The translations under genes and the position numbers were made by a program. A stretch of 64,000 nucleotides of DNA from Yuukianura sp. NJ FZ-2021. Taxonomy: Eukaryota. Position 1 is the first letter of the stretch; every line of letters starts with the position of its first letter. Positions 1-64,000 of this stretch are shown here, in pieces. The DNA lies in the NCBI GenBank assembly GCA_046563655.1, contig CM102286.1, positions 5,146,001-5,210,000 of the forward strand, in the 5' to 3' direction. A model generated the notes under the pieces. That model was not told where the DNA came from. It saw only the letters and a program-made list of their open reading frames with translations, and ran no database searches.

Positions 1-2351
1 ACTATAAGTAAAATACAAATCAACTACATTACTGTTTACAATCCAATCACGACCTGAGGAATTCAATCTCAAATGACATCTTGTTTTAAATAAAAATTTT
101 TGGGCAGTTTGACTTGGAAATGTTCACTAGATTCCAAATTTTTTCTCCATAAATAAGTATAACTGGCGACACTACAGTGCATTAATTTGAAAGTGAATTG
201 ATCGAAGAATGTCAACAGTATAAACGATAGTGCGAGGATCGAGAGGGAGGATTTCTCAGAGTCGATTTAGTGAAAGCTCTTGTTCTTAATCCTAACCCAA
301 GGCTGCATAGTAGAACTTGAAATGAGCTTTAATAATTTTTGGTATCATGCTTCACAAAACAACCTCCGTCTGTCTCTTATTCTTAATTGCAAATTGCAAA
401 ACACAAACAGAAATGCTTCCCGGGCACAACGGCACTCCTAAACTTCAAAAAAGTATCCCGCTCCTCCAGAAGAAAGAAAGAAATTGCATCAAAGAGGCTT
501 TCTCCTCCGCTAAAACCATAGCGTTGGAAGAAATTAAGATAAATGTGGATTTTATATTAAAGGATGCTTAGCACAAATCCAAATTATAATAACCCTTCGT
601 TCATCTAACAAACTACGAGCATCAACCAATGCGCTTTCGAATTTCTTTCCCGGGAGAGAAAACAGAGAGGAGCAGAGAAAGTGGATTTTCTCATCCACAT
701 CTTTTTCCAGCTAAGGACTTCACCTGATATTGATCAAATAATGGAAATTGATGAAGGGACGACTGGGACTTGAGTCGTGCTTTCACTGTTTCCATTAGAA
801 CCTGCACAAATAAGGTCACATACGGAAGCAGGAAAAACAGAAGAGTTTGAATCGGCACGAATAGTCCCTAACTTCTTGATTCAGTTTGAACATTACAAGA
901 AATACGTAGCCATAAGTTCAAACAGAGGTCATTATAATTTAATATAACTAAAAACAACTTTTTGAGTTTAAAAAAAATGAACGCAAGAGTATAAAAATTG
1001 GCCCAAAGAGTCACCTTTTTCAAAGTAATAAACGTTTTGAAAAAAAAAAAACTTTCTCTTCCTTTTGAAAATACAATACTTTCCCTACATACTCACACTA
1101 TTAAAGGAAGTTCAAAAACTTCTAAAACTTTTGCAAAATTCAGAAGGTGTTAGCACAAACATTCCCTTCCACCTTAACGGGAAATAATATTGCTCTGGGA
1201 AATAGTGTAATTTGTTTTGTGTTTCTTTACCTTAGATTCACTTACCTGTCTTATTTCCAGTGCTAAATGACGGAACAAATGTCTGATTTTCTTTGAGTAA
1301 AAAGAAATACATTAGCAGAGGGCTTACAACTAGTAACAAATGGCGGAAATCAAACCTAATTGAACGAGTGGACTGTAATTCAATTCCTCATGTCTTTTGT
1401 TAGGAGAAAGCACAAAGGAATTTAAGTAGAATAGACAAAGTGGAGCAGATGACGCGTACGTTTTGGTATTTTATTTTTTTGTATATTATTACGTTTACTA
1501 TTCTTACTTGCTTACGTTAGGTTTTATAAGTTTCTTGTAGTACAATGGAAAAGGAAGCTAGAATTACACCTAAATTGGTTAAACGACTGAACAAATAAGT
1601 AACGTGGTTTAGCAAGGCGTAATCTAACTGTAGTCACGGAAGTTGGGGTAATGTGTTGTACTTGTCGATTTAACATTTTTACATTACAAAAATTTTAATA
1701 ATAATTAGCGAATGTGTTAATCAAAGTGCCAATTTATATCAAACAATTAACGCAACGAACGATTTTAATCTTGCATTATAAGAAAGTAATTGAATTTAGT
1801 TTTTAGAATTTATTGGCAGCGTCGTGATTGATTTGTTTGTAGTGCGTATGCGCCATCTATGACCTGACAGACACCACACTTGAAGCGGAAAATTTAAATT
1901 TTTACTACCGAGACTCGACTCAGATTCAGGGACGGGAATCCCGTTTATGGTTTATTACCGGCGTATCCCGGGTGGGTACTATGCAGAAAGAAGACAAAAA
2001 CAGAAACAACTCAGAGATCTACACCACCGATTGCCAACAGTGGGGTCGAGTAAACTCGACTCGAGATTATTATTATTACTAAAAGAAGAAGTAAAATGAT
2101 AAGCGAAGAGTGCTAACAAGTTGTTCATTTCATTTGATCATTTGATTTGATTTAGATAAAATCAACGTATTACATAAGGATTTCAGGGTTTCATCTTCAT
2201 CTTATTCAAATACACTGGAAGTGGAAGTTAAGTAGGTAATTAGCTCTCTATTTCGTCGTGTGGTTCTCATCTTGATTGTGGTTTGTTGGAAGAGAAGAAT
2301 CGGTTGGTAAGTTTTCAGCGAGTCATTATTTTACGTATTAAAGCTTATTAA

Positions 2352-2857
2352 CCCTGCATCTCCCAGGCCTTTTTTGAAAACGATTGACCCAGGCCCACTG
2401 GCCTCGTGTAATTCCTTACACAAATGGAGAAACGCATTGGGTAAAAATTTACACGGGCTCTGTTCTAATTCCCAAGCCTATGGTAAAATTTTACACCGTG
2501 TAATGGGTCCAGTGTAAAATTTTACACAAAAATGCGGCGTTGCCCTTGTTGGTGATAAGAGTCTAAAAAGCTTTATAGAATCAACGGCAACCGTGTTTGT
2601 GTAAACGATTACACGAGCCTAGGAACTCAAGTTCCACATTCAAAATACATGGAGGATCTCAATCGGTTCATCATTAATTGCGCTATAACTTATAAACGCA
2701 TTGAAATTAGGCACTATAGCACTAGAAATATATTGTACAGGGCAAAATTTCCAAGGATTAGGTGGGAGGGGCGAGTAAAAGCGCCAAAATTCGTTTAACA
2801 AACTTTGTTGTTGAAGTCGCGGTGTAAAATCTTACACAATGCCTGGGTGTTTCAGGG
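2352..2857. mobile_element. piggyBac-like non-autonomous element (MITE), 506 bp
   Basis: Flanked by TTAA on both sides (2348-2351, 2858-2861). Imperfect 17-bp TIRs CCCTGCATCTCCCAGGC / GCCTGGGTGTTTCAGGG. About six internal copies of a quasi-palindrome GTGTAAnnnnTTACAC. No ORF. TTAA target plus CCC termini is the piggyBac signature. Confidence 0.75.
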
Positions 2858-3398
2858 TTAAACCACGTCAACATTGTCAACAGGTCGGCTCGGCTGAGTT
2901 CGTTCGGACTCGGGGCAAAGGGCATCGAATCCATTCATACTATGTAAGTGAATTTCGCGATTTCGAATTGTCACAACTACTAATAAATAACACGTTTTTC
3001 ATTGTGATTTTAGTTGCTACCTACAAGGAGTTGCACGCTGGACTCTCTGACGGGAAAACACAAAGGTTTGAGGTTATTGAAGTTTCAATCAGCGTAGTTG
3101 TAGCTATTCATAACCATAACTTAACATTAGGTATTTGAATAGACAAACATCGACAGCAAATAGTTACGGAAGCCGTGCATGATTGAATCATCATGATAAG
3201 TCCGAAGACGAGGCGCATTGTGCTGATTTTATTATGTTTTACGTCCAGTGACATTGCTTTTGGTATCTGGAAGTTAACGTCACAGAGAAAACGGGATTGA
3301 TTCAAGCTTATTTCAGTGAGGAGAGCTATCTTTATGAGGCCAACAATATTTCAAAATAGTCCTAACACGAAATTTATTTGTTCTTTTTTTTTCAGATT

Positions 3399-6300
3399 AT
3401 GTCTAGCTCGTCAAACTACCGGGGAAGTCGAGGAAGTGGCGGGTATTCCAAGCCACGACGATACTGGGATAGTGATGACTATCAGAAGCGTGGATATAGG
3501 GTAATTGGTGTTAAAGCAATCCACTGTGGAGAAGAGATTCAAAATTAATACAATTACAAGTTTTAAATGTGTAACGACAACGATTCGCACTTTATCACTT
3601 GCAGGATTCTGATCGTGATCGACGTGGAAGACGGAGCAGGAGTCGTAGCCGGAGCAGGGACCGGGATCGCAGTTACAGCAGGAGCTATAGCAGAAGTAGG
3701 AGTAGAAGCCCTGAAGATCATCGTAAGAACGATTCTCAACCGAAGCAAGCGCCGCCTCCTGCACCAATTATAAAGGCACAACCAACTACCCAAAAACCTC
3801 CTTCACCCTACGATCCAATGCAGAGTTTAAACTCGGGATGGACTCCAGTTGATAATCCTGCAACCAAAGGAACTTCTGCAAACTCCAACGGTCAGTACTA
3901 CAACATGGATCCTCACAGTCAGTATGCGATGTATCAAAGTATGCAGCAAGGTGGAACTGGCATGGACGAAGCAATGTATCAGAAGCGCGTGTCGGTGACA
4001 AGTGAGTATGTTCCCTCCTATGGAATCGGAGGCATGTCAACCTCCGCGGAACCGTATGTTCCAGCCCCGATTGGAGTTTCTACAAAACAAGGCGAGGCCA
4101 ATAGTGAGATTTCCGGAAAAGTGTCGAAGAGAAAGGATAAAAAGAAAAGTAGAAGTTCTTCGTCTTCATCTTCATCCTCGTCTTCGTCAGATTCATCTGA
4201 TTCTCGAAACAAACGCAAAGGAAAGGTACGTGTTTATGTTTAACAACCCGGCTTTGCTTCCGGTGCATTCTCTTTGACTTGCAGTTAGTTTGTTAGTATC
4301 TGAAAAACAACGAATTATTGTTGATTTCAACTATTAGAAAACGGATAGCAGTGGATCGTCCTCCGATTCATCTTCCGAAGATGAAAGTAAGTGATGTGAT
4401 TTTTTTTCTTAATTTAATTACGATCATCTTTAATTAATGTCGTCTTCTTATTATGATGCTTGCCGCTATACAGAAAAGTCGAAACAAAAAGAAAAGAAAA
4501 AGGACAAGCCTGCATCTACGACTGCTCAGGTTTCCGCAAATTTGAGTCAGCAGCAACGAGAAGTGTTGGAGAAGCAGCAGCAGGTAAGTTAGTTCATTTC
4601 AACTCAGCCGGCCTTACGTGTGTGCGAATTCGTTCGTTTTGACCAAGGGATGAGATATTATTGAAATATCCATGTTTTGAACGTTTTGTTTGGTTTCAGG
4701 GATATAAAGCTAAGCTTGACGTGCTGCAGCGGGAGATAAAACGATTAGTGGCAAAAGAAGATGAATTGGCGAACATGAAAGCAGACATGAAACTCATAGA
4801 AGAGAACTTGAAGCTGCAGGTATGAATCTACTATGCCTTGTTCACTTCATCCTTTGTTGAATTAAGTTTAACAGTACTGTACTAGTAATTGAGTTTGTAT
4901 GATTCGATTCACCCTTCAGGTTGAATTGAAAACAAGGGTGAAGGCAGTGAACGTCGTCCTTGAGAAAATCCAGGATGTTCTTCGGGGAGGTAGTATCACT
5001 GCAGATGGAAAACCTAGACCTCCACCACCACCACCACCTAAACTGAGCCAGCCAGTAGCTCCTCCAGCACCGATACTTCATCCTGTTCAACAAGTTACAC
5101 TTGTTTCTACAGTAAGTATTTATTTCACATAATCAGTAGTTAAAGTTAATGCAGTAACTTGTGTAAAGGTTTAAGTAAGCTATATTGTCAGTTTCATTGT
5201 TCTAATTTTATCTACAGGCTGCACTACCGCCTCCGAAACCAGACAATTCGTTTCACAACTTTGAATTCTACGATAATGGGTAAGGTTAAGGTTATACGCC
5301 AGAGTAATCCCAGTTCGACTTTGCATGGAAGTGCCTTACTCTTTACCGGTTTTCAGTATCCATTGGTGTCGGCTTTGTAACATATTTCCCGATTCCGTAA
5401 CAGAACTATTGGATCATTTCCATTCTGAAGATCATCATATTCAAGTCGAGGTGAGGCATCCCTGGATTTCCATTTTATTATACACAATTTGAGTAACTTA
5501 GCGTATTAAATAGAAGAATTCCAAGTTAATTTTGGTGTCATTGGTGTCTTGCTTATTACAGCAACTTGGAATTGAGGAGCAACCTTGGCATAAGAAGACT
5601 ACGAAAGAAGCAAAACAGCTTCCTGGAAACAAGAAGGTTCCGTTTCGAGGTAAACTGGTTGTCTTCAATAAGTGAACAAATTCTTAAACAGTTTATTGTT
5701 CTTAAATGCTCAGATTCACTTTAATAACTGTTCAGCACATGAGGATCAGTTGGATGGAGTAATTTGGGTCTGGGTTTGATTGAAATGTAAATTGAAACGA
5801 GTTCACCAAAACTCGATATGGACAAACACCAAATCACTATTTTGTAATTTAAGTAAAAATGGTGTACAGAACTAATGCCGTATGATACCCCTAAAATTCC
5901 AGGCATGCAGTTCTTCACCCCTGTCAAAGGCTGGTATTGTAAGCTGTGCAGTTGCTGGATCGGAGACCATCATTGCTCACTGGAACATCTCAAGAGTGAA
6001 GAGCACCACATCAACTTCCTGGTCAGTAATTTCATACAACTGAAAAATTTGAAAAATATATCGTTGTATTTTGGAGTTGTTTTTTATGCTTGATATTAAT
6101 TTCCCATTTAGACTTTTCTGGAGGAACATCCTGAATGGGAAAGCAAGTACGCTGCTGATCGTGAGAAGGCTCGAATTAGAGCAGGTCTTGGTCCAGACGG
6201 AAAGAAGCCTCGTAGAGGCTCTCTTGTTGATTTGGGCGGAGGTGTTAAGTATAACCCAGTCCAGACGGAAGAGGATGACGCAAATACCAAAAGCATTTTG

Positions 6301-8313
6301 GTCCAAATGAGACGGAAAGCCAAAGAAGATGAAGAAGTTAACCGCATTGCAACAACTCATCAGCAGTTTCAGAATCTTGGAGGACCCAACAAGGAAATGC
6401 CAGGAGTTGATGAATGGATGGGTAAACCACAAAAGGTTGCACTTGATATAATTGATACACAAAAGTTTGCAGCCATTGTACGCCAAAAGCATGGGGCAGC
6501 AGCGGAGACCAAAGAGAAGAAACCTCCACCAGCGCCAGTAGTTTCTCAACCGCGTGTCAGCAATGAAAAAGATGGAAGCACGGATGCCAGTCGAGATCAG
6601 AAGGGGCGCGACGACTCCAGATCCAAGCATGATTCCAAGACTAATCGCAAAGCCGACTTACGTGTGGAACTTACGCTGAGTAATAGCCGTGATCGGGACC
6701 GCAGTGGAAGAGACAGAGCAAGGAGACGGTATGATTCATGACAAAATTATTAAGCTAAGGAAAAACTTTCGTAAATTACTTAACTCGTTCCTCTTCTTTT
6801 TACCTTAAACTATCTTTTCCGTACGTACGAAATCATTCTTTTAACGAAACAAGTTGTGTAGGAACAAAACTGAACATTTCAGGTACTCCCTCACCTGTGA
6901 TTTTTGCTTATTCGCTCGAGACACAATATTATTACCCAGAGCTCAACAGTTTGCCAAGATCGTTTCATGAACAACAATATGTAAATCTAAATCATTTCCC
7001 CCGTGCCGGGAATGGGCTCTTAAGTCAAACTCATGAATGCTATCATCTTGTAATGCAGGTCCAGAACCAGATCTCGATCAAGATCGCGAGGCAGATATGA
7101 AAAGAGTCGTGGAGACCGGTATGACGGTCGTCGCAGATCATCACGTGACAGGTCCAGATCCAAAGACCGAAACAGGTCGCGAGAGAAAGAGAAAGATGCA
7201 CGGAAGGACTCAAAACCTGCAGAACTTGTAAAACGTCTACCCATCATCGGTAACGCATAAAGCCAACAATCAATTACTTTTGAACACATTAATATAAATT
7301 CTTCAAGTTTTCCTAGGATTACTTTTTGTTACTAGCTTGGATGTCGTAATGTACATTTACCTTATAAGCATTGCCTTTGCCAACTTAAGTTCCGTCAAGT
7401 TATCATCAAAGAACCTTTTTGCTTCGTTTGGTACAGGAAAAATGCCGCTCTTCGGGAGAAAGTTAGCACCAAAGGATGCAAAGAAGGGAGACTCCACAGA
7501 AGCACCCACCGTTACAAACGAGTATGGGCCAGTTCCACCGCCAGCATTGAAACCTGCGGTTGAGGTTCCGGTAGTCCCGCAACTGGCAGTACCACAGCAA
7601 ACGGTCTATGAGTCCACAGAAATGTCAGCGACTCAGATGAACGCGTTTAGCTATGGATATACAACTGCGGCAACCACATATGATGAATCGACTGCCTATC
7701 ATTACATGGACACTTCTGTCATGGCTCCACCAATGACAATGCCTGCGCCAATTCCAGTTCCAGCTGTAGTTGCTGACGTGGAGCCACTTTTGCCTCCTGG
7801 AGAAAAAGAGGAGGAACCGCCCTCGTCTGGAGCGGTGAGTGGAAGAGGTGGGCTCCCAGACGATCTCCAGCATGCTCTGGACATCATCTATCATGGATCG
7901 GGTAGACCTGGTTCTGGATCGAAGGCGCCCTCCTTTCAAGTAACTGATACGTCGGCAGACGTTGTGCAAGAAGCAGAAGACACCGGTAAACTTATGTGTT
8001 TCAATGCTATATACTGGATTTAGAAAAAATTAAGTTCGAATTAACATTCTTGGTTGCTTTGACAGAGTCGCCATTCAACTACATGGATTTCCAGCCATAC
8101 CAGGAGAATTTCGAAGGTTATGCTCCTGCTGATTATGCTGATATGGACAGTGAAGAGAAGCAATCGAGACGAGACTCGGCTGCTGACGAGAATTCTGAAG
8201 GCGCGGTCCAGACTAACAACAAAACCGATGGCACCGCAGACGACGATGATATGGATGATCTCCGCATGCTTGGAATTGATGTGGACGACGCCGCTGCAGC
8301 AAGCTTCAAATGA
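3399..8313 (+). CDS. Multi-exon RS-rich protein with coiled coil and two matrin/U1-type C2H2 zinc fingers (ZNF318 / Drosophila CG9776-like)
   Basis: ATG at 3399 after a ttcag acceptor (MSSSSNYRGSRG...). GT-AG introns link RS-dipeptide exons, a coiled-coil segment (~4550-4980), finger 1 FEFYDNGIHWCRLCN..LLDHFHSEDH (~5260-5450) and finger 2 GMQFFTPVKGWYCKLCSCWIGD..EHLKSEEH (~5900-6020). Acidic C-terminus DDLRMLGID, stop at 8311-8313. Finger context recalled from the ZNF318 family. Exon boundaries were set manually. Confidence 0.8.
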
Positions 8314-8822
8314 GCACGTATTGCATGTATTTGCATAATATTCACTGGTAACAAGAATAGGGGTGTAGCATGTAAACCGTAACTTCTATTTCAGATTCAC
8401 GCTTGTAAGATAGCAAAGCCGTATATAAATATCATCTATCATAAGTAAGTGTGTATCTTTGTATGAATTATCATTTTTAGACTGAAGTCAACAAATAAAG
8501 GGGAAAAATAGAATTTTAAACAACTTAACTTTATTAACAGAACCCGCTTTTAGGCTACGAATTACTAAACGAAAATTTTTAAGCGGAACGGTAGTAAGTA
8601 GAAGTTTTCATTCTGTGGTGTTCAGCAGTGAGGTGAGCGTTACCTGAGATCCTGGTGTTACTTATGTCTCTGTCATATGCAGTATACTACTTTCAATACT
8701 TTTAGTTTTAAACCAAAACCCAAAACTCACTAATCGTAAGTAAATATTTTACAGACTAACTAAACAAATATTAAGGTAGGACGAAATTGTTAAATAAGCG
8801 ACTTACGCAGGGAGGCGAAAGC

Positions 8823-11800
8823 TCAGATGTGAAAGTTATCTTGCTCCACTGGCTTTGCAATCCAATCTCCATAACCGAGTTCACTTATAAAGTGAACGAA
8901 TTGCTTCTTTGAAATCTAGAAACCACAATTAGAATGTGTGAAATTGATTAGTTGATTGATTTAGTTGCGAATGTTCAAACCTGGTAATCAGTGGCGAGGT
9001 TTTTAGCAGCGTCATACACAATCTGGACGTTACCATCAAGTCGTCCAGTCGGATTTTTGTAGAATCTCAGAAATGCTAGAAACGCTAGACGTTTACATAG
9101 TCTAGAAGTCACTCCTGCTGGTTCACATCTTCCCTTCGGTGCTGAGATTATTTCATGTGAGTTCCAAGAACATGTCCACACTACGGCATGATTCGGTGAT
9201 TTCGACACACGTCGCTTCTCTTTGTCAGCGACCATAAGCAACTTCGGTTTATTGAGCCTGTAGGGTGGAGGTAAAGCGGCAGCTGGAAGAGACACGATTC
9301 TTCCATACATTGCCCTAAAGTAAGCAGTATATTTTAAAACGATTTACATTTGGAATAGAATTCTAGTGGTTTAGCTACCTCTTTAGGTGTACTGGATGAT
9401 GAAGACTTCCGAGTGTAATTGAAGAGTAGTAAACGGGATCCATAAATATAGAGAGAAGAGCCCCTTGAATTCCCAGTACGTTCCATTTGCATAACTTATC
9501 AGAACAGGACATCGTCCGAAGTGCATTCCCGAGCAATATGCCGTCCCATGTCTGTTGAACACCTAAAAATACGACAGATTAATATTTAATCATTCTAATT
9601 TATAACGTTTACAAAAGGACTGTCAAGCCATAAGTCATAAATACCATAGTCAAGCAAATTCGTCACAGGAATGGTTCCTTCTCCAGCTTCAATTTTGGCA
9701 CGAAGGACACCACGGCTCACTCTGTTTGGATGGGGATGTGGCAATTCTTCTCCCGGGGCACACGAAGAAGATGACTCCATTAACTCCTCTTCTGGGGACA
9801 CTTCGAGTCCCTTTGGGGAGAAGACCCTTATTCCACACAATAGTTTTACGTATAACATTCTCTCAAGTACTTAAGTGAAAATCAACCTAGGATTTTGCTT
9901 ACCTAGCATCTCCACAGGGAGAAGTACTGATATAAAGATGAAACTTTACATTTGGTTTCAAATTAAATCGTGGTACTCCATCATCGGTCGTGTTGCTCTG
10001 TTCCTCAAGTATTAATCCAGTCAAAGCGTCATCCGGATTTTCGTCATTCGAATCACTCTTCCTCATATTGATTAAGGTATTGATTTGAGAGTAAAGGAAA
10101 TCTCTCAGGCAGCGTGTTGCTAATATTTCGGCGTGGCAATCATTAAGAGAAACTCCCTGGTCGGACAAATACTCCCCGGCAATGCATTTGTTTCCAGTTG
10201 TGACCTTAACCCGCAAAAAAGAAAACGTCAGAGCGATAACTTGCTTGGTTTGGTTATTATCTATGAATAGTAACTTGAAGAATAACGTAAGCTTACGGCA
10301 ATGGCATGCATGTTTTCAATTAATGGCGAACCAAGTGTCATCACAATTCCCGCTAGAACCTATATGCGAATTGCACAAACATACGCAGAGTAGAAAATGG
10401 CGACACGGTTCGTTGCAGACTTTTCAGTATTCAGTCATCTCACCTTTTGTGAAGCATACGACGGCTCTTCCGCAACCAATTCAGCATACTTGTCCGTAAC
10501 AAGCCTACAAACCACGAATTAATGTTACAAATTGTATAGTAATTATATTTCCAAATACTTATCATTTACACACTTTTTGACACTCTGAGCAAATTGCAAT
10601 GAGTACTCCTCAGAGTCGGGATCTACTTCTGGTTTTTCTGGAGGCATCAGATGCGCTTGAGATGATGATTCATTGGTGATAACTTGCCGATTATGCGTTA
10701 CGATCTTCTTTGGTGTATTTCGATAATGGTCGTCAAGGTATTGAAGGCGTTGGGGGCCCAGTATAAAAGCAAGAGCTACCCCAGCAGCGTGTGCTTTTGC
10801 CAATCTTTTACTTCTTCCTAAAATGAGGGGAAAACCAATTTTAATGGGGCCGACTAAGTATTAGAAGCTATAAACTAAACTTTATAGGCAAAAATACCTT
10901 CTCCAGTAAATTCCAATTCTTGGAGCTGGAAATCCAATGGCTCCGATGTAATACTTGATTTGAGTGTGAGGTAAAGCTTGACTCTAAATACAGGATTATG
11001 TGGTGGGCCCTCGTTTTCAGTTGGCAAGTACTCATATCTGGCGTCTTCGGTTGAGCCCAGAATGCCGTACAAAGCACATACAGGTTGCTCAAACACATTG
11101 ATTTTCAGCAGTATTTTGAATGTATTCTCCGTCAGGACATATGCAGCTATATGTTTCAACAAAGAAAATTATTAGGACCAGATAGGACAAACATGGAGAA
11201 TCGAATAGTCTTGGAAGCAAGTATATTATCACACATACGTCGAATAGATTCTTGTATAGGTTGGGAATGTCCCGATACAGCTAAATCGGCTAAATAGTCC
11301 GAAGTAAAATCTGGTTCCTGGTCGTTTCCGAGGAAATTACCATAGTTGTCATTCATCAATTGATGCATCTCAAGACTCGTGTCCCAGTGCGGAGTAGTAA
11401 TCGCTTTCTTCCTGTCACCCTCTTCATCCAGGACCATGGGCAATACGTAGTCCAATTCTGCCAGAATTGTTTCGGCAAGGTTTTGCTTGGCCAACCTCTT
11501 GGAACGTCCCCTTCCAGTGTACGATTTGTTGTTGGGTGGCTAAGGAAAGTTTGAAGGGCTTTGTCATAAATCTCGGAATAGTAAAGTAATGCTTGTTGTT
11601 CGTTTTAGATTAGAGCATATGTTGGGAATTGTGCAAAGTAGAAATTACCGTACCGGTAAAGAAACTGTGACCTCAAACCAAGGTTCATGGGGCGCGCCTA
11701 ACTGGTTCGAAAAGTTATAAACCAATCCAGGATACTTCTCATTTAATAAGGCGGCTGGTGTTTTCCCAGCTCCTAGAATTTTTTGCCGTTTACTACTATC

Positions 11801-12318
11801 ACTGTCCAAATCTGTAAGAAAGGAAGAAATTGTTGCGACTCCAAATACATAGTACATTGTAAATTACATAGTAGATATTCAACTTTACCAGAATGATGGT
11901 CTCTTTTACGCTTATTCATCGCGGGCGCAGGATATGGATTACCAGTAAAGTATCTTTGAACTTTGTATTTGTTAGGAACGGTGTTGGGGATACTTTCAAT
12001 GTGAGATGACAATTCCCGATTGTCTTCTTGTTCCTGTGAACGAGGAGTGACGGATTCGTTGAAGACGTGTACATCTTCGGTGAAATCATCTGCGATATGA
12101 AATGTCATCTTCGGAGGGGCAGGGGGTGCATGTGAGATCAAAGAATGTCCCTTTGTGTTCTCATTTGATTGCTCTGGCCGTGCTTGATTTGCAGTATCCC
12201 CCATTCCTTTAGCATTTGCGCATGTTTCAGCGGATCTGGATCTGGTGAACTTTGGCGTATCCCCAACGTCTTCCTGTTTGTCCTTCCTAAAGGTTATCTT
12301 TATTGGAATTGAGGTCAT
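8823..12318 (-). CDS. Adar: Double-stranded RNA-specific adenosine deaminase, ADAR2-like (2 dsRBDs + deaminase domain), multi-exon
   Basis: dsRBD1 ([33 protein letters not shown]) and dsRBD2 ([30 protein letters not shown]). Deaminase motifs [53 protein letters not shown], and C-terminus [17 protein letters not shown] (8823-8825). Zn ligands and the catalytic Glu are intact. First ATG of the 5' ORF is at 12318; the true start is uncertain. Confidence 0.93.
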
Positions 12319-13344
12319 CGTGTCTTCAGTTGTTAAGATACGGTATCTCAAACCCCCGTTACCGAGATCTGTCAGTGACGTCTGAGTTAAATCTGAAACA
12401 AATATTGCAATAAGAGTTAAATTTCTGTAATAGAAAAATGAAAAATTAATTTTTTTTAGAATACCTTGACCTTGACTGACTGAAACTCTCTGGACTTATG
12501 CGGTAGAGTTAACCAGTAAACCCTCCAATAGTTCTCCAGTAAATTAGTAGACAACAGCAACCTTGCAACCTCTTTTTTCAATTTTAATTGGGAATTTGGG
12601 ATTGGGATTTAATAAACTTTTCCCGTAATTCACTATTCACGTGGACCAGAGAGAGATAAACCATCGAATATTGAAAGTCCAAACCATCGTATACACCCTA
12701 TACCCATGCTTATAGACATGATTTGTTTACAAAAATTATTGGCTAACGCAGAAATTTAGCGCTTGTAACCACAGTATAACCGGAACCACCCGGACGCCAT
12801 ATTTGCAACTGTACTTTACGTAACACTAGGAAACTACCTAGTACACGTAACAAGACAACAAGATATGTTGTTTTTCCAAAGCTGTTCAATTACAGCCACT
12901 GCTGTAATTATAATTAGTATCGTCTTGTAGAAATATGGCGATGAGATAAGTTACCTTGTGGTTACACGGGTGAAATCTACCCGTACATCAACAGTCAATT
13001 TTCCAGACGGGACATTCCGAAAACTTACTAGAAATTCATACAGTGTTGGGCTGCTAGTACTCTATTCTCTCGATTTAGAATTAGCACAGACAAATTAAGT
13101 ATTTCAGAAGCATGCATGGATGGAATAAGTGTTGTGTTGTAATGTGTAAAAATAATGGACGGCTAAAATTTGTTTGATTGCAGTTAAAGCAGGCAAGCAT
13201 GTCAACTGTGATACATGGCTTATTTGATTAAAAGCATAAATCCATTAGCGTTTTATTACCGGCTGTTTTCTTTATATTACTTTTGTGATCCTAGTTTTTT
13301 AGGGTTTGCTAATTCCTTGCAAATTAACACAAGCGCAATTAAAA

Positions 13345-13458
13345 TCTATTATTATACTAATGAGCACTGGTGATTCCGCGAATGCATAGCAACCAATTGG
13401 TTTGTTTACCTCAAATTCCTTGAGCGCATAGTTACTGATTTAATTGTTTACACTAAAA
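13345..13458 (+). mobile_element. Putative Helitron-like 5' terminus, copy A
   Basis: A^TCTATTATTATACTAATGAGCAC start, and ~100 bp clearly homologous to 14871-14976. Confidence 0.45.
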
Positions 13459-13850
13459 TTTTACACAAAACACAACAACACAAACCTAAAAACAACAGCC
13501 TTCCGAATACAATGTGCAGGATGTCGTCATAACAACATTACAAAAATTAACCCTAGAACTTTCCTTGAAAAGATTCGCATCTATATCTGTGTCGTTGGGA
13601 CGTAGAAGGGCGAGTTTCGTGTTTACACATTTTTTTTTTGATTTTCCTCGACGATTTTCGCCAAAATTTCAAAATATTAAGGGTGGTGCACACAGTGAAC
13701 TCTTAAGCACAATTCAGCGCTAATAATACTCACCGCAGATCGCGCACCCGAATTGGTTTATTCTAATAATATATGTTATACTAATATTATAATATTATAA
13801 CAATGTTATAATATTTTAATATAAGCATAGTATTACATTAATATAATACA

Positions 13851-13960
13851 AGATTTCATTAAGAAAAATTTTTTAAGGTATTCGTCAGACATAGCTAGAT
13901 TTCATCAAGAAAAAAATTTAGGTATTCATCAGACTAATCTATATTTTAACAAAATATTTT
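13851..13960. repeat. Short degenerate direct repeat (~46 bp, 2-3 copies)
   Basis: AGATTTCAT-AAGAAAAA..TTTAGGTATTC-TCAGAC occurs twice, with a decayed third copy. Confidence 0.55.
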
Positions 13961-13992
13961 AGGAAGGACTATTCATTTTGGTATTTAGGTAG

Positions 13993-14873
13993 CTGATGCC
14001 CTTGGTATTAAATGACACTGAACTCTAAAATTTTATGTAATGCCCTTGGTATTAAATGACACTGACCTCTAAAATTTTTTCTGATGCCCTTGGTATTAAA
14101 TGATACTGAACTCTAAAATTTTTTCTGATGCCCTTGATACTAAATGACACTGACCTCTAAAATTTTTTCTGATGCCCTTGGTATTAAATGACACTGAACT
14201 CTAAAATTTTATCTGATGGCCTTGGTATTAAATGACACTGAACTCTAAAATTTTATCTGATGGCCTTGGTATTAAATGACACTGAACTCTAAAATTTTAT
14301 GTAATGCCCTTGGTATTAAATGACACTGACCTCTAAAAATTTTTCTGATGCCCTTGGTATTAAATGACACTAACCTATAAAATTTTTTCTGATGCCCTTG
14401 ATACTAAATGACACTGAACTTTAAAATTTTATCTGATGCCCTTGGTATTAAATGACACTGAACTCTAAAATTTTATCTGATGGCCTTGGTATTAAATGAC
14501 ACTGAACTCTAAAATTTTATCTGATGGCCTTGGTATTAAATGACACTGAATTCTAAAATTTTATCTGATGCCCTTGGTATTAAATGACACTGAATTCTAA
14601 AATTTTATCTGATGCCCTTATTATTAAATGACACTGAACTCTAAAATTGATCTGATGCCCTTGGTATTAAATGATACTGAACTCTAAAATTTTATCTGAT
14701 GCCCTTGGTATTAAATGACACTGACCTCTAAAATTTTTTCTGATGCCCTTGGTATTAAATGACACTGACCTATAAAATTTTTTCTGATGCCCTTGGTATT
14801 AAATGACACTGAATTCTAAAATTCTATCTGATGCCCTTGGTACTAAATGACACTGAACTCTAAAATTTTATCT
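13993..14873. repeat. 44-bp tandem repeat, ~20 copies
   Basis: Consensus CTGATGCCCTTGGTATTAAATGACACTGAACTCTAAAATTTTAT is repeated head-to-tail with few substitutions and no spacers. Confidence 0.97.
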
Positions 14874-17800
14874 AACTAATGAGCACCTGTAAGTCCGGGA
14901 CTGCATTGCAACCGATAGTTTGTTGATTTCAAATTCCCTGACCGCATAGTTACGATCTAAGCTGTTAACACTAAAAATCCGCGATTGAATCCGCGGATAA
15001 AAGAATCCGCGTTGACGTGAGCACAAATCTGAATTTAAAAAGTGTGATTTTCCTACTAAACTTTTAACTTTTTGGAATTTGGAATTATGTCATTTAGAAA
15101 GAGTGATTTTCCTACTAAACTTTTAACTTTTTGGAATTTGGAATTATGCTGTTTAGAAGGAGTGATTTTTCTACTAAACTTTTAACTTTTTGGAATTTGG
15201 AATTATGCTATTTAGAAAGAGTGATTTTCCTACTAAACTTTTAACTTTTTGGAATTTGGATGTCATTTAGAAAGAGTGATTTTCCTACTAAACTTTTAAC
15301 TTTTTGGAATTTGGAATTATGTCATTTAGAAAGAGTGATTTTCCTACTAAACTTTTAACTTTTTGGAATTTGGAATTATGTCATTTAGAAAGAGTGATTT
15401 TCCTACTAAACTTTTAACTTTTTGGAATTTGGAATTATGTCATTTAGAAAGAGTGATTTTCCTACTAAACTTTTAACTTTTTGGAATTTGGAATTATGCT
15501 ATTTAGAAAGAGTGATTTTCCTACTAAACTTTTAACTTTTTGGAATTTGGAATTATGCTGTTTAGAAGGAGTGATTTTCCTACTAAACTTTTAACTTTTT
15601 GGAATTTGGAATTATGCTATTTAGAAAGAGTGATTTTCCTACTAAACTTTTAACTTTTTGGAATTTGGAATTATGCTGTTTAGAAGGAGTGATTTTCCTA
15701 CTAAACTTTTAACTTTTTGGAATTTGGAATTATGCTGTTTAGAAGGAGTGATTTTCCTACTAAACTTTTAACTTTTTGGAATTTGGAATTATGCTATTTA
15801 GAAAGAGTGATTTTCCTACTAAACTTTTAACTTTTTGGAATTTGGAATTATGCTATTTAGAAAGAGTGATTTTCCTACTAAACTTTTAACTTTTTGGAAT
15901 TTGGAATTATGCTATTTAGAAAAAGTGATTTTCCTACTAAACTTTTAACTTTTTGGAATTTGGAATTATGCTGTTTAGAAGGAGTGATTTTCCTACTAAA
16001 CTTTTAACTTTTTGGAATTTGGAATTATGCTATTTAGAAAGAGTGATTTTCCTACTAAACTTTTAACTTTTTGGAATTTGGAATTATGCTATTTAGAAAG
16101 AGTGATTTTCCTACTAAACTTTTAACTTTTTGGAATTTGGAATTATGCTATTTAGAATGAGTGATTTTCCTACTAAACTTTTAACTTTTTGGAATTTGGA
16201 ATTATGCTGTTTAGAAGGAGTGATTTTCCTACTAAACTTTTAACTTTTTGGAATTTGGAATTATGCTATTTAGAAAGAGTGATTTTCCTACTAAACTTTT
16301 AACTTTTTGGAATTTGGAATTATGCTATTTAGAAAGAGTGATTTTCCTACTAAACTTTTAACTTTTTGGAATTTGGAATTATGCTATTTAGAATGAGTGA
16401 TTTTCCTACTAAACTTTTAACTTTTTGGAATTTGGAATTATGTCAGAAAGAGTGATTTTCCTACTAAACTTTTAACTTTTTGGAATTTGGAATTATGCTG
16501 TTTAGAAGGAGTGATTTTCCTACTAAACTTTTAACTTTTTGGAATTTGGAATTATGCTGTTTAGAAGGAGTCATTTTCCTACTAAACTTTTAACTTTTTG
16601 GAATTTGGAATTATGCTATTTAGAAAGGGTGATTTTCCTACTAAACTTTTAACTTTTTGGAATTTGGAATTATGCTGTTTAGAAGGAGTGATTTTCCTAC
16701 TAAACTTTTAACTTTTTGGAATTTGGAATTATGCTATTTAGAAAGAGTGATTTTCCTACTAAACTTTTAACTTTTTGGAATTTGGAATTATGCTATTTAG
16801 AAAGAGTGATTTTCCTACTAAACTTTTAACTTTTTGGAATTTGGAATTATGCTATTTAGAAAAAGTGATTTTCCTACTAAACTTTTAACTTTTTGGAATT
16901 TGGAATTATGCTATTTAGAAAGAGTGATTTTCCTACTAAACTTTTAACTTTTTGGAATTTGGAATTATGCTGTTTAGAAGGAGTGATTTTCCTACTAAAC
17001 TTTTAACTTTTTGGAATTTGGAATTATGCTGTTTAGAAGGAGTGATTTTCCTACTAAACTTTTAACTTTTTGGAATTTGGAATTATGCTATTTAGAAAGA
17101 GTGATTTTCCTACTAAACTTTTAACTTTTTGGAATTTGGAATTATGCTGTTTAGAAAGAGTGATTTTCCTACTAAACTTTTAACTTTTTGGAATTTGGAA
17201 TTATGTTATTTAGAAAGAGTGATTTTCCTACTAAACTTTCAACTTTTTGGAATTTGGAATTATGGTATTTAGAAAGAGTGATTTTCCTACTAAACTTTTA
17301 ACTTTTTGGAATTTGGAATTATGCTGTTTAGAAGGAGTGATTTTCCTACTAAACTTTTACCTTTTTGGAATTTGGAATTATGCTATTTAGAAAGAGTGAT
17401 TTTCCTACTAAACTTTTAACTTTTTGGAATTTGGAATTATGTCATTTAGAAAGAGTGATTTTCCTACTAAACTTTTAACTTTTTGGAATTTGGAATTATG
17501 CTATTTAGAAAGAGTGATTTTCCTACTAAACTTTTAACTTTTTGGAATTTGGAATTATGTCATTTAGAAAGAGTGATTTTCCTACTAAACTTTTAACTTT
17601 TTGGAATTTGGAATTATGCTGTTTAGAAGGAGTGATTTTCCTACTAAACTTTTAACTTTTTGGAATTTGGAATTATGCTATTTAGAAAGAGTGATTTTCC
17701 TACTAAAGTTTTAACTTTTTGGAATTTGGAATTATGCTGTTTAGAAGGAGTGATTTTCCTACTAAACTTTTAACTTTTTGGAATTTGGAATTATGCTGTT

Positions 17801-20187
17801 TAGAAGGAGTGATTTTCCTACTAAACTTTTAACTTTTTGGAATTTGGAATTATGCTATTTAGAAAGAGTGATTTTCCTACTAAACTTTTAACTTTTTTGT
17901 AATTTGGAATTATGCTATTTAGAAAGAGTGATTTTCCTACTAAACTTTTAACGTTTTGGAATTTGGAATTATGCTATTTAGAAAGAGTGATTTTCCTACT
18001 AAACTTTTAACTTTTTGGAATTTGGAATTATGCTGTTTAGAAGGAGTGATTTTCCTACTAAACTTTTAACTTTTTGGAATTTGGAATTATGCTATTTAGA
18101 AAGAGTGATTTTCCTACTAAACTTTTAACTTTTTGGAATTTGGAATTATGCTATTTAGAAAGAGTGATTTTCCTACTAAACTTTTAACTTTTTTGTAATT
18201 TGGAATTATGCTATTTAGAAAGAGTGATTTTCCTACTAAACTTTTAACTTTTTGGAATTTGGAATTATGCTATTTAGAAAGAGTGATTTTCCTACTAAAC
18301 TATTAACTTTTTGGAATTTGGAATTATGCTATTTAGAAAGAGTGATTTTCCTACTAAACTTTTAACTTTTTGGAATTTGGAATTATGCTGTTTAGAAGGA
18401 GTGATTTTCCTACTAAACTTTTAACTTTTTGGAATTTGGAATTATGCTATTTAGAAAGAGTGATTTTCCTACTAAACTTTTAACTTTTTGGAATTTGGAA
18501 TTATGTCATTCAGAAAAAGTGATTTTCCTGCTAAACTTTTAACTTTTTGGAATTTGGAATTATGCTATTTAGAAAGAGTGATTTTCCTACTAAACTTTTA
18601 ACTTTTTGGAATTTGGAATTATGCTATTTAGAAAGAGTGATTTTCCTACTAAACTTTTAAGTTTTTGGAATTTGGAATTATGTCATTTAGAAAGAGTGAT
18701 TTTCCTACTAAACTTTTAACTTTTTGGAATTTGGAATTATGCTATTTAGAAAGAGTGATTTTCCTACTAAACTTTTAACTTTTTGGCATTTGGAATTATG
18801 CTGTTTAGAAGGAGTGATTTTCCTACTAAACTTTTAACTTTTTGGAATTTGGAATTATGCTGTTTAGAAGGAGTGATTTTCCTACTAAACTTTTAACTTT
18901 TTGGAATTTGGAATTATGCTATTTAGAAAGAGTGATTTTCCTACTAAACTTTTAACTTTTTGGAATTTGGAATTATGCTGTTTAGAAAGAGTGATTTTCC
19001 TACTAAACTTTTAACTTTTTGGAATTTGGAATTATGCTATTTAGAAAGAGTGATTTTCCTACTAAACTTTTAACTTTTTGGAATTTGGAATTATGCTATT
19101 TAGAAAGAGTGATTTTCCTACTAAACTTTTAACTTTTTTGTAATTTGGAATTATGCTATTTAGAAAGAGTGATTTTCCTACTAAACTTTTAACTTTTTGG
19201 AATTTGGAATTATGCTATTTAGAAAGAGTGATTTTCCTACTAAACTTTTAACTTTTTGGAATTTGGAATTATGCTATTTAGAAAGAGTGATTTTCCTACT
19301 AAACTTTTAACTTTTTGGAATTTGGAATTATGCTATTTAGAAAGAGTGATTTTCCTACTAAACTTTTAACTTTTTGGAATTTGGAATTATGCTGTTTAGA
19401 AGGAGTGATTTTCCTACTAAACTTTTAACTTTTTGGAATTTGGAATTATGCTATTTAGAAAGAGTGATTTTCCTACTAAACTTTTAACTTTTTGGAATTT
19501 GGAATTATGCTATTTAGAAAGAGTGATTTTCCTACTAAACTTTTAACTTTTTTGTAATTTGGAATTATGCTATTTAGAAAGAGTGATTTTCCTACTAAAC
19601 TTTTAACTTTTTGGAATTTGGAATTATGCTATTTAGAAAGAGTGATTTTCCTACTAAACTTTTAACTTTTTGGAATTTGGAATTATGCTATTTAGAAAGA
19701 GTGATTTTTCTACTAAACTTTTAACTTTTTGGAATTTGGAATTATGTCATTCAGAAAAAGTGATTTTCCTGCTAAACTTTTAACTTTTTGGAATTTGGAA
19801 TTATGCTATTTAGAAAGAGTGATTTTCCTACTAAACTTTTAACTTTTTGGAATTTGGAATTATGCTATTTAGAAAGAGTGATTTTCCTACTAAACTTTTA
19901 ACTTTTTGGAATTTGGAATTATGTCATTTAGAAAGAGTGATTTTCCTACTAAACTTTTAACTTTTTGGAATTTGGAATTATGCTATTTAGAAAGAGTGAT
20001 TTTCCTACTAAACTTTTAACTTTTTGGAATTTGGAATTATGCTATTTAGAAAGAGTGATTTTCCTACTAAACTTTTAACTTTTTTGTAATTTGGAATTAT
20101 GCTATTTAGAAAGAGTGATTTTCCTACTAAACTTTTAACTTTTTTGTAATTTGGAATTATGCTATTTAGAAAGAGTGATTTTCCTAC

Positions 20188-20487
20188 TGAAAGTACGTGT
20201 GACTGTTTATGTGTATGAATTGTCCTGTTACCAAGAAAATGACTGGAGAAAACCCGAGAACCGAAGATGTGAATGACCGTTAGATTTATTATTGAGAGAA
20301 AAGCAAAAATGAGATGCTGCTCCTAGCAGAGTCAAAAGAGTACTGAAGTTACAAATTGAATATGCCTAAAGTAATGGTAGCTTAGCTTATGGCAGAAATA
20401 CATAAAACCAAAAATACACAAATTAAGAATGAAAACAAATGAGTCAAATATTATAAGAAAATGAGTAAACTAGTGTACGTCCGTTCA
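20188..20487 (-). mobile_element. Solo LTR, 300 bp, inserted in the satellite
   Basis: TGAA...TTCA termini and 5-bp TSD CCTAC (20183-20187, 20488-20492). AATAAA on the minus strand near 20285-20290 suggests the orientation. Confidence 0.8.
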
Positions 20488-23400
20488 CCTACTAAACTTT
20501 TAACTTTTTGGAATTTGGAATTATGCTATTTAGAAAGAGTGATTTTCCTACTAAACTATTAACTTTTTGGAATTTGGAATTATGCTATTTAGAAAGAGTG
20601 ATTTTCCTACTAAACTTTTAACTTTTTGGAATTTGGAATTATGCTGTTTAGAAGGAGTGATTTTCCTACTAAACTTTTAACTTTTTGGAATTTGGAATTA
20701 TGCTATTTAGAAAGAGTGATTTTCCTACTAAACTTTTAACTTTTTGGAATTTGGAATTATGTCATTCAGAAAAAGTGATTTTCCTGCTAAACTTTTAACT
20801 TTTTGGAATTTGGAATTATGCTATTTAGAAAGAGTGATTTTCCTACTAAACTTTTAACTTTTTGGAATTTGGAATTATGCTATTTAGAAAGAGTGATTTT
20901 CCTACTAAACTTTTAACTTTTTGGAATTTGGAATTATGTCATTTAGAAAGAGTGATTTTCCTACTAAACTTTTAACTTTTTGGAATTTGGAATTATGCTA
21001 TTTAGAAAGAGTGATTTTCCTACTAAACTTTTAACTTTTTGGAATTTGGAATTATGCTATTTAGAAAGAGTGATTTTCCTACTAAACTTTTAACTTTTTG
21101 GAATTTGGAATTATGCTGTTTAGAAGGAGTGATTTTCCTACTAAACTTTTAACTTTTTGGAATTTGGAATTATGCTGTTTAGAAGGAGTGATTTTCCTAC
21201 TAAACTTTTAACTTTTTGGAATTTGGAATTATGCTATTTAGAAAGAGTGATTTTCCTACTAAACTTTTAACTTTTTGGAATTTGGAATTATGCTATTTAG
21301 AAAGAGTGATTTTCCTACTAAACTTTTAACTTTTTGGAATTTGGAATTATGCTGTTTAGAAGGAGTGATTTTCCTACTAAACTTTTAACTTTTTGGAATT
21401 TGGAATTATGCTATTTAGAAAGAGTGATTTTCCTACTAAACTTTTAACTTTTTGGAATTTGGAATTATGCTATTTAGAAAGAGTGATTTTCCTACTAAAC
21501 TTTTAACTTTTTTGTAATTTGGAATTATGCTATTTAGAAAGAGTGATTTTCCTACTAAACTTTTAACTTTTTGGAATTTGGAATTATGCTATTTAGAAAG
21601 AGTGATTTTCCTACTAAACTTTTAACTTTTTTGTAATTTGGAATTATGCTATTTAGAAAGAGTGATTTTCCTACTAAACTGTTAACTTTTTGGAATTTGG
21701 AATTATGTGATTTAGAAAGAGTGATTTTCCTACTAAACTTTTAACTTTTTGGAATTTGGAATTATGCTGTTTAGAAGGAGTGATTTTCCTACTAAACTTT
21801 TAACTTTTTGGAATTTGGAATTATGCTATTTAGAAAGAGTGATTTTCCTACTAAACTGTTAACTTTTTGGAATTTGGAATTATGTCATTTAGAAAGATTG
21901 ATTTTCCTACTAAACTTTTAACTTTTTGGAATTTGGAATTATGCTATTTAGAAGGAGTGATTTTCCTACTAAACTTTTAACTTTTTGGAATTTGGAATTA
22001 TGCTGTTTAGAAGGAGTGATTTTCCTACTAAACTTTTAACTTTTATGGAATTTGGAATTATGCTATTTAGAAAGAGTGATTTTCCTACTAAACTTTTAAC
22101 TTTTTGGAATTTGGAATTATGTCATTTAGAAAGAGTGATTTTCCTACTAAACTTTTAACTTTTTGGAATTTGGAATTATGCTATTTAGAAAGAGTGATTT
22201 TCCTACTAAACTTTTAACTTTTTGGAATTTGGAATTATGCTGTTTAGAAGGAGTGATTTTCCTACTAAACTTTTAACTTTTTGGAATTTGGAATTATGCT
22301 ATTTAGAAAGAGTGATTTTCCTACTAAACTTTTAACTTTTTGGAATTTGGAATTATGCTGTTTAGAAGGAGTGATTTTCCTACTAAACTTTTAACTTTTT
22401 GGAATTTGGAATTATGCTATTTAGAAAGAGTGATTTTCCTACTAAACTTTTAACTTTTTGGAATTTGGAATTATGCTATTTACAAAGAGTGATTTTCCTA
22501 CTAAACTTTTAACTTTTTGGAATTTGGAATTATGCTGTTTAGAAGGAGTGATTTTCCTACTAAACTTTTAACTTTTTGGAATTTGGAATTATGCTATTTA
22601 GAAAGAGTGATTTTCCTACTAAACTTTTAACTTTTTGGAATTTGGAATTATGCTATTTAGAAAGAGTGATTTTCCTACTAAACTTTTAACTTTTTTGTAA
22701 TTTGGAATTATGCTATTTAGAAAGAGTGATTTTCCTACTAAACTTTTAACTTTTTGGAATTTGGAATTATGCTATTTAGAAAGAGTGATTTTCCTACTAA
22801 ACTATTAACTTTTTGGAATTTGGAATTATGCTATTTAGAAAGAGTGATTTTCCTACTAAACTTTTAACTTTTTGGAATTTGGAATTATGCTGTTTAGAAG
22901 GAGTGATTTTCCTACTAAACTTTTAACTTTTTGGAATTTGGAATTATGCTATTTAGAAAGAGTGATTTTCCTACTAAACTTTTAACTTTTTGGAATTTGG
23001 AATTATGTCATTCAGAAAAAGTGATTTTCCTGCTAAACTTTTAACTTTTTGGAATTTGGAATTATGCTATTTAGAAAGAGTGATTTTCCTACTAAACTTT
23101 TAACTTTTTGGAATTTGGAATTATGCTATTTAGAAAGAGTGATTTTCCTACTAAACTTTTAACTTTTTGGAATTTGGAATTATGTCATTTAGAAAGAGTG
23201 ATTTTCCTACTAAACTTTTAACTTTTTGGAATTTGGAATTATGTCATTTAGAAAGAGTGATTTTCCTACTAAACTTTTAACTTTTTGGAATTTGGAATTA
23301 TGCTATTTAGAAAGAGTGATTTTCCTACTAAACTTTTAACTTTTTGGAATTTGGAATTATGCTGTTTAGAAGGAGTGATTTTCCTACTAAACTTTTAACT

Positions 23401-25997
23401 TTTTGGAATTTGGAATTATGCTATTTAGAAAGAGTGATTTTCCTACTAAACTTTTAACTTTTTGGAATTTGGAATTATGCTATTTAGAAAGAGTGATTTT
23501 CCTACTAAACTGTTAACTTTTTGGAATTTGGAATTATGTCATTTAGAAAGAGTGATTTTCCTACTAAACTTTTAACTTTTTGGAATTTGGAATTATGCTG
23601 TTTAGAAGGAGTGATTTTCCTACTAAACTTTTACCTTTTTGGAATTTGGAATTATGCTGTTTAGAAGGAGTGATTTTCCTACTAAACTTTTAACTTTTAT
23701 GGAATTTGGAATTATGCTATTTAGAAAGAGTGATTTTCCTACTAAACTTTTAACTTTTTGGAATTTGGAATTATGTCATTTAGAAAGAGTGATTTTCCTA
23801 CTAAACTTTTAACTTTTTGGAATTTGGAATTATGCTATTTAGAAAGAGTGATTTTCCTACTAAACTTTTAACTTTTTGGAATTTGGAATTATGCTGTTTA
23901 GAAGGAGTGATTTTCCTACTAAACTTTTAACTTTTTGGAATTTGGAATTATGCTGTTTAGAAGGAGTGATTTTCCTACTAAACTTTTAACTTTTTGGAAT
24001 TTGGAATTATGCTATTTAGAAAGAGTGATTTTCCTACTAAACTTTTAACTTTTTGGAATTTGGAATTATGTCATTTAGAAAGAGTGATTTTCCTACTAAA
24101 CTTTTAACTTTTTGGAATTTGGAATTATGTCATTTAGAAAAAGTGATTTTCCTACTAAACTTTCAACTTTTTGGAATTTGGAATTATGCTGTTTAGAAGG
24201 AGTGATTTTCCTACTAAACTTTTAACTTTTTGGAATTTGGAATTATGCTATTTAGAAAAAGTGATTTTCCTACTAAACTTTTAACTTTTTGGAATTTGGA
24301 ATTATGTCATTTAGAAAGAGTGATTTTCCTACTAAACTTTTAACTTTTTGGAATTTGGAATTATGCTATTTAGAAAGAGTGATTTTCCTACTAAACTTTT
24401 AACTTTTTGGAATTTGGAATTATGCTGTTTAGAAGGAGTGATTTTTATACTAAACTTTTAACTTTTTGGAATTTGGAATTATGCTATTTAGAAAGAGTGA
24501 TTTTCCTACTAAACTTTTAACTTTTTGGAATTTGGAATTATGTCATTTAGAAAGAGTGATTTTCCTACTAAACTTTTAACTTTTTGGAATTTGGAATTAT
24601 GCTGTTTAGAAAGAGTGATTTTCCTACTAAACTTTTAACTTTTTGGAATTTGGAATTATGCTATTTAGAAAGAGTGATTTTCCTACTAAACTTTTAACTT
24701 TTTTGTAATTTGGAATTATGCTGTTTAGAAGGAGTGATTTTCCTACTAAACTTTTAACTTTTTGGAATTTGGAATTATGCTATTTAGAAAGAGTGATTTT
24801 CCTACTAAACTTTTAACTTTTTGGAATTTGGAATTATGCTGTTTAGAAGGAGTGATTTTCCTACTAAACTTTTAACTTTTTGGAATTTGGAATTATGCTA
24901 TTTAGAAAGAGTGATTTTCCTACTAAACTTTTAACTTTTTTGTAATTTGGAATTATGCTGTTTAGAAGGAGTGATTTTCCTACTAAACTTTTAACTTTTT
25001 GGAATTTGGAATTATGCTATTTAGAAAGAGTGATTTTCCTACTAAACTTTTAACTTTTTGGAATTTGGAATTATGCTGTTTAGAAGGAGTGATTTTTATA
25101 CTAAACTTTTAACTTTTTGGAATTTGGAATTATGCTATTTAGAAAGAGTGATTTTCCTACTAAACTTTTAACTTTTTGGAATTTGGAATTATGTCATTTA
25201 GAAAGAGTGATTTTCCTACTAAACTTTTAACTTTTTGGAATTTGGAATTATGCTATTTAGAAAGAGTGATTTTCCTACTAAACTTTTAACTTTTTGGAAT
25301 TTGGAATTATGCTGTTTAGAAGGAGTGATTTTTATACTAAACTTTTAACTTTTTGGAATTTGGAATTATGCTATTTAGAAAGAGTGATTTTCCTACTAAA
25401 CTTTTAACTTTTTGGAATTTGGAATTATGTCATTTAGAAAGAGTGATTTTCCTACTAAACTTTTAACTTTTTGGAATTTGGAATTATGTCATTTAGAAAG
25501 AGTGATTTTCCTACTAAACTTTTAACTTTTTGGAATTTGGAATTATGCTATTTAGACAGAGTGATAGTGATTTTCCTACTAAACTTTTAACTTTTTGGAA
25601 TTTGGAATTATGCTATTTAGAAAGAGTGATTTTCCTACTAAACTTTTAACTTTTTGGAATTTGGAATTATGCTATTTAGAAAGAGTGATTTTCCTACTAA
25701 ACTTTTAACTTTTTGGAATTTGGAATTATGCTATTTAGAAAGAGTGATTTTCCTACTAAACTTTTAACTTTTTGGAATTTGGAATTACGCTATTTAGAAA
25801 GAGTGATTTTCCTACTAAACTTTTAACTTTTTGGAATTTGGAATTACGCTATTTAGAAAGAGTGATTTTCCTACTAAACTTTGTGGCGATTGGACAGCAA
25901 GTCCCCACTGCCAATCGCCAGGATGGAGAGTGTACGAAGTGGCCCGTGTCTCACTCCCATCACATACACCAGTTCCCTTCCCTTGACAAGCCAGATC

Positions 25998-26070
25998 GAA
26001 CCGGTAGCTCAATTGGTAGAGAGCATCTTCCCGGATTGAAGAGGTGTGGGTTCGAGTCCCACTCGGTTCC
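25998..26070 (+). ncRNA. tRNA-like cloverleaf within LTR (copies at 26301, 26604, 30938, 31241, 31544); nominal anticodon GGA, probably not a translational tRNA
   Basis: Acceptor GAACCGG/TCGGTTC, D stem GCTC/GAGC, anticodon stem TCTTC/GAAGA with loop CCGGATT, T arm GTGGG-TTCGAGT-CCCAC. Box A TAGCTCAATTGG and box B GGTTCGAGTCC, followed by T6. Atypical C33, 3-nt variable loop and C discriminator. Confidence 0.85.
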
Positions 26071-26074
26071 TTTA

Positions 26075-26080
26075 TTTTTT
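26075..26080 (+). terminator. Putative Pol III terminator (T6) after the tRNA-like unit, present in all six LTRs
   Basis: TTTATTTTTT lies immediately 3' of the acceptor stem. Confidence 0.55.
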
Positions 26081-26782
26081 CTGGCTTGTCCTTTGTTTCC
26101 CCTTTATCCCTCTCCCTAGTCCTCACATATGGCGCCCGACGCCGGGCGTACCGACCCGGCCGGAGGACTTTGGGGGCGGGGTGGTGTGGCGATTGGACAG
26201 CAAGTCCCCACTGCCAATCGCCAGGATGGAGAGTGTACGAAGTGGCCCGTGTCTCACTCCCATCACATACACCAGTTCCCTTCCCTTGACAAGCCAGATC
26301 GAACCGGTAGCTCAATTGGTAGAGAGCATCTTCCCGGATTGAAGAGGTGTGGGTTCGAGTCCCACTCGGTTCCTTTATTTTTTCTGGCTTGTCCTTTGTT
26401 TCCCCTTTATCCCTCTCCCTAGTCCTCACATATGGCGCCCGACGCCGGGCGTACCGACCCGGCCGGAGGACTTTGGGGGCGGGGTGGTGTGGCGATTGGA
26501 CAGCAAGTCCCCACTGCCAATCGCCAGGATGGAGAGTGTACGAAGTGGCCCGTGTCTCACTCCCATCACATACACCAGTTCCCTTCCCTTGACAAGCCAG
26601 ATCGAACCGGTAGCTCAATTGGTAGAGAGCATCTTCCCGGATTGAAGAGGTGTGGGTTCGAGTCCCACTCGGTTCCTTTATTTTTTCTGGCTTGTCCTTT
26701 GTTTCCCCTTTATCCCTCTCCCTAGTCCTCACAACTTTTAACTTTTTGGAATTTGGAATTATGCTGTTTAGAAGGAGTGATT

Positions 26783-27072
26783 CAAGGTGGCTGAACAAGA
26801 GGTTAAGCATTAAGTCTGTTTTTATATTTTTACACCCAAAATTTCAAAAATGAAAAGTCATCACGGCTGCTCTCGTTTCCTTGGCAATTTTTTATCCGAA
26901 TTTATTTTAATCATTTTTTTCCATTGCAAAATTCTAACTTTTTGCTCAAAGAAAATGATCAACAAGATCAGAGTAAAATCAGAGTAAAAAATTGTTTGCA
27001 GCGACATTTTTTCAAAACAGGACTTATTGCTTAACCTCTTAAAGCATTACAATGGTTGCTATAGCAACCTTG
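26783..27072. mobile_element. 290-bp MITE with 8-bp TSD (P-element- or hAT-like), copy 1 of 7
   Basis: TIR CAAGGTGGCT / AGCAACCTTG, TSD GAGTGATT on both sides, and subterminal inverted repeats AAGAGGTTAAGCATTAAGTC / GACTTATTGCTTAACCTCTT. Confidence 0.88.
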
Positions 27073-30000
27073 GAGTGATTTTCCTACTAAACTTTTAACT
27101 TTTTGGAATTTGGAATTATGCTATTTAGAAAGAGTGATTTTCCTACTAAACTTTTAACTTTTTGGAATTTGGAATTATGCTATTTAGAAAGAGTGATTTT
27201 CCTACTAAACCTTTAACTTTTTGGAATTTGGAATTATGCTGTTTAGAAGGAGTGATTTTCCTACTAAACTTTTAACTTTTTGGAATTTGGAATTATGCTA
27301 TTTAGAAAGAGTGATTTTCCTACTAAACTTTTAACTTTTTGGAATTTGGAATTATGCTATTTACAAAGAGTGATTTTCCTACTAAACTTTTAACTTTTTG
27401 GAATTTGGAATTATGCTGTTTAGAAGGAGTGATTTTCCTACTAAACTTTTAACTTTTTGGAATTTGGAATTATGCTATTTAGAAAGAGTGATTTTCCTAC
27501 TAAACTTTTAACTTTTTGGAATTTGGAATTATGCTATTTAGAAAGAGTGATTTTCCTACTAAACTTTTAACTTTTTGGAATTTGGAATTATGCTATTTAG
27601 AAAGAGTGATTTTCCTACTAAACTTTTAACTTTTTTGTAATTTGGAATTATGCTATTTAGAAAGAGTGATTTTCCTACTAAACTTTTAACTTTTTGGAAT
27701 TTGGAATTATGCTATTTAGAAAGAGTGATTTTCCTACTAAACTATTAACTTTTTGGAATTTGGAATTATGCTATTTAGAAAGAGTGATTTTCCTACTAAA
27801 CTTTTAACTTTTTGGAATTTGGAATTATGCTGTTTAGAAGGAGTGATTTTCCTACTAAACTTTTAACTTTTTGGAATTTGGAATTATGCTATTTAGAAAG
27901 AGTGATTTTCCTACTAAACTTTTAACTTTTTGGAATTTGGAATTATGTCATTCAGAAAAAGTGATTTTCCTGCTAAACTTTTAACTTTTTGGAATTTGGA
28001 ATTATGCTATTTAGAAAGAGTGATTTTCCTACTAAACTTTTAACTTTTTGGAATTTGGAATTATGCTATTTAGAAAGAGTGATTTTCCTACTAAACTTTT
28101 AACTTTTTGGAATTTGGAATTATGTCATTTAGAAAGAGTGATTTTCCTACTAAACTTTTAACTTTTTGGAATTTGGAATTATGTCATTTAGAAAGAGTGA
28201 TTTTCCTACTAAACTTTTAACTTTTTGGAATTTGGAATTATGCTATTTAGAAAGAGTGATTTTCCTACTAAACTTTTAACTTTTTGGAATTTGGAATTAT
28301 GCTGTTTAGAAGGAGTGATTTTCCTACTAAACTTTTAACTTTTTGGAATTTGGAATTATGCTATTTAGAAAGAGTGATTTTCCTACTAAACTTTTAACTT
28401 TTTGGAATTTGGAATTATGCTATTTAGAAAGAGTGATTTTCCTACTAAACTGTTAACTTTTTGGAATTTGGAATTATGTCATTTAGAAAGAGTGATTTTC
28501 CTACTAAACTTTTAACTTTTTGGAATTTGGAATTATGCTGTTTAGAAGGAGTGATTTTCCTACTAAACTTTTAACTTTTTGGAATTTGGAATTATGCTGT
28601 TTAGAAGGAGTGATTTTCCTACTAAACTTTTAACTTTTATGGAATTTGGAATTATGCTATTTAGAAAGAGTGATTTTCCTACTAAACTTTTAACTTTTTG
28701 GAATTTGGAATTATGTCATTTAGAAAGAGTGATTTTCCTACTAAACTTTTAACTTTTTGGAATTTGGAATTATGCTATTTAGAAAGAGTGATTTTCCTAC
28801 TAAACTTTTAACTTTTTGGAATTTGGAATTATGCTGTTTAGAAGGAGTGATTTTCCTACTAAACTTTTAACTTTTTGGAATTTGGAATTATGCTGTTTAG
28901 AAGGAGTGATTTTCCTACTAAACTTTTAACTTTTTGGAATTTGGAATTATGCTATTTAGAAAGAGTGATTTTCCTACTAAACTTTTAACTTTTTGGAATT
29001 TGGAATTATGTCATTTAGAAAGAGTGATTTTCCTACTAAACTTTTAACTTTTTGGAATTTGGAATTATGTCATTTAGAAAAAGTGATTTTCCTACTAAAC
29101 TTTCAACTTTTTGGAATTTGGAATTATGCTGTTTAGAAGGAGTGATTTTCCTACTAAACTTTTAACTTTTTGGAATTTGGAATTATGCTATTTAGAAAAA
29201 GTGATTTTCCTACTAAACTTTTAACTTTTTGGAATTTGGAATTATGTCATTTAGAAAGAGTGATTTTCCTACTAAACTTTTAACTTTTTGGAATTTGGAA
29301 TTATGCTATTTAGAAAGAGTGATTTTCCTACTAAACTTTTAACTTTTTGGAATTTGGAATTATGCTGTTTAGAAGGAGTGATTTTTATACTAAACTTTTA
29401 ACTTTTTGGAATTTGGAATTATGCTATTTAGAAAGAGTGATTTTCCTACTAAACTTTTAACTTTTTGGAATTTGGAATTATGTCATTTAGAAAGAGTGAT
29501 TTTCCTACTAAACTTTTAACTTTTTGGAATTTGGAATTATGCTGTTTAGAAAGAGTGATTTTCCTACTAAACTTTTAACTTTTTGGAATTTGGAATTATG
29601 CTATTTAGAAAGAGTGATTTTCCTACTAAACTTTTAACTTTTTTGTAATTTGGAATTATGCTGTTTAGAAGGAGTGATTTTCCTACTAAACTTTTAACTT
29701 TTTGGAATTTGGAATTATGCTATTTAGAAAGAGTGATTTTCCTACTAAACTTTTAACTTTTTGGAATTTGGAATTATGCTGTTTAGAAGGAGTGATTTTC
29801 CTACTAAACTTTTAACTTTTTGGAATTTGGAATTATGCTATTTAGAAAGAGTGATTTTCCTACTAAACTTTTAACTTTTTTGTAATTTGGAATTATGCTG
29901 TTTAGAAGGAGTGATTTTCCTACTAAACTTTTAACTTTTTGGAATTTGGAATTATGCTATTTAGAAAGAGTGATTTTCCTACTAAACTTTTAACTTTTTG

Positions 30001-30821
30001 GAATTTGGAATTATGCTGTTTAGAAGGAGTGATTTTTATACTAAACTTTTAACTTTTTGGAATTTGGAATTATGCTATTTAGAAAGAGTGATTTTCCTAC
30101 TAAACTTTTAACTTTTTGGAATTTGGAATTATGTCATTTAGAAAGAGTGATTTTCCTACTAAACTTTTAACTTTTTGGAATTTGGAATTATGCTATTTAG
30201 AAAGAGTGATTTTCCTACTAAACTTTTAACTTTTTGGAATTTGGAATTATGCTGTTTAGAAGGAGTGATTTTTATACTAAACTTTTAACTTTTTGGAATT
30301 TGGAATTATGCTATTTAGAAAGAGTGATTTTCCTACTAAACTTTTAACTTTTTGGAATTTGGAATTATGTCATTTAGAAAGAGTGATTTTCCTACTAAAC
30401 TTTTAACTTTTTGGAATTTGGAATTATGTCATTTAGAAAGAGTGATTTTCCTACTAAACTTTTAACTTTTTGGAATTTGGAATTATGCTATTTAGACAGA
30501 GTGATAGTGATTTTCCTACTAAACTTTTAACTTTTTGGAATTTGGAATTATGCTATTTAGAAAGAGTGATTTTCCTACTAAACTTTTAACTTTTTGGAAT
30601 TTGGAATTATGCTATTTAGAAAGAGTGATTTTCCTACTAAACTTTTAACTTTTTGGAATTTGGAATTATGCTATTTAGAAAGAGTGATTTTCCTACTAAA
30701 CTTTTAACTTTTTGGAATTTGGAATTACGCTATTTAGAAAGAGTGATTTTCCTACTAAACTTTTAACTTTTTGGAATTTGGAATTACGCTATTTAGAAAG
30801 AGTGATTTTCCTACTAAACTT

Positions 30822-31673
30822 TGTGGCGATTGGACAGCAAGTCCCCACTGCCAATCGCCAGGATGGAGAGTGTACGAAGTGGCCCGTGTCTCACTCCCAT
30901 CACATACACCAGTTCCCTTCCCTTGACAAGCCAGATCGAACCGGTAGCTCAATTGGTAGAGAGCATCTTCCCGGATTGAAGAGGTGTGGGTTCGAGTCCC
31001 ACTCGGTTCCTTTATTTTTTCTGGCTTGTCCTTTGTTTCCCCTTTATCCCTCTCCCTAGTCCTCACATATGGCGCCCGACGCCGGGCGTACCGACCCGGC
31101 CGGAGGACTTTGGGGGCGGGGTGGTGTGGCGATTGGACAGCAAGTCCCCACTGCCAATCGCCAGGATGGAGAGTGTACGAAGTGGCCCGTGTCTCACTCC
31201 CATCACATACACCAGTTCCCTTCCCTTGACAAGCCAGATCGAACCGGTAGCTCAATTGGTAGAGAGCATCTTCCCGGATTGAAGAGGTGTGGGTTCGAGT
31301 CCCACTCGGTTCCTTTATTTTTTCTGGCTTGTCCTTTGTTTCCCCTTTATCCCTCTCCCTAGTCCTCACATATGGCGCCCGACGCCGGGCGTACCGACCC
31401 GGCCGGAGGACTTTGGGGGCGGGGTGGTGTGGCGATTGGACAGCAAGTCCCCACTGCCAATCGCCAGGATGGAGAGTGTACGAAGTGGCCCGTGTCTCAC
31501 TCCCATCACATACACCAGTTCCCTTCCCTTGACAAGCCAGATCGAACCGGTAGCTCAATTGGTAGAGAGCATCTTCCCGGATTGAAGAGGTGTGGGTTCG
31601 AGTCCCACTCGGTTCCTTTATTTTTTCTGGCTTGTCCTTTGTTTCCCCTTTATCCCTCTCCCTAGTCCTCACA
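30822..31673 (+). mobile_element. Tandem three-LTR tRNA-bearing TRIM, copy 2
   Basis: Same sequence, same ACTT TSD and same flanks as 25882-26733, offset by 4940 bp. This indicates segmental duplication rather than an independent insertion. Confidence 0.92.
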
Positions 31674-31722
31674 ACTTTTAACTTTTTGGAATTTGGAATT
31701 ATGCTGTTTAGAAGGAGTGATT

Positions 31723-32012
31723 CAAGGTGGCTGAACAAGAGGTTAAGCATTAAGTCTGTTTTTATATTTTTACACCCAAAATTTCAAAAATGAAAAGTCA
31801 TCACGGCTGCTCTCGTTTCCTTGGCAATTTTTTATCCGAATTTATTTTAATCATTTTTTTCCATTGCAAAATTCTAACTTTTTGCTCAAAGAAAATGATC
31901 AACAAGATCAGAGTAAAATCAGAGTAAAAAATTGTTTGCAGCGACATTTTTTCAAAACAGGACTTATTGCTTAACCTCTTAAAGCATTACAATGGTTGCT
32001 ATAGCAACCTTG
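31723..32012. mobile_element. 290-bp MITE copy 2
   Basis: Same sequence and GAGTGATT TSD as 26783-27072. Confidence 0.88.
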
Positions 32013-35000
32013 GAGTGATTTTCCTACTAAACTTTTAACTTTTTGGAATTTGGAATTATGCTATTTAGAAAGAGTGATTTTCCTACTAAACTTTTAACTT
32101 TTTGGAATTTGGAATTATGCTATTTAGAAAGAGTGATTTTCCTACTAAACCTTTAACTTTTTGGAATTTGGAATTATGTCATTTAGAAAGAGTGATTTTC
32201 CTACTAAACTTTTAACTTTTTGGAATTTGGAATTATGTCATTTAGAAAGAGTGATTTTCCTACTAAACTTTTAACTTTTTGGAATTTGGAATTATGCTAT
32301 TTAGAAAGAGTGATTTTCCTACTAAACTTTTAACTTTTTGGAATTTGGAATTATGCTATTTAGAAAGAGTGATTTTCCTACTAAACTTTTAACTTTTTGG
32401 AATTTGGAATTATGCTATTTAGAAAGAGTGATTTTCCTACTAAACTTTTAACTTTTTTGTAATTTGGAATTATGCTATTTAGAAAGAGTGATTTTCCTAC
32501 TAAACTTTTAACTTTTTGGAATTTGGAATTATGCTATTTAGAAAGAGTGATTTTCCTACTAAACTTTTAACTTTTTGGAATTTGGAATTACGCTATTTAG
32601 AAAGAGTGATTTTCCTACTAAACTTTTAACTTTTTGGAATTTGGAATTACGCTATTTAGAAAGAGTGATTTTCCTACTAAACTTTTAACTTTTTGGAATT
32701 TGGAATTACGCTATTTAGAAAGAGTGATTTTCCTACTAAACTTTTAACTTTTTGGAATTTGGAATTACGCTATTTAGAAAGAGTGATTTTCCTACTAAAC
32801 TTTTAACTTTTTGGAATTTGGAATTATGCTATTTAGAAAGAGTGATTTTCCTACTAAACTTTTAACTTTTTGGAATTTGGAATTACGCTATTTAGAAAGA
32901 GTGATTTTCCTACTAAACTTTTAACTTTTTGGAATTTGGAATTATGTCATTTAGAAAGAGTGATTTTCCTACTAAACTTTTAACTTTTTGGAATTTGGAA
33001 TTATGCTGTTTAGAAGGAGTGATTTTCCTACTAAACTTTTAACTTTTTGGAATTTGGAATTATGCTATTTAGAAAGAGTGATTTTCCTACTAAACTTTTA
33101 ACTTTTTGGAATTTGGAATTATGCTATTTAGAAAGAGTGATTTTCCTACTAAACTTTTAACTTTTTGGAATTTGGAATTATGCTATTTAGAAAGAGTGAT
33201 TTTCCTACTAAACTTTTAACTTTTTGGAATTTGGAATTATGCTATTTAGAAAGAGTGATTTTCCTACTAAACTTTTAACTTTTTGGAATTTGGAATTATG
33301 CTATTTAGAAAGAGTGATTTTCCTACTAAACTTTTAACTTTTTTGTAATTTGGAATTATGCTATTTAGAAAGAGTGATTTTCCTACTAAACTTTTAACTT
33401 TTTGGAATTTGGAATTATGCTATTTAGAAAGAGTGATTTTCCTACTAAACTTTTAACTTTTTGGAATTTGGAATTACGCTATTTAGAAAGAGTGATTTTC
33501 CTACTAAACTTTTAACTTTTTGGAATTTGGAATTACGCTATTTAGAAAGAGTGATTTTCCTACTAAACTTTTAACTTTTTGGAATTTGGAATTATGTCAT
33601 TTAGAAAGAGTGATTTTCCTACTAAACTTTTAACTTTTTGGAATTTGGAATTATGTCATTTAGAAAGAGTGATTTTCCTACTAAACTTTTAACTTTTTGG
33701 AATTTGGAATTATGCTGTTTAGAAGGAGTGATTTTCCTACTAAACTTTTAACTTTTTGGAATTTGGAATTATGCTATTTAGAAAGAGTGATTTTCCTACT
33801 AAACTTTTAACTTTTTTGTAATTTGGAATTATGCTATTTAGAAAGAGTGATTTTCCTACTAAACTTTTAACTTTTTGGAATTTGGAATTATGCTATTTAG
33901 AAAGAGTGATTTTCCTACTAAACTTTTAACTTTTTGGAATTTGGAATTACGCTATTTAGAAAGAGTGATTTTCCTACTAAACTTTTAACTTTTTGGAATT
34001 TGGAATTACGCTATTTAGAAAGAGTGATTTTCCTACTAAACTTTTAACTTTTTGGAATTTGGAATTATGTCATTTAGAAAGAGTGATTTTCCTACTAAAC
34101 TTTTAACTTTTTGGAATTTGGAATTATGCTGTTTAGAAGGAGTGATTTTCCTACTAAACTTTTAACTTTTTGGAATTTGGAATTATGCTATTTAGAAAGA
34201 GTGATTTTCCTACTAAACTTTTAACTTTTTGGAATTTGGAATTATGCTATTTAGAAAGAGTGATTTTCCTACTAAACTTTTAACTTTTTGGAATTTGGAA
34301 TTATGCTATTTAGAAAGAGTGATTTTCCTACTAAACTTTTAACTTTTTGGAATTTGGAATTATGCTATTTAGAAAGAGTGATTTTCCTACTAAACTTTTA
34401 ACTTTTTGGAATTTGGAATTATGCTATTTAGAAAGAGTGATTTTCCTACTAAACTTTTAACTTTTTTGTAATTTGGAATTATGCTATTTAGAAAGAGTGA
34501 TTTTCCTACTAAACTTTTAACTTTTTGGAATTTGGAATTATGCTATTTAGAAAGAGTGATTTTCCTACTAAACTTTTAACTTTTTGGAATTTGGAATTAC
34601 GCTATTTAGAAAGAGTGATTTTCCTACTAAACTTTTAACTTTTTGGAATTTGGAATTACGCTATTTAGAAAGAGTGATTTTCCTACTAAACTTTTAACTT
34701 TTTGGAATTTGGAATTACGCTATTTAGAAAGAGTGATTTTCCTACTAAACTTTTAACTTTTTGGAATTTGGAATTACGCTATTTAGAAAGAGTGATTTTC
34801 CTACTAAACCTTTAACTTTTTGGAATTTGGAATTATGTCATTTAGAAAGAGTGATTTTCCTACTAAACTTTTAACTTTTTGGAATTTGGAATTATGCTAT
34901 TTAGAAAGAGTGATTTTCCTACTAAACTTTTAACTTTTTGGAATTTGGAATTATGCTATTTAGAAAGAGTGATTTTCCTACTAAACTTTTAACTTTTTGG

Positions 35001-35446
35001 AATTTGGAATTATGTCATTTAGAAAGAGTGATTTTCCTACTAAACTTTTAACTTTTTGGAATTTGGAATTATGCTATTTAGACAGAGTGATTTTCCTACT
35101 AAACTTTTAACTTTTTGGAATTTGGAATTATGCTATTTAGAAAGAGTGATTTTCCTACTAAACTTTTAACTTTTTGGAATTTGGAATTATGCTATTTAGA
35201 AAGAGTGATTTTCCTACTAAACTTTTAACTTTTTGGAATTTGGAATTATGCTATTTAGAAAGAGTGATTTTCCTACTAAACTTTTAACTTTTTGGAATTT
35301 GGAATTACGCTATTTAGAAAGAGTGATTTTCCTACTAAACTTTTAACTTTTTGGAATTTGGAATTACGCTATTTAGAAAGAGTGATTTTCCTACTAAACT
35401 TTTAACTTTTTGGAATTTGGAATTATGCTGTTTAGAAGGAGTGATT

Positions 35447-35736
35447 CAAGGTGGCTGAACAAGAGGTTAAGCATTAAGTCTGTTTTTATATTTTTACACC
35501 CAAAATTTCAAAAATGAAAAGTCATCACGGCTGCTCTCGTTACCTTGGCAATTTTTTATCCGAATTTATTTTAATCATTTTTTTCCATTGCAAAATTCTA
35601 ACTTTTTGCTCAAAGAAAATGATCAACAAGATCAGAGTAAAATCAGAGTAAAAAATTGTTTGCAGCGACATTTTTTCAAAACAGGACTTATTGCTTAACC
35701 TCTTAAAGCATTACAATGGTTGCTATAGCAACCTTG
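35447..35736. mobile_element. 290-bp MITE copy 3
   Basis: Same TIR/TSD. Carries the variant CTCGTTACC, shared with copy 4. Confidence 0.88.
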
Positions 35737-36393
35737 GAGTGATTTTCCTACTAAACTTTTAACTTTTTGGAATTTGGAATTATGCTATTTAGAAAGAGTG
35801 ATTTTCCTACTAAACTTTTAACTTTTTGGAATTTGGAATTATGCTATTTAGAAAGAGTGATTTTCCTACTAAACCTTTAACTTTTTGGAATTTGGAATTA
35901 TGTCATTTAGAAAGAGTGATTTTCCTACTAAACTTTTAACTTTTTGGAATTTGGAATTATGCTATTTAGACAGAGTGATTTTCCTACTAAACTTTTAACT
36001 TTTTGGAATTTGGAATTATGCTATTTAGAAAGAGTGATTTTCCTACTAAACTTTTAACTTTTTGGAATTTGGAATTATGCTATTTAGACAGAGTGATTTT
36101 CCTACTAAACTTTTAACTTTTTGGAATTTGGAATTATGCTATTTAGAAAGAGTGATTTTCCTACTAAACTTTTAACTTTTTGGAATTTGGAATTATGTTA
36201 TTTAGAAAGAGTGATTTTCCTACTAAACTTTTAACTTTTTGGAATTTGGAACTATTATATTTAGAAAGAGTGATTTTCCTACTAAACTTTTAACTTTTTG
36301 GAATTTGGAATTACGCTATTTAGAAAGAGTGATTTTCCTACTAAACTTTTAACTTTTTGGAATTTGGAATTATGCTGTTTAGAAGGAGTGATT

Positions 36394-36683
36394 CAAGGTG
36401 GCTGAACAAGAGGTTAAGCATTAAGTCTGTTTTTATATTTTTACACCCAAAATTTCAAAAATGAAAAGTCATCACGGCTGCTCTCGTTACCTTGGCAATT
36501 TTTTATCCGAATTTATTTTAATCATTTTTTTCCATTGCAAAATTCTAACTTTTTGCTCAAAGAAAATGATCAACAAGATCAGAGTAAAATCAGAGTAAAA
36601 AATTGTTTGCAGCGACATTTTTTCAAAACAGGACTTATTGCTTAACCTCTTAAAGCATTACAATGGTTGCTATAGCAACCTTG
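36394..36683. mobile_element. 290-bp MITE copy 4
   Basis: Same TIR/TSD, 947 bp after copy 3. Confidence 0.88.
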
Positions 36684-37340
36684 GAGTGATTTTCCTACTA
36701 AACTTTTAACTTTTTGGAATTTGGAATTATGCTATTTAGAAAGAGTGATTTTCCTACTAAACTTTTAACTTTTTGGAATTTGGAATTATGCTATTTAGAA
36801 AGAGTGATTTTCCTACTAAACCTTTAACTTTTTGGAATTTGGAATTATGTCATTTAGAAAGAGTGATTTTCCTACTAAACTTTTAACTTTTTGGAATTTG
36901 GAATTATGCTATTTAGACAGAGTGATTTTCCTACTAAACTTTTAACTTTTTGGAATTTGGAATTATGCTATTTAGAAAGAGTGATTTTCCTACTAAACTT
37001 TTAACTTTTTGGAATTTGGAATTATGCTATTTAGACAGAGTGATTTTCCTACTAAACTTTTAACTTTTTGGAATTTGGAATTATGCTATTTAGAAAGAGT
37101 GATTTTCCTACTAAACTTTTAACTTTTTGGAATTTGAAATTATGTTATTTAGAAAGAGTGATTTTCCTACTAAACTTTTAACTTTTTGGAATTTGGAACT
37201 ATTATATTTAGAAAGAGTGATTTTCCTACTAAACTTTTAACTTTTTGGAATTTGGAATTACGCTATTTAGAAAGAGTGATTTTCCTACTAAACTTTTAAC
37301 TTTTTGGAATTTGGAATTATGCTGTTTAGAAGGAGTGATT

Positions 37341-37630
37341 CAAGGTGGCTGAACAAGAGGTTAAGCATTAAGTCTGTTTTTATATTTTTACACCCAAAAT
37401 TTCAAAAATGAAAAGTCATCACGGCTGCTCTCGTTTCCTTGGCAATTTTTTATCCGAATTTATTTTAATCATTTTTTTCCATTGCAAAATTCTAACTTTT
37501 TGCTCAAAGAAAATGATCAACAAGATCAGAGTAAAATCAGAGTAAAAAATTGTTTGCAGCGACATTTTTTCAAAACAGGACTTATTGCTTAACCTCTTAA
37601 AGCATTACAATGGTTGCTATAGCAACCTTG
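37341..37630. mobile_element. 290-bp MITE copy 5
   Basis: Same TIR/TSD, 947 bp after copy 4. Confidence 0.88.
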
Positions 37631-38819
37631 GAGTGATTTTCCTACTAAACTTTTAACTTTTTGGAATTTGGAATTATGCTATTTAGAAAGAGTGATTTTC
37701 CTACTAAACTTTTAACTTTTTGGAATTTGGAATTATGCTATTTAGAAAGAGTGATTTTCCTACTAAACTTTTAACTTTTTGGAATTTGGAATTATGCTAT
37801 TTAGAAAGAGTGATTTTCCTACTAAACTTTTAACTTTTTGGAATTTGGAATTATGCTATTTAGAAAGAGTGATTTTCCTACTAAACTTTTAACTTTTTTG
37901 TAATTTGGAATTATGCTATTTAGAAAGAGTGATTTTCCTACTAAACTTTTAACTTTTTGGAATTTGGAATTATGCTATTTAGAAAGAGTGATTTTCCTAC
38001 TAAACTTTTAACTTTTTGGAATTTGGAATTACGCTATTTAGAAAGAGTGATTTTCCTACTAAACTTTTAACTTTTTGGAATTTGGAATTACGCTATTTAG
38101 AAAGAGTGATTTTCCTACTAAACTTTTAACTTTTTGGAATTTGGAATTACGCTATTTAGAAAGAGTGATTTTCCTACTAAACTTTTAACTTTTTGGAATT
38201 TGGAATTACGCTATTTAGAAAGAGTGATTTTCCTACTAAACCTTTAACTTTTTGGAATTTGGAATTATGTCATTTAGAAAGAGTGATTTTCCTACTAAAC
38301 TTTTAACTTTTTGGAATTTGGAATTATGCTATTTAGAAAGAGTGATTTTCCTACTAAACTTTTAACTTTTTGGAATTTGGAATTATGCTATTTAGAAAGA
38401 GTGATTTTCCTACTAAACTTTTAACTTTTTGGAATTTGGAATTATGTCATTTAGAAAGAGTGATTTTCCTACTAAACTTTTAACTTTTTGGAATTTGGAA
38501 TTATGCTATTTAGACAGAGTGATTTTCCTACTAAACTTTTAACTTTTTGGAATTTGGAATTATGCTATTTAGAAAGAGTGATTTTCCTACTAAACTTTTA
38601 ACTTTTTGGAATTTGGAATTATGCTATTTAGAAAGAGTGATTTTCCTACTAAACTTTTAACTTTTTGGAATTTGGAATTACGCTATTTAGAAAGAGTGAT
38701 TTTCCTACTAAACTTTTAACTTTTTGGAATTTGGAATTACGCTATTTAGAAAGAGTGATTTTCCTACTAAACTTTTAACTTTTTGGAATTTGGAATTATG
38801 CTGTTTAGAAGGAGTGATT

Positions 38820-39109
38820 CAAGGTGGCTGAACAAGAGGTTAAGCATTAAGTCTGTTTTTATATTTTTACACCCAAAATTTCAAAAATGAAAAGTCATCA
38901 CTGCTGCTCTCGTTTCCTTGGCAATTTTTTATCCGAATTTATTTTAATCATTTTTTTCCATTGCAAAATTCTAACTTTTTGCTCAAAGAAAATGATCAAC
39001 AAGATCAGAGTAAAATCAGAGTAAAAAATTGTTTGCAGCGACATTTTTTCAAAACAGGACTTATTGCTTAACCTCTTAAAGCATTACAATGGTTGCTATA
39101 GCAACCTTG
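38820..39109. mobile_element. 290-bp MITE copy 6
   Basis: Same TIR/TSD, with private variant CATCACTGCTG. Confidence 0.88.
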
Positions 39110-39766
39110 GAGTGATTTTCCTACTAAACTTTTAACTTTTTGGAATTTGGAATTATGCTATTTAGAAAGAGTGATTTTCCTACTAAACTTTTAACTTTTT
39201 GGAATTTGGAATTATGCTATTTAGAAAGAGTGATTTTCCTACTAAACCTTTAACTTTTTGGAATTTGGAATTATGTCATTTAGAAAGAGTGATTTTCCTA
39301 CTAAACTTTTAACTTTTTGGAATTTGGAATTATGCTATTTAGACAGAGTGATTTTCCTACTAAACTTTTAACTTTTTGGAATTTGGAATTATGCTATTTA
39401 GAAAGAGTGATTTTCCTACTAAACTTTTAACTTTTTGGAATTTGGAATTATGCTATTTAGACAGAGTGATTTTCCTACTAAACTTTTAACTTTTTGGAAT
39501 TTGAAATTATGTTATTTAGAAAGAGTGATTTTCCTACTAAACTTTTAACTTTTTGGAATTTGGAACTATTATATTTAGAAAGAGTGATTTTCCTACTAAA
39601 CTTTTAACTTTTTGGAATTTGGAACTATTATATTTAGAAAGAGTGATTTTCCTACTAAACTTTTAACTTTTTGGAATTTGTAATTATGTTATTTAGAAAG
39701 AGTGATTTTCCTACTAAACTTTTAACTTTTTGGAATTTGGAATTATGCTGTTTAGAAGGAGTGATT

Positions 39767-40056
39767 CAAGGTGGCTGAACAAGAGGTTAAGCATTAAGTC
39801 TGTTTTTATATTTTTACACCCAAAATTTCAAAAATGAAAAGTCATCACGGCTGCTCTCGTTTCCTTGGCAATTTTTTATCCGAATTTATTTTAATCATTT
39901 TTTTCCATTGCAAAATTCTAACTTTTTGCTCAAAGAAAATGATCAACAAGATCAGAGTAAAATCAGAGTAAAAAATTGTTTGCAGCGACATTTTTTCAAA
40001 ACAGGACTTATTGCTTAACCTCTTAAAGCATTACAATGGTTGCTATAGCAACCTTG
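39767..40056. mobile_element. 290-bp MITE copy 7
   Basis: Same TIR/TSD, 947 bp after copy 6. Confidence 0.88.
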
Positions 40057-42040
40057 GAGTGATTTTCCTACTAAACTTTTAACTTTTTGGAATTTGGAAT
40101 TATGCTATTTAGAAAGAGTGATTTTCCTACTAAACTTTTAACTTTTTGGAATTTGGAATTATGCTATTTAGAAAGAGTGATTTTCCTACTAAACCTTTAA
40201 CTTTTTGGAATTTGGAATTATGTCATTTAGAAAGAGTGATTTTCCTACTAAACTTTTAACTTTTTGGAATTTGGAATTATGCTATTTAGAAAGAGTGATT
40301 TTCCTACTAAACTTTTAACTTTTTGGAATTTGGAATTATGCTATTTAGAAAGAGTGATTTTCCTACTAAACTTTTAACTTTTTGGAATTTGGAATTATGC
40401 TATTTAGAAAGAGTGATTTTCCTACTAAACTTTTAACTTTTTTGTAATTTGGAATTATGCTATTTAGAAAGAGTGATTTTCCTACTAAACTTTTAACTTT
40501 TTGGAATTTGGAATTATGCTATTTAGAAAGAGTGATTTTCCTACTAAACTTTTAACTTTTTGGAATTTGGAATTACGCTATTTAGAAAGAGTGATTTTCC
40601 TACTAAACTTTTAACTTTTTGGAATTTGGAATTACGCTATTTAGAAAGAGTGATTTTCCTACTAAACTTTTAACTTTTTGGAATTTGGAATTATGCTATT
40701 TAGAAAGAGTGATTTTCCTACTAAACTTTTAACTTTTTGGAATTTGGAATTATGCTATTTAGAAAGAGTGATTTTCCTACTAAACTTTTAACTTTTTGGA
40801 ATTTGGAATTATGCTATTTAGAAAGAGTGATTTTCCTACTAAACTTTTAACTTTTTTGTAATTTGGAATTATGCTATTTAGAAAGAGTGATTTTCCTACT
40901 AAACTTTTAACTTTTTGGAATTTGGAATTATGCTATTTAGAAAGAGTGATTTTCCTACTAAACTTTTAACTTTTTGGAATTTGGAATTACGCTATTTAGA
41001 AAGAGTGATTTTCCTACTAAACTTTTAACTTTTTGGAATTTGGAATTACGCTATTTAGAAAGAGTGATTTTCCTACTAAACTTTTAACTTTTTGGAATTT
41101 GGAATTACGCTATTTAGAAAGAGTGATTTTCCTACTAAACTTTTAACTTTTTGGAATTTGGAATTATGCTATTTAGAAAGAGTGATTTTCCTACTAAACC
41201 TTTAACTTTTTGGAATTTGGAATTATGTCATTTAGAAAGAGTGATTTTCCTACTAAACTTTTAACTTTTTGGAATTTGGAATTATGCTATTTAGAAAGAG
41301 TGATTTTCCTACTAAACTTTTAACTTTTTGGAATTTGGAATTATGCTATTTAGAAAGAGTGATTTTCCTACTAAACTTTTAACTTTTTGGAATTTGGAAT
41401 TATGTCATTTAGAAAGAGTGATTTTCCTACTAAACTTTTAACTTTTTGGAATTTGGAATTATGCTATTTAGAAAGAGTGATTTTCCTACTAAACTTTTAA
41501 CTTTTTGGAATTTGGAATTATGCTATTTAGAAAGAGTGATTTTCCTACTAAACTTTTAACTTTTTTGTAATTTGGAATTATGCTATTTAGAAAGAGTGAT
41601 TTTCCTACTAAACTTTTAACTTTTTTGTAATTTGGAATTATGCTATTTAGAAAGAGTGATTTTCCTACTAAACTTTTAACTTTTTGGAATTTGGAATTAT
41701 TATTATTAAGCTATTATAAATAATAGTACCCTAATATGTGATTTGCACGATCGAACGGGTCTGGGGCGAAGCCCCAGCAAGCTTTGCGCAGCAAAGCTTG
41801 TCATTAACTAAAACACAAGAGGCGATAAATTTTTGGCACGTTTCCGTAATTTGTTGCGTATTCTAAAAATATTATCCTTTTTAACCACGAATGATCAAGT
41901 CTGCTGTGATCGAATGGATGGGTGAACGATCGGCGTGTAAGGTGCACTACAAGGACCACACAAAAACAAAACACGAGGAATTCAAACCTTAAAAAAAACT
42001 AACATGTGAATTTGTTTGTGTGAATAAAAAGTGGATTTTT

Positions 42041-42551
42041 GGTTGAAGTAAGATATCGTTCGCCGCCTGTCCCCACCCGTTCAAATTTTCGCGCTGCCTC
42101 CATTGTACCCACCCATTGTCCCCACCGGACGGATACGTTTGTACTCACCACTACCAAAAGCAGTACGTCCACCTAGCGGCACTACAGTAACATCTGAATT
42201 CAAGCTGGCAACGTTTTTTCCTTTCTGATTTGGTCAATCCTGTTATATTTTACCGCGCCGAAGGCGCGGCGTTAGGTTTGGTATAGCACGCAATACTGAT
42301 TACGTCTGTAGGTTTGACTTATTGAGTTACGCTATGTTGATTACATTTGCCCTGGGTGGGTACAATGGAGCAATGCTACAGCGTTGCCAGCTCGAATTCG
42401 CTAGTTCCACTTCAGCCGCTAGGGGACTCGATATAAGGCTGGTGGGTACACATTTGTCCCCACCAGGTGGGGACAATAGGTGGGTACAATGGAGGCAGCG
42501 CGAAAATTTGAACGGGTGGGGACAGGCGGCGAACGATATCTTACTTCGACC
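42041..42551. mobile_element. Foldback MITE, 511 bp, Merlin-like
   Basis: 86-bp TIRs (42041-42126 / 42466-42551, 2 mismatches) beginning GG, with 8-bp TSD GGATTTTT (42033-42040, 42552-42559). Further internal inverted segments CCTAGCGGC/GCCGCTAGG and GCTGGCAACG/CGTTGCCAGC. Confidence 0.82.
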
Positions 42552-43120
42552 GGATTTTTTTCATCAATTTCAATTTCATTATAAATCTAAAAGTGTCGCT
42601 TAATTATTAAGTTTGTCACTCATCGCTCTCTTTACAACAACAGAAGTTCCAGGAGCACAGTGTTGTTACGAAGGTTTTATAATTAAGGTAAGTGTCAATT
42701 GATATGTTCATTGCTTTTCACCGCCTGTGATGGTCAGTTAGTTAAGTTAGGTAGCATCTCGATGGTAAGACGGGACGAGCAGAGGAACTATTTATATCCA
42801 CTTTGATTCTGGCTGGATTGATTTAGCATAGGATTTACACATTATGATTTACTTATTAAGGATTTAGATTTAGCATAGGTACACTCCATTCCATAGGGTG
42901 GGTTTAGAATTGGTCAGCTAAAGTTAATACATCAAAGCAAACTACACAACAAGTACGTTAACGTTACCTTTTTCGACCCAAAATTTTAATTTTATCGGGT
43001 TAATCTAATTCATATGATTTGGCATAATTATTTTTTGTTGAACGAAAATCACTGTGATGTTGCGTATATTTGCATCATTGCATCTTCACAATCACAACGA
43101 ATGCGTTCATTTCTTAGAAA

Positions 43121-44946
<1,826 letters not shown>

Positions 44947-45280
44947 TCTTCGTGTCAACATTTTTAAAGAAAGACCTGATTCATCAAGTTATTTTGTCTT
45001 ATGTTATTCCACTTTCTGAAAACTGTCGTGGTTAGAAGTGCGTAAATAAACGAAGTTTTATAGTGAAAAATGTCGTTTTCTTTCTGCTCTAACTAGGCGG
45101 CCAGTTTAGTTTAATAACTCTATAAAAATAAAAATATTTGCCTGACCTTAGCTACCTCTCATATTTTTTAGCCGTAAGTCGAATAGTCGCAGCAAAAAAT
45201 ATTTATTTATCTTTGTTTTTTTTTCTCATTTCAGGTGCAAACGCTGTTTTTGGCGTATTGACACCAACGAAGTCACTGAA

Positions 45281-48219
45281 ATGTCATTTCGTCGCTTAAA
45301 GTTGCAGTGTATAAACAGTTTCCTGAAGTATTCAACTGACACCAAGATGACACGAATTATCTCAATGCCAAATGAGACCGTCAGTCGTACGAAACGAGCG
45401 GAAATGGTGAAAGCCCGTCATCGCGAAAACAAGGAAATGTTCGGTGAACTCTTGGAAACAAAGCAGGACAAAGTCTCCAGAAGGAAGAAGACGGCAGAGC
45501 AAACTGGTCCTTATACAGATGCCATGCCACAAGAAATAGTATTTGTCGCCGTTAAGCAGCTTAACCAAGGTCCGAAAGTGGAGTGCGACAATTTCAAGCG
45601 GCCGACTTCGACCATTGTGCCACTGGCTTCCATTCCAATGGAACCTGCTGTTGATATTGCCAAGCATGGTGACCTAAACGGTGAAAAGAAAACTACAAAA
45701 GCAGTTGAAAGTAAATGGATGACCAAAAACTTTGCAAAACGCACCAAAATTTTTACTAAGGTTCCTCCACCAGTTAATGCCAATTTGGACCCTACGACGC
45801 CTCCATTGTATAAACAATCCACGGTGAGTGAGACGTCGTCAACACCAAGAGCTACAAATTTTTTGAAGGCAGAGATGACTCCAAGGGGTACGTCGATTAG
45901 TCAGAAATCCACATTTTTAATACTAATCAGTCTAATCAGCAACAATTTGACAGTATTCATTGACAAAGTTGTGATTTTTTTTTTTCAGAAATTCGCGAGA
46001 TTCCGACGCTAAAGCAATTCCTCGCGAGTATTCATCAATGTCAAGACATCAGTCACTATGGAGAGGTGAAACAAATCCGAGAAGGCGGCATAACGGGACT
46101 GACCACGGCTGAAGCTACTGATTCACCTCCTCGTGTATCTTCCGTTGATGCTAATGAGGAAGACAAGGTGATTGAAGGGTTGCATATGACACTGACAGAA
46201 GTGGTTGACTGCTTTCGCATTAATAAGTTTAAAAGCTGGTTCTTCATCTTCCTTAGGACAAGACAGAGGAGCCAATAATTACTGAGCGAGGAAGCACGGA
46301 AATTAACGGGCCGAATACAAGTTCTTCTCACGATTCCCTTTCATCTCAATCTCTTGATGATCTTCGTCTCGGTGTTGGCAATGAGGAGGACATGATTTCT
46401 GCAGGTTATAAATTATTTCCATTTGATAACCCAGGAAGACAAACAAGCGATGATAGGGATCTCCCCGCAAGCTCACCCGCACAAATCCAATCGCTTCCAT
46501 ATCCGCAAGCTGGAAATTGCAGTACATCATCATCGCTTCACTCAAATCCCAAATTTCCCAGTGTTACTCGAATTTTAGCTGCGACCATGTCAGCCCAACA
46601 ATTGAAAATTTTGAAATTATGGGAAGAGAAAATGATGCGGGAGCTTGGGGAAGATGGATTCAAGAGATACAAAGAGGGTGAGTTGATTTTAATCTTAACA
46701 TTATTCTGTATTTTGTTACAATTTGGCAAACCAAAAAAGTGGAATTTCTGCTTAGATGCTTCCCTAATTCCAGTCTCGTGATTTCAATTGTGGTTTTACA
46801 TGCGCTCTTATTGAAGTAGATTTGGTTTACAACAATGACATGAATTCCTTTGTTGTAAAAACTGGTATCACACTATTATACAAAGTGAATGGCATTTTTT
46901 TGCAACCCTACACCTTTGCAAATAAAAAAGACGACATGCAAGATGTTGAGTCGTATATTGTTGATCTCGATTCTTCAACGTACTAATTGCTTTGTAAATA
47001 TCCCTATCTTGACAGGAAAGTTTCATCCTTGGCAAGTTTATTCTTGCGAAACGCAAACTTCAGAATTTGAAGTGGATATAAATTGGAAGGATTTACAAAA
47101 GTCAAAGATGGTGCAAATAACAAGCTCATTTTTCTTTTGTCAGAGCTATTCTGTGGGAACCATTGTTTCCGGATTTATGAATTTTCACGTTAGCCTGTCT
47201 AAACCCGGATTTTATAAAATTCGCATCTCGTAAGATGCCATTCGCGCGTGGCCAAGGTCATTGACCCTCATGTACTGCTCTTACGGATTTTGTAAATGTC
47301 TTAAGTTAATGGATACGTTTTTTGCCATTTTTTCAGAGTTATTTGCAAACGGGAAACTGCTTCACAAAAATCTTCAATTTCTGCTCAGTGGGAAATCAAT
47401 TGATGATCTCGACATTTCGCAGGGCATCGAAGGACATTGGCAAAGTTTACAATGGGTTTTGGCCAAAATCCAGAAAACTTCCGTCTTGGAAAGCTACGTA
47501 GCTCATCCTGTGCTGTGTTACGGAGGAATAGTTGATTGTATCGCAACGTACAGGTATGGGTGTCAATCTTCTGAAATGGCATGTCGTATACATTTCCATA
47601 AAAGTATATTTGATTAAGCACCCTGTTGTATTGTCCAGAGGTCATTATCCTTCCTAACAACTTGAATCTTTCCCAAGTACCCCAAATTTATTGAATCTCA
47701 TCTCCTTTAAATCTGTTGTTAACCAATTACAGGGACAAATTGGTTCTTATTGATTGGAAGACTTCTGAGAAGCCGAAGCCGTTCATTTCCAATACGTATG
47801 ACACTCCGCTCCAAATTGCTGCTTACATTGGTGCCATCAATTATGATCCGAACTACAAATTCAAGGTGAGCATCATATTTAATTTTCAGATGTACATGAC
47901 ATTCTGTACAATACGTTACCTAATACATGACATTGCGTACATTACGCCGCCTACATTACATTTACATTACACTACGTACATTACACTGCTTACGTTACAT
48001 TACGTAGATTACATCGTGTCCATTACATTACGTTTACGTACAATACGAACATTTAATTCAAATTTTTGTTGTTGTGTACAGGTAGTTGAAGGGCTGGCTG
48101 TAATTGCCTACAAGGATGGAAAAGACTGCCAAGTTTTTCATTTGAGTTCTACGGATATCCTGAAATACTGGAAGCTATGGCTGAAGAGACTTAAACTTTT
48201 CCATTCCCGCGAGCCTTAA
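45281..48219 (+). CDS. MGME1: Mitochondrial genome maintenance exonuclease 1 (PD-(D/E)XK nuclease), multi-exon, long N-terminal extension
   Basis: [77 protein letters not shown] and W..RL C-terminus. The basic N-terminus is compatible with mitochondrial targeting. Exons in 45900-46400 are uncertain. Confidence 0.9.
47930..48045. repeat. Degenerate (TACAT/TACGT)n low-complexity tract in the last MGME1 intron
   Basis: Runs such as tacattacatttacattacactacgtacattacac. Confidence 0.6.
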
Positions 48220-48757
48220 TTCTTGAATTTATTAGAGAAACAATAAAGTTGATTATCTGACATGACCGAAGTTACCGTTCAAATGTATCAATTTTTTGAC
48301 AATTTGAGCTTTTGAGATTTTTTTTTTCTGCGAAGCCTCTCTAAATGACTTTGAGCAATAAATACTCAACATTTTTCTTATTCAAAATGTTTCCTTTTCA
48401 AATATGCCAAGATCAAGGAACAGTTTTGTGTAAAACGTTCCGGTTGCATGACGGTACGTTGAGCCCGGATGAGGTGTCACAGGGTATGACAGATGGATGA
48501 AGTAACAATCGGCGGGAATCTTCATTTCGTGTTCATGTTCACACATTTCCTTGAAATGTTTCTATTCAATCTGTCAGCGGAATTTTATTAATGCCGGACC
48601 TACAATCAAAGAACGGTATGGCATTTTTTATTACTTTTTTTCATAACAATAGTCATCCAAATTAAATCTAACTTTTCTCAATTTCTTTTTGTCTAGTAAA
48701 TGGAAACATACAATCCGAAGTTGTGTTAAACTGCTTGAAGCTTGATCTAGAACGCAT

Positions 48758-49366
48758 CTAGATCCTGATGCAGAGCTCTGCATCAGGAAGTTGAATTTTC
48801 ACATAAGGTGGACATGCCATCAATGGATGCCGGAAAGGGTTAACAATCAGCTTAGCTTTCCAACGCCAACCGGGAATTGTGTGTTTCAAAGTTTCAAATG
48901 TTGAAAAAAGCTTCACCCCTTGAAGACTTGACTTTTCTGAAGACTGTTTATGTCTTATCCCTCTGAACGTTCGGAGGAAACCTAATATCCACATCTTCTT
49001 GCTATTGTTATGGTCCTTCCTCTGTAATAATTGTAAACTGAAAAAATCCCTTGGAGGCATTTGGACGCAAGAACTACGAAGAACTGAACCAAGACTTCAT
49101 CTTCCAAGATCTCTAAATAAAAAATCAGTCTTGGTTCATCAAGAACAGCGTCTAGGTGGTTGTGGTCAATTCTCGAGAGATCCGATTTCCAAACGGAAAA
49201 CGAGTTCAACTTTATTGTAAGTTCGACAGACAAAACAGGAAATAGCTTCATCAATTTCAAAGAAAATTGCTCTCTGACTCTTCACGCGGAAGGCCGAAAT
49301 GCCACCACCAACATTTTCAATTTGCCGAAGCCATGCAATTTGATACGCCGCAAACTCAATTGACAA
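48758..49366 (-). pseudogene. Possible decayed coding sequence (overlapping short ORFs in different frames)
   Basis: Three abutting minus-strand ORFs read like protein but change frame. No family recognised. Confidence 0.2.
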
Positions 49367-52300
49367 TTCCCATGATTTTTTGAACTATTGTGATTCAAAA
49401 TCTGTAAATCTTAACTAAGAACCAACCGCAGTCGAATTCTAATCACTTCATAACGGTAAGGTTGTCCGAAATTTCCTTCTTTTTGTAATTGAGAACACAC
49501 AAACTTTAGTCTGGAATTTCTGAATTCTGGATGAAGCATGCAACCATGCCTTTCTGTGGAATTTAGAGTGGCTTTAGATTTAGCTAGATTGAGTTTTAGA
49601 TCTTCACGATTTTGCTAAAAGTTTATGGTACTTTCGTATGTTTGAAAAGTTTTTTTTTTCGTTGTGAATTTCTGAAAACAGAATTGCAAGCTGTAATTAA
49701 CACCCTTTGCACTGTTTTTTTTTTAGTTTCTTGACAAATAAGAGTGGAAGTGTTGCATGAGACTCCATGAGATTTTCAGCAGTCGAAATGCAAAATAACT
49801 AAGAATTATCACGTAATTGCAATTTGCTTGGCACGTAGGATGGACCGAACACAGTAATTTGCAGGTTGTATATTTCGCATTTAATCCCATGGATTCCACA
49901 ACCTCTATCTTGCTTCAGAATCGCCATTACAATGGGAATTTAACAACTCAAAATTATATTTTCCCCTAATTTGTGAAGTAAGAAACTAAGATGGGAGGAA
50001 GCTGGAGTGTTGAGCAGTTTCAAGGATGACTGAAGATATTTTTTTAAATAACAAGTTCTAATAACAAGGAGTTAATTTCCATACTTATTCTGATTTATGG
50101 GAGCTTTCAAATTGACTTCTTAACGCTAACTGACGCTAAGTTACACCGGACATTGCCCAGTATTCGCAGGAAGTCATGTGCATAGGTCGTATTTCACTTT
50201 TAAACTGATTTTTTTTCAAACAGTTCACCTGTTCATTTTATATTTTATATTCACACGTTTCATATTTTTAGTGTTAATTTTATGTGCTAAGGAACAATTT
50301 CAAAATTTTACGAGCCAGTACTAACGTTTCCGTTAGAATGTAACGCCACGTAGCAATTGAATGCAATTTTTCCTTTGCATTGTAAACTTTGGAATTTCAC
50401 AAGTCCTAAAACCCAATGCCTTGAGATGTAGATCCTTTTAATCCTTTTAAAACGTGTTAAAGAGACCACCTACTTTCTCTTGAAAAGTTTTAGTTGAAAC
50501 TCGTGTGTTAATTTCAAAATTTAGCGGAGGTTGGTCAGGTGAGACTTTCTATGAACAGGAAACGTGGCGTATTTCTATTGTGAACTTTGTACGTGTGAAT
50601 GGCATGTGCTAATTCCATGTTTTTGAAACTGAGTAAAAAAAAAGAGGAATTTCGAAATTTTAAGACGCTTAGCTCAGTATGTGATTTGATACACAGCAAA
50701 TTGCTTCATTGAAGTCACCCAACCGTGGAGGTTGACCTTTTAATTGCAAATCTTCTCGAATTTCACTCCTGATGGAAAGGCTTCTTTCTTCTTTCCGCTT
50801 AACTTCGCAAAAGTAGAATGACCGCTACCATGTTTTTTTCTTCTTTTGAGAGACATTAGAACTGAAACTTAATCTCCTTTGCAGTTAGAGGTTTTTAAAG
50901 ATGTTTCAAGTGCATTTGTCAGGAAGACAGGCGAGATTAATTAATTTCAGAAGTGGGATTTAACGTCGGCTGGAAGTGCCACTCCGCCTGAGGACCCTCC
51001 AAAAACAATAGTTTTAAACACGGGTTTTCAACTTCAAGTGCTTATAACTACTAAGGTGAAGGTCAAAAGTAGGCACTTGAATTCAGTTCTTCCAAGGAAC
51101 AGTTCTTTTCAAGTGATAAGTGGCGCAAGAGTCATCAAATGTTTTAATTACTCACCTTGACAAATTGATCTTTTAACAAAGAAGGCCTGGAGCAGCCGAA
51201 GAAATGAAATGCCTTCGAAACATTAATTTTTTATTAATTTTGAGTTTTTTATGAGCTTCTGCCTGTCATCTTTCCCAACTGTAAAAAATTAAGCGTGAAA
51301 ACATTTGGAGTTTTTGGAGGTTGGAGAACAAGCTAGAGTTTCGGCGGTAGTTTTCGGATGCGGTTTGAATTTAATAACAATTAAAGATGAAGTTAGAATG
51401 GAAATGAATGTTTCATTTCCATAAAAGCAATTTGGGTTTCTGAGGTGGTGGGATAATACAGTTGAGCGTAGACTTGGCAATTTTTAAATTTATTGGTACC
51501 CGTTTAAAGTGGTTTTATGGTGAGGCGTTGATGAAGAATTAAATTAATGTTGGGCATAATTCATTTTTCTTATGTAGTATGCGAGGGAGGATATTAATTT
51601 TTCGTGGTGATACTTGTAGAGTCCCTGTGTACTAAATACTTGTAATACTTCGCTACGGTAATTTAAAAACTGTTTGTTCTGTGTCAAATTCAAACTCCTT
51701 CGAGTTTGTTCAGTGAACCATGGCTATGCCCTGCAGACAATGGTGCAGTTGAACAAATGTAGCGCAGCATTTTTTAAAAGTTAGGAAAGGCGTGACAATT
51801 GACGTATCGAGTATCCTCGAATGATTTAAAGCACTTTACGGTTTGTAGCATCTTCCCTCAAAACTACCGCCCATGAACTCCGAAAATGCTCTGTATGATG
51901 TATTATCGAATACTAAATTGAGTATACAGCACAATTTCGTAAAAGTTGTTAATTTTGATTTTGTGAGAAAAACCCCATGCTGCAAAATTTCCATAATTCG
52001 GGTATTGTTTTACGACGAGCTAGTATTGAATTTTTTTTATTTTACTTAATTTATTCAGTTCTTTCAGTTTGTTAGAGTAAACAACGTTTTGCCAATTAAA
52101 AAAGTTGTAAGATTTTGGTTGGATTTCAGGCGTCAAGCACACCTAAATGTAACAGTTCGTTTAGCCCGGGGAGGCAAAGTGTACAAGTGACCACTGACTG
52201 AACTGTCAACGCGAAATACACGCTTCATAGTTAATGAAAACGACATTTTTCTTTAACAAGTTCAACGGCAGTTAATTTATGGAGTAGGTAAGCAAGCTGA

Positions 52301-54493
52301 TCGTACCTGACTGACGTTCCTTCGATAATTTAGTGTCGCCTGTACCGTTGTCAGTACATTTATTCCAATCTTGACTTATTGAACGCACGTTTTACATTTT
52401 GGAGTTTGGTTCATTTTGAAATAAGCACTGTTAGCAGTACTGATGGTGCTTTTTGGAAAAGTTAGACGAATTTGTTGTTCTTTGATCGCATTTATGAAAT
52501 TATAAGGCCTTTTCAAAAAGTTTTGGAGAAAAAAATTTCTCGTACTTTCTTCATCTAGGCGTTGGAGGTTTTGTGGAGGAGAAAGTTTCAGTTCATGCTT
52601 TATCTATTTTCTTAGGCTATCCTCCTTGGTGTTTTGAAAAAAATCTTAAAACTGCACCAAGCCTTATGAATTTGTAGTTGCAGTTTCGGCATTTAATACA
52701 TAATCATTTATTTTCGATTTCTTTATATATTAATATTAATCATAATTTCCCCAACTTATGGGGAGAAGTGCCTTTTAGTGCAAACCCAAAGTTGTTCACG
52801 TTTTGAACTCCATGTTTGGCCTTAAGCCAAAAATGGTATAATTAACAAATGCAGATGAAGATGACCCAGAGTACCTTTACAGAAGATTCGATCGTGGGTA
52901 CAGTCGAGATTAAATTTGAATTCTCCCACCCACAGAACAGCATGTTTCCCACCTAACTTCAAAAACCCTCCATGATGTCGAATATTTTGAGTCTTTTGGT
53001 GTTTTGGTGTAAGTTTTGTTGATTAGTTGTTCTAAAACTTGCTTAAAAAGTCAACTAGTCATTCATTTGCAACTGAACTTTTGGACATTGGACGTGTTTT
53101 TTCTAAGTGGTTTATTAGATGCGGACATCCATCATTGGCCCCTCATGAATTGTCACTAATTGTCTATTTATTCTATGAAAAGTCCAAGATGGAATCTCTT
53201 AATTGCATTGAACATGTTACTTCCAAAGCCAACGCCCCAAGGTCTGTCATCCACTTCTTCTGGACGTTAATTTTGTTACATTTTAGTACTCAAGTGAGTT
53301 CATCAGCCTCTCAGAAATCGTTAGATTGGGGCAGCCATTAAAAGTTTCCAAATGAAAAATAATTTGGATTTTGAAAAGTTGTTGTGGATTTTCTACTTCA
53401 TGTCCATTCTGTTTGGAGATGGTGAGATGTATTTCACATTTTTAAAAAAATCAGAAATTGATGTTATTATTGCTGGATTTAGTTAAAATTGCCGTTAAAA
53501 ACGCGAGAAATTAGAGAATTAGTGAAGATTAAGAGAATGCAAGAAATTGGTCAAAGTTTTTGCAAAACACCAGGAAAACATACTTCACGAGTAACGACTT
53601 CCTTAGTGCTAATGACACACGTACAACTACCACCACCACCGGTAGTTTTAATTATGTTTTTCCTTCTTATTTTTTAATTTTTATAAGTGTCGAGTGTACT
53701 TAAATACAAATTCAATTGTTCCCTGTTCATTAAGTAGCTCTTTCCGTTAATAAAACCTAAATTATTTGTAAACTGAGAGCATAATTATGTTTTGGTTCGT
53801 TGAACCAATGTTAAAAACAATTTTTCTTGGATTTAAATTTTTCCACGTCAAATTTCCTGCACGTTTCAACCCAGCAGCAACACCTTTTCTTTTTTTCAAG
53901 GGAAGTTAAGACATTTATTTATGAAAAAGAAGACTTTGATGTTTATTTATGGTCTAACCGTTAAGTTAGAAACCGGATTCCCAAGAACATAACTTTTTAA
54001 TGTCACAGGCGTGTCAATAAAGGAAAGAGGTGCTCACTTTCTCCCTATTTCCCGGAATCCAAGCACTACTTTACGCCGATACGCCATAAAATTTTGGTAC
54101 ATGTACCTTGTGAACAATTTTGCATTTTTGAGATATTATCCATTTAATATCATTGGAGAAAAACACAGCAAACAATTAATTTTTCCGCGCTACGGTTATT
54201 TCGGTTGCGTTTTAACAATTACTATTGTTAATGAAAGTGGAGATAAATGGCGTTCCTTTATGTTTATGTAAAGTAATAGTTTAGGACAAATCAAATAGTA
54301 TTGAACACCGATCTTCGCTAACTAAAAGGCTCCTTTTGATGTACAATCGCCTAAATTTACAACAATGGAAAATTGAAGTTAAATATTTTGGAATGCTACT
54401 GTCATTTCAAGGTTGTTCTAACCTTATGAATGCCTAACCTAAACTCATTTCTCAAGATCAGTTCCAAATTGAATGTTGTCGCCAGCGTTTGAA

Positions 54494-55085
54494 ATGAGGG
54501 CTGTTTTATGGTAAGAGTAAATAAACAAAACAATGAAAAATTGACGTACCGATAATACGAGTAGAATTCTAAAATATTTAACGTAGGATCTCGATTCTGG
54601 TACTGTTGAGCTTCGATGTTAGAACAGCAATTGGTGAGGACCAAAACACGGCCCTAAAAAATCAACTGGGACAAATGGGCCAAATGGTGGTAAACGTTTT
54701 CACAGATCTTGGAAATCTGAAATCCGCTTTTGAAAAAGGTGGCTGCACTGGAATAATTAAAAGCAGATTGCAAGAATTTGACGCCCAATTCAAGAAAGTG
54801 AATCACCTTTGTATGACTCGGAAACCAGACGGGGATGATTTAGTTAGACTTTCTGAAGACATCAAGAAAATGGAAGAAGACTACGACCATGTGAGACAAA
54901 CTTTGGAGTGGGTTAAGAAAGACCAATACATAAGTCCTGACATTTGCAAGTATGATGTTCATGTTTTTTTGGGGAATATTTTGAATTGGTATGACAAATT
55001 TGAAAAGGGATTGCTGGAACCTTGCACCGATGACACACCAGCAATCAAGGGTGCTGTATCTGATGCGTTGAAAAAATACGAATAA
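54494..55085 (+). CDS. Secreted alpha-helical protein of unknown function, paralog A (171 aa, 2 exons)
   Basis: Exon 54494-54510, GTAAGA..TAG intron, and exon 54587-55085 give MRAVLWISILVLLSFDVRTAIG-EDQ..., a signal-peptide-like N-terminus. 4 Cys. AATAAA downstream. Structure is conserved in the paralog. Confidence 0.82.
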
Positions 55086-55551
55086 AACAGTAATTACTAA
55101 GAAACGTAATGCCTATGCAACCATGTTTGTGTTGGTCTAGTTGTACTGTTCTATTCATAGAAATCTTTGAAAATTTTGAAACTGCAGAAATAAATGTCGT
55201 TTTTGCTGAGATTGATTTGGCCCCAAAAGGCGCAGTTGCATTTAGAAATCAAGTGAGACTGTTTTGAAACAATTGAGAATAGTCCACAATGAAATTACGT
55301 TTCTGTGTTCGGTTCCATTACATCTGTGTAAAGTGGTATAGGACAAATAAAATGGTATTGCGCAAGGTCTTTCGGTAACTAAAAGGCTTTTTTGATGTAT
55401 AATCGCCTAAATCCAAAACAATGGATAATTGAACTTAAAATCTCTTAGAATATTCTGGTTCTGTCCAGGTTGTTTTAACTTTATGAAAACCTAACATTAA
55501 ACTCATTTCTCAAGATCAGTTCCCAATTGAATGTTGTGGCCAGCCGTTGAA

Positions 55552-56137
55552 ATGAAACCTATTCTTAGGTAAGATTAAATAAAAAAACAATGAGAAAATA
55601 ACTTAACACGAGTAGAACTCTAATATAATTTAACGTAGGATCTCGATTGTGCTACTGCTGAGCTTTGATGTCAAAACAGCAATTGGTGAAGACCAAAATA
55701 CGGCCCTAAAAATTCAACTGGGACTAATCGGCCAAATGGTGGTAAACGTTTTCACAGATCTTGGAAATCTGAAATCTGCTTTTGAAAAAGGTGGTTGCGA
55801 TGGAATAATTAAAAGGAAATTGCAACAATTTGACGCCAAATTCAAGAAAGTGAATCACCTTTGTATGACTCGGAAACCGGACGGGGATGATTTAGTTAAA
55901 TTTTCTGAAGAAATCAAGAAAATGGAAGAAGACTACCACCATGTGAGACAAACTTTGGATTGGGTTAAGAAAGACAAAAGCATAACTCCTGATAGGTGCA
56001 AAAATGATATCGATGATTTTTTGGCCAAAATTTTGGCGTGTTATGACAAATGTGAAAAAGAATTGCTGGAACCATGCACCGATGACTCACCAAAAATCAA
56101 GGGTGCTGTATCCGATGCGTTGAAAAAATACGACTAA
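55552..56137 (+). CDS. Secreted alpha-helical protein of unknown function, paralog B (171 aa, 2 exons)
   Basis: Exon 55552-55568 and exon 55639-56137 give MKPILRISIVLLLSFDVKTAIG-EDQ.... Same length and intron phase as paralog A. 6 Cys. Confidence 0.82.
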
Positions 56138-59100
56138 AGAAGAGGTTTGGTTTGGTATTGCTGTATGCTGTATATTGCACTATTTGTAGAAATCTTTGAA
56201 AATTATGAAATTTTAAAAATAAATTTTGTCTTTGCTGAGGTGGTTGGCCCCAAAAAGCGAAGTTGAATTTAGAAATCAGATTTTTAGGAATCAGGTGAGA
56301 ATGTGGCAAACTTTGGAGAAAGTTCGGTATGAAATTTTGGTTGCAATAAAGCTGCGGGTGAAGGATGACGCTATAAAAATTTCTATTTGTCGCTAAATCC
56401 ACACTCAGGTTTCAAGGATTCTGAATCTTTAGGCAGAGTAAGCTAATAAAGTTTGCCCTGTCATGTCATATTATTTTGAATTCAGTGCTATTCTTCCAAA
56501 AATTATCCACCATTATTAATCTTAATCTCAAATTGAATAGAATTAGTCCCTGCACCATCAGAGCGACTTTCAATGGCACGCTGGGGTTAGTTCAAATCCT
56601 TCGTCAGTTTAGTGATTGTTGAATCAGAAAAGTGACTTTTTAGATTCCTGACTTAACTGATTTGAGCTGAATACAAAAGTGAGTTGTGCTGCATCATGCG
56701 GGGCCTACATCGTTCTTTGTTCATTTGGATCTCTGCAGGGGTTTAATTATTAGGAGCACAAGATGTAACACTGATGAACTGGATTCTTCAGCGGGACATG
56801 CGGACGCGTCCTGCTATTTCAAATTCTTATTCTTTCAAACATGGGTTAAAAGATGTAAAGTAGGTGTTGTGCATCATTTTTAAATTTATAAAGCATTTTT
56901 TGCAATACTTTTCAATTTTTACGAAAAGTCTACAGAAACTTGGCTCCGTTTTCTTCCAATCTCGCCAAGGTGAACGAACTTTGCCTCCTTAAATCGGAAA
57001 GACTTTGTCTATGTCTAATGTCTATGTAGTTGACAACATGTAAGTTTTTGATTTTGAAAAAAAAAATGTTATGTTCCATTTTTTTTAAGGTTCAGTACAT
57101 GTTCGACAAGTTTCCTGGAATCGCACGACGCGAGCAAGTCTTTGGCACGCAATAACCAGTTATTACTATAATCTAATGTAAAAGCCTTATCTATAACAAC
57201 TTTGGCCTTGACCTGGCTTTGACCCGATGACCTTCTAGGTTTTGCTGGGGGAAATGTCATCAGTTTTTTCAGGGGAACCCTAACCTATGATTACCCGTAG
57301 TAGTACACAAAAGTCTTTCGGCACAACTTTGAAATCACGTTTTAAAAAGGAAAGCGACGGTTTTTGGCATAAGAATATGTTGGGCTAAAAACCAAGTACG
57401 AAGATCCGGAAGTTTGAAACGTCTCAGAAGAACTGAGATACAAAAATATCCAAAGTAATTAACTTTTTTTTTTGCTGTTGATGAAATATACAATGGTTGG
57501 CAAAAGTAGAATTTGATTAACATGTTTTAACAACTCAACTCATTGTTGAAGAAAATGCTTTCCCAGATCCGCAGAAATTAATTATTCTGAAAATTTTAGC
57601 ACATATACATAAGCAGGTTTACTTTAATTGAATTTTTTGTTTAAAGTCATGAATTGAGGGACGATTAACTTGTTCTTTTACATTACATACACAGATGTGC
57701 AATGCTTAACATTAATTTTTGAGCCAAAACAGATTTGAAAGCGTCGTAAAGCAATACATCGTGGAATTCGAAAAGTACAGTCTTATAATGTTCCATCTTC
57801 TTTTTGTTATTTTCCGACAATAAAAATTATATTTTTCTTTGCTTTTTGTTACATTTTACGCACATCTTCTAAGCAGTTCACTTTTTTCGGTTTGAAAACA
57901 ACCAACTAATATGCGAGAAACAGTGAATACAAAAGCAATTGCAAGGAAATTGTAGTGTTTTCAAGGCTATCAGGGTTATGGTAACTGGCAATGTCTTATT
58001 TCTATTAATTAATTAATTAAACCGTAGACCTTGGCCATTTGAAACTTTGTTTTGCACGGTCATTATGCTTCGTGTAGAAGTACGAGAAAAGTCATGGTTG
58101 AAATCCCACAAAATACAAAAATTAAAAGGTCCACAAAAACCTTCAGCAACGGCGAGATGAGGCGGCAATGATTCATTTTCTGGAAGAAACGTTTAAGCCG
58201 TTTAGTCCAGAGTCACGATTTCTTAAGGCCACAAGTGTCACACAGTGTCGGTTTGAATAACGTCTGAATCCATGTCTTGATTGTTAATTTTGGTTGGCGA
58301 TCCAGTAGCGTGAGAACTTTGGTTCCAGGTTCCCACAAGCTGTTTTCGGTTTCTTCCATGAATCCTTTGTAGTTCCATAATGTTCAACTTCCTGTTCAAA
58401 TTACCACTGGAAAATTGAAAACTTCCGTTCTCACATCAACACCTTGTAGAATTCTGACAACTCGTAACGGGGCTATCAGTGATTTTGAAATTCAGCGGTA
58501 CTTTTTTCAGGATTCTACTTTAGTCCAAGCTTAGGAATGTTTTTAAGACACAATTGAACTCAGACAAGGGCGAATTCCAAAAACTTCGAATATGAATGGG
58601 CTTTTGAAGGTTGAATTGTTTCGAACATATATTTGAACGTGGCTTAAGTTAAACTCAAAAGCGTGATATATTTTTCAAGGCGTGTCCGGTTTTTCTCATA
58701 GGAAACTCTTATACTTTCAGTTTTGAATTTCGTTTTAAACTGCGGATTGTGGAAGAAGTCTTTTAATACAAGTAGTGAGTGGTTTGAAGGCGGGAGATTT
58801 ATTGCATTCGGTAATCAAGTTCACACGATTCAATTTAAAATTGCCATAAATTATTCTTGCAACGTAATACGTGTAGTATGCACTACCAAACCGATTAGAT
58901 GAAATTAAGTTGCAAAATCTCTTTCAAACTTCCTCTTCTATCAAAGAATTTTGGTATAAGAAAAACACGGTTTCAGTTTCCTTTTAATTTTTCTTTTCTT
59001 GAAAGTTAAGGGAAAATAGTGGTCAAAATTTTGATTTGTAATGACTAGTGGATCGACCAAGACGAAGCGATGAGTTAGTAAACTTTCATCAGTTGTTGCC

Positions 59101-59927
59101 TCAATTTCTAACCAGTAAATCTCGTGTGCGGTCGACACAAAAAAGCAATTTGATTTATGATTCCCATTGTTATTTTGTTCAAGTTATGATGGATAGATCC
59201 CAGATTGATAAACTGGACAATTGTGAGACCTAGGGTAGGTTTTTTCTTCTTTTTCTTCTCTTGATTGATAGGATCGTACTGCGCCATGGCGTGTCAAGAT
59301 TCACCATGGCCGTAGAACTGGATTTCTTGTTTTAAACATTCTTAACAAAAAATACAAAGAGAAAAGTCATAAAAGTGTTTCACGAGATGAGCGAATTTGC
59401 AATTCCAAGTAACCAAACCCAATGAACTTTCGGCTTTTTAAAAATTCAGTTATACAAAATTAGCTACATGGTTTTCAAAAAACGAAACACTTTTAATTGG
59501 ATCTTACGTTTAATTAAAACAATCATTTTACGATTTTGTTAAGTTTCAAAAAAACTGGAGTAATTTATGACTCAACTTAAGACAAAAAGTTCTTTAACAA
59601 AGAATTTATGGCTATAAAGGTTAGACAAGTTGAAAATTCAAAGCAGCAGCTTTTAAATGAGATGTTTCCTTTCACTGATTTTCCCGGCAATCACTGCGCA
59701 GCCGAAATCATTGCATTTGTATTGCACATGCGCAGCTGCTTTTCCCATGCTCGGGCAATCATTTGAATCCAACTTTACTTTAGCTTAGACGTTTAAAATC
59801 TCTGCGCAGTAGTGTTTCACCTGCCCTTTGCATGCTTCGACTGTGACTTTAATGATATAAGGGAGGGAATATTTGAAAAAGAAACGATATGAACAGGATG
59901 AGCTGGTGCATACTGATGCGTATCTCC

Positions 59928-61625
59928 TTATTTCCCTTTCATTCTGGAAAATATACTTGTCTTGTCGGCCAATTTGATCTGCTTTTTAAGCGCAGAAGCA
60001 GAAATGTTCCGCCCACGTATTTTTGTAACATGGAGCCATAATCTCCTGGAAATGTAAACTGAACGGAACACTCTTGCCTTAATTGCAACTTTTGCTGGTC
60101 TCAAATGTATGAAAGAAGTGTGCCAACTTTTGAGTAGCAGCTCGAGTAACAATTTTTGGTTATATTTCAATTTTCCATTTTTTGTTGCTGAAAATTTACC
60201 TGTCCAGTACAAGACCTGCAGGAAACGGCGTGTCTGAAATCCAAGAATTAATTTTCTAGAGATGAAAAGAAGATTAATTACAGTTGAAACAGGCTTACAG
60301 GTGAGGCTGGGAACTTTTTGTTATGCTTTAGGATAATTATACAAAAACCAAGGTTGTTTTGGTCGTGCTTAAAAAATCCATCTCCAGCATCAAAGGTATG
60401 GTATTCATGTTGAACATTTTGAAAACATTCCTTGTATGCCCATGATATCCAGACATTCTCTTAAAATTTAATGTTTTTCCCTCTCCGTCCCATTGTTTAT
60501 AAATTGTTTTCAAATGAGTGTATTTAAGACTCACCCGACGTTTCATCATTGCGTCTGCGTCTGAGACATGACCAGCTCCAACCAAAAAGCGATTAAGGTT
60601 CTCACTCAATTTATTTTGGAAGTGAATGTGGTAGGGTGGGAGTTTGGAAAAATGGATCCCTAAGGGCCCGACTAATTTTTTTTCAGTTTCTCCCACGACT
60701 TGATCAAGTTTGGAAATTAATTTAGTGTATCCACTCAAATTGCTTCTCAAAAGAAATCCAGCGGCAAGTTTTTGAAAAGAATCAAAAGACGCTAGTTTTA
60801 TTAACATAAGTTATGAGCATCGTCTTGTCGAGTCATGTAGGGGATCCCTGCACCTGATTTTCTTGAGGCACGTTTAAGCATTCCTGTGGAGTATCCAAGG
60901 GCCCACTGTCTGACCCTGTGGCCCTTACATAAGATTTAGTTACTAGTTTCAAAAAATAGTAAACTTAAAGTAAGAGGAGGGAAGGGCTCTGGATCAGTTG
61001 GGTGTGGAGCCCATCATAATTTCAAGTTTTACGGGTGGCCCAGAGACGAGATGCTTTTTTTAAACTTCTTTTTAAAAAAAAACTTTAAAAAAGACGCACT
61101 GAAGCAGGTGAAAATGTTCAAGGGTTCCTTGTTCAGTTCTTTTTGGAATTAAAATGAGGGCCAAATAAATAACTGTTAATTTCTTCTTCTTCTTTTCCTC
61201 AATATAACTATGGAGCTTTTTGACTAAATTATTCCCACAAATTTCATAATTCTCCTTTTAAAATTTTTGAAAACGCCCTTCTCGGATCTCCGAAATTGTA
61301 GATGCAAGACATGCTAGAGCCTTTCACGGTGTATTAAGAAGAACTTAACACGCCCAGGAATCTGTACAAGGGAAGGATCTTTGACCAGTAATTGCCACGA
61401 TAAAGCCCTTTGTACTTTGCCGTCTGGGCCATCAGGGCTTTACTTCCATGAGGTCACGAATCCAGTGAGAAATTTTGAAAGACTCCGGACTCTTTTGTAA
61501 AATTTCAAAAATAAGTCAAATGAATTTGTTCGTATTCATCAAAATTTTAAAAAATTCTTCCTAAAATAAAATTTCCGCCACTGTTATGCCACACGCTCCA
61601 AAAACCGTCAAGAACATCAAATCCT
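59928..61625 (-). pseudogene. Unidentified minus-strand gene fragments or pseudogene
   Basis: 156-aa and 94-aa ORFs on the same strand with acceptor-like TGCAG sites. The upstream segment (~61200-61620) reads as protein interrupted by stops. No family recognised. Confidence 0.25.
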
Positions 61626-64000
61626 GCAAAGTTTAGAATCTTAATCATCGACTAAGCCTGACGTACGACCGGTTTAAACGGCCGGGCTTAACCAGCAGAT
61701 ATCCTGGAAGAAGTTTACGTGTTCAACATTATGTGGAATACTGCGCCGGCGCGTTGGTGTAGAAGTGCGCCAGGCAAGTTACTGACTTCCTTTGAACGCT
61801 TGAGTTGTCGCTAAACGCTTGTAGTCAGTTGAGCTTGGAGAAGTAGTCAAGGGCTGGTGCGTCCAAGGGGTTATACGGCGTACCCCTTACCTTCAAGTCC
61901 TTGGAAAGAAGCCAATTGAAAGCAAAAGGTTGCCAGTACACTGGGCTCACGCTACGAACAAAGTAACCAGGAAAATAATATAAGTGGGCAATAATCCATG
62001 ATCCTCAGATAAAGACACGAAAGAGCACTGCTTCAATCCGTGGGTTGGATTTAGGTTGTTCCGTCGTGCCTTATTCTTTGGGGCATTTCATCTTTGCAGT
62101 ATCGTTGGAAACCACCTTCCAAACATCTTCTGTCATTCTTCACAGAAACTGCCAAGCAAAAGGAAAGTATACGGCCAATCCCAGTGTACTTACAAAGTCA
62201 TTCACTAGTGCTTCAGAATGAAAGTGAAATTTAAGCATTGTTGTGTCTTTGAGTAAGGGTCTGTTGATCCAAGCGTGACTGTTTACAGAGAGGCCTTAAG
62301 GGTCGCTCTATTGTTTTCCAAAAGATTCCATTGTTGTGTTACAGTGTCTTTGGGTGTATCGGTTCTAAGATCTTCCTGGACACGAGACGACAATAGGGCT
62401 TAGGAGTAAGTGTCAACACGGAGATCAACTATGCAAGTGAATTAAGTTGGGCCAAACAATGGAAGGGTGACGAAGGGGTCCTGTGAATCATAGAGGATTC
62501 TGGAACTTTGTTTTGTTTGTGTTCCTTCGTGTGAGTAAATCTTGTTGGAATTTGAGCAGGGAAGTACTTAGTGTCAAAAGGAATAAGCCCTGTGTCAAGT
62601 GTAACAATACAATCTTTGAACAAAATCTGAGCTAACAAGATTCGACAATACGTCTCCTTCACATAAACCACTTAAAAATATGAAGTGGTTCTGCCACAAC
62701 ACTACCAACAGGAAAAAAAATGTGCTTCTATCAGCATTTTACATTTTTATGTACACTGTGCACGTCTAGCTCTGACGATGTTTTCGTGAAAGTGAAGTTT
62801 TGTTTTTAAAATGATAGGACTTAAGATTTAAATGGACGTGAATTGCAGTTGTTTCTTCCTCTGAAGCTCAAATTAGAGCACTTCCGGAGGAATAAAAACT
62901 TAATGCAGAGTTAATATTTTGGTTTACTTGGGTTGTGCGTTGTGCCTCCAAGTAATTTGCTGATCGTGAGCTGATGACAAATGATGAAAGTGAATATGAC
63001 AGGATGTGTTTAGGCTTTCAGCTACAATAGTCCTTGTTTTTTTGCTCATAAACTTCCATTGTTAAAATCCATTATTATGTACACAACCCCAAGGAAAGTG
63101 AAACAGGAGTCAAGGCTTCGGCGCACCCATTCGCTGACCAACACAATTCCAGTTACGGACGTCATGGACGAAGAGCACTGCGCAGGTACTGACAAGCGTA
63201 GTGTCTGGAATCAAGTTGTACGAAAACTAGTCTTGAGCCACGCAAATTTTGCCGACTATTTTAGAATTCTTTCTATTATTGATGTTTCTTCCAGCTTACG
63301 AGTTTAAAACTCTGTAGCCCAGCCGAGCCTCCGGACGTTCTAAAAATTTGCGAAAATTTTCCTCAGAAAGAAAGATTTTCCCTTGAACTTTCAATGCCTC
63401 ATTAGCTTTACGAATCTGGACTTTGCGCGATTTGAATTACTTTTAGGCAAAGATTCTCTCGGATTGACCTAAAACCGGTATCTTTTCCAAATTATTCGAA
63501 AATGGCGGGCGTGGGATCGAAATTTAAGACGGTTGTAATGAAATTATTTTTGACATAAGTTCATGTAATGTGCCCAAAAACGACTTGATAAATGAGGGTG
63601 GATCCTTGCTGTTTGTTTTCAACGAGGACAAAATATTGCGTGTGACTGTCAATAGTATCTTGGAGGGAATCAGGTGTATTATGGGCGGATGAGGAATGAC
63701 GTCGACGTTTCTTTCGGATCAAATTTTGTTCGAAGCGGATGAGAATGAAAATTTCCATTTCAAATGAAGCGATGGACGCCTTCTCGTTTTGCCATATTGA
63801 CTTGCAAATCATTTTGAATGAAAACTTTTGTCCCTTCCTGTGACACTTTAATAATACACATTGATGGATCGAATCAGCTCATCAGTCTTTAGATTGGAGC
63901 TCTTAAGGAATAGTTGTTGTTGGTGCTAAATAGCAAGTGCCAGGGGTGTCACGACGAACGACGCACTTGATGGGAAAATAATAACTCACGACTCGGAGCC

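Follow-up and report, generated by a model that had tools for sequence, protein, structure and literature searches.

A probable Helenus-type TRIM with a tRNA-derived module in each LTR, in satellite DNA of a probable springtail

Introduction

Helenus elements, described in 2024, are TRIMs that carry a tRNA-like sequence with conserved A and B boxes in their LTRs and a PBS and PPT between them (Kojima, 2024, PMC10886601). According to that article and its Table S1, their LTRs range from 104 to 323 bp, their internal parts from 43 to 621 bp and their full lengths from 311 to 1263 bp, and all animal families with a recorded value have a 4-bp TSD. The A and B boxes are given there as the part conserved across Helenus families, and the proposed origin is the insertion of a SINE2 into the LTR of a TRIM. 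The arthropod hosts it names are Hymenoptera only (parasitoid and gall wasps), with internal parts of 197-621 bp, and a tandem LTR-internal-LTR array is in print for LTR-11_DR (PMC10886601). In plants, the TRIM Cassandra bears a 5S rRNA-derived Pol III unit in its LTRs and forms tandem arrays of LTR and internal domain (PMC7215508). The TSD of Ajax, in turn, is given as 5 bp (PMC10886601). Tandem arrays, with mechanisms for their formation, are also in print for plant, cestode and bivalve TRIMs.

Here we analyse an array of short direct repeats in a 64,000-nt stretch of DNA (the window). A first-pass annotation, made from the letters, had seen in it a TRIM-type LTR element, each LTR of which carries a tRNA-like Pol III cassette, and this structural reading holds. 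Its two points of comparison from the literature, the tandem arrays of Cassandra and the tRNA-like LTRs and 4-bp animal TSDs of Helenus, agree with what the sources cited above report. In our judgement the locus is, with a probability of about 0.85, a Helenus-type TRIM with a tRNA-derived module in each LTR, inserted in the satellite of a probable springtail.

Results

Structure and insertion site

The array at 25882-26733 (852 bp) consists of three LTRs and two spacers, the canonical unit being LTR-57 bp-LTR with a length of 549 bp (Table 1). Coordinates and alignment bear out the order, the TG..CA ends and the identity of the LTRs proposed in the first-pass annotation, and the PBS and PPT-like tract that it had noted are present in both 57-bp spacers. 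The 4-bp TSD is likewise found as ACTT on both sides; a 5-bp TSD (ACTTT) results only if the LTR start is taken as GT rather than TG, a reading that exists because base 25882 is a T that is also compatible with the satellite. The array splits one 59-bp satellite monomer. When the element and one ACTT are removed, the satellite phase is exactly restored, and the left and right 59-mers both start with TTAACTTTTTGG.

Table 1. Features of the array and its surroundings (positions within the window).
Feature	Position	Strand	Remarks
59-bp satellite array	15033-41700	.	about 450 copies; recipient of the insertion
TSD, left copy	25878-25881	+	ACTT; part of satellite monomer
LTR 1	25882-26127	+	246 bp, TGTG...CACA
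Hairpin at LTR 5' end	25884-25920	+	10 bp, perfect; arms 25884-25893 and 25911-25920
Inverted repeat	25985-26090	+	11 bp, perfect (GACAAGCCAGA / TCTGGCTTGTC); encloses tRNA-like part and T6
tRNA-like cloverleaf	25998-26070	+	73 nt; ARAGORN, Rfam tRNA, fold
A box	26005-26016	+	TAGCTCAATTGG; judged by eye against TRGCY...YGG pattern
B box	26049-26059	+	perfect
T6 run	26075-26080	+	Pol III terminator-like
Internal region 1	26128-26184	+	57 bp: TA spacer, PBS, GC-rich palindromes, G-rich PPT-like tract
PBS	26130-26147	+	TGGCGCCCGACGCCGGGC; begins 2 nt past LTR end
PPT-like tract	26172-26184	+	GGGGGCGGGGTGG; G-rich, interrupted by one C and one T; abuts next LTR
LTR 2	26185-26430	+	246 bp, 100% identical to LTR 1
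tRNA-like cloverleaf, further LTR copies	26301-26373; 26604-26676	+	
T6 run, further LTR copies	26378-26383; 26681-26686	+	
Internal region 2	26431-26487	+	57 bp, 100% identical to internal region 1
LTR 3	26488-26733	+	246 bp, 100% identical to LTR 1
TSD, right copy	26734-26737	+	ACTT
Second three-LTR array	30822-31673	+	identical, with identical flanks; within 4940-bp tandem segmental duplication

Viewed simply as a tandem repeat with a 303-bp period, the array amounts to 2.8 copies, and every copy contains a tRNA-like sequence and its terminator. The same would be expected of a short tandem series of tRNA pseudogenes, or of a satellite with a 303-bp unit, formed without retrotransposition. 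Such an origin is scarcely credible, given edges that lie exactly at the LTR ends TG...CA, the duplicated ACTT and the restored phase of the surrounding satellite. It is further opposed by the tRNA-Lys-type PBS that lies 2 nt past each LTR end preceding a spacer, the G-rich tract just before the next LTR, and a whole LTR with other flanks in another organism (record 17, below).

The second array was absent from the first-pass annotation. It is a segmental duplicate and not an independent insertion: the copies of the ~5-kb block are about 100% identical, and identity falls at the edges of the block, to 0.77 at 22001-22500 and from 0.84 to 0.42 over 27501-29500. A neighbouring MITE is carried in the same 4.94-kb block. 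The identity of the LTRs had been taken to imply a very recent insertion; the identity stands, and the recency need not follow from it, because the whole block has been duplicated at ~100%. Homogenisation of tandem copies can also make LTRs identical. LTRs, internal regions and a 5-kb block that all agree at or near 100% are what mis-assembly of repeats can give as well, and the contigs described below cannot separate two-LTR from three-LTR forms, so that the three-LTR form, the copy 4.94 kb away, or both might be an assembly artefact of a two-LTR element in a satellite that is difficult to assemble. We regard this as quite improbable, since tandem TRIM arrays are common in the literature and the defined block edges with decaying identity are those of real satellite duplication.

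The tRNA-like module

The claim of a cloverleaf with A and B boxes in every LTR is confirmed by ARAGORN, Rfam, folding and the B-box count. The Rfam tRNA match scores 46.2 bits (E 1.3e-07; gathering score 29), the minimum-energy fold of the 73-nt sequence is a perfect cloverleaf, and the B-box pattern GGTTCGANNCC occurs 6 times in the window where chance alone would give 0.14. A search of the whole window with Rfam at E up to 0.1 gave six tRNA matches only and no 5S rRNA. The sequence is unlikely to decode: its anticodon loop contains C33 and U37, and its "Ser GGA" anticodon is not accompanied by a long variable arm. On the + strand, the T6 run is the sole run of at least 4 T in each LTR and lies 5 nt 3' of the tRNA-like part. 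The arms of the 11-bp inverted repeat pair as a stem in the predicted LTR fold, and mononucleotide shuffling of the LTR yielded a repeat this long in 2 of 1000 trials. Visual inspection of the 116 bp that precede the tRNA-like part shows no obvious TATA-like motif.

The internal region and coding capacity

The motif TGGCGCCCGA has 4 matches against 0.57 expected by chance. By eye, the PBS agrees with the tRNA-Lys-CTT 3' terminus at 15 of 18 positions, the reference being the tRNA of Apis and not of the host; with tRNA-Lys(UUU) it shares 10 contiguous matches. The earlier assignment to tRNA-Lys(UUU) is thus retained for tRNA-Lys and not for UUU, Lys(CUU) giving the better fit on the Apis reference. 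Sibling contigs with A at 26138 extend the PBS to 12 contiguous matches (X2, 2/2 contigs; X4, 1/1; X5, 1/1), and the motif covering the G or A variant is TGGCGCCC(G/A)ACG. Sibling contigs in the same organism also include a PBS that reads TGGTGCCGAAAG, which we take to be tRNA-Phe-like, instead of the tRNA-Lys type.

The absence of coding capacity proposed earlier is upheld. The only long frame over the array, of 342 aa, is stop-free and lies on the minus strand; it exists because the period of 303 equals 3 x 101, and it is ruled out as a coding sequence by Pfam scores that are all below the curated cut-offs. No run of at least 4 A is present inside the element.

Relatives elsewhere

Relatives were searched in contigs of runs X1, X2, X4 and X5 (X3, X6 and X7 were left out), which can show neither transcript starts, ends nor strand. 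Matching contigs numbered 563 (X1), 168 (X2), 91 (X4) and 2 (X5), at 85-100% likeness, some of them covering only the 30-nt satellite flank. LTR relatives with different flanks occur in many contigs and in two organisms, and by these comparisons the family is therefore probably multi-copy. In organism B (X4), a 1699-nt contig (record 17) contains a complete LTR, set in unrelated flanks and showing 21 differences; its match spans exactly 25881-26127, which supports the LTR boundaries. On either side, the consensus of the flanks is CCCT (a two-contig consensus at 0.65-0.67 agreement), pointing to a solo LTR bounded by a 4-bp TSD of its own. One X5 contig, from an RNA library that may hold DNA, covers the PPT end, an LTR, the internal region and the start of the next LTR at ~94% likeness; it proves neither transcription nor a tandem form. 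Exact searches with a 28-mer from the LTR 5' end and a 28-mer from the tRNA 3' half found 0 loci each in metagenome and genome contig collections, which contain little animal DNA and are uninformative on copy number.

The region 26005/26026-26079 alone matches many contigs with differing upstream and downstream letters, 28 contigs in X1 and 20 in X2, for example, diverging before 26026; therefore a related tRNA-like repeat seems to be present in the same genomes. Among the contigs listed, outside which 802 pieces lie, there is no LTR relative that lacks the tRNA part.

Discussion

Transcription and mobilisation

The reverse transcriptase and integrase would be supplied in trans by an autonomous LTR element, of the Gypsy or BEL/Pao type, whose duplications are 4 bp long and whose primer is tRNA-Lys. 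The Gypsy partner named in the first-pass annotation was inferred; the PBS 10-mer occurs in the supplement of Kojima (2024) only in the PBS of one BEL element. Within the window, 80 ORFs of at least 75 aa outside the satellite (12 + 68) were scanned against Pfam and contained no reverse transcriptase, integrase or gag, the only matches being two A_deamin and two KRR1 exons. The KRR1 gene groups with Collembola; homologues of the ADAR exon are only about 50% identical and spread over many phyla.

In the transcript model that we favour, positions 1-116 of the LTR would be U3, the tRNA-like part to the T run (117-199) would be R, and 200-246 would be U5. A Pol III transcript would then begin in the upstream LTR, at the 5' end of the tRNA-like part, run past the first T6 and terminate at the corresponding run in the LTR that follows. 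In the upstream LTR, however, the T6 should end Pol III synthesis within some 80 nt, which argues against a full-length Pol III RNA unless termination is leaky. The replication RNA might instead come from Pol II or from outside read-through, with the tRNA-like module as a passenger, derived by capture of a tRNA gene or of a tRNA-SINE head, that gives only an ~80-nt RNA per LTR. The T6 that follows each LTR's cloverleaf by 5 nt would fit such a passenger, as would the perfect inverted repeat that surrounds the module like a self-contained insert (2/1000 shuffles), the related tRNA-like repeat in the same genomes, and the SINE2-into-TRIM-LTR insertion that Kojima proposes for Helenus (PMC10886601). 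We nevertheless hold a passenger module to be somewhat unlikely: the A and B boxes are conserved across the Helenus families covered by that article, suggesting use (PMC10886601), the 116 bp upstream offer no TATA-like motif to the eye, and no LTR relative without the tRNA part is among the contigs listed.

The three-LTR form could have arisen by unequal LTR-LTR exchange at the locus or by template switching during reverse transcription, both of which fit in that they keep a single TSD pair. In a later step, the 4.94-kb satellite block with the element and the MITE would have been duplicated in tandem. A bolder version, which we consider unlikely, is an active Pol III-driven LTR lineage of springtails that uses the cassette as R, switches partners and feeds the higher-order repeats of the satellite. 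In it, transcription would pass the T6 of the upstream LTR and end at that of the downstream LTR, as retroviruses handle their poly(A) signal, and near-identical LTRs with different primers (tRNA-Lys versus the TGGTGCCGAAAG type) would reflect a switch of the autonomous partner.

Implications

A Helenus-type family in a probable springtail would widen the arthropod host range beyond Hymenoptera, and it fits repeated origins of elements of this kind. Such elements also affect annotation by inflating tRNA gene counts; here they produce six false "tRNA-Ser" calls in 6 kb. The element's promoter, T6 terminator, PBS and PPT all lie within 303 bp, which makes it a compact test case for read-through of Pol III terminators. 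Whether and how Pol III reads through an element's own terminator to make a template for retrotransposition is a question common to Cassandra, Helenus and Ajax.

Comparison with known systems

The biv-TRIM, the cestode TRIMs and the ant PbTRIM resemble the present element in size class, in their terminal direct repeats and in their solo and tandem derivatives; as far as the descriptions at hand go, their repeats differ in having no small-RNA gene, and biv-TRIM has no clear PBS. SINE2 elements share with it a tRNA-derived head with A and B boxes, non-autonomy and a multi-copy state. LTRs, PBS and PPT, however, are lacking in SINEs, which rely on LINEs. The present element possesses all of these and does not end in an A-rich or LINE-like tail; its LTR-PBS-PPT organisation and the absence of any run of at least 4 A rule out identity with a tRNA-derived SINE. 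In Cassandra and the nemertean Ajax, too, each LTR includes a module from a small-RNA gene together with its promoter and terminator, and the presence of that terminator within the LTR is as puzzling in Cassandra as it is here. Their module is 5S rRNA-derived, whereas the one here is tRNA-like, and identity with either is ruled out by the Rfam search of the window, which found no 5S.

The closest likeness is to Helenus. In the supplement consensuses of Kojima (2024), exact motif searches found 0 occurrences each of the first 8 and 12 nt of the LTR, the PBS 12-mer and the PPT 12-mer; only generic tRNA-arm motifs were shared, a 19-mer in Helenus-2_PeMa and a 15-mer that occurs four times, at least two of them in fungal families. 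Membership in a family named there is ruled out on these exact LTR-end, PBS 12-mer and PPT motifs, and the element, set apart by this search, is a new family of a known kind rather than a new kind of element. It agrees with the published Helenus accounts in its shortness, its lack of coding capacity, LTRs with TG..CA ends that contain A and B boxes, a PPT, a 4-bp TSD and tandem arrays, and its 246, 57 and 549 bp lie within the Helenus ranges for LTR, internal part and full length. Its tRNA-Lys PBS recurs in wasp and bivalve Helenus families, and in those accounts, too, the tRNA-like sequence is unlikely to decode. The hymenopteran families differ in their internal parts of 197-621 bp from the 57 bp found here in a probable springtail host, and in this respect the element stands nearer to the Helenus families that the same source gives for fish and brachiopods.

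Structure and Insertion Site of the Array

A single monomer of a 59-bp satellite is split by three 246-bp direct repeats with two 57-bp spacers between them, and in a scripted comparison the repeats were mutually 100% identical (3/3), as were the spacers (2/2). The LTRs begin with TGTG and end with CACA, and excision of the array and one ACTT in silico leaves two 59-mers that each start TTAACTTTTTGG, so that removal of the array exactly restores the satellite phase. The insertion is precise and of the retrotransposon type, and the three identical LTRs, 57-bp spacers, TG...CA ends and 4-bp duplication reported in the first-pass annotation were all confirmed; the very recent insertion that had been read from the identity of the LTRs needs correction. 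The canonical TG...CA ends point to a 4-bp duplication, but the T at 25882 could equally belong to the satellite, so that this copy is also compatible with a duplication of 5 bp and an LTR that starts with GT. A contig of organism B (run X4, record 17) exactly spans 25881-26127, with unrelated sequence beyond both ends, and these breakpoints support the LTR boundaries. A 342-aa stop-free frame traverses the whole array, as the repeat period of 303 bp is divisible by three; as real coding sequence it was rejected, all Pfam matches being under the cut-offs, and it might be mis-annotated by gene callers.

Features of the array and its surroundings (window coordinates)
Feature	Position	Strand	Remarks
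Three-LTR TRIM array	25882-26733		
LTRs	25882-26127; 26185-26430; 26488-26733		
Internal regions	26128-26184; 26431-26487		
ACTT target-site duplication	25878-25881; 26734-26737		flanks array
tRNA-like sequence, first LTR	25998-26070	+	ARAGORN, Rfam
A box	26005-26016	+	reads TAGCTCAATTGG
B box	26049-26059	+	reads GGTTCGAGTCC
11-bp perfect inverted repeat	25985-25995 / 26080-26090		each LTR; brackets cloverleaf and T6 run
10-bp hairpin	LTR 5' end		
342-aa stop-free frame	25815-26843	-	
Second three-LTR array	30822-31673		
Tandem ~4.94-kb satellite block	22100-32500		carries TRIM array and MITE
59-bp satellite array	15033-41700		26.7 kb, about 450 copies
Second satellite	13993-14873		44-bp period, 20 copies, 92% matches; directly precedes 59-bp array
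MITE-like insertion	26783-27072 (duplicate near 31723-32012)		290 bp; 45 bp downstream of TRIM
8-bp satellite duplication GAGTGATT	26775-26782; 27073-27080		flanks MITE-like insertion
ADAR-like adenosine deaminase, two exons	8978-10315	-	A_deamin, E 5.7e-25 and 4.9e-13
KRR1, two exons	43451-44019	+	KH domains, E 1.9e-20 and 1.1e-29
174-aa stop-free frame pair	46257-46781 / 47695-48219	same within pair	1438 bp apart; no Pfam match
167-aa stop-free frame pair	54582-55085 / 55634-56137	same within pair	1052 bp apart; no Pfam match

A second, identical three-LTR array with identical flanks lies downstream. Comparing each position with the one 4940 bp further on gave an identity of 0.98-1.0 over approximately 22500-27500, against a background of about 0.3 elsewhere, and since the whole block is repeated at this identity, the second array is not an independent insertion: it is either a tandem segmental duplicate of the 4.94-kb satellite piece or an assembly artefact. 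The tandem block as a whole, whose identity decays at the edges, likewise represents a higher-order duplication that is still young, or else an artefact of assembly. The first-pass annotation, whose account was confirmed, had missed both this second array and the T6 terminator in each LTR. A scripted search of the 64-kb window found no further LTR or internal-region fragment beyond the two arrays. For the three-LTR form with its single pair of target-site duplications, unequal exchange between LTRs or a template switch in the course of reverse transcription could be responsible, both having been discussed for Cassandra and other TRIMs, and mis-assembly could also have produced it.

The neighbouring MITE-like insertion has terminal inverted repeats (CAAGGTGGCT / AGCAACCTTG) that match by eye at 9/10 positions and an inner 27-nt inverted repeat, and its 8-bp duplication suggests the hAT superfamily.

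The tRNA-like Module

Every LTR contains a 73-nt tRNA-like sequence, and the cloverleaf with A and B boxes noticed in the first pass is borne out by ARAGORN, by the Rfam tRNA model (46.2 bits, gathering score 29) and by a minimum-energy fold that is a perfect four-arm cloverleaf, with a folding energy not unusual against shuffles (z -1.04). The window has six matches to the B-box pattern where 0.14 would be expected, and a T6 run, the sole run of at least four T on the plus strand of each LTR, lies 5 bases past the cloverleaf. All the parts of a tRNA-gene-like Pol III unit are present in each LTR. In the anticodon loop, CCGGAUU, position 33 is C, position 37 is U and the anticodon is GGA ('Ser'), while the long variable arm that serine tRNAs have is missing; on established rules for tRNAs we take decoding to be unlikely, and the D and T arms seem to us to resemble tRNA-Lys(CUU) most. 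In most Helenus families, TRIMs with tRNA-like sequence in their LTRs (also named TRIMp3), this sequence is likewise held unlikely to decode (Kojima, 2024; PMC10886601).

The enzymes would be supplied in trans by a Gypsy or BEL/Pao element. If Pol III drives the element, U3 would correspond to LTR positions 1-116, R to the tRNA-like part up to the T run and U5 to the last 47 bp, and the T6 of the upstream LTR would have to be read through. Alternatively, the module could be a passenger that yields just an 80-nt RNA, with the replication RNA coming from Pol II or from read-through, for which count the terminator inside the LTR, the inverted repeat bracketing the module and the related tRNA-like repeats in the same genomes. 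When the LTR was shuffled 1000 times, only two shuffles reached the length of this inverted repeat, which may be a scar left by insertion of the module or may form an RNA stem in transcripts that read through; the relative in the RNA library X5 has a change within it, at 25994, with no compensating change listed. Folded together, the LTR and the internal region are more stable than shuffled sequences (z -3.1).

Internal Region and Primer Site

The internal region consists of TA, TGGCGCCCGACGCCGGGC as the primer-binding site (PBS), GC-rich palindromes and GGGGGCGGGGTGG, which abuts the following LTR, and all four occurrences of TGGCGCCCGA in the window, against 0.57 expected, fall inside these elements. 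By its sequence the PBS is of the tRNA-Lys type, accompanied by a G-rich primer tract. The Lys(UUU) primer proposed in the first pass needs correction, since only the first 10 positions match that tRNA. By contrast, 15 of 18 positions match by eye the 3' end of Apis tRNA-Lys-CTT, a bee rather than a host tRNA, as printed in the supplement of Kojima (2024; PMC10886601), and the first mismatch would form a G·U pair.

Relatives in Other Sequence Data

Exact-pattern scans of metagenome and prokaryote-genome collections gave no match. The 303-bp unit was detected in three runs of organism A, one of organism B and one sediment metatranscriptome, and contigs from four runs aligned to 25852-26214 at 85-100% likeness (X1 563, X2 168, X4 91, X5 2), some of them covering the 30-nt satellite flank only. 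A 116-nt contig of X1 (record 8) is identical across LTR end, internal region and LTR start, while the 1699-nt contig of X4 contains an entire LTR with 21 differences; its flanks read CCCT on both sides in a two-contig consensus with an agreement of just 0.65-0.67, a pattern suggestive of a solo LTR flanked by a 4-bp duplication of its own. PBS-covering contigs in X2, X4 and X5 have A at 26138, giving 12 contiguous matches to tRNA-Lys-CTT. In X2 record 16 and X5 record 25 (26114-26214) the LTR end is nearly identical and the internal region has 11 substitutions and one deletion, which convert the PBS to TGGTGCCGAAAG; this presumably fits the 3' end of tRNA-Phe, and such a sibling subfamily would be a primer switch inside a single family. 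These contigs portray the TRIM family as multi-copy and variable. The stretch from 26005 or 26026 to 26079 alone matches many more contigs with differing neighbouring letters, and thus points to related tRNA-like sequences, a repeat or a family of genes, in the same genomes.

Host and Comparison with Helenus

The 26.7-kb satellite lies between ADAR-like and KRR1 exons and hence not in a gene desert; the paired stop-free frames further along could stem from tandem repeats or from repetition of an exon. In a tree of KRR1 sequences, the 120 residues from the window group with two sequences, the nearer one 95% identical, and this trio is nested in a clade with three named springtails (SH-aLRT 99); a careful tree without the window row supports the springtail clade at 100/99. 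Judged by this one gene with limited sampling, the element probably resides in a collembolan. The arthropod hosts in Table S1 and Table 1 of Kojima (2024; PMC10886601) are Hymenoptera only, none of the springtail names tried occurs in its supplement, and a literature search returned nothing on TRIMs of this kind in springtails.

The LTR-end and PPT motifs tried and the PBS 12-mer are absent from the consensus file of that supplement, where the PBS 10-mer occurs solely within the PBS of a BEL element, BEL-4_NVi, and only generic tRNA-arm motifs are shared with its families. By motif matching, a limited test, the element is not among the listed Helenus families, and the novelty raised in the first pass holds to this extent: the family appears new and its host class probably so, but the kind was already described in 2024. 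The link to Helenus itself is upheld, as anatomy, size and 4-bp duplication agree with the published group (Kojima, 2024; PMC10886601). With an LTR of 246 bp, an internal region of 57 bp and a unit of 549 bp, the element falls within the Helenus range of 311-1263 bp; all animal families with a duplication recorded in Table S1 have one of 4 bp, Gypsy elements are the presumed partners of the animal families, tandem arrays are reported for LTR-11_DR, and the anatomy of the array described here is that of Helenus.
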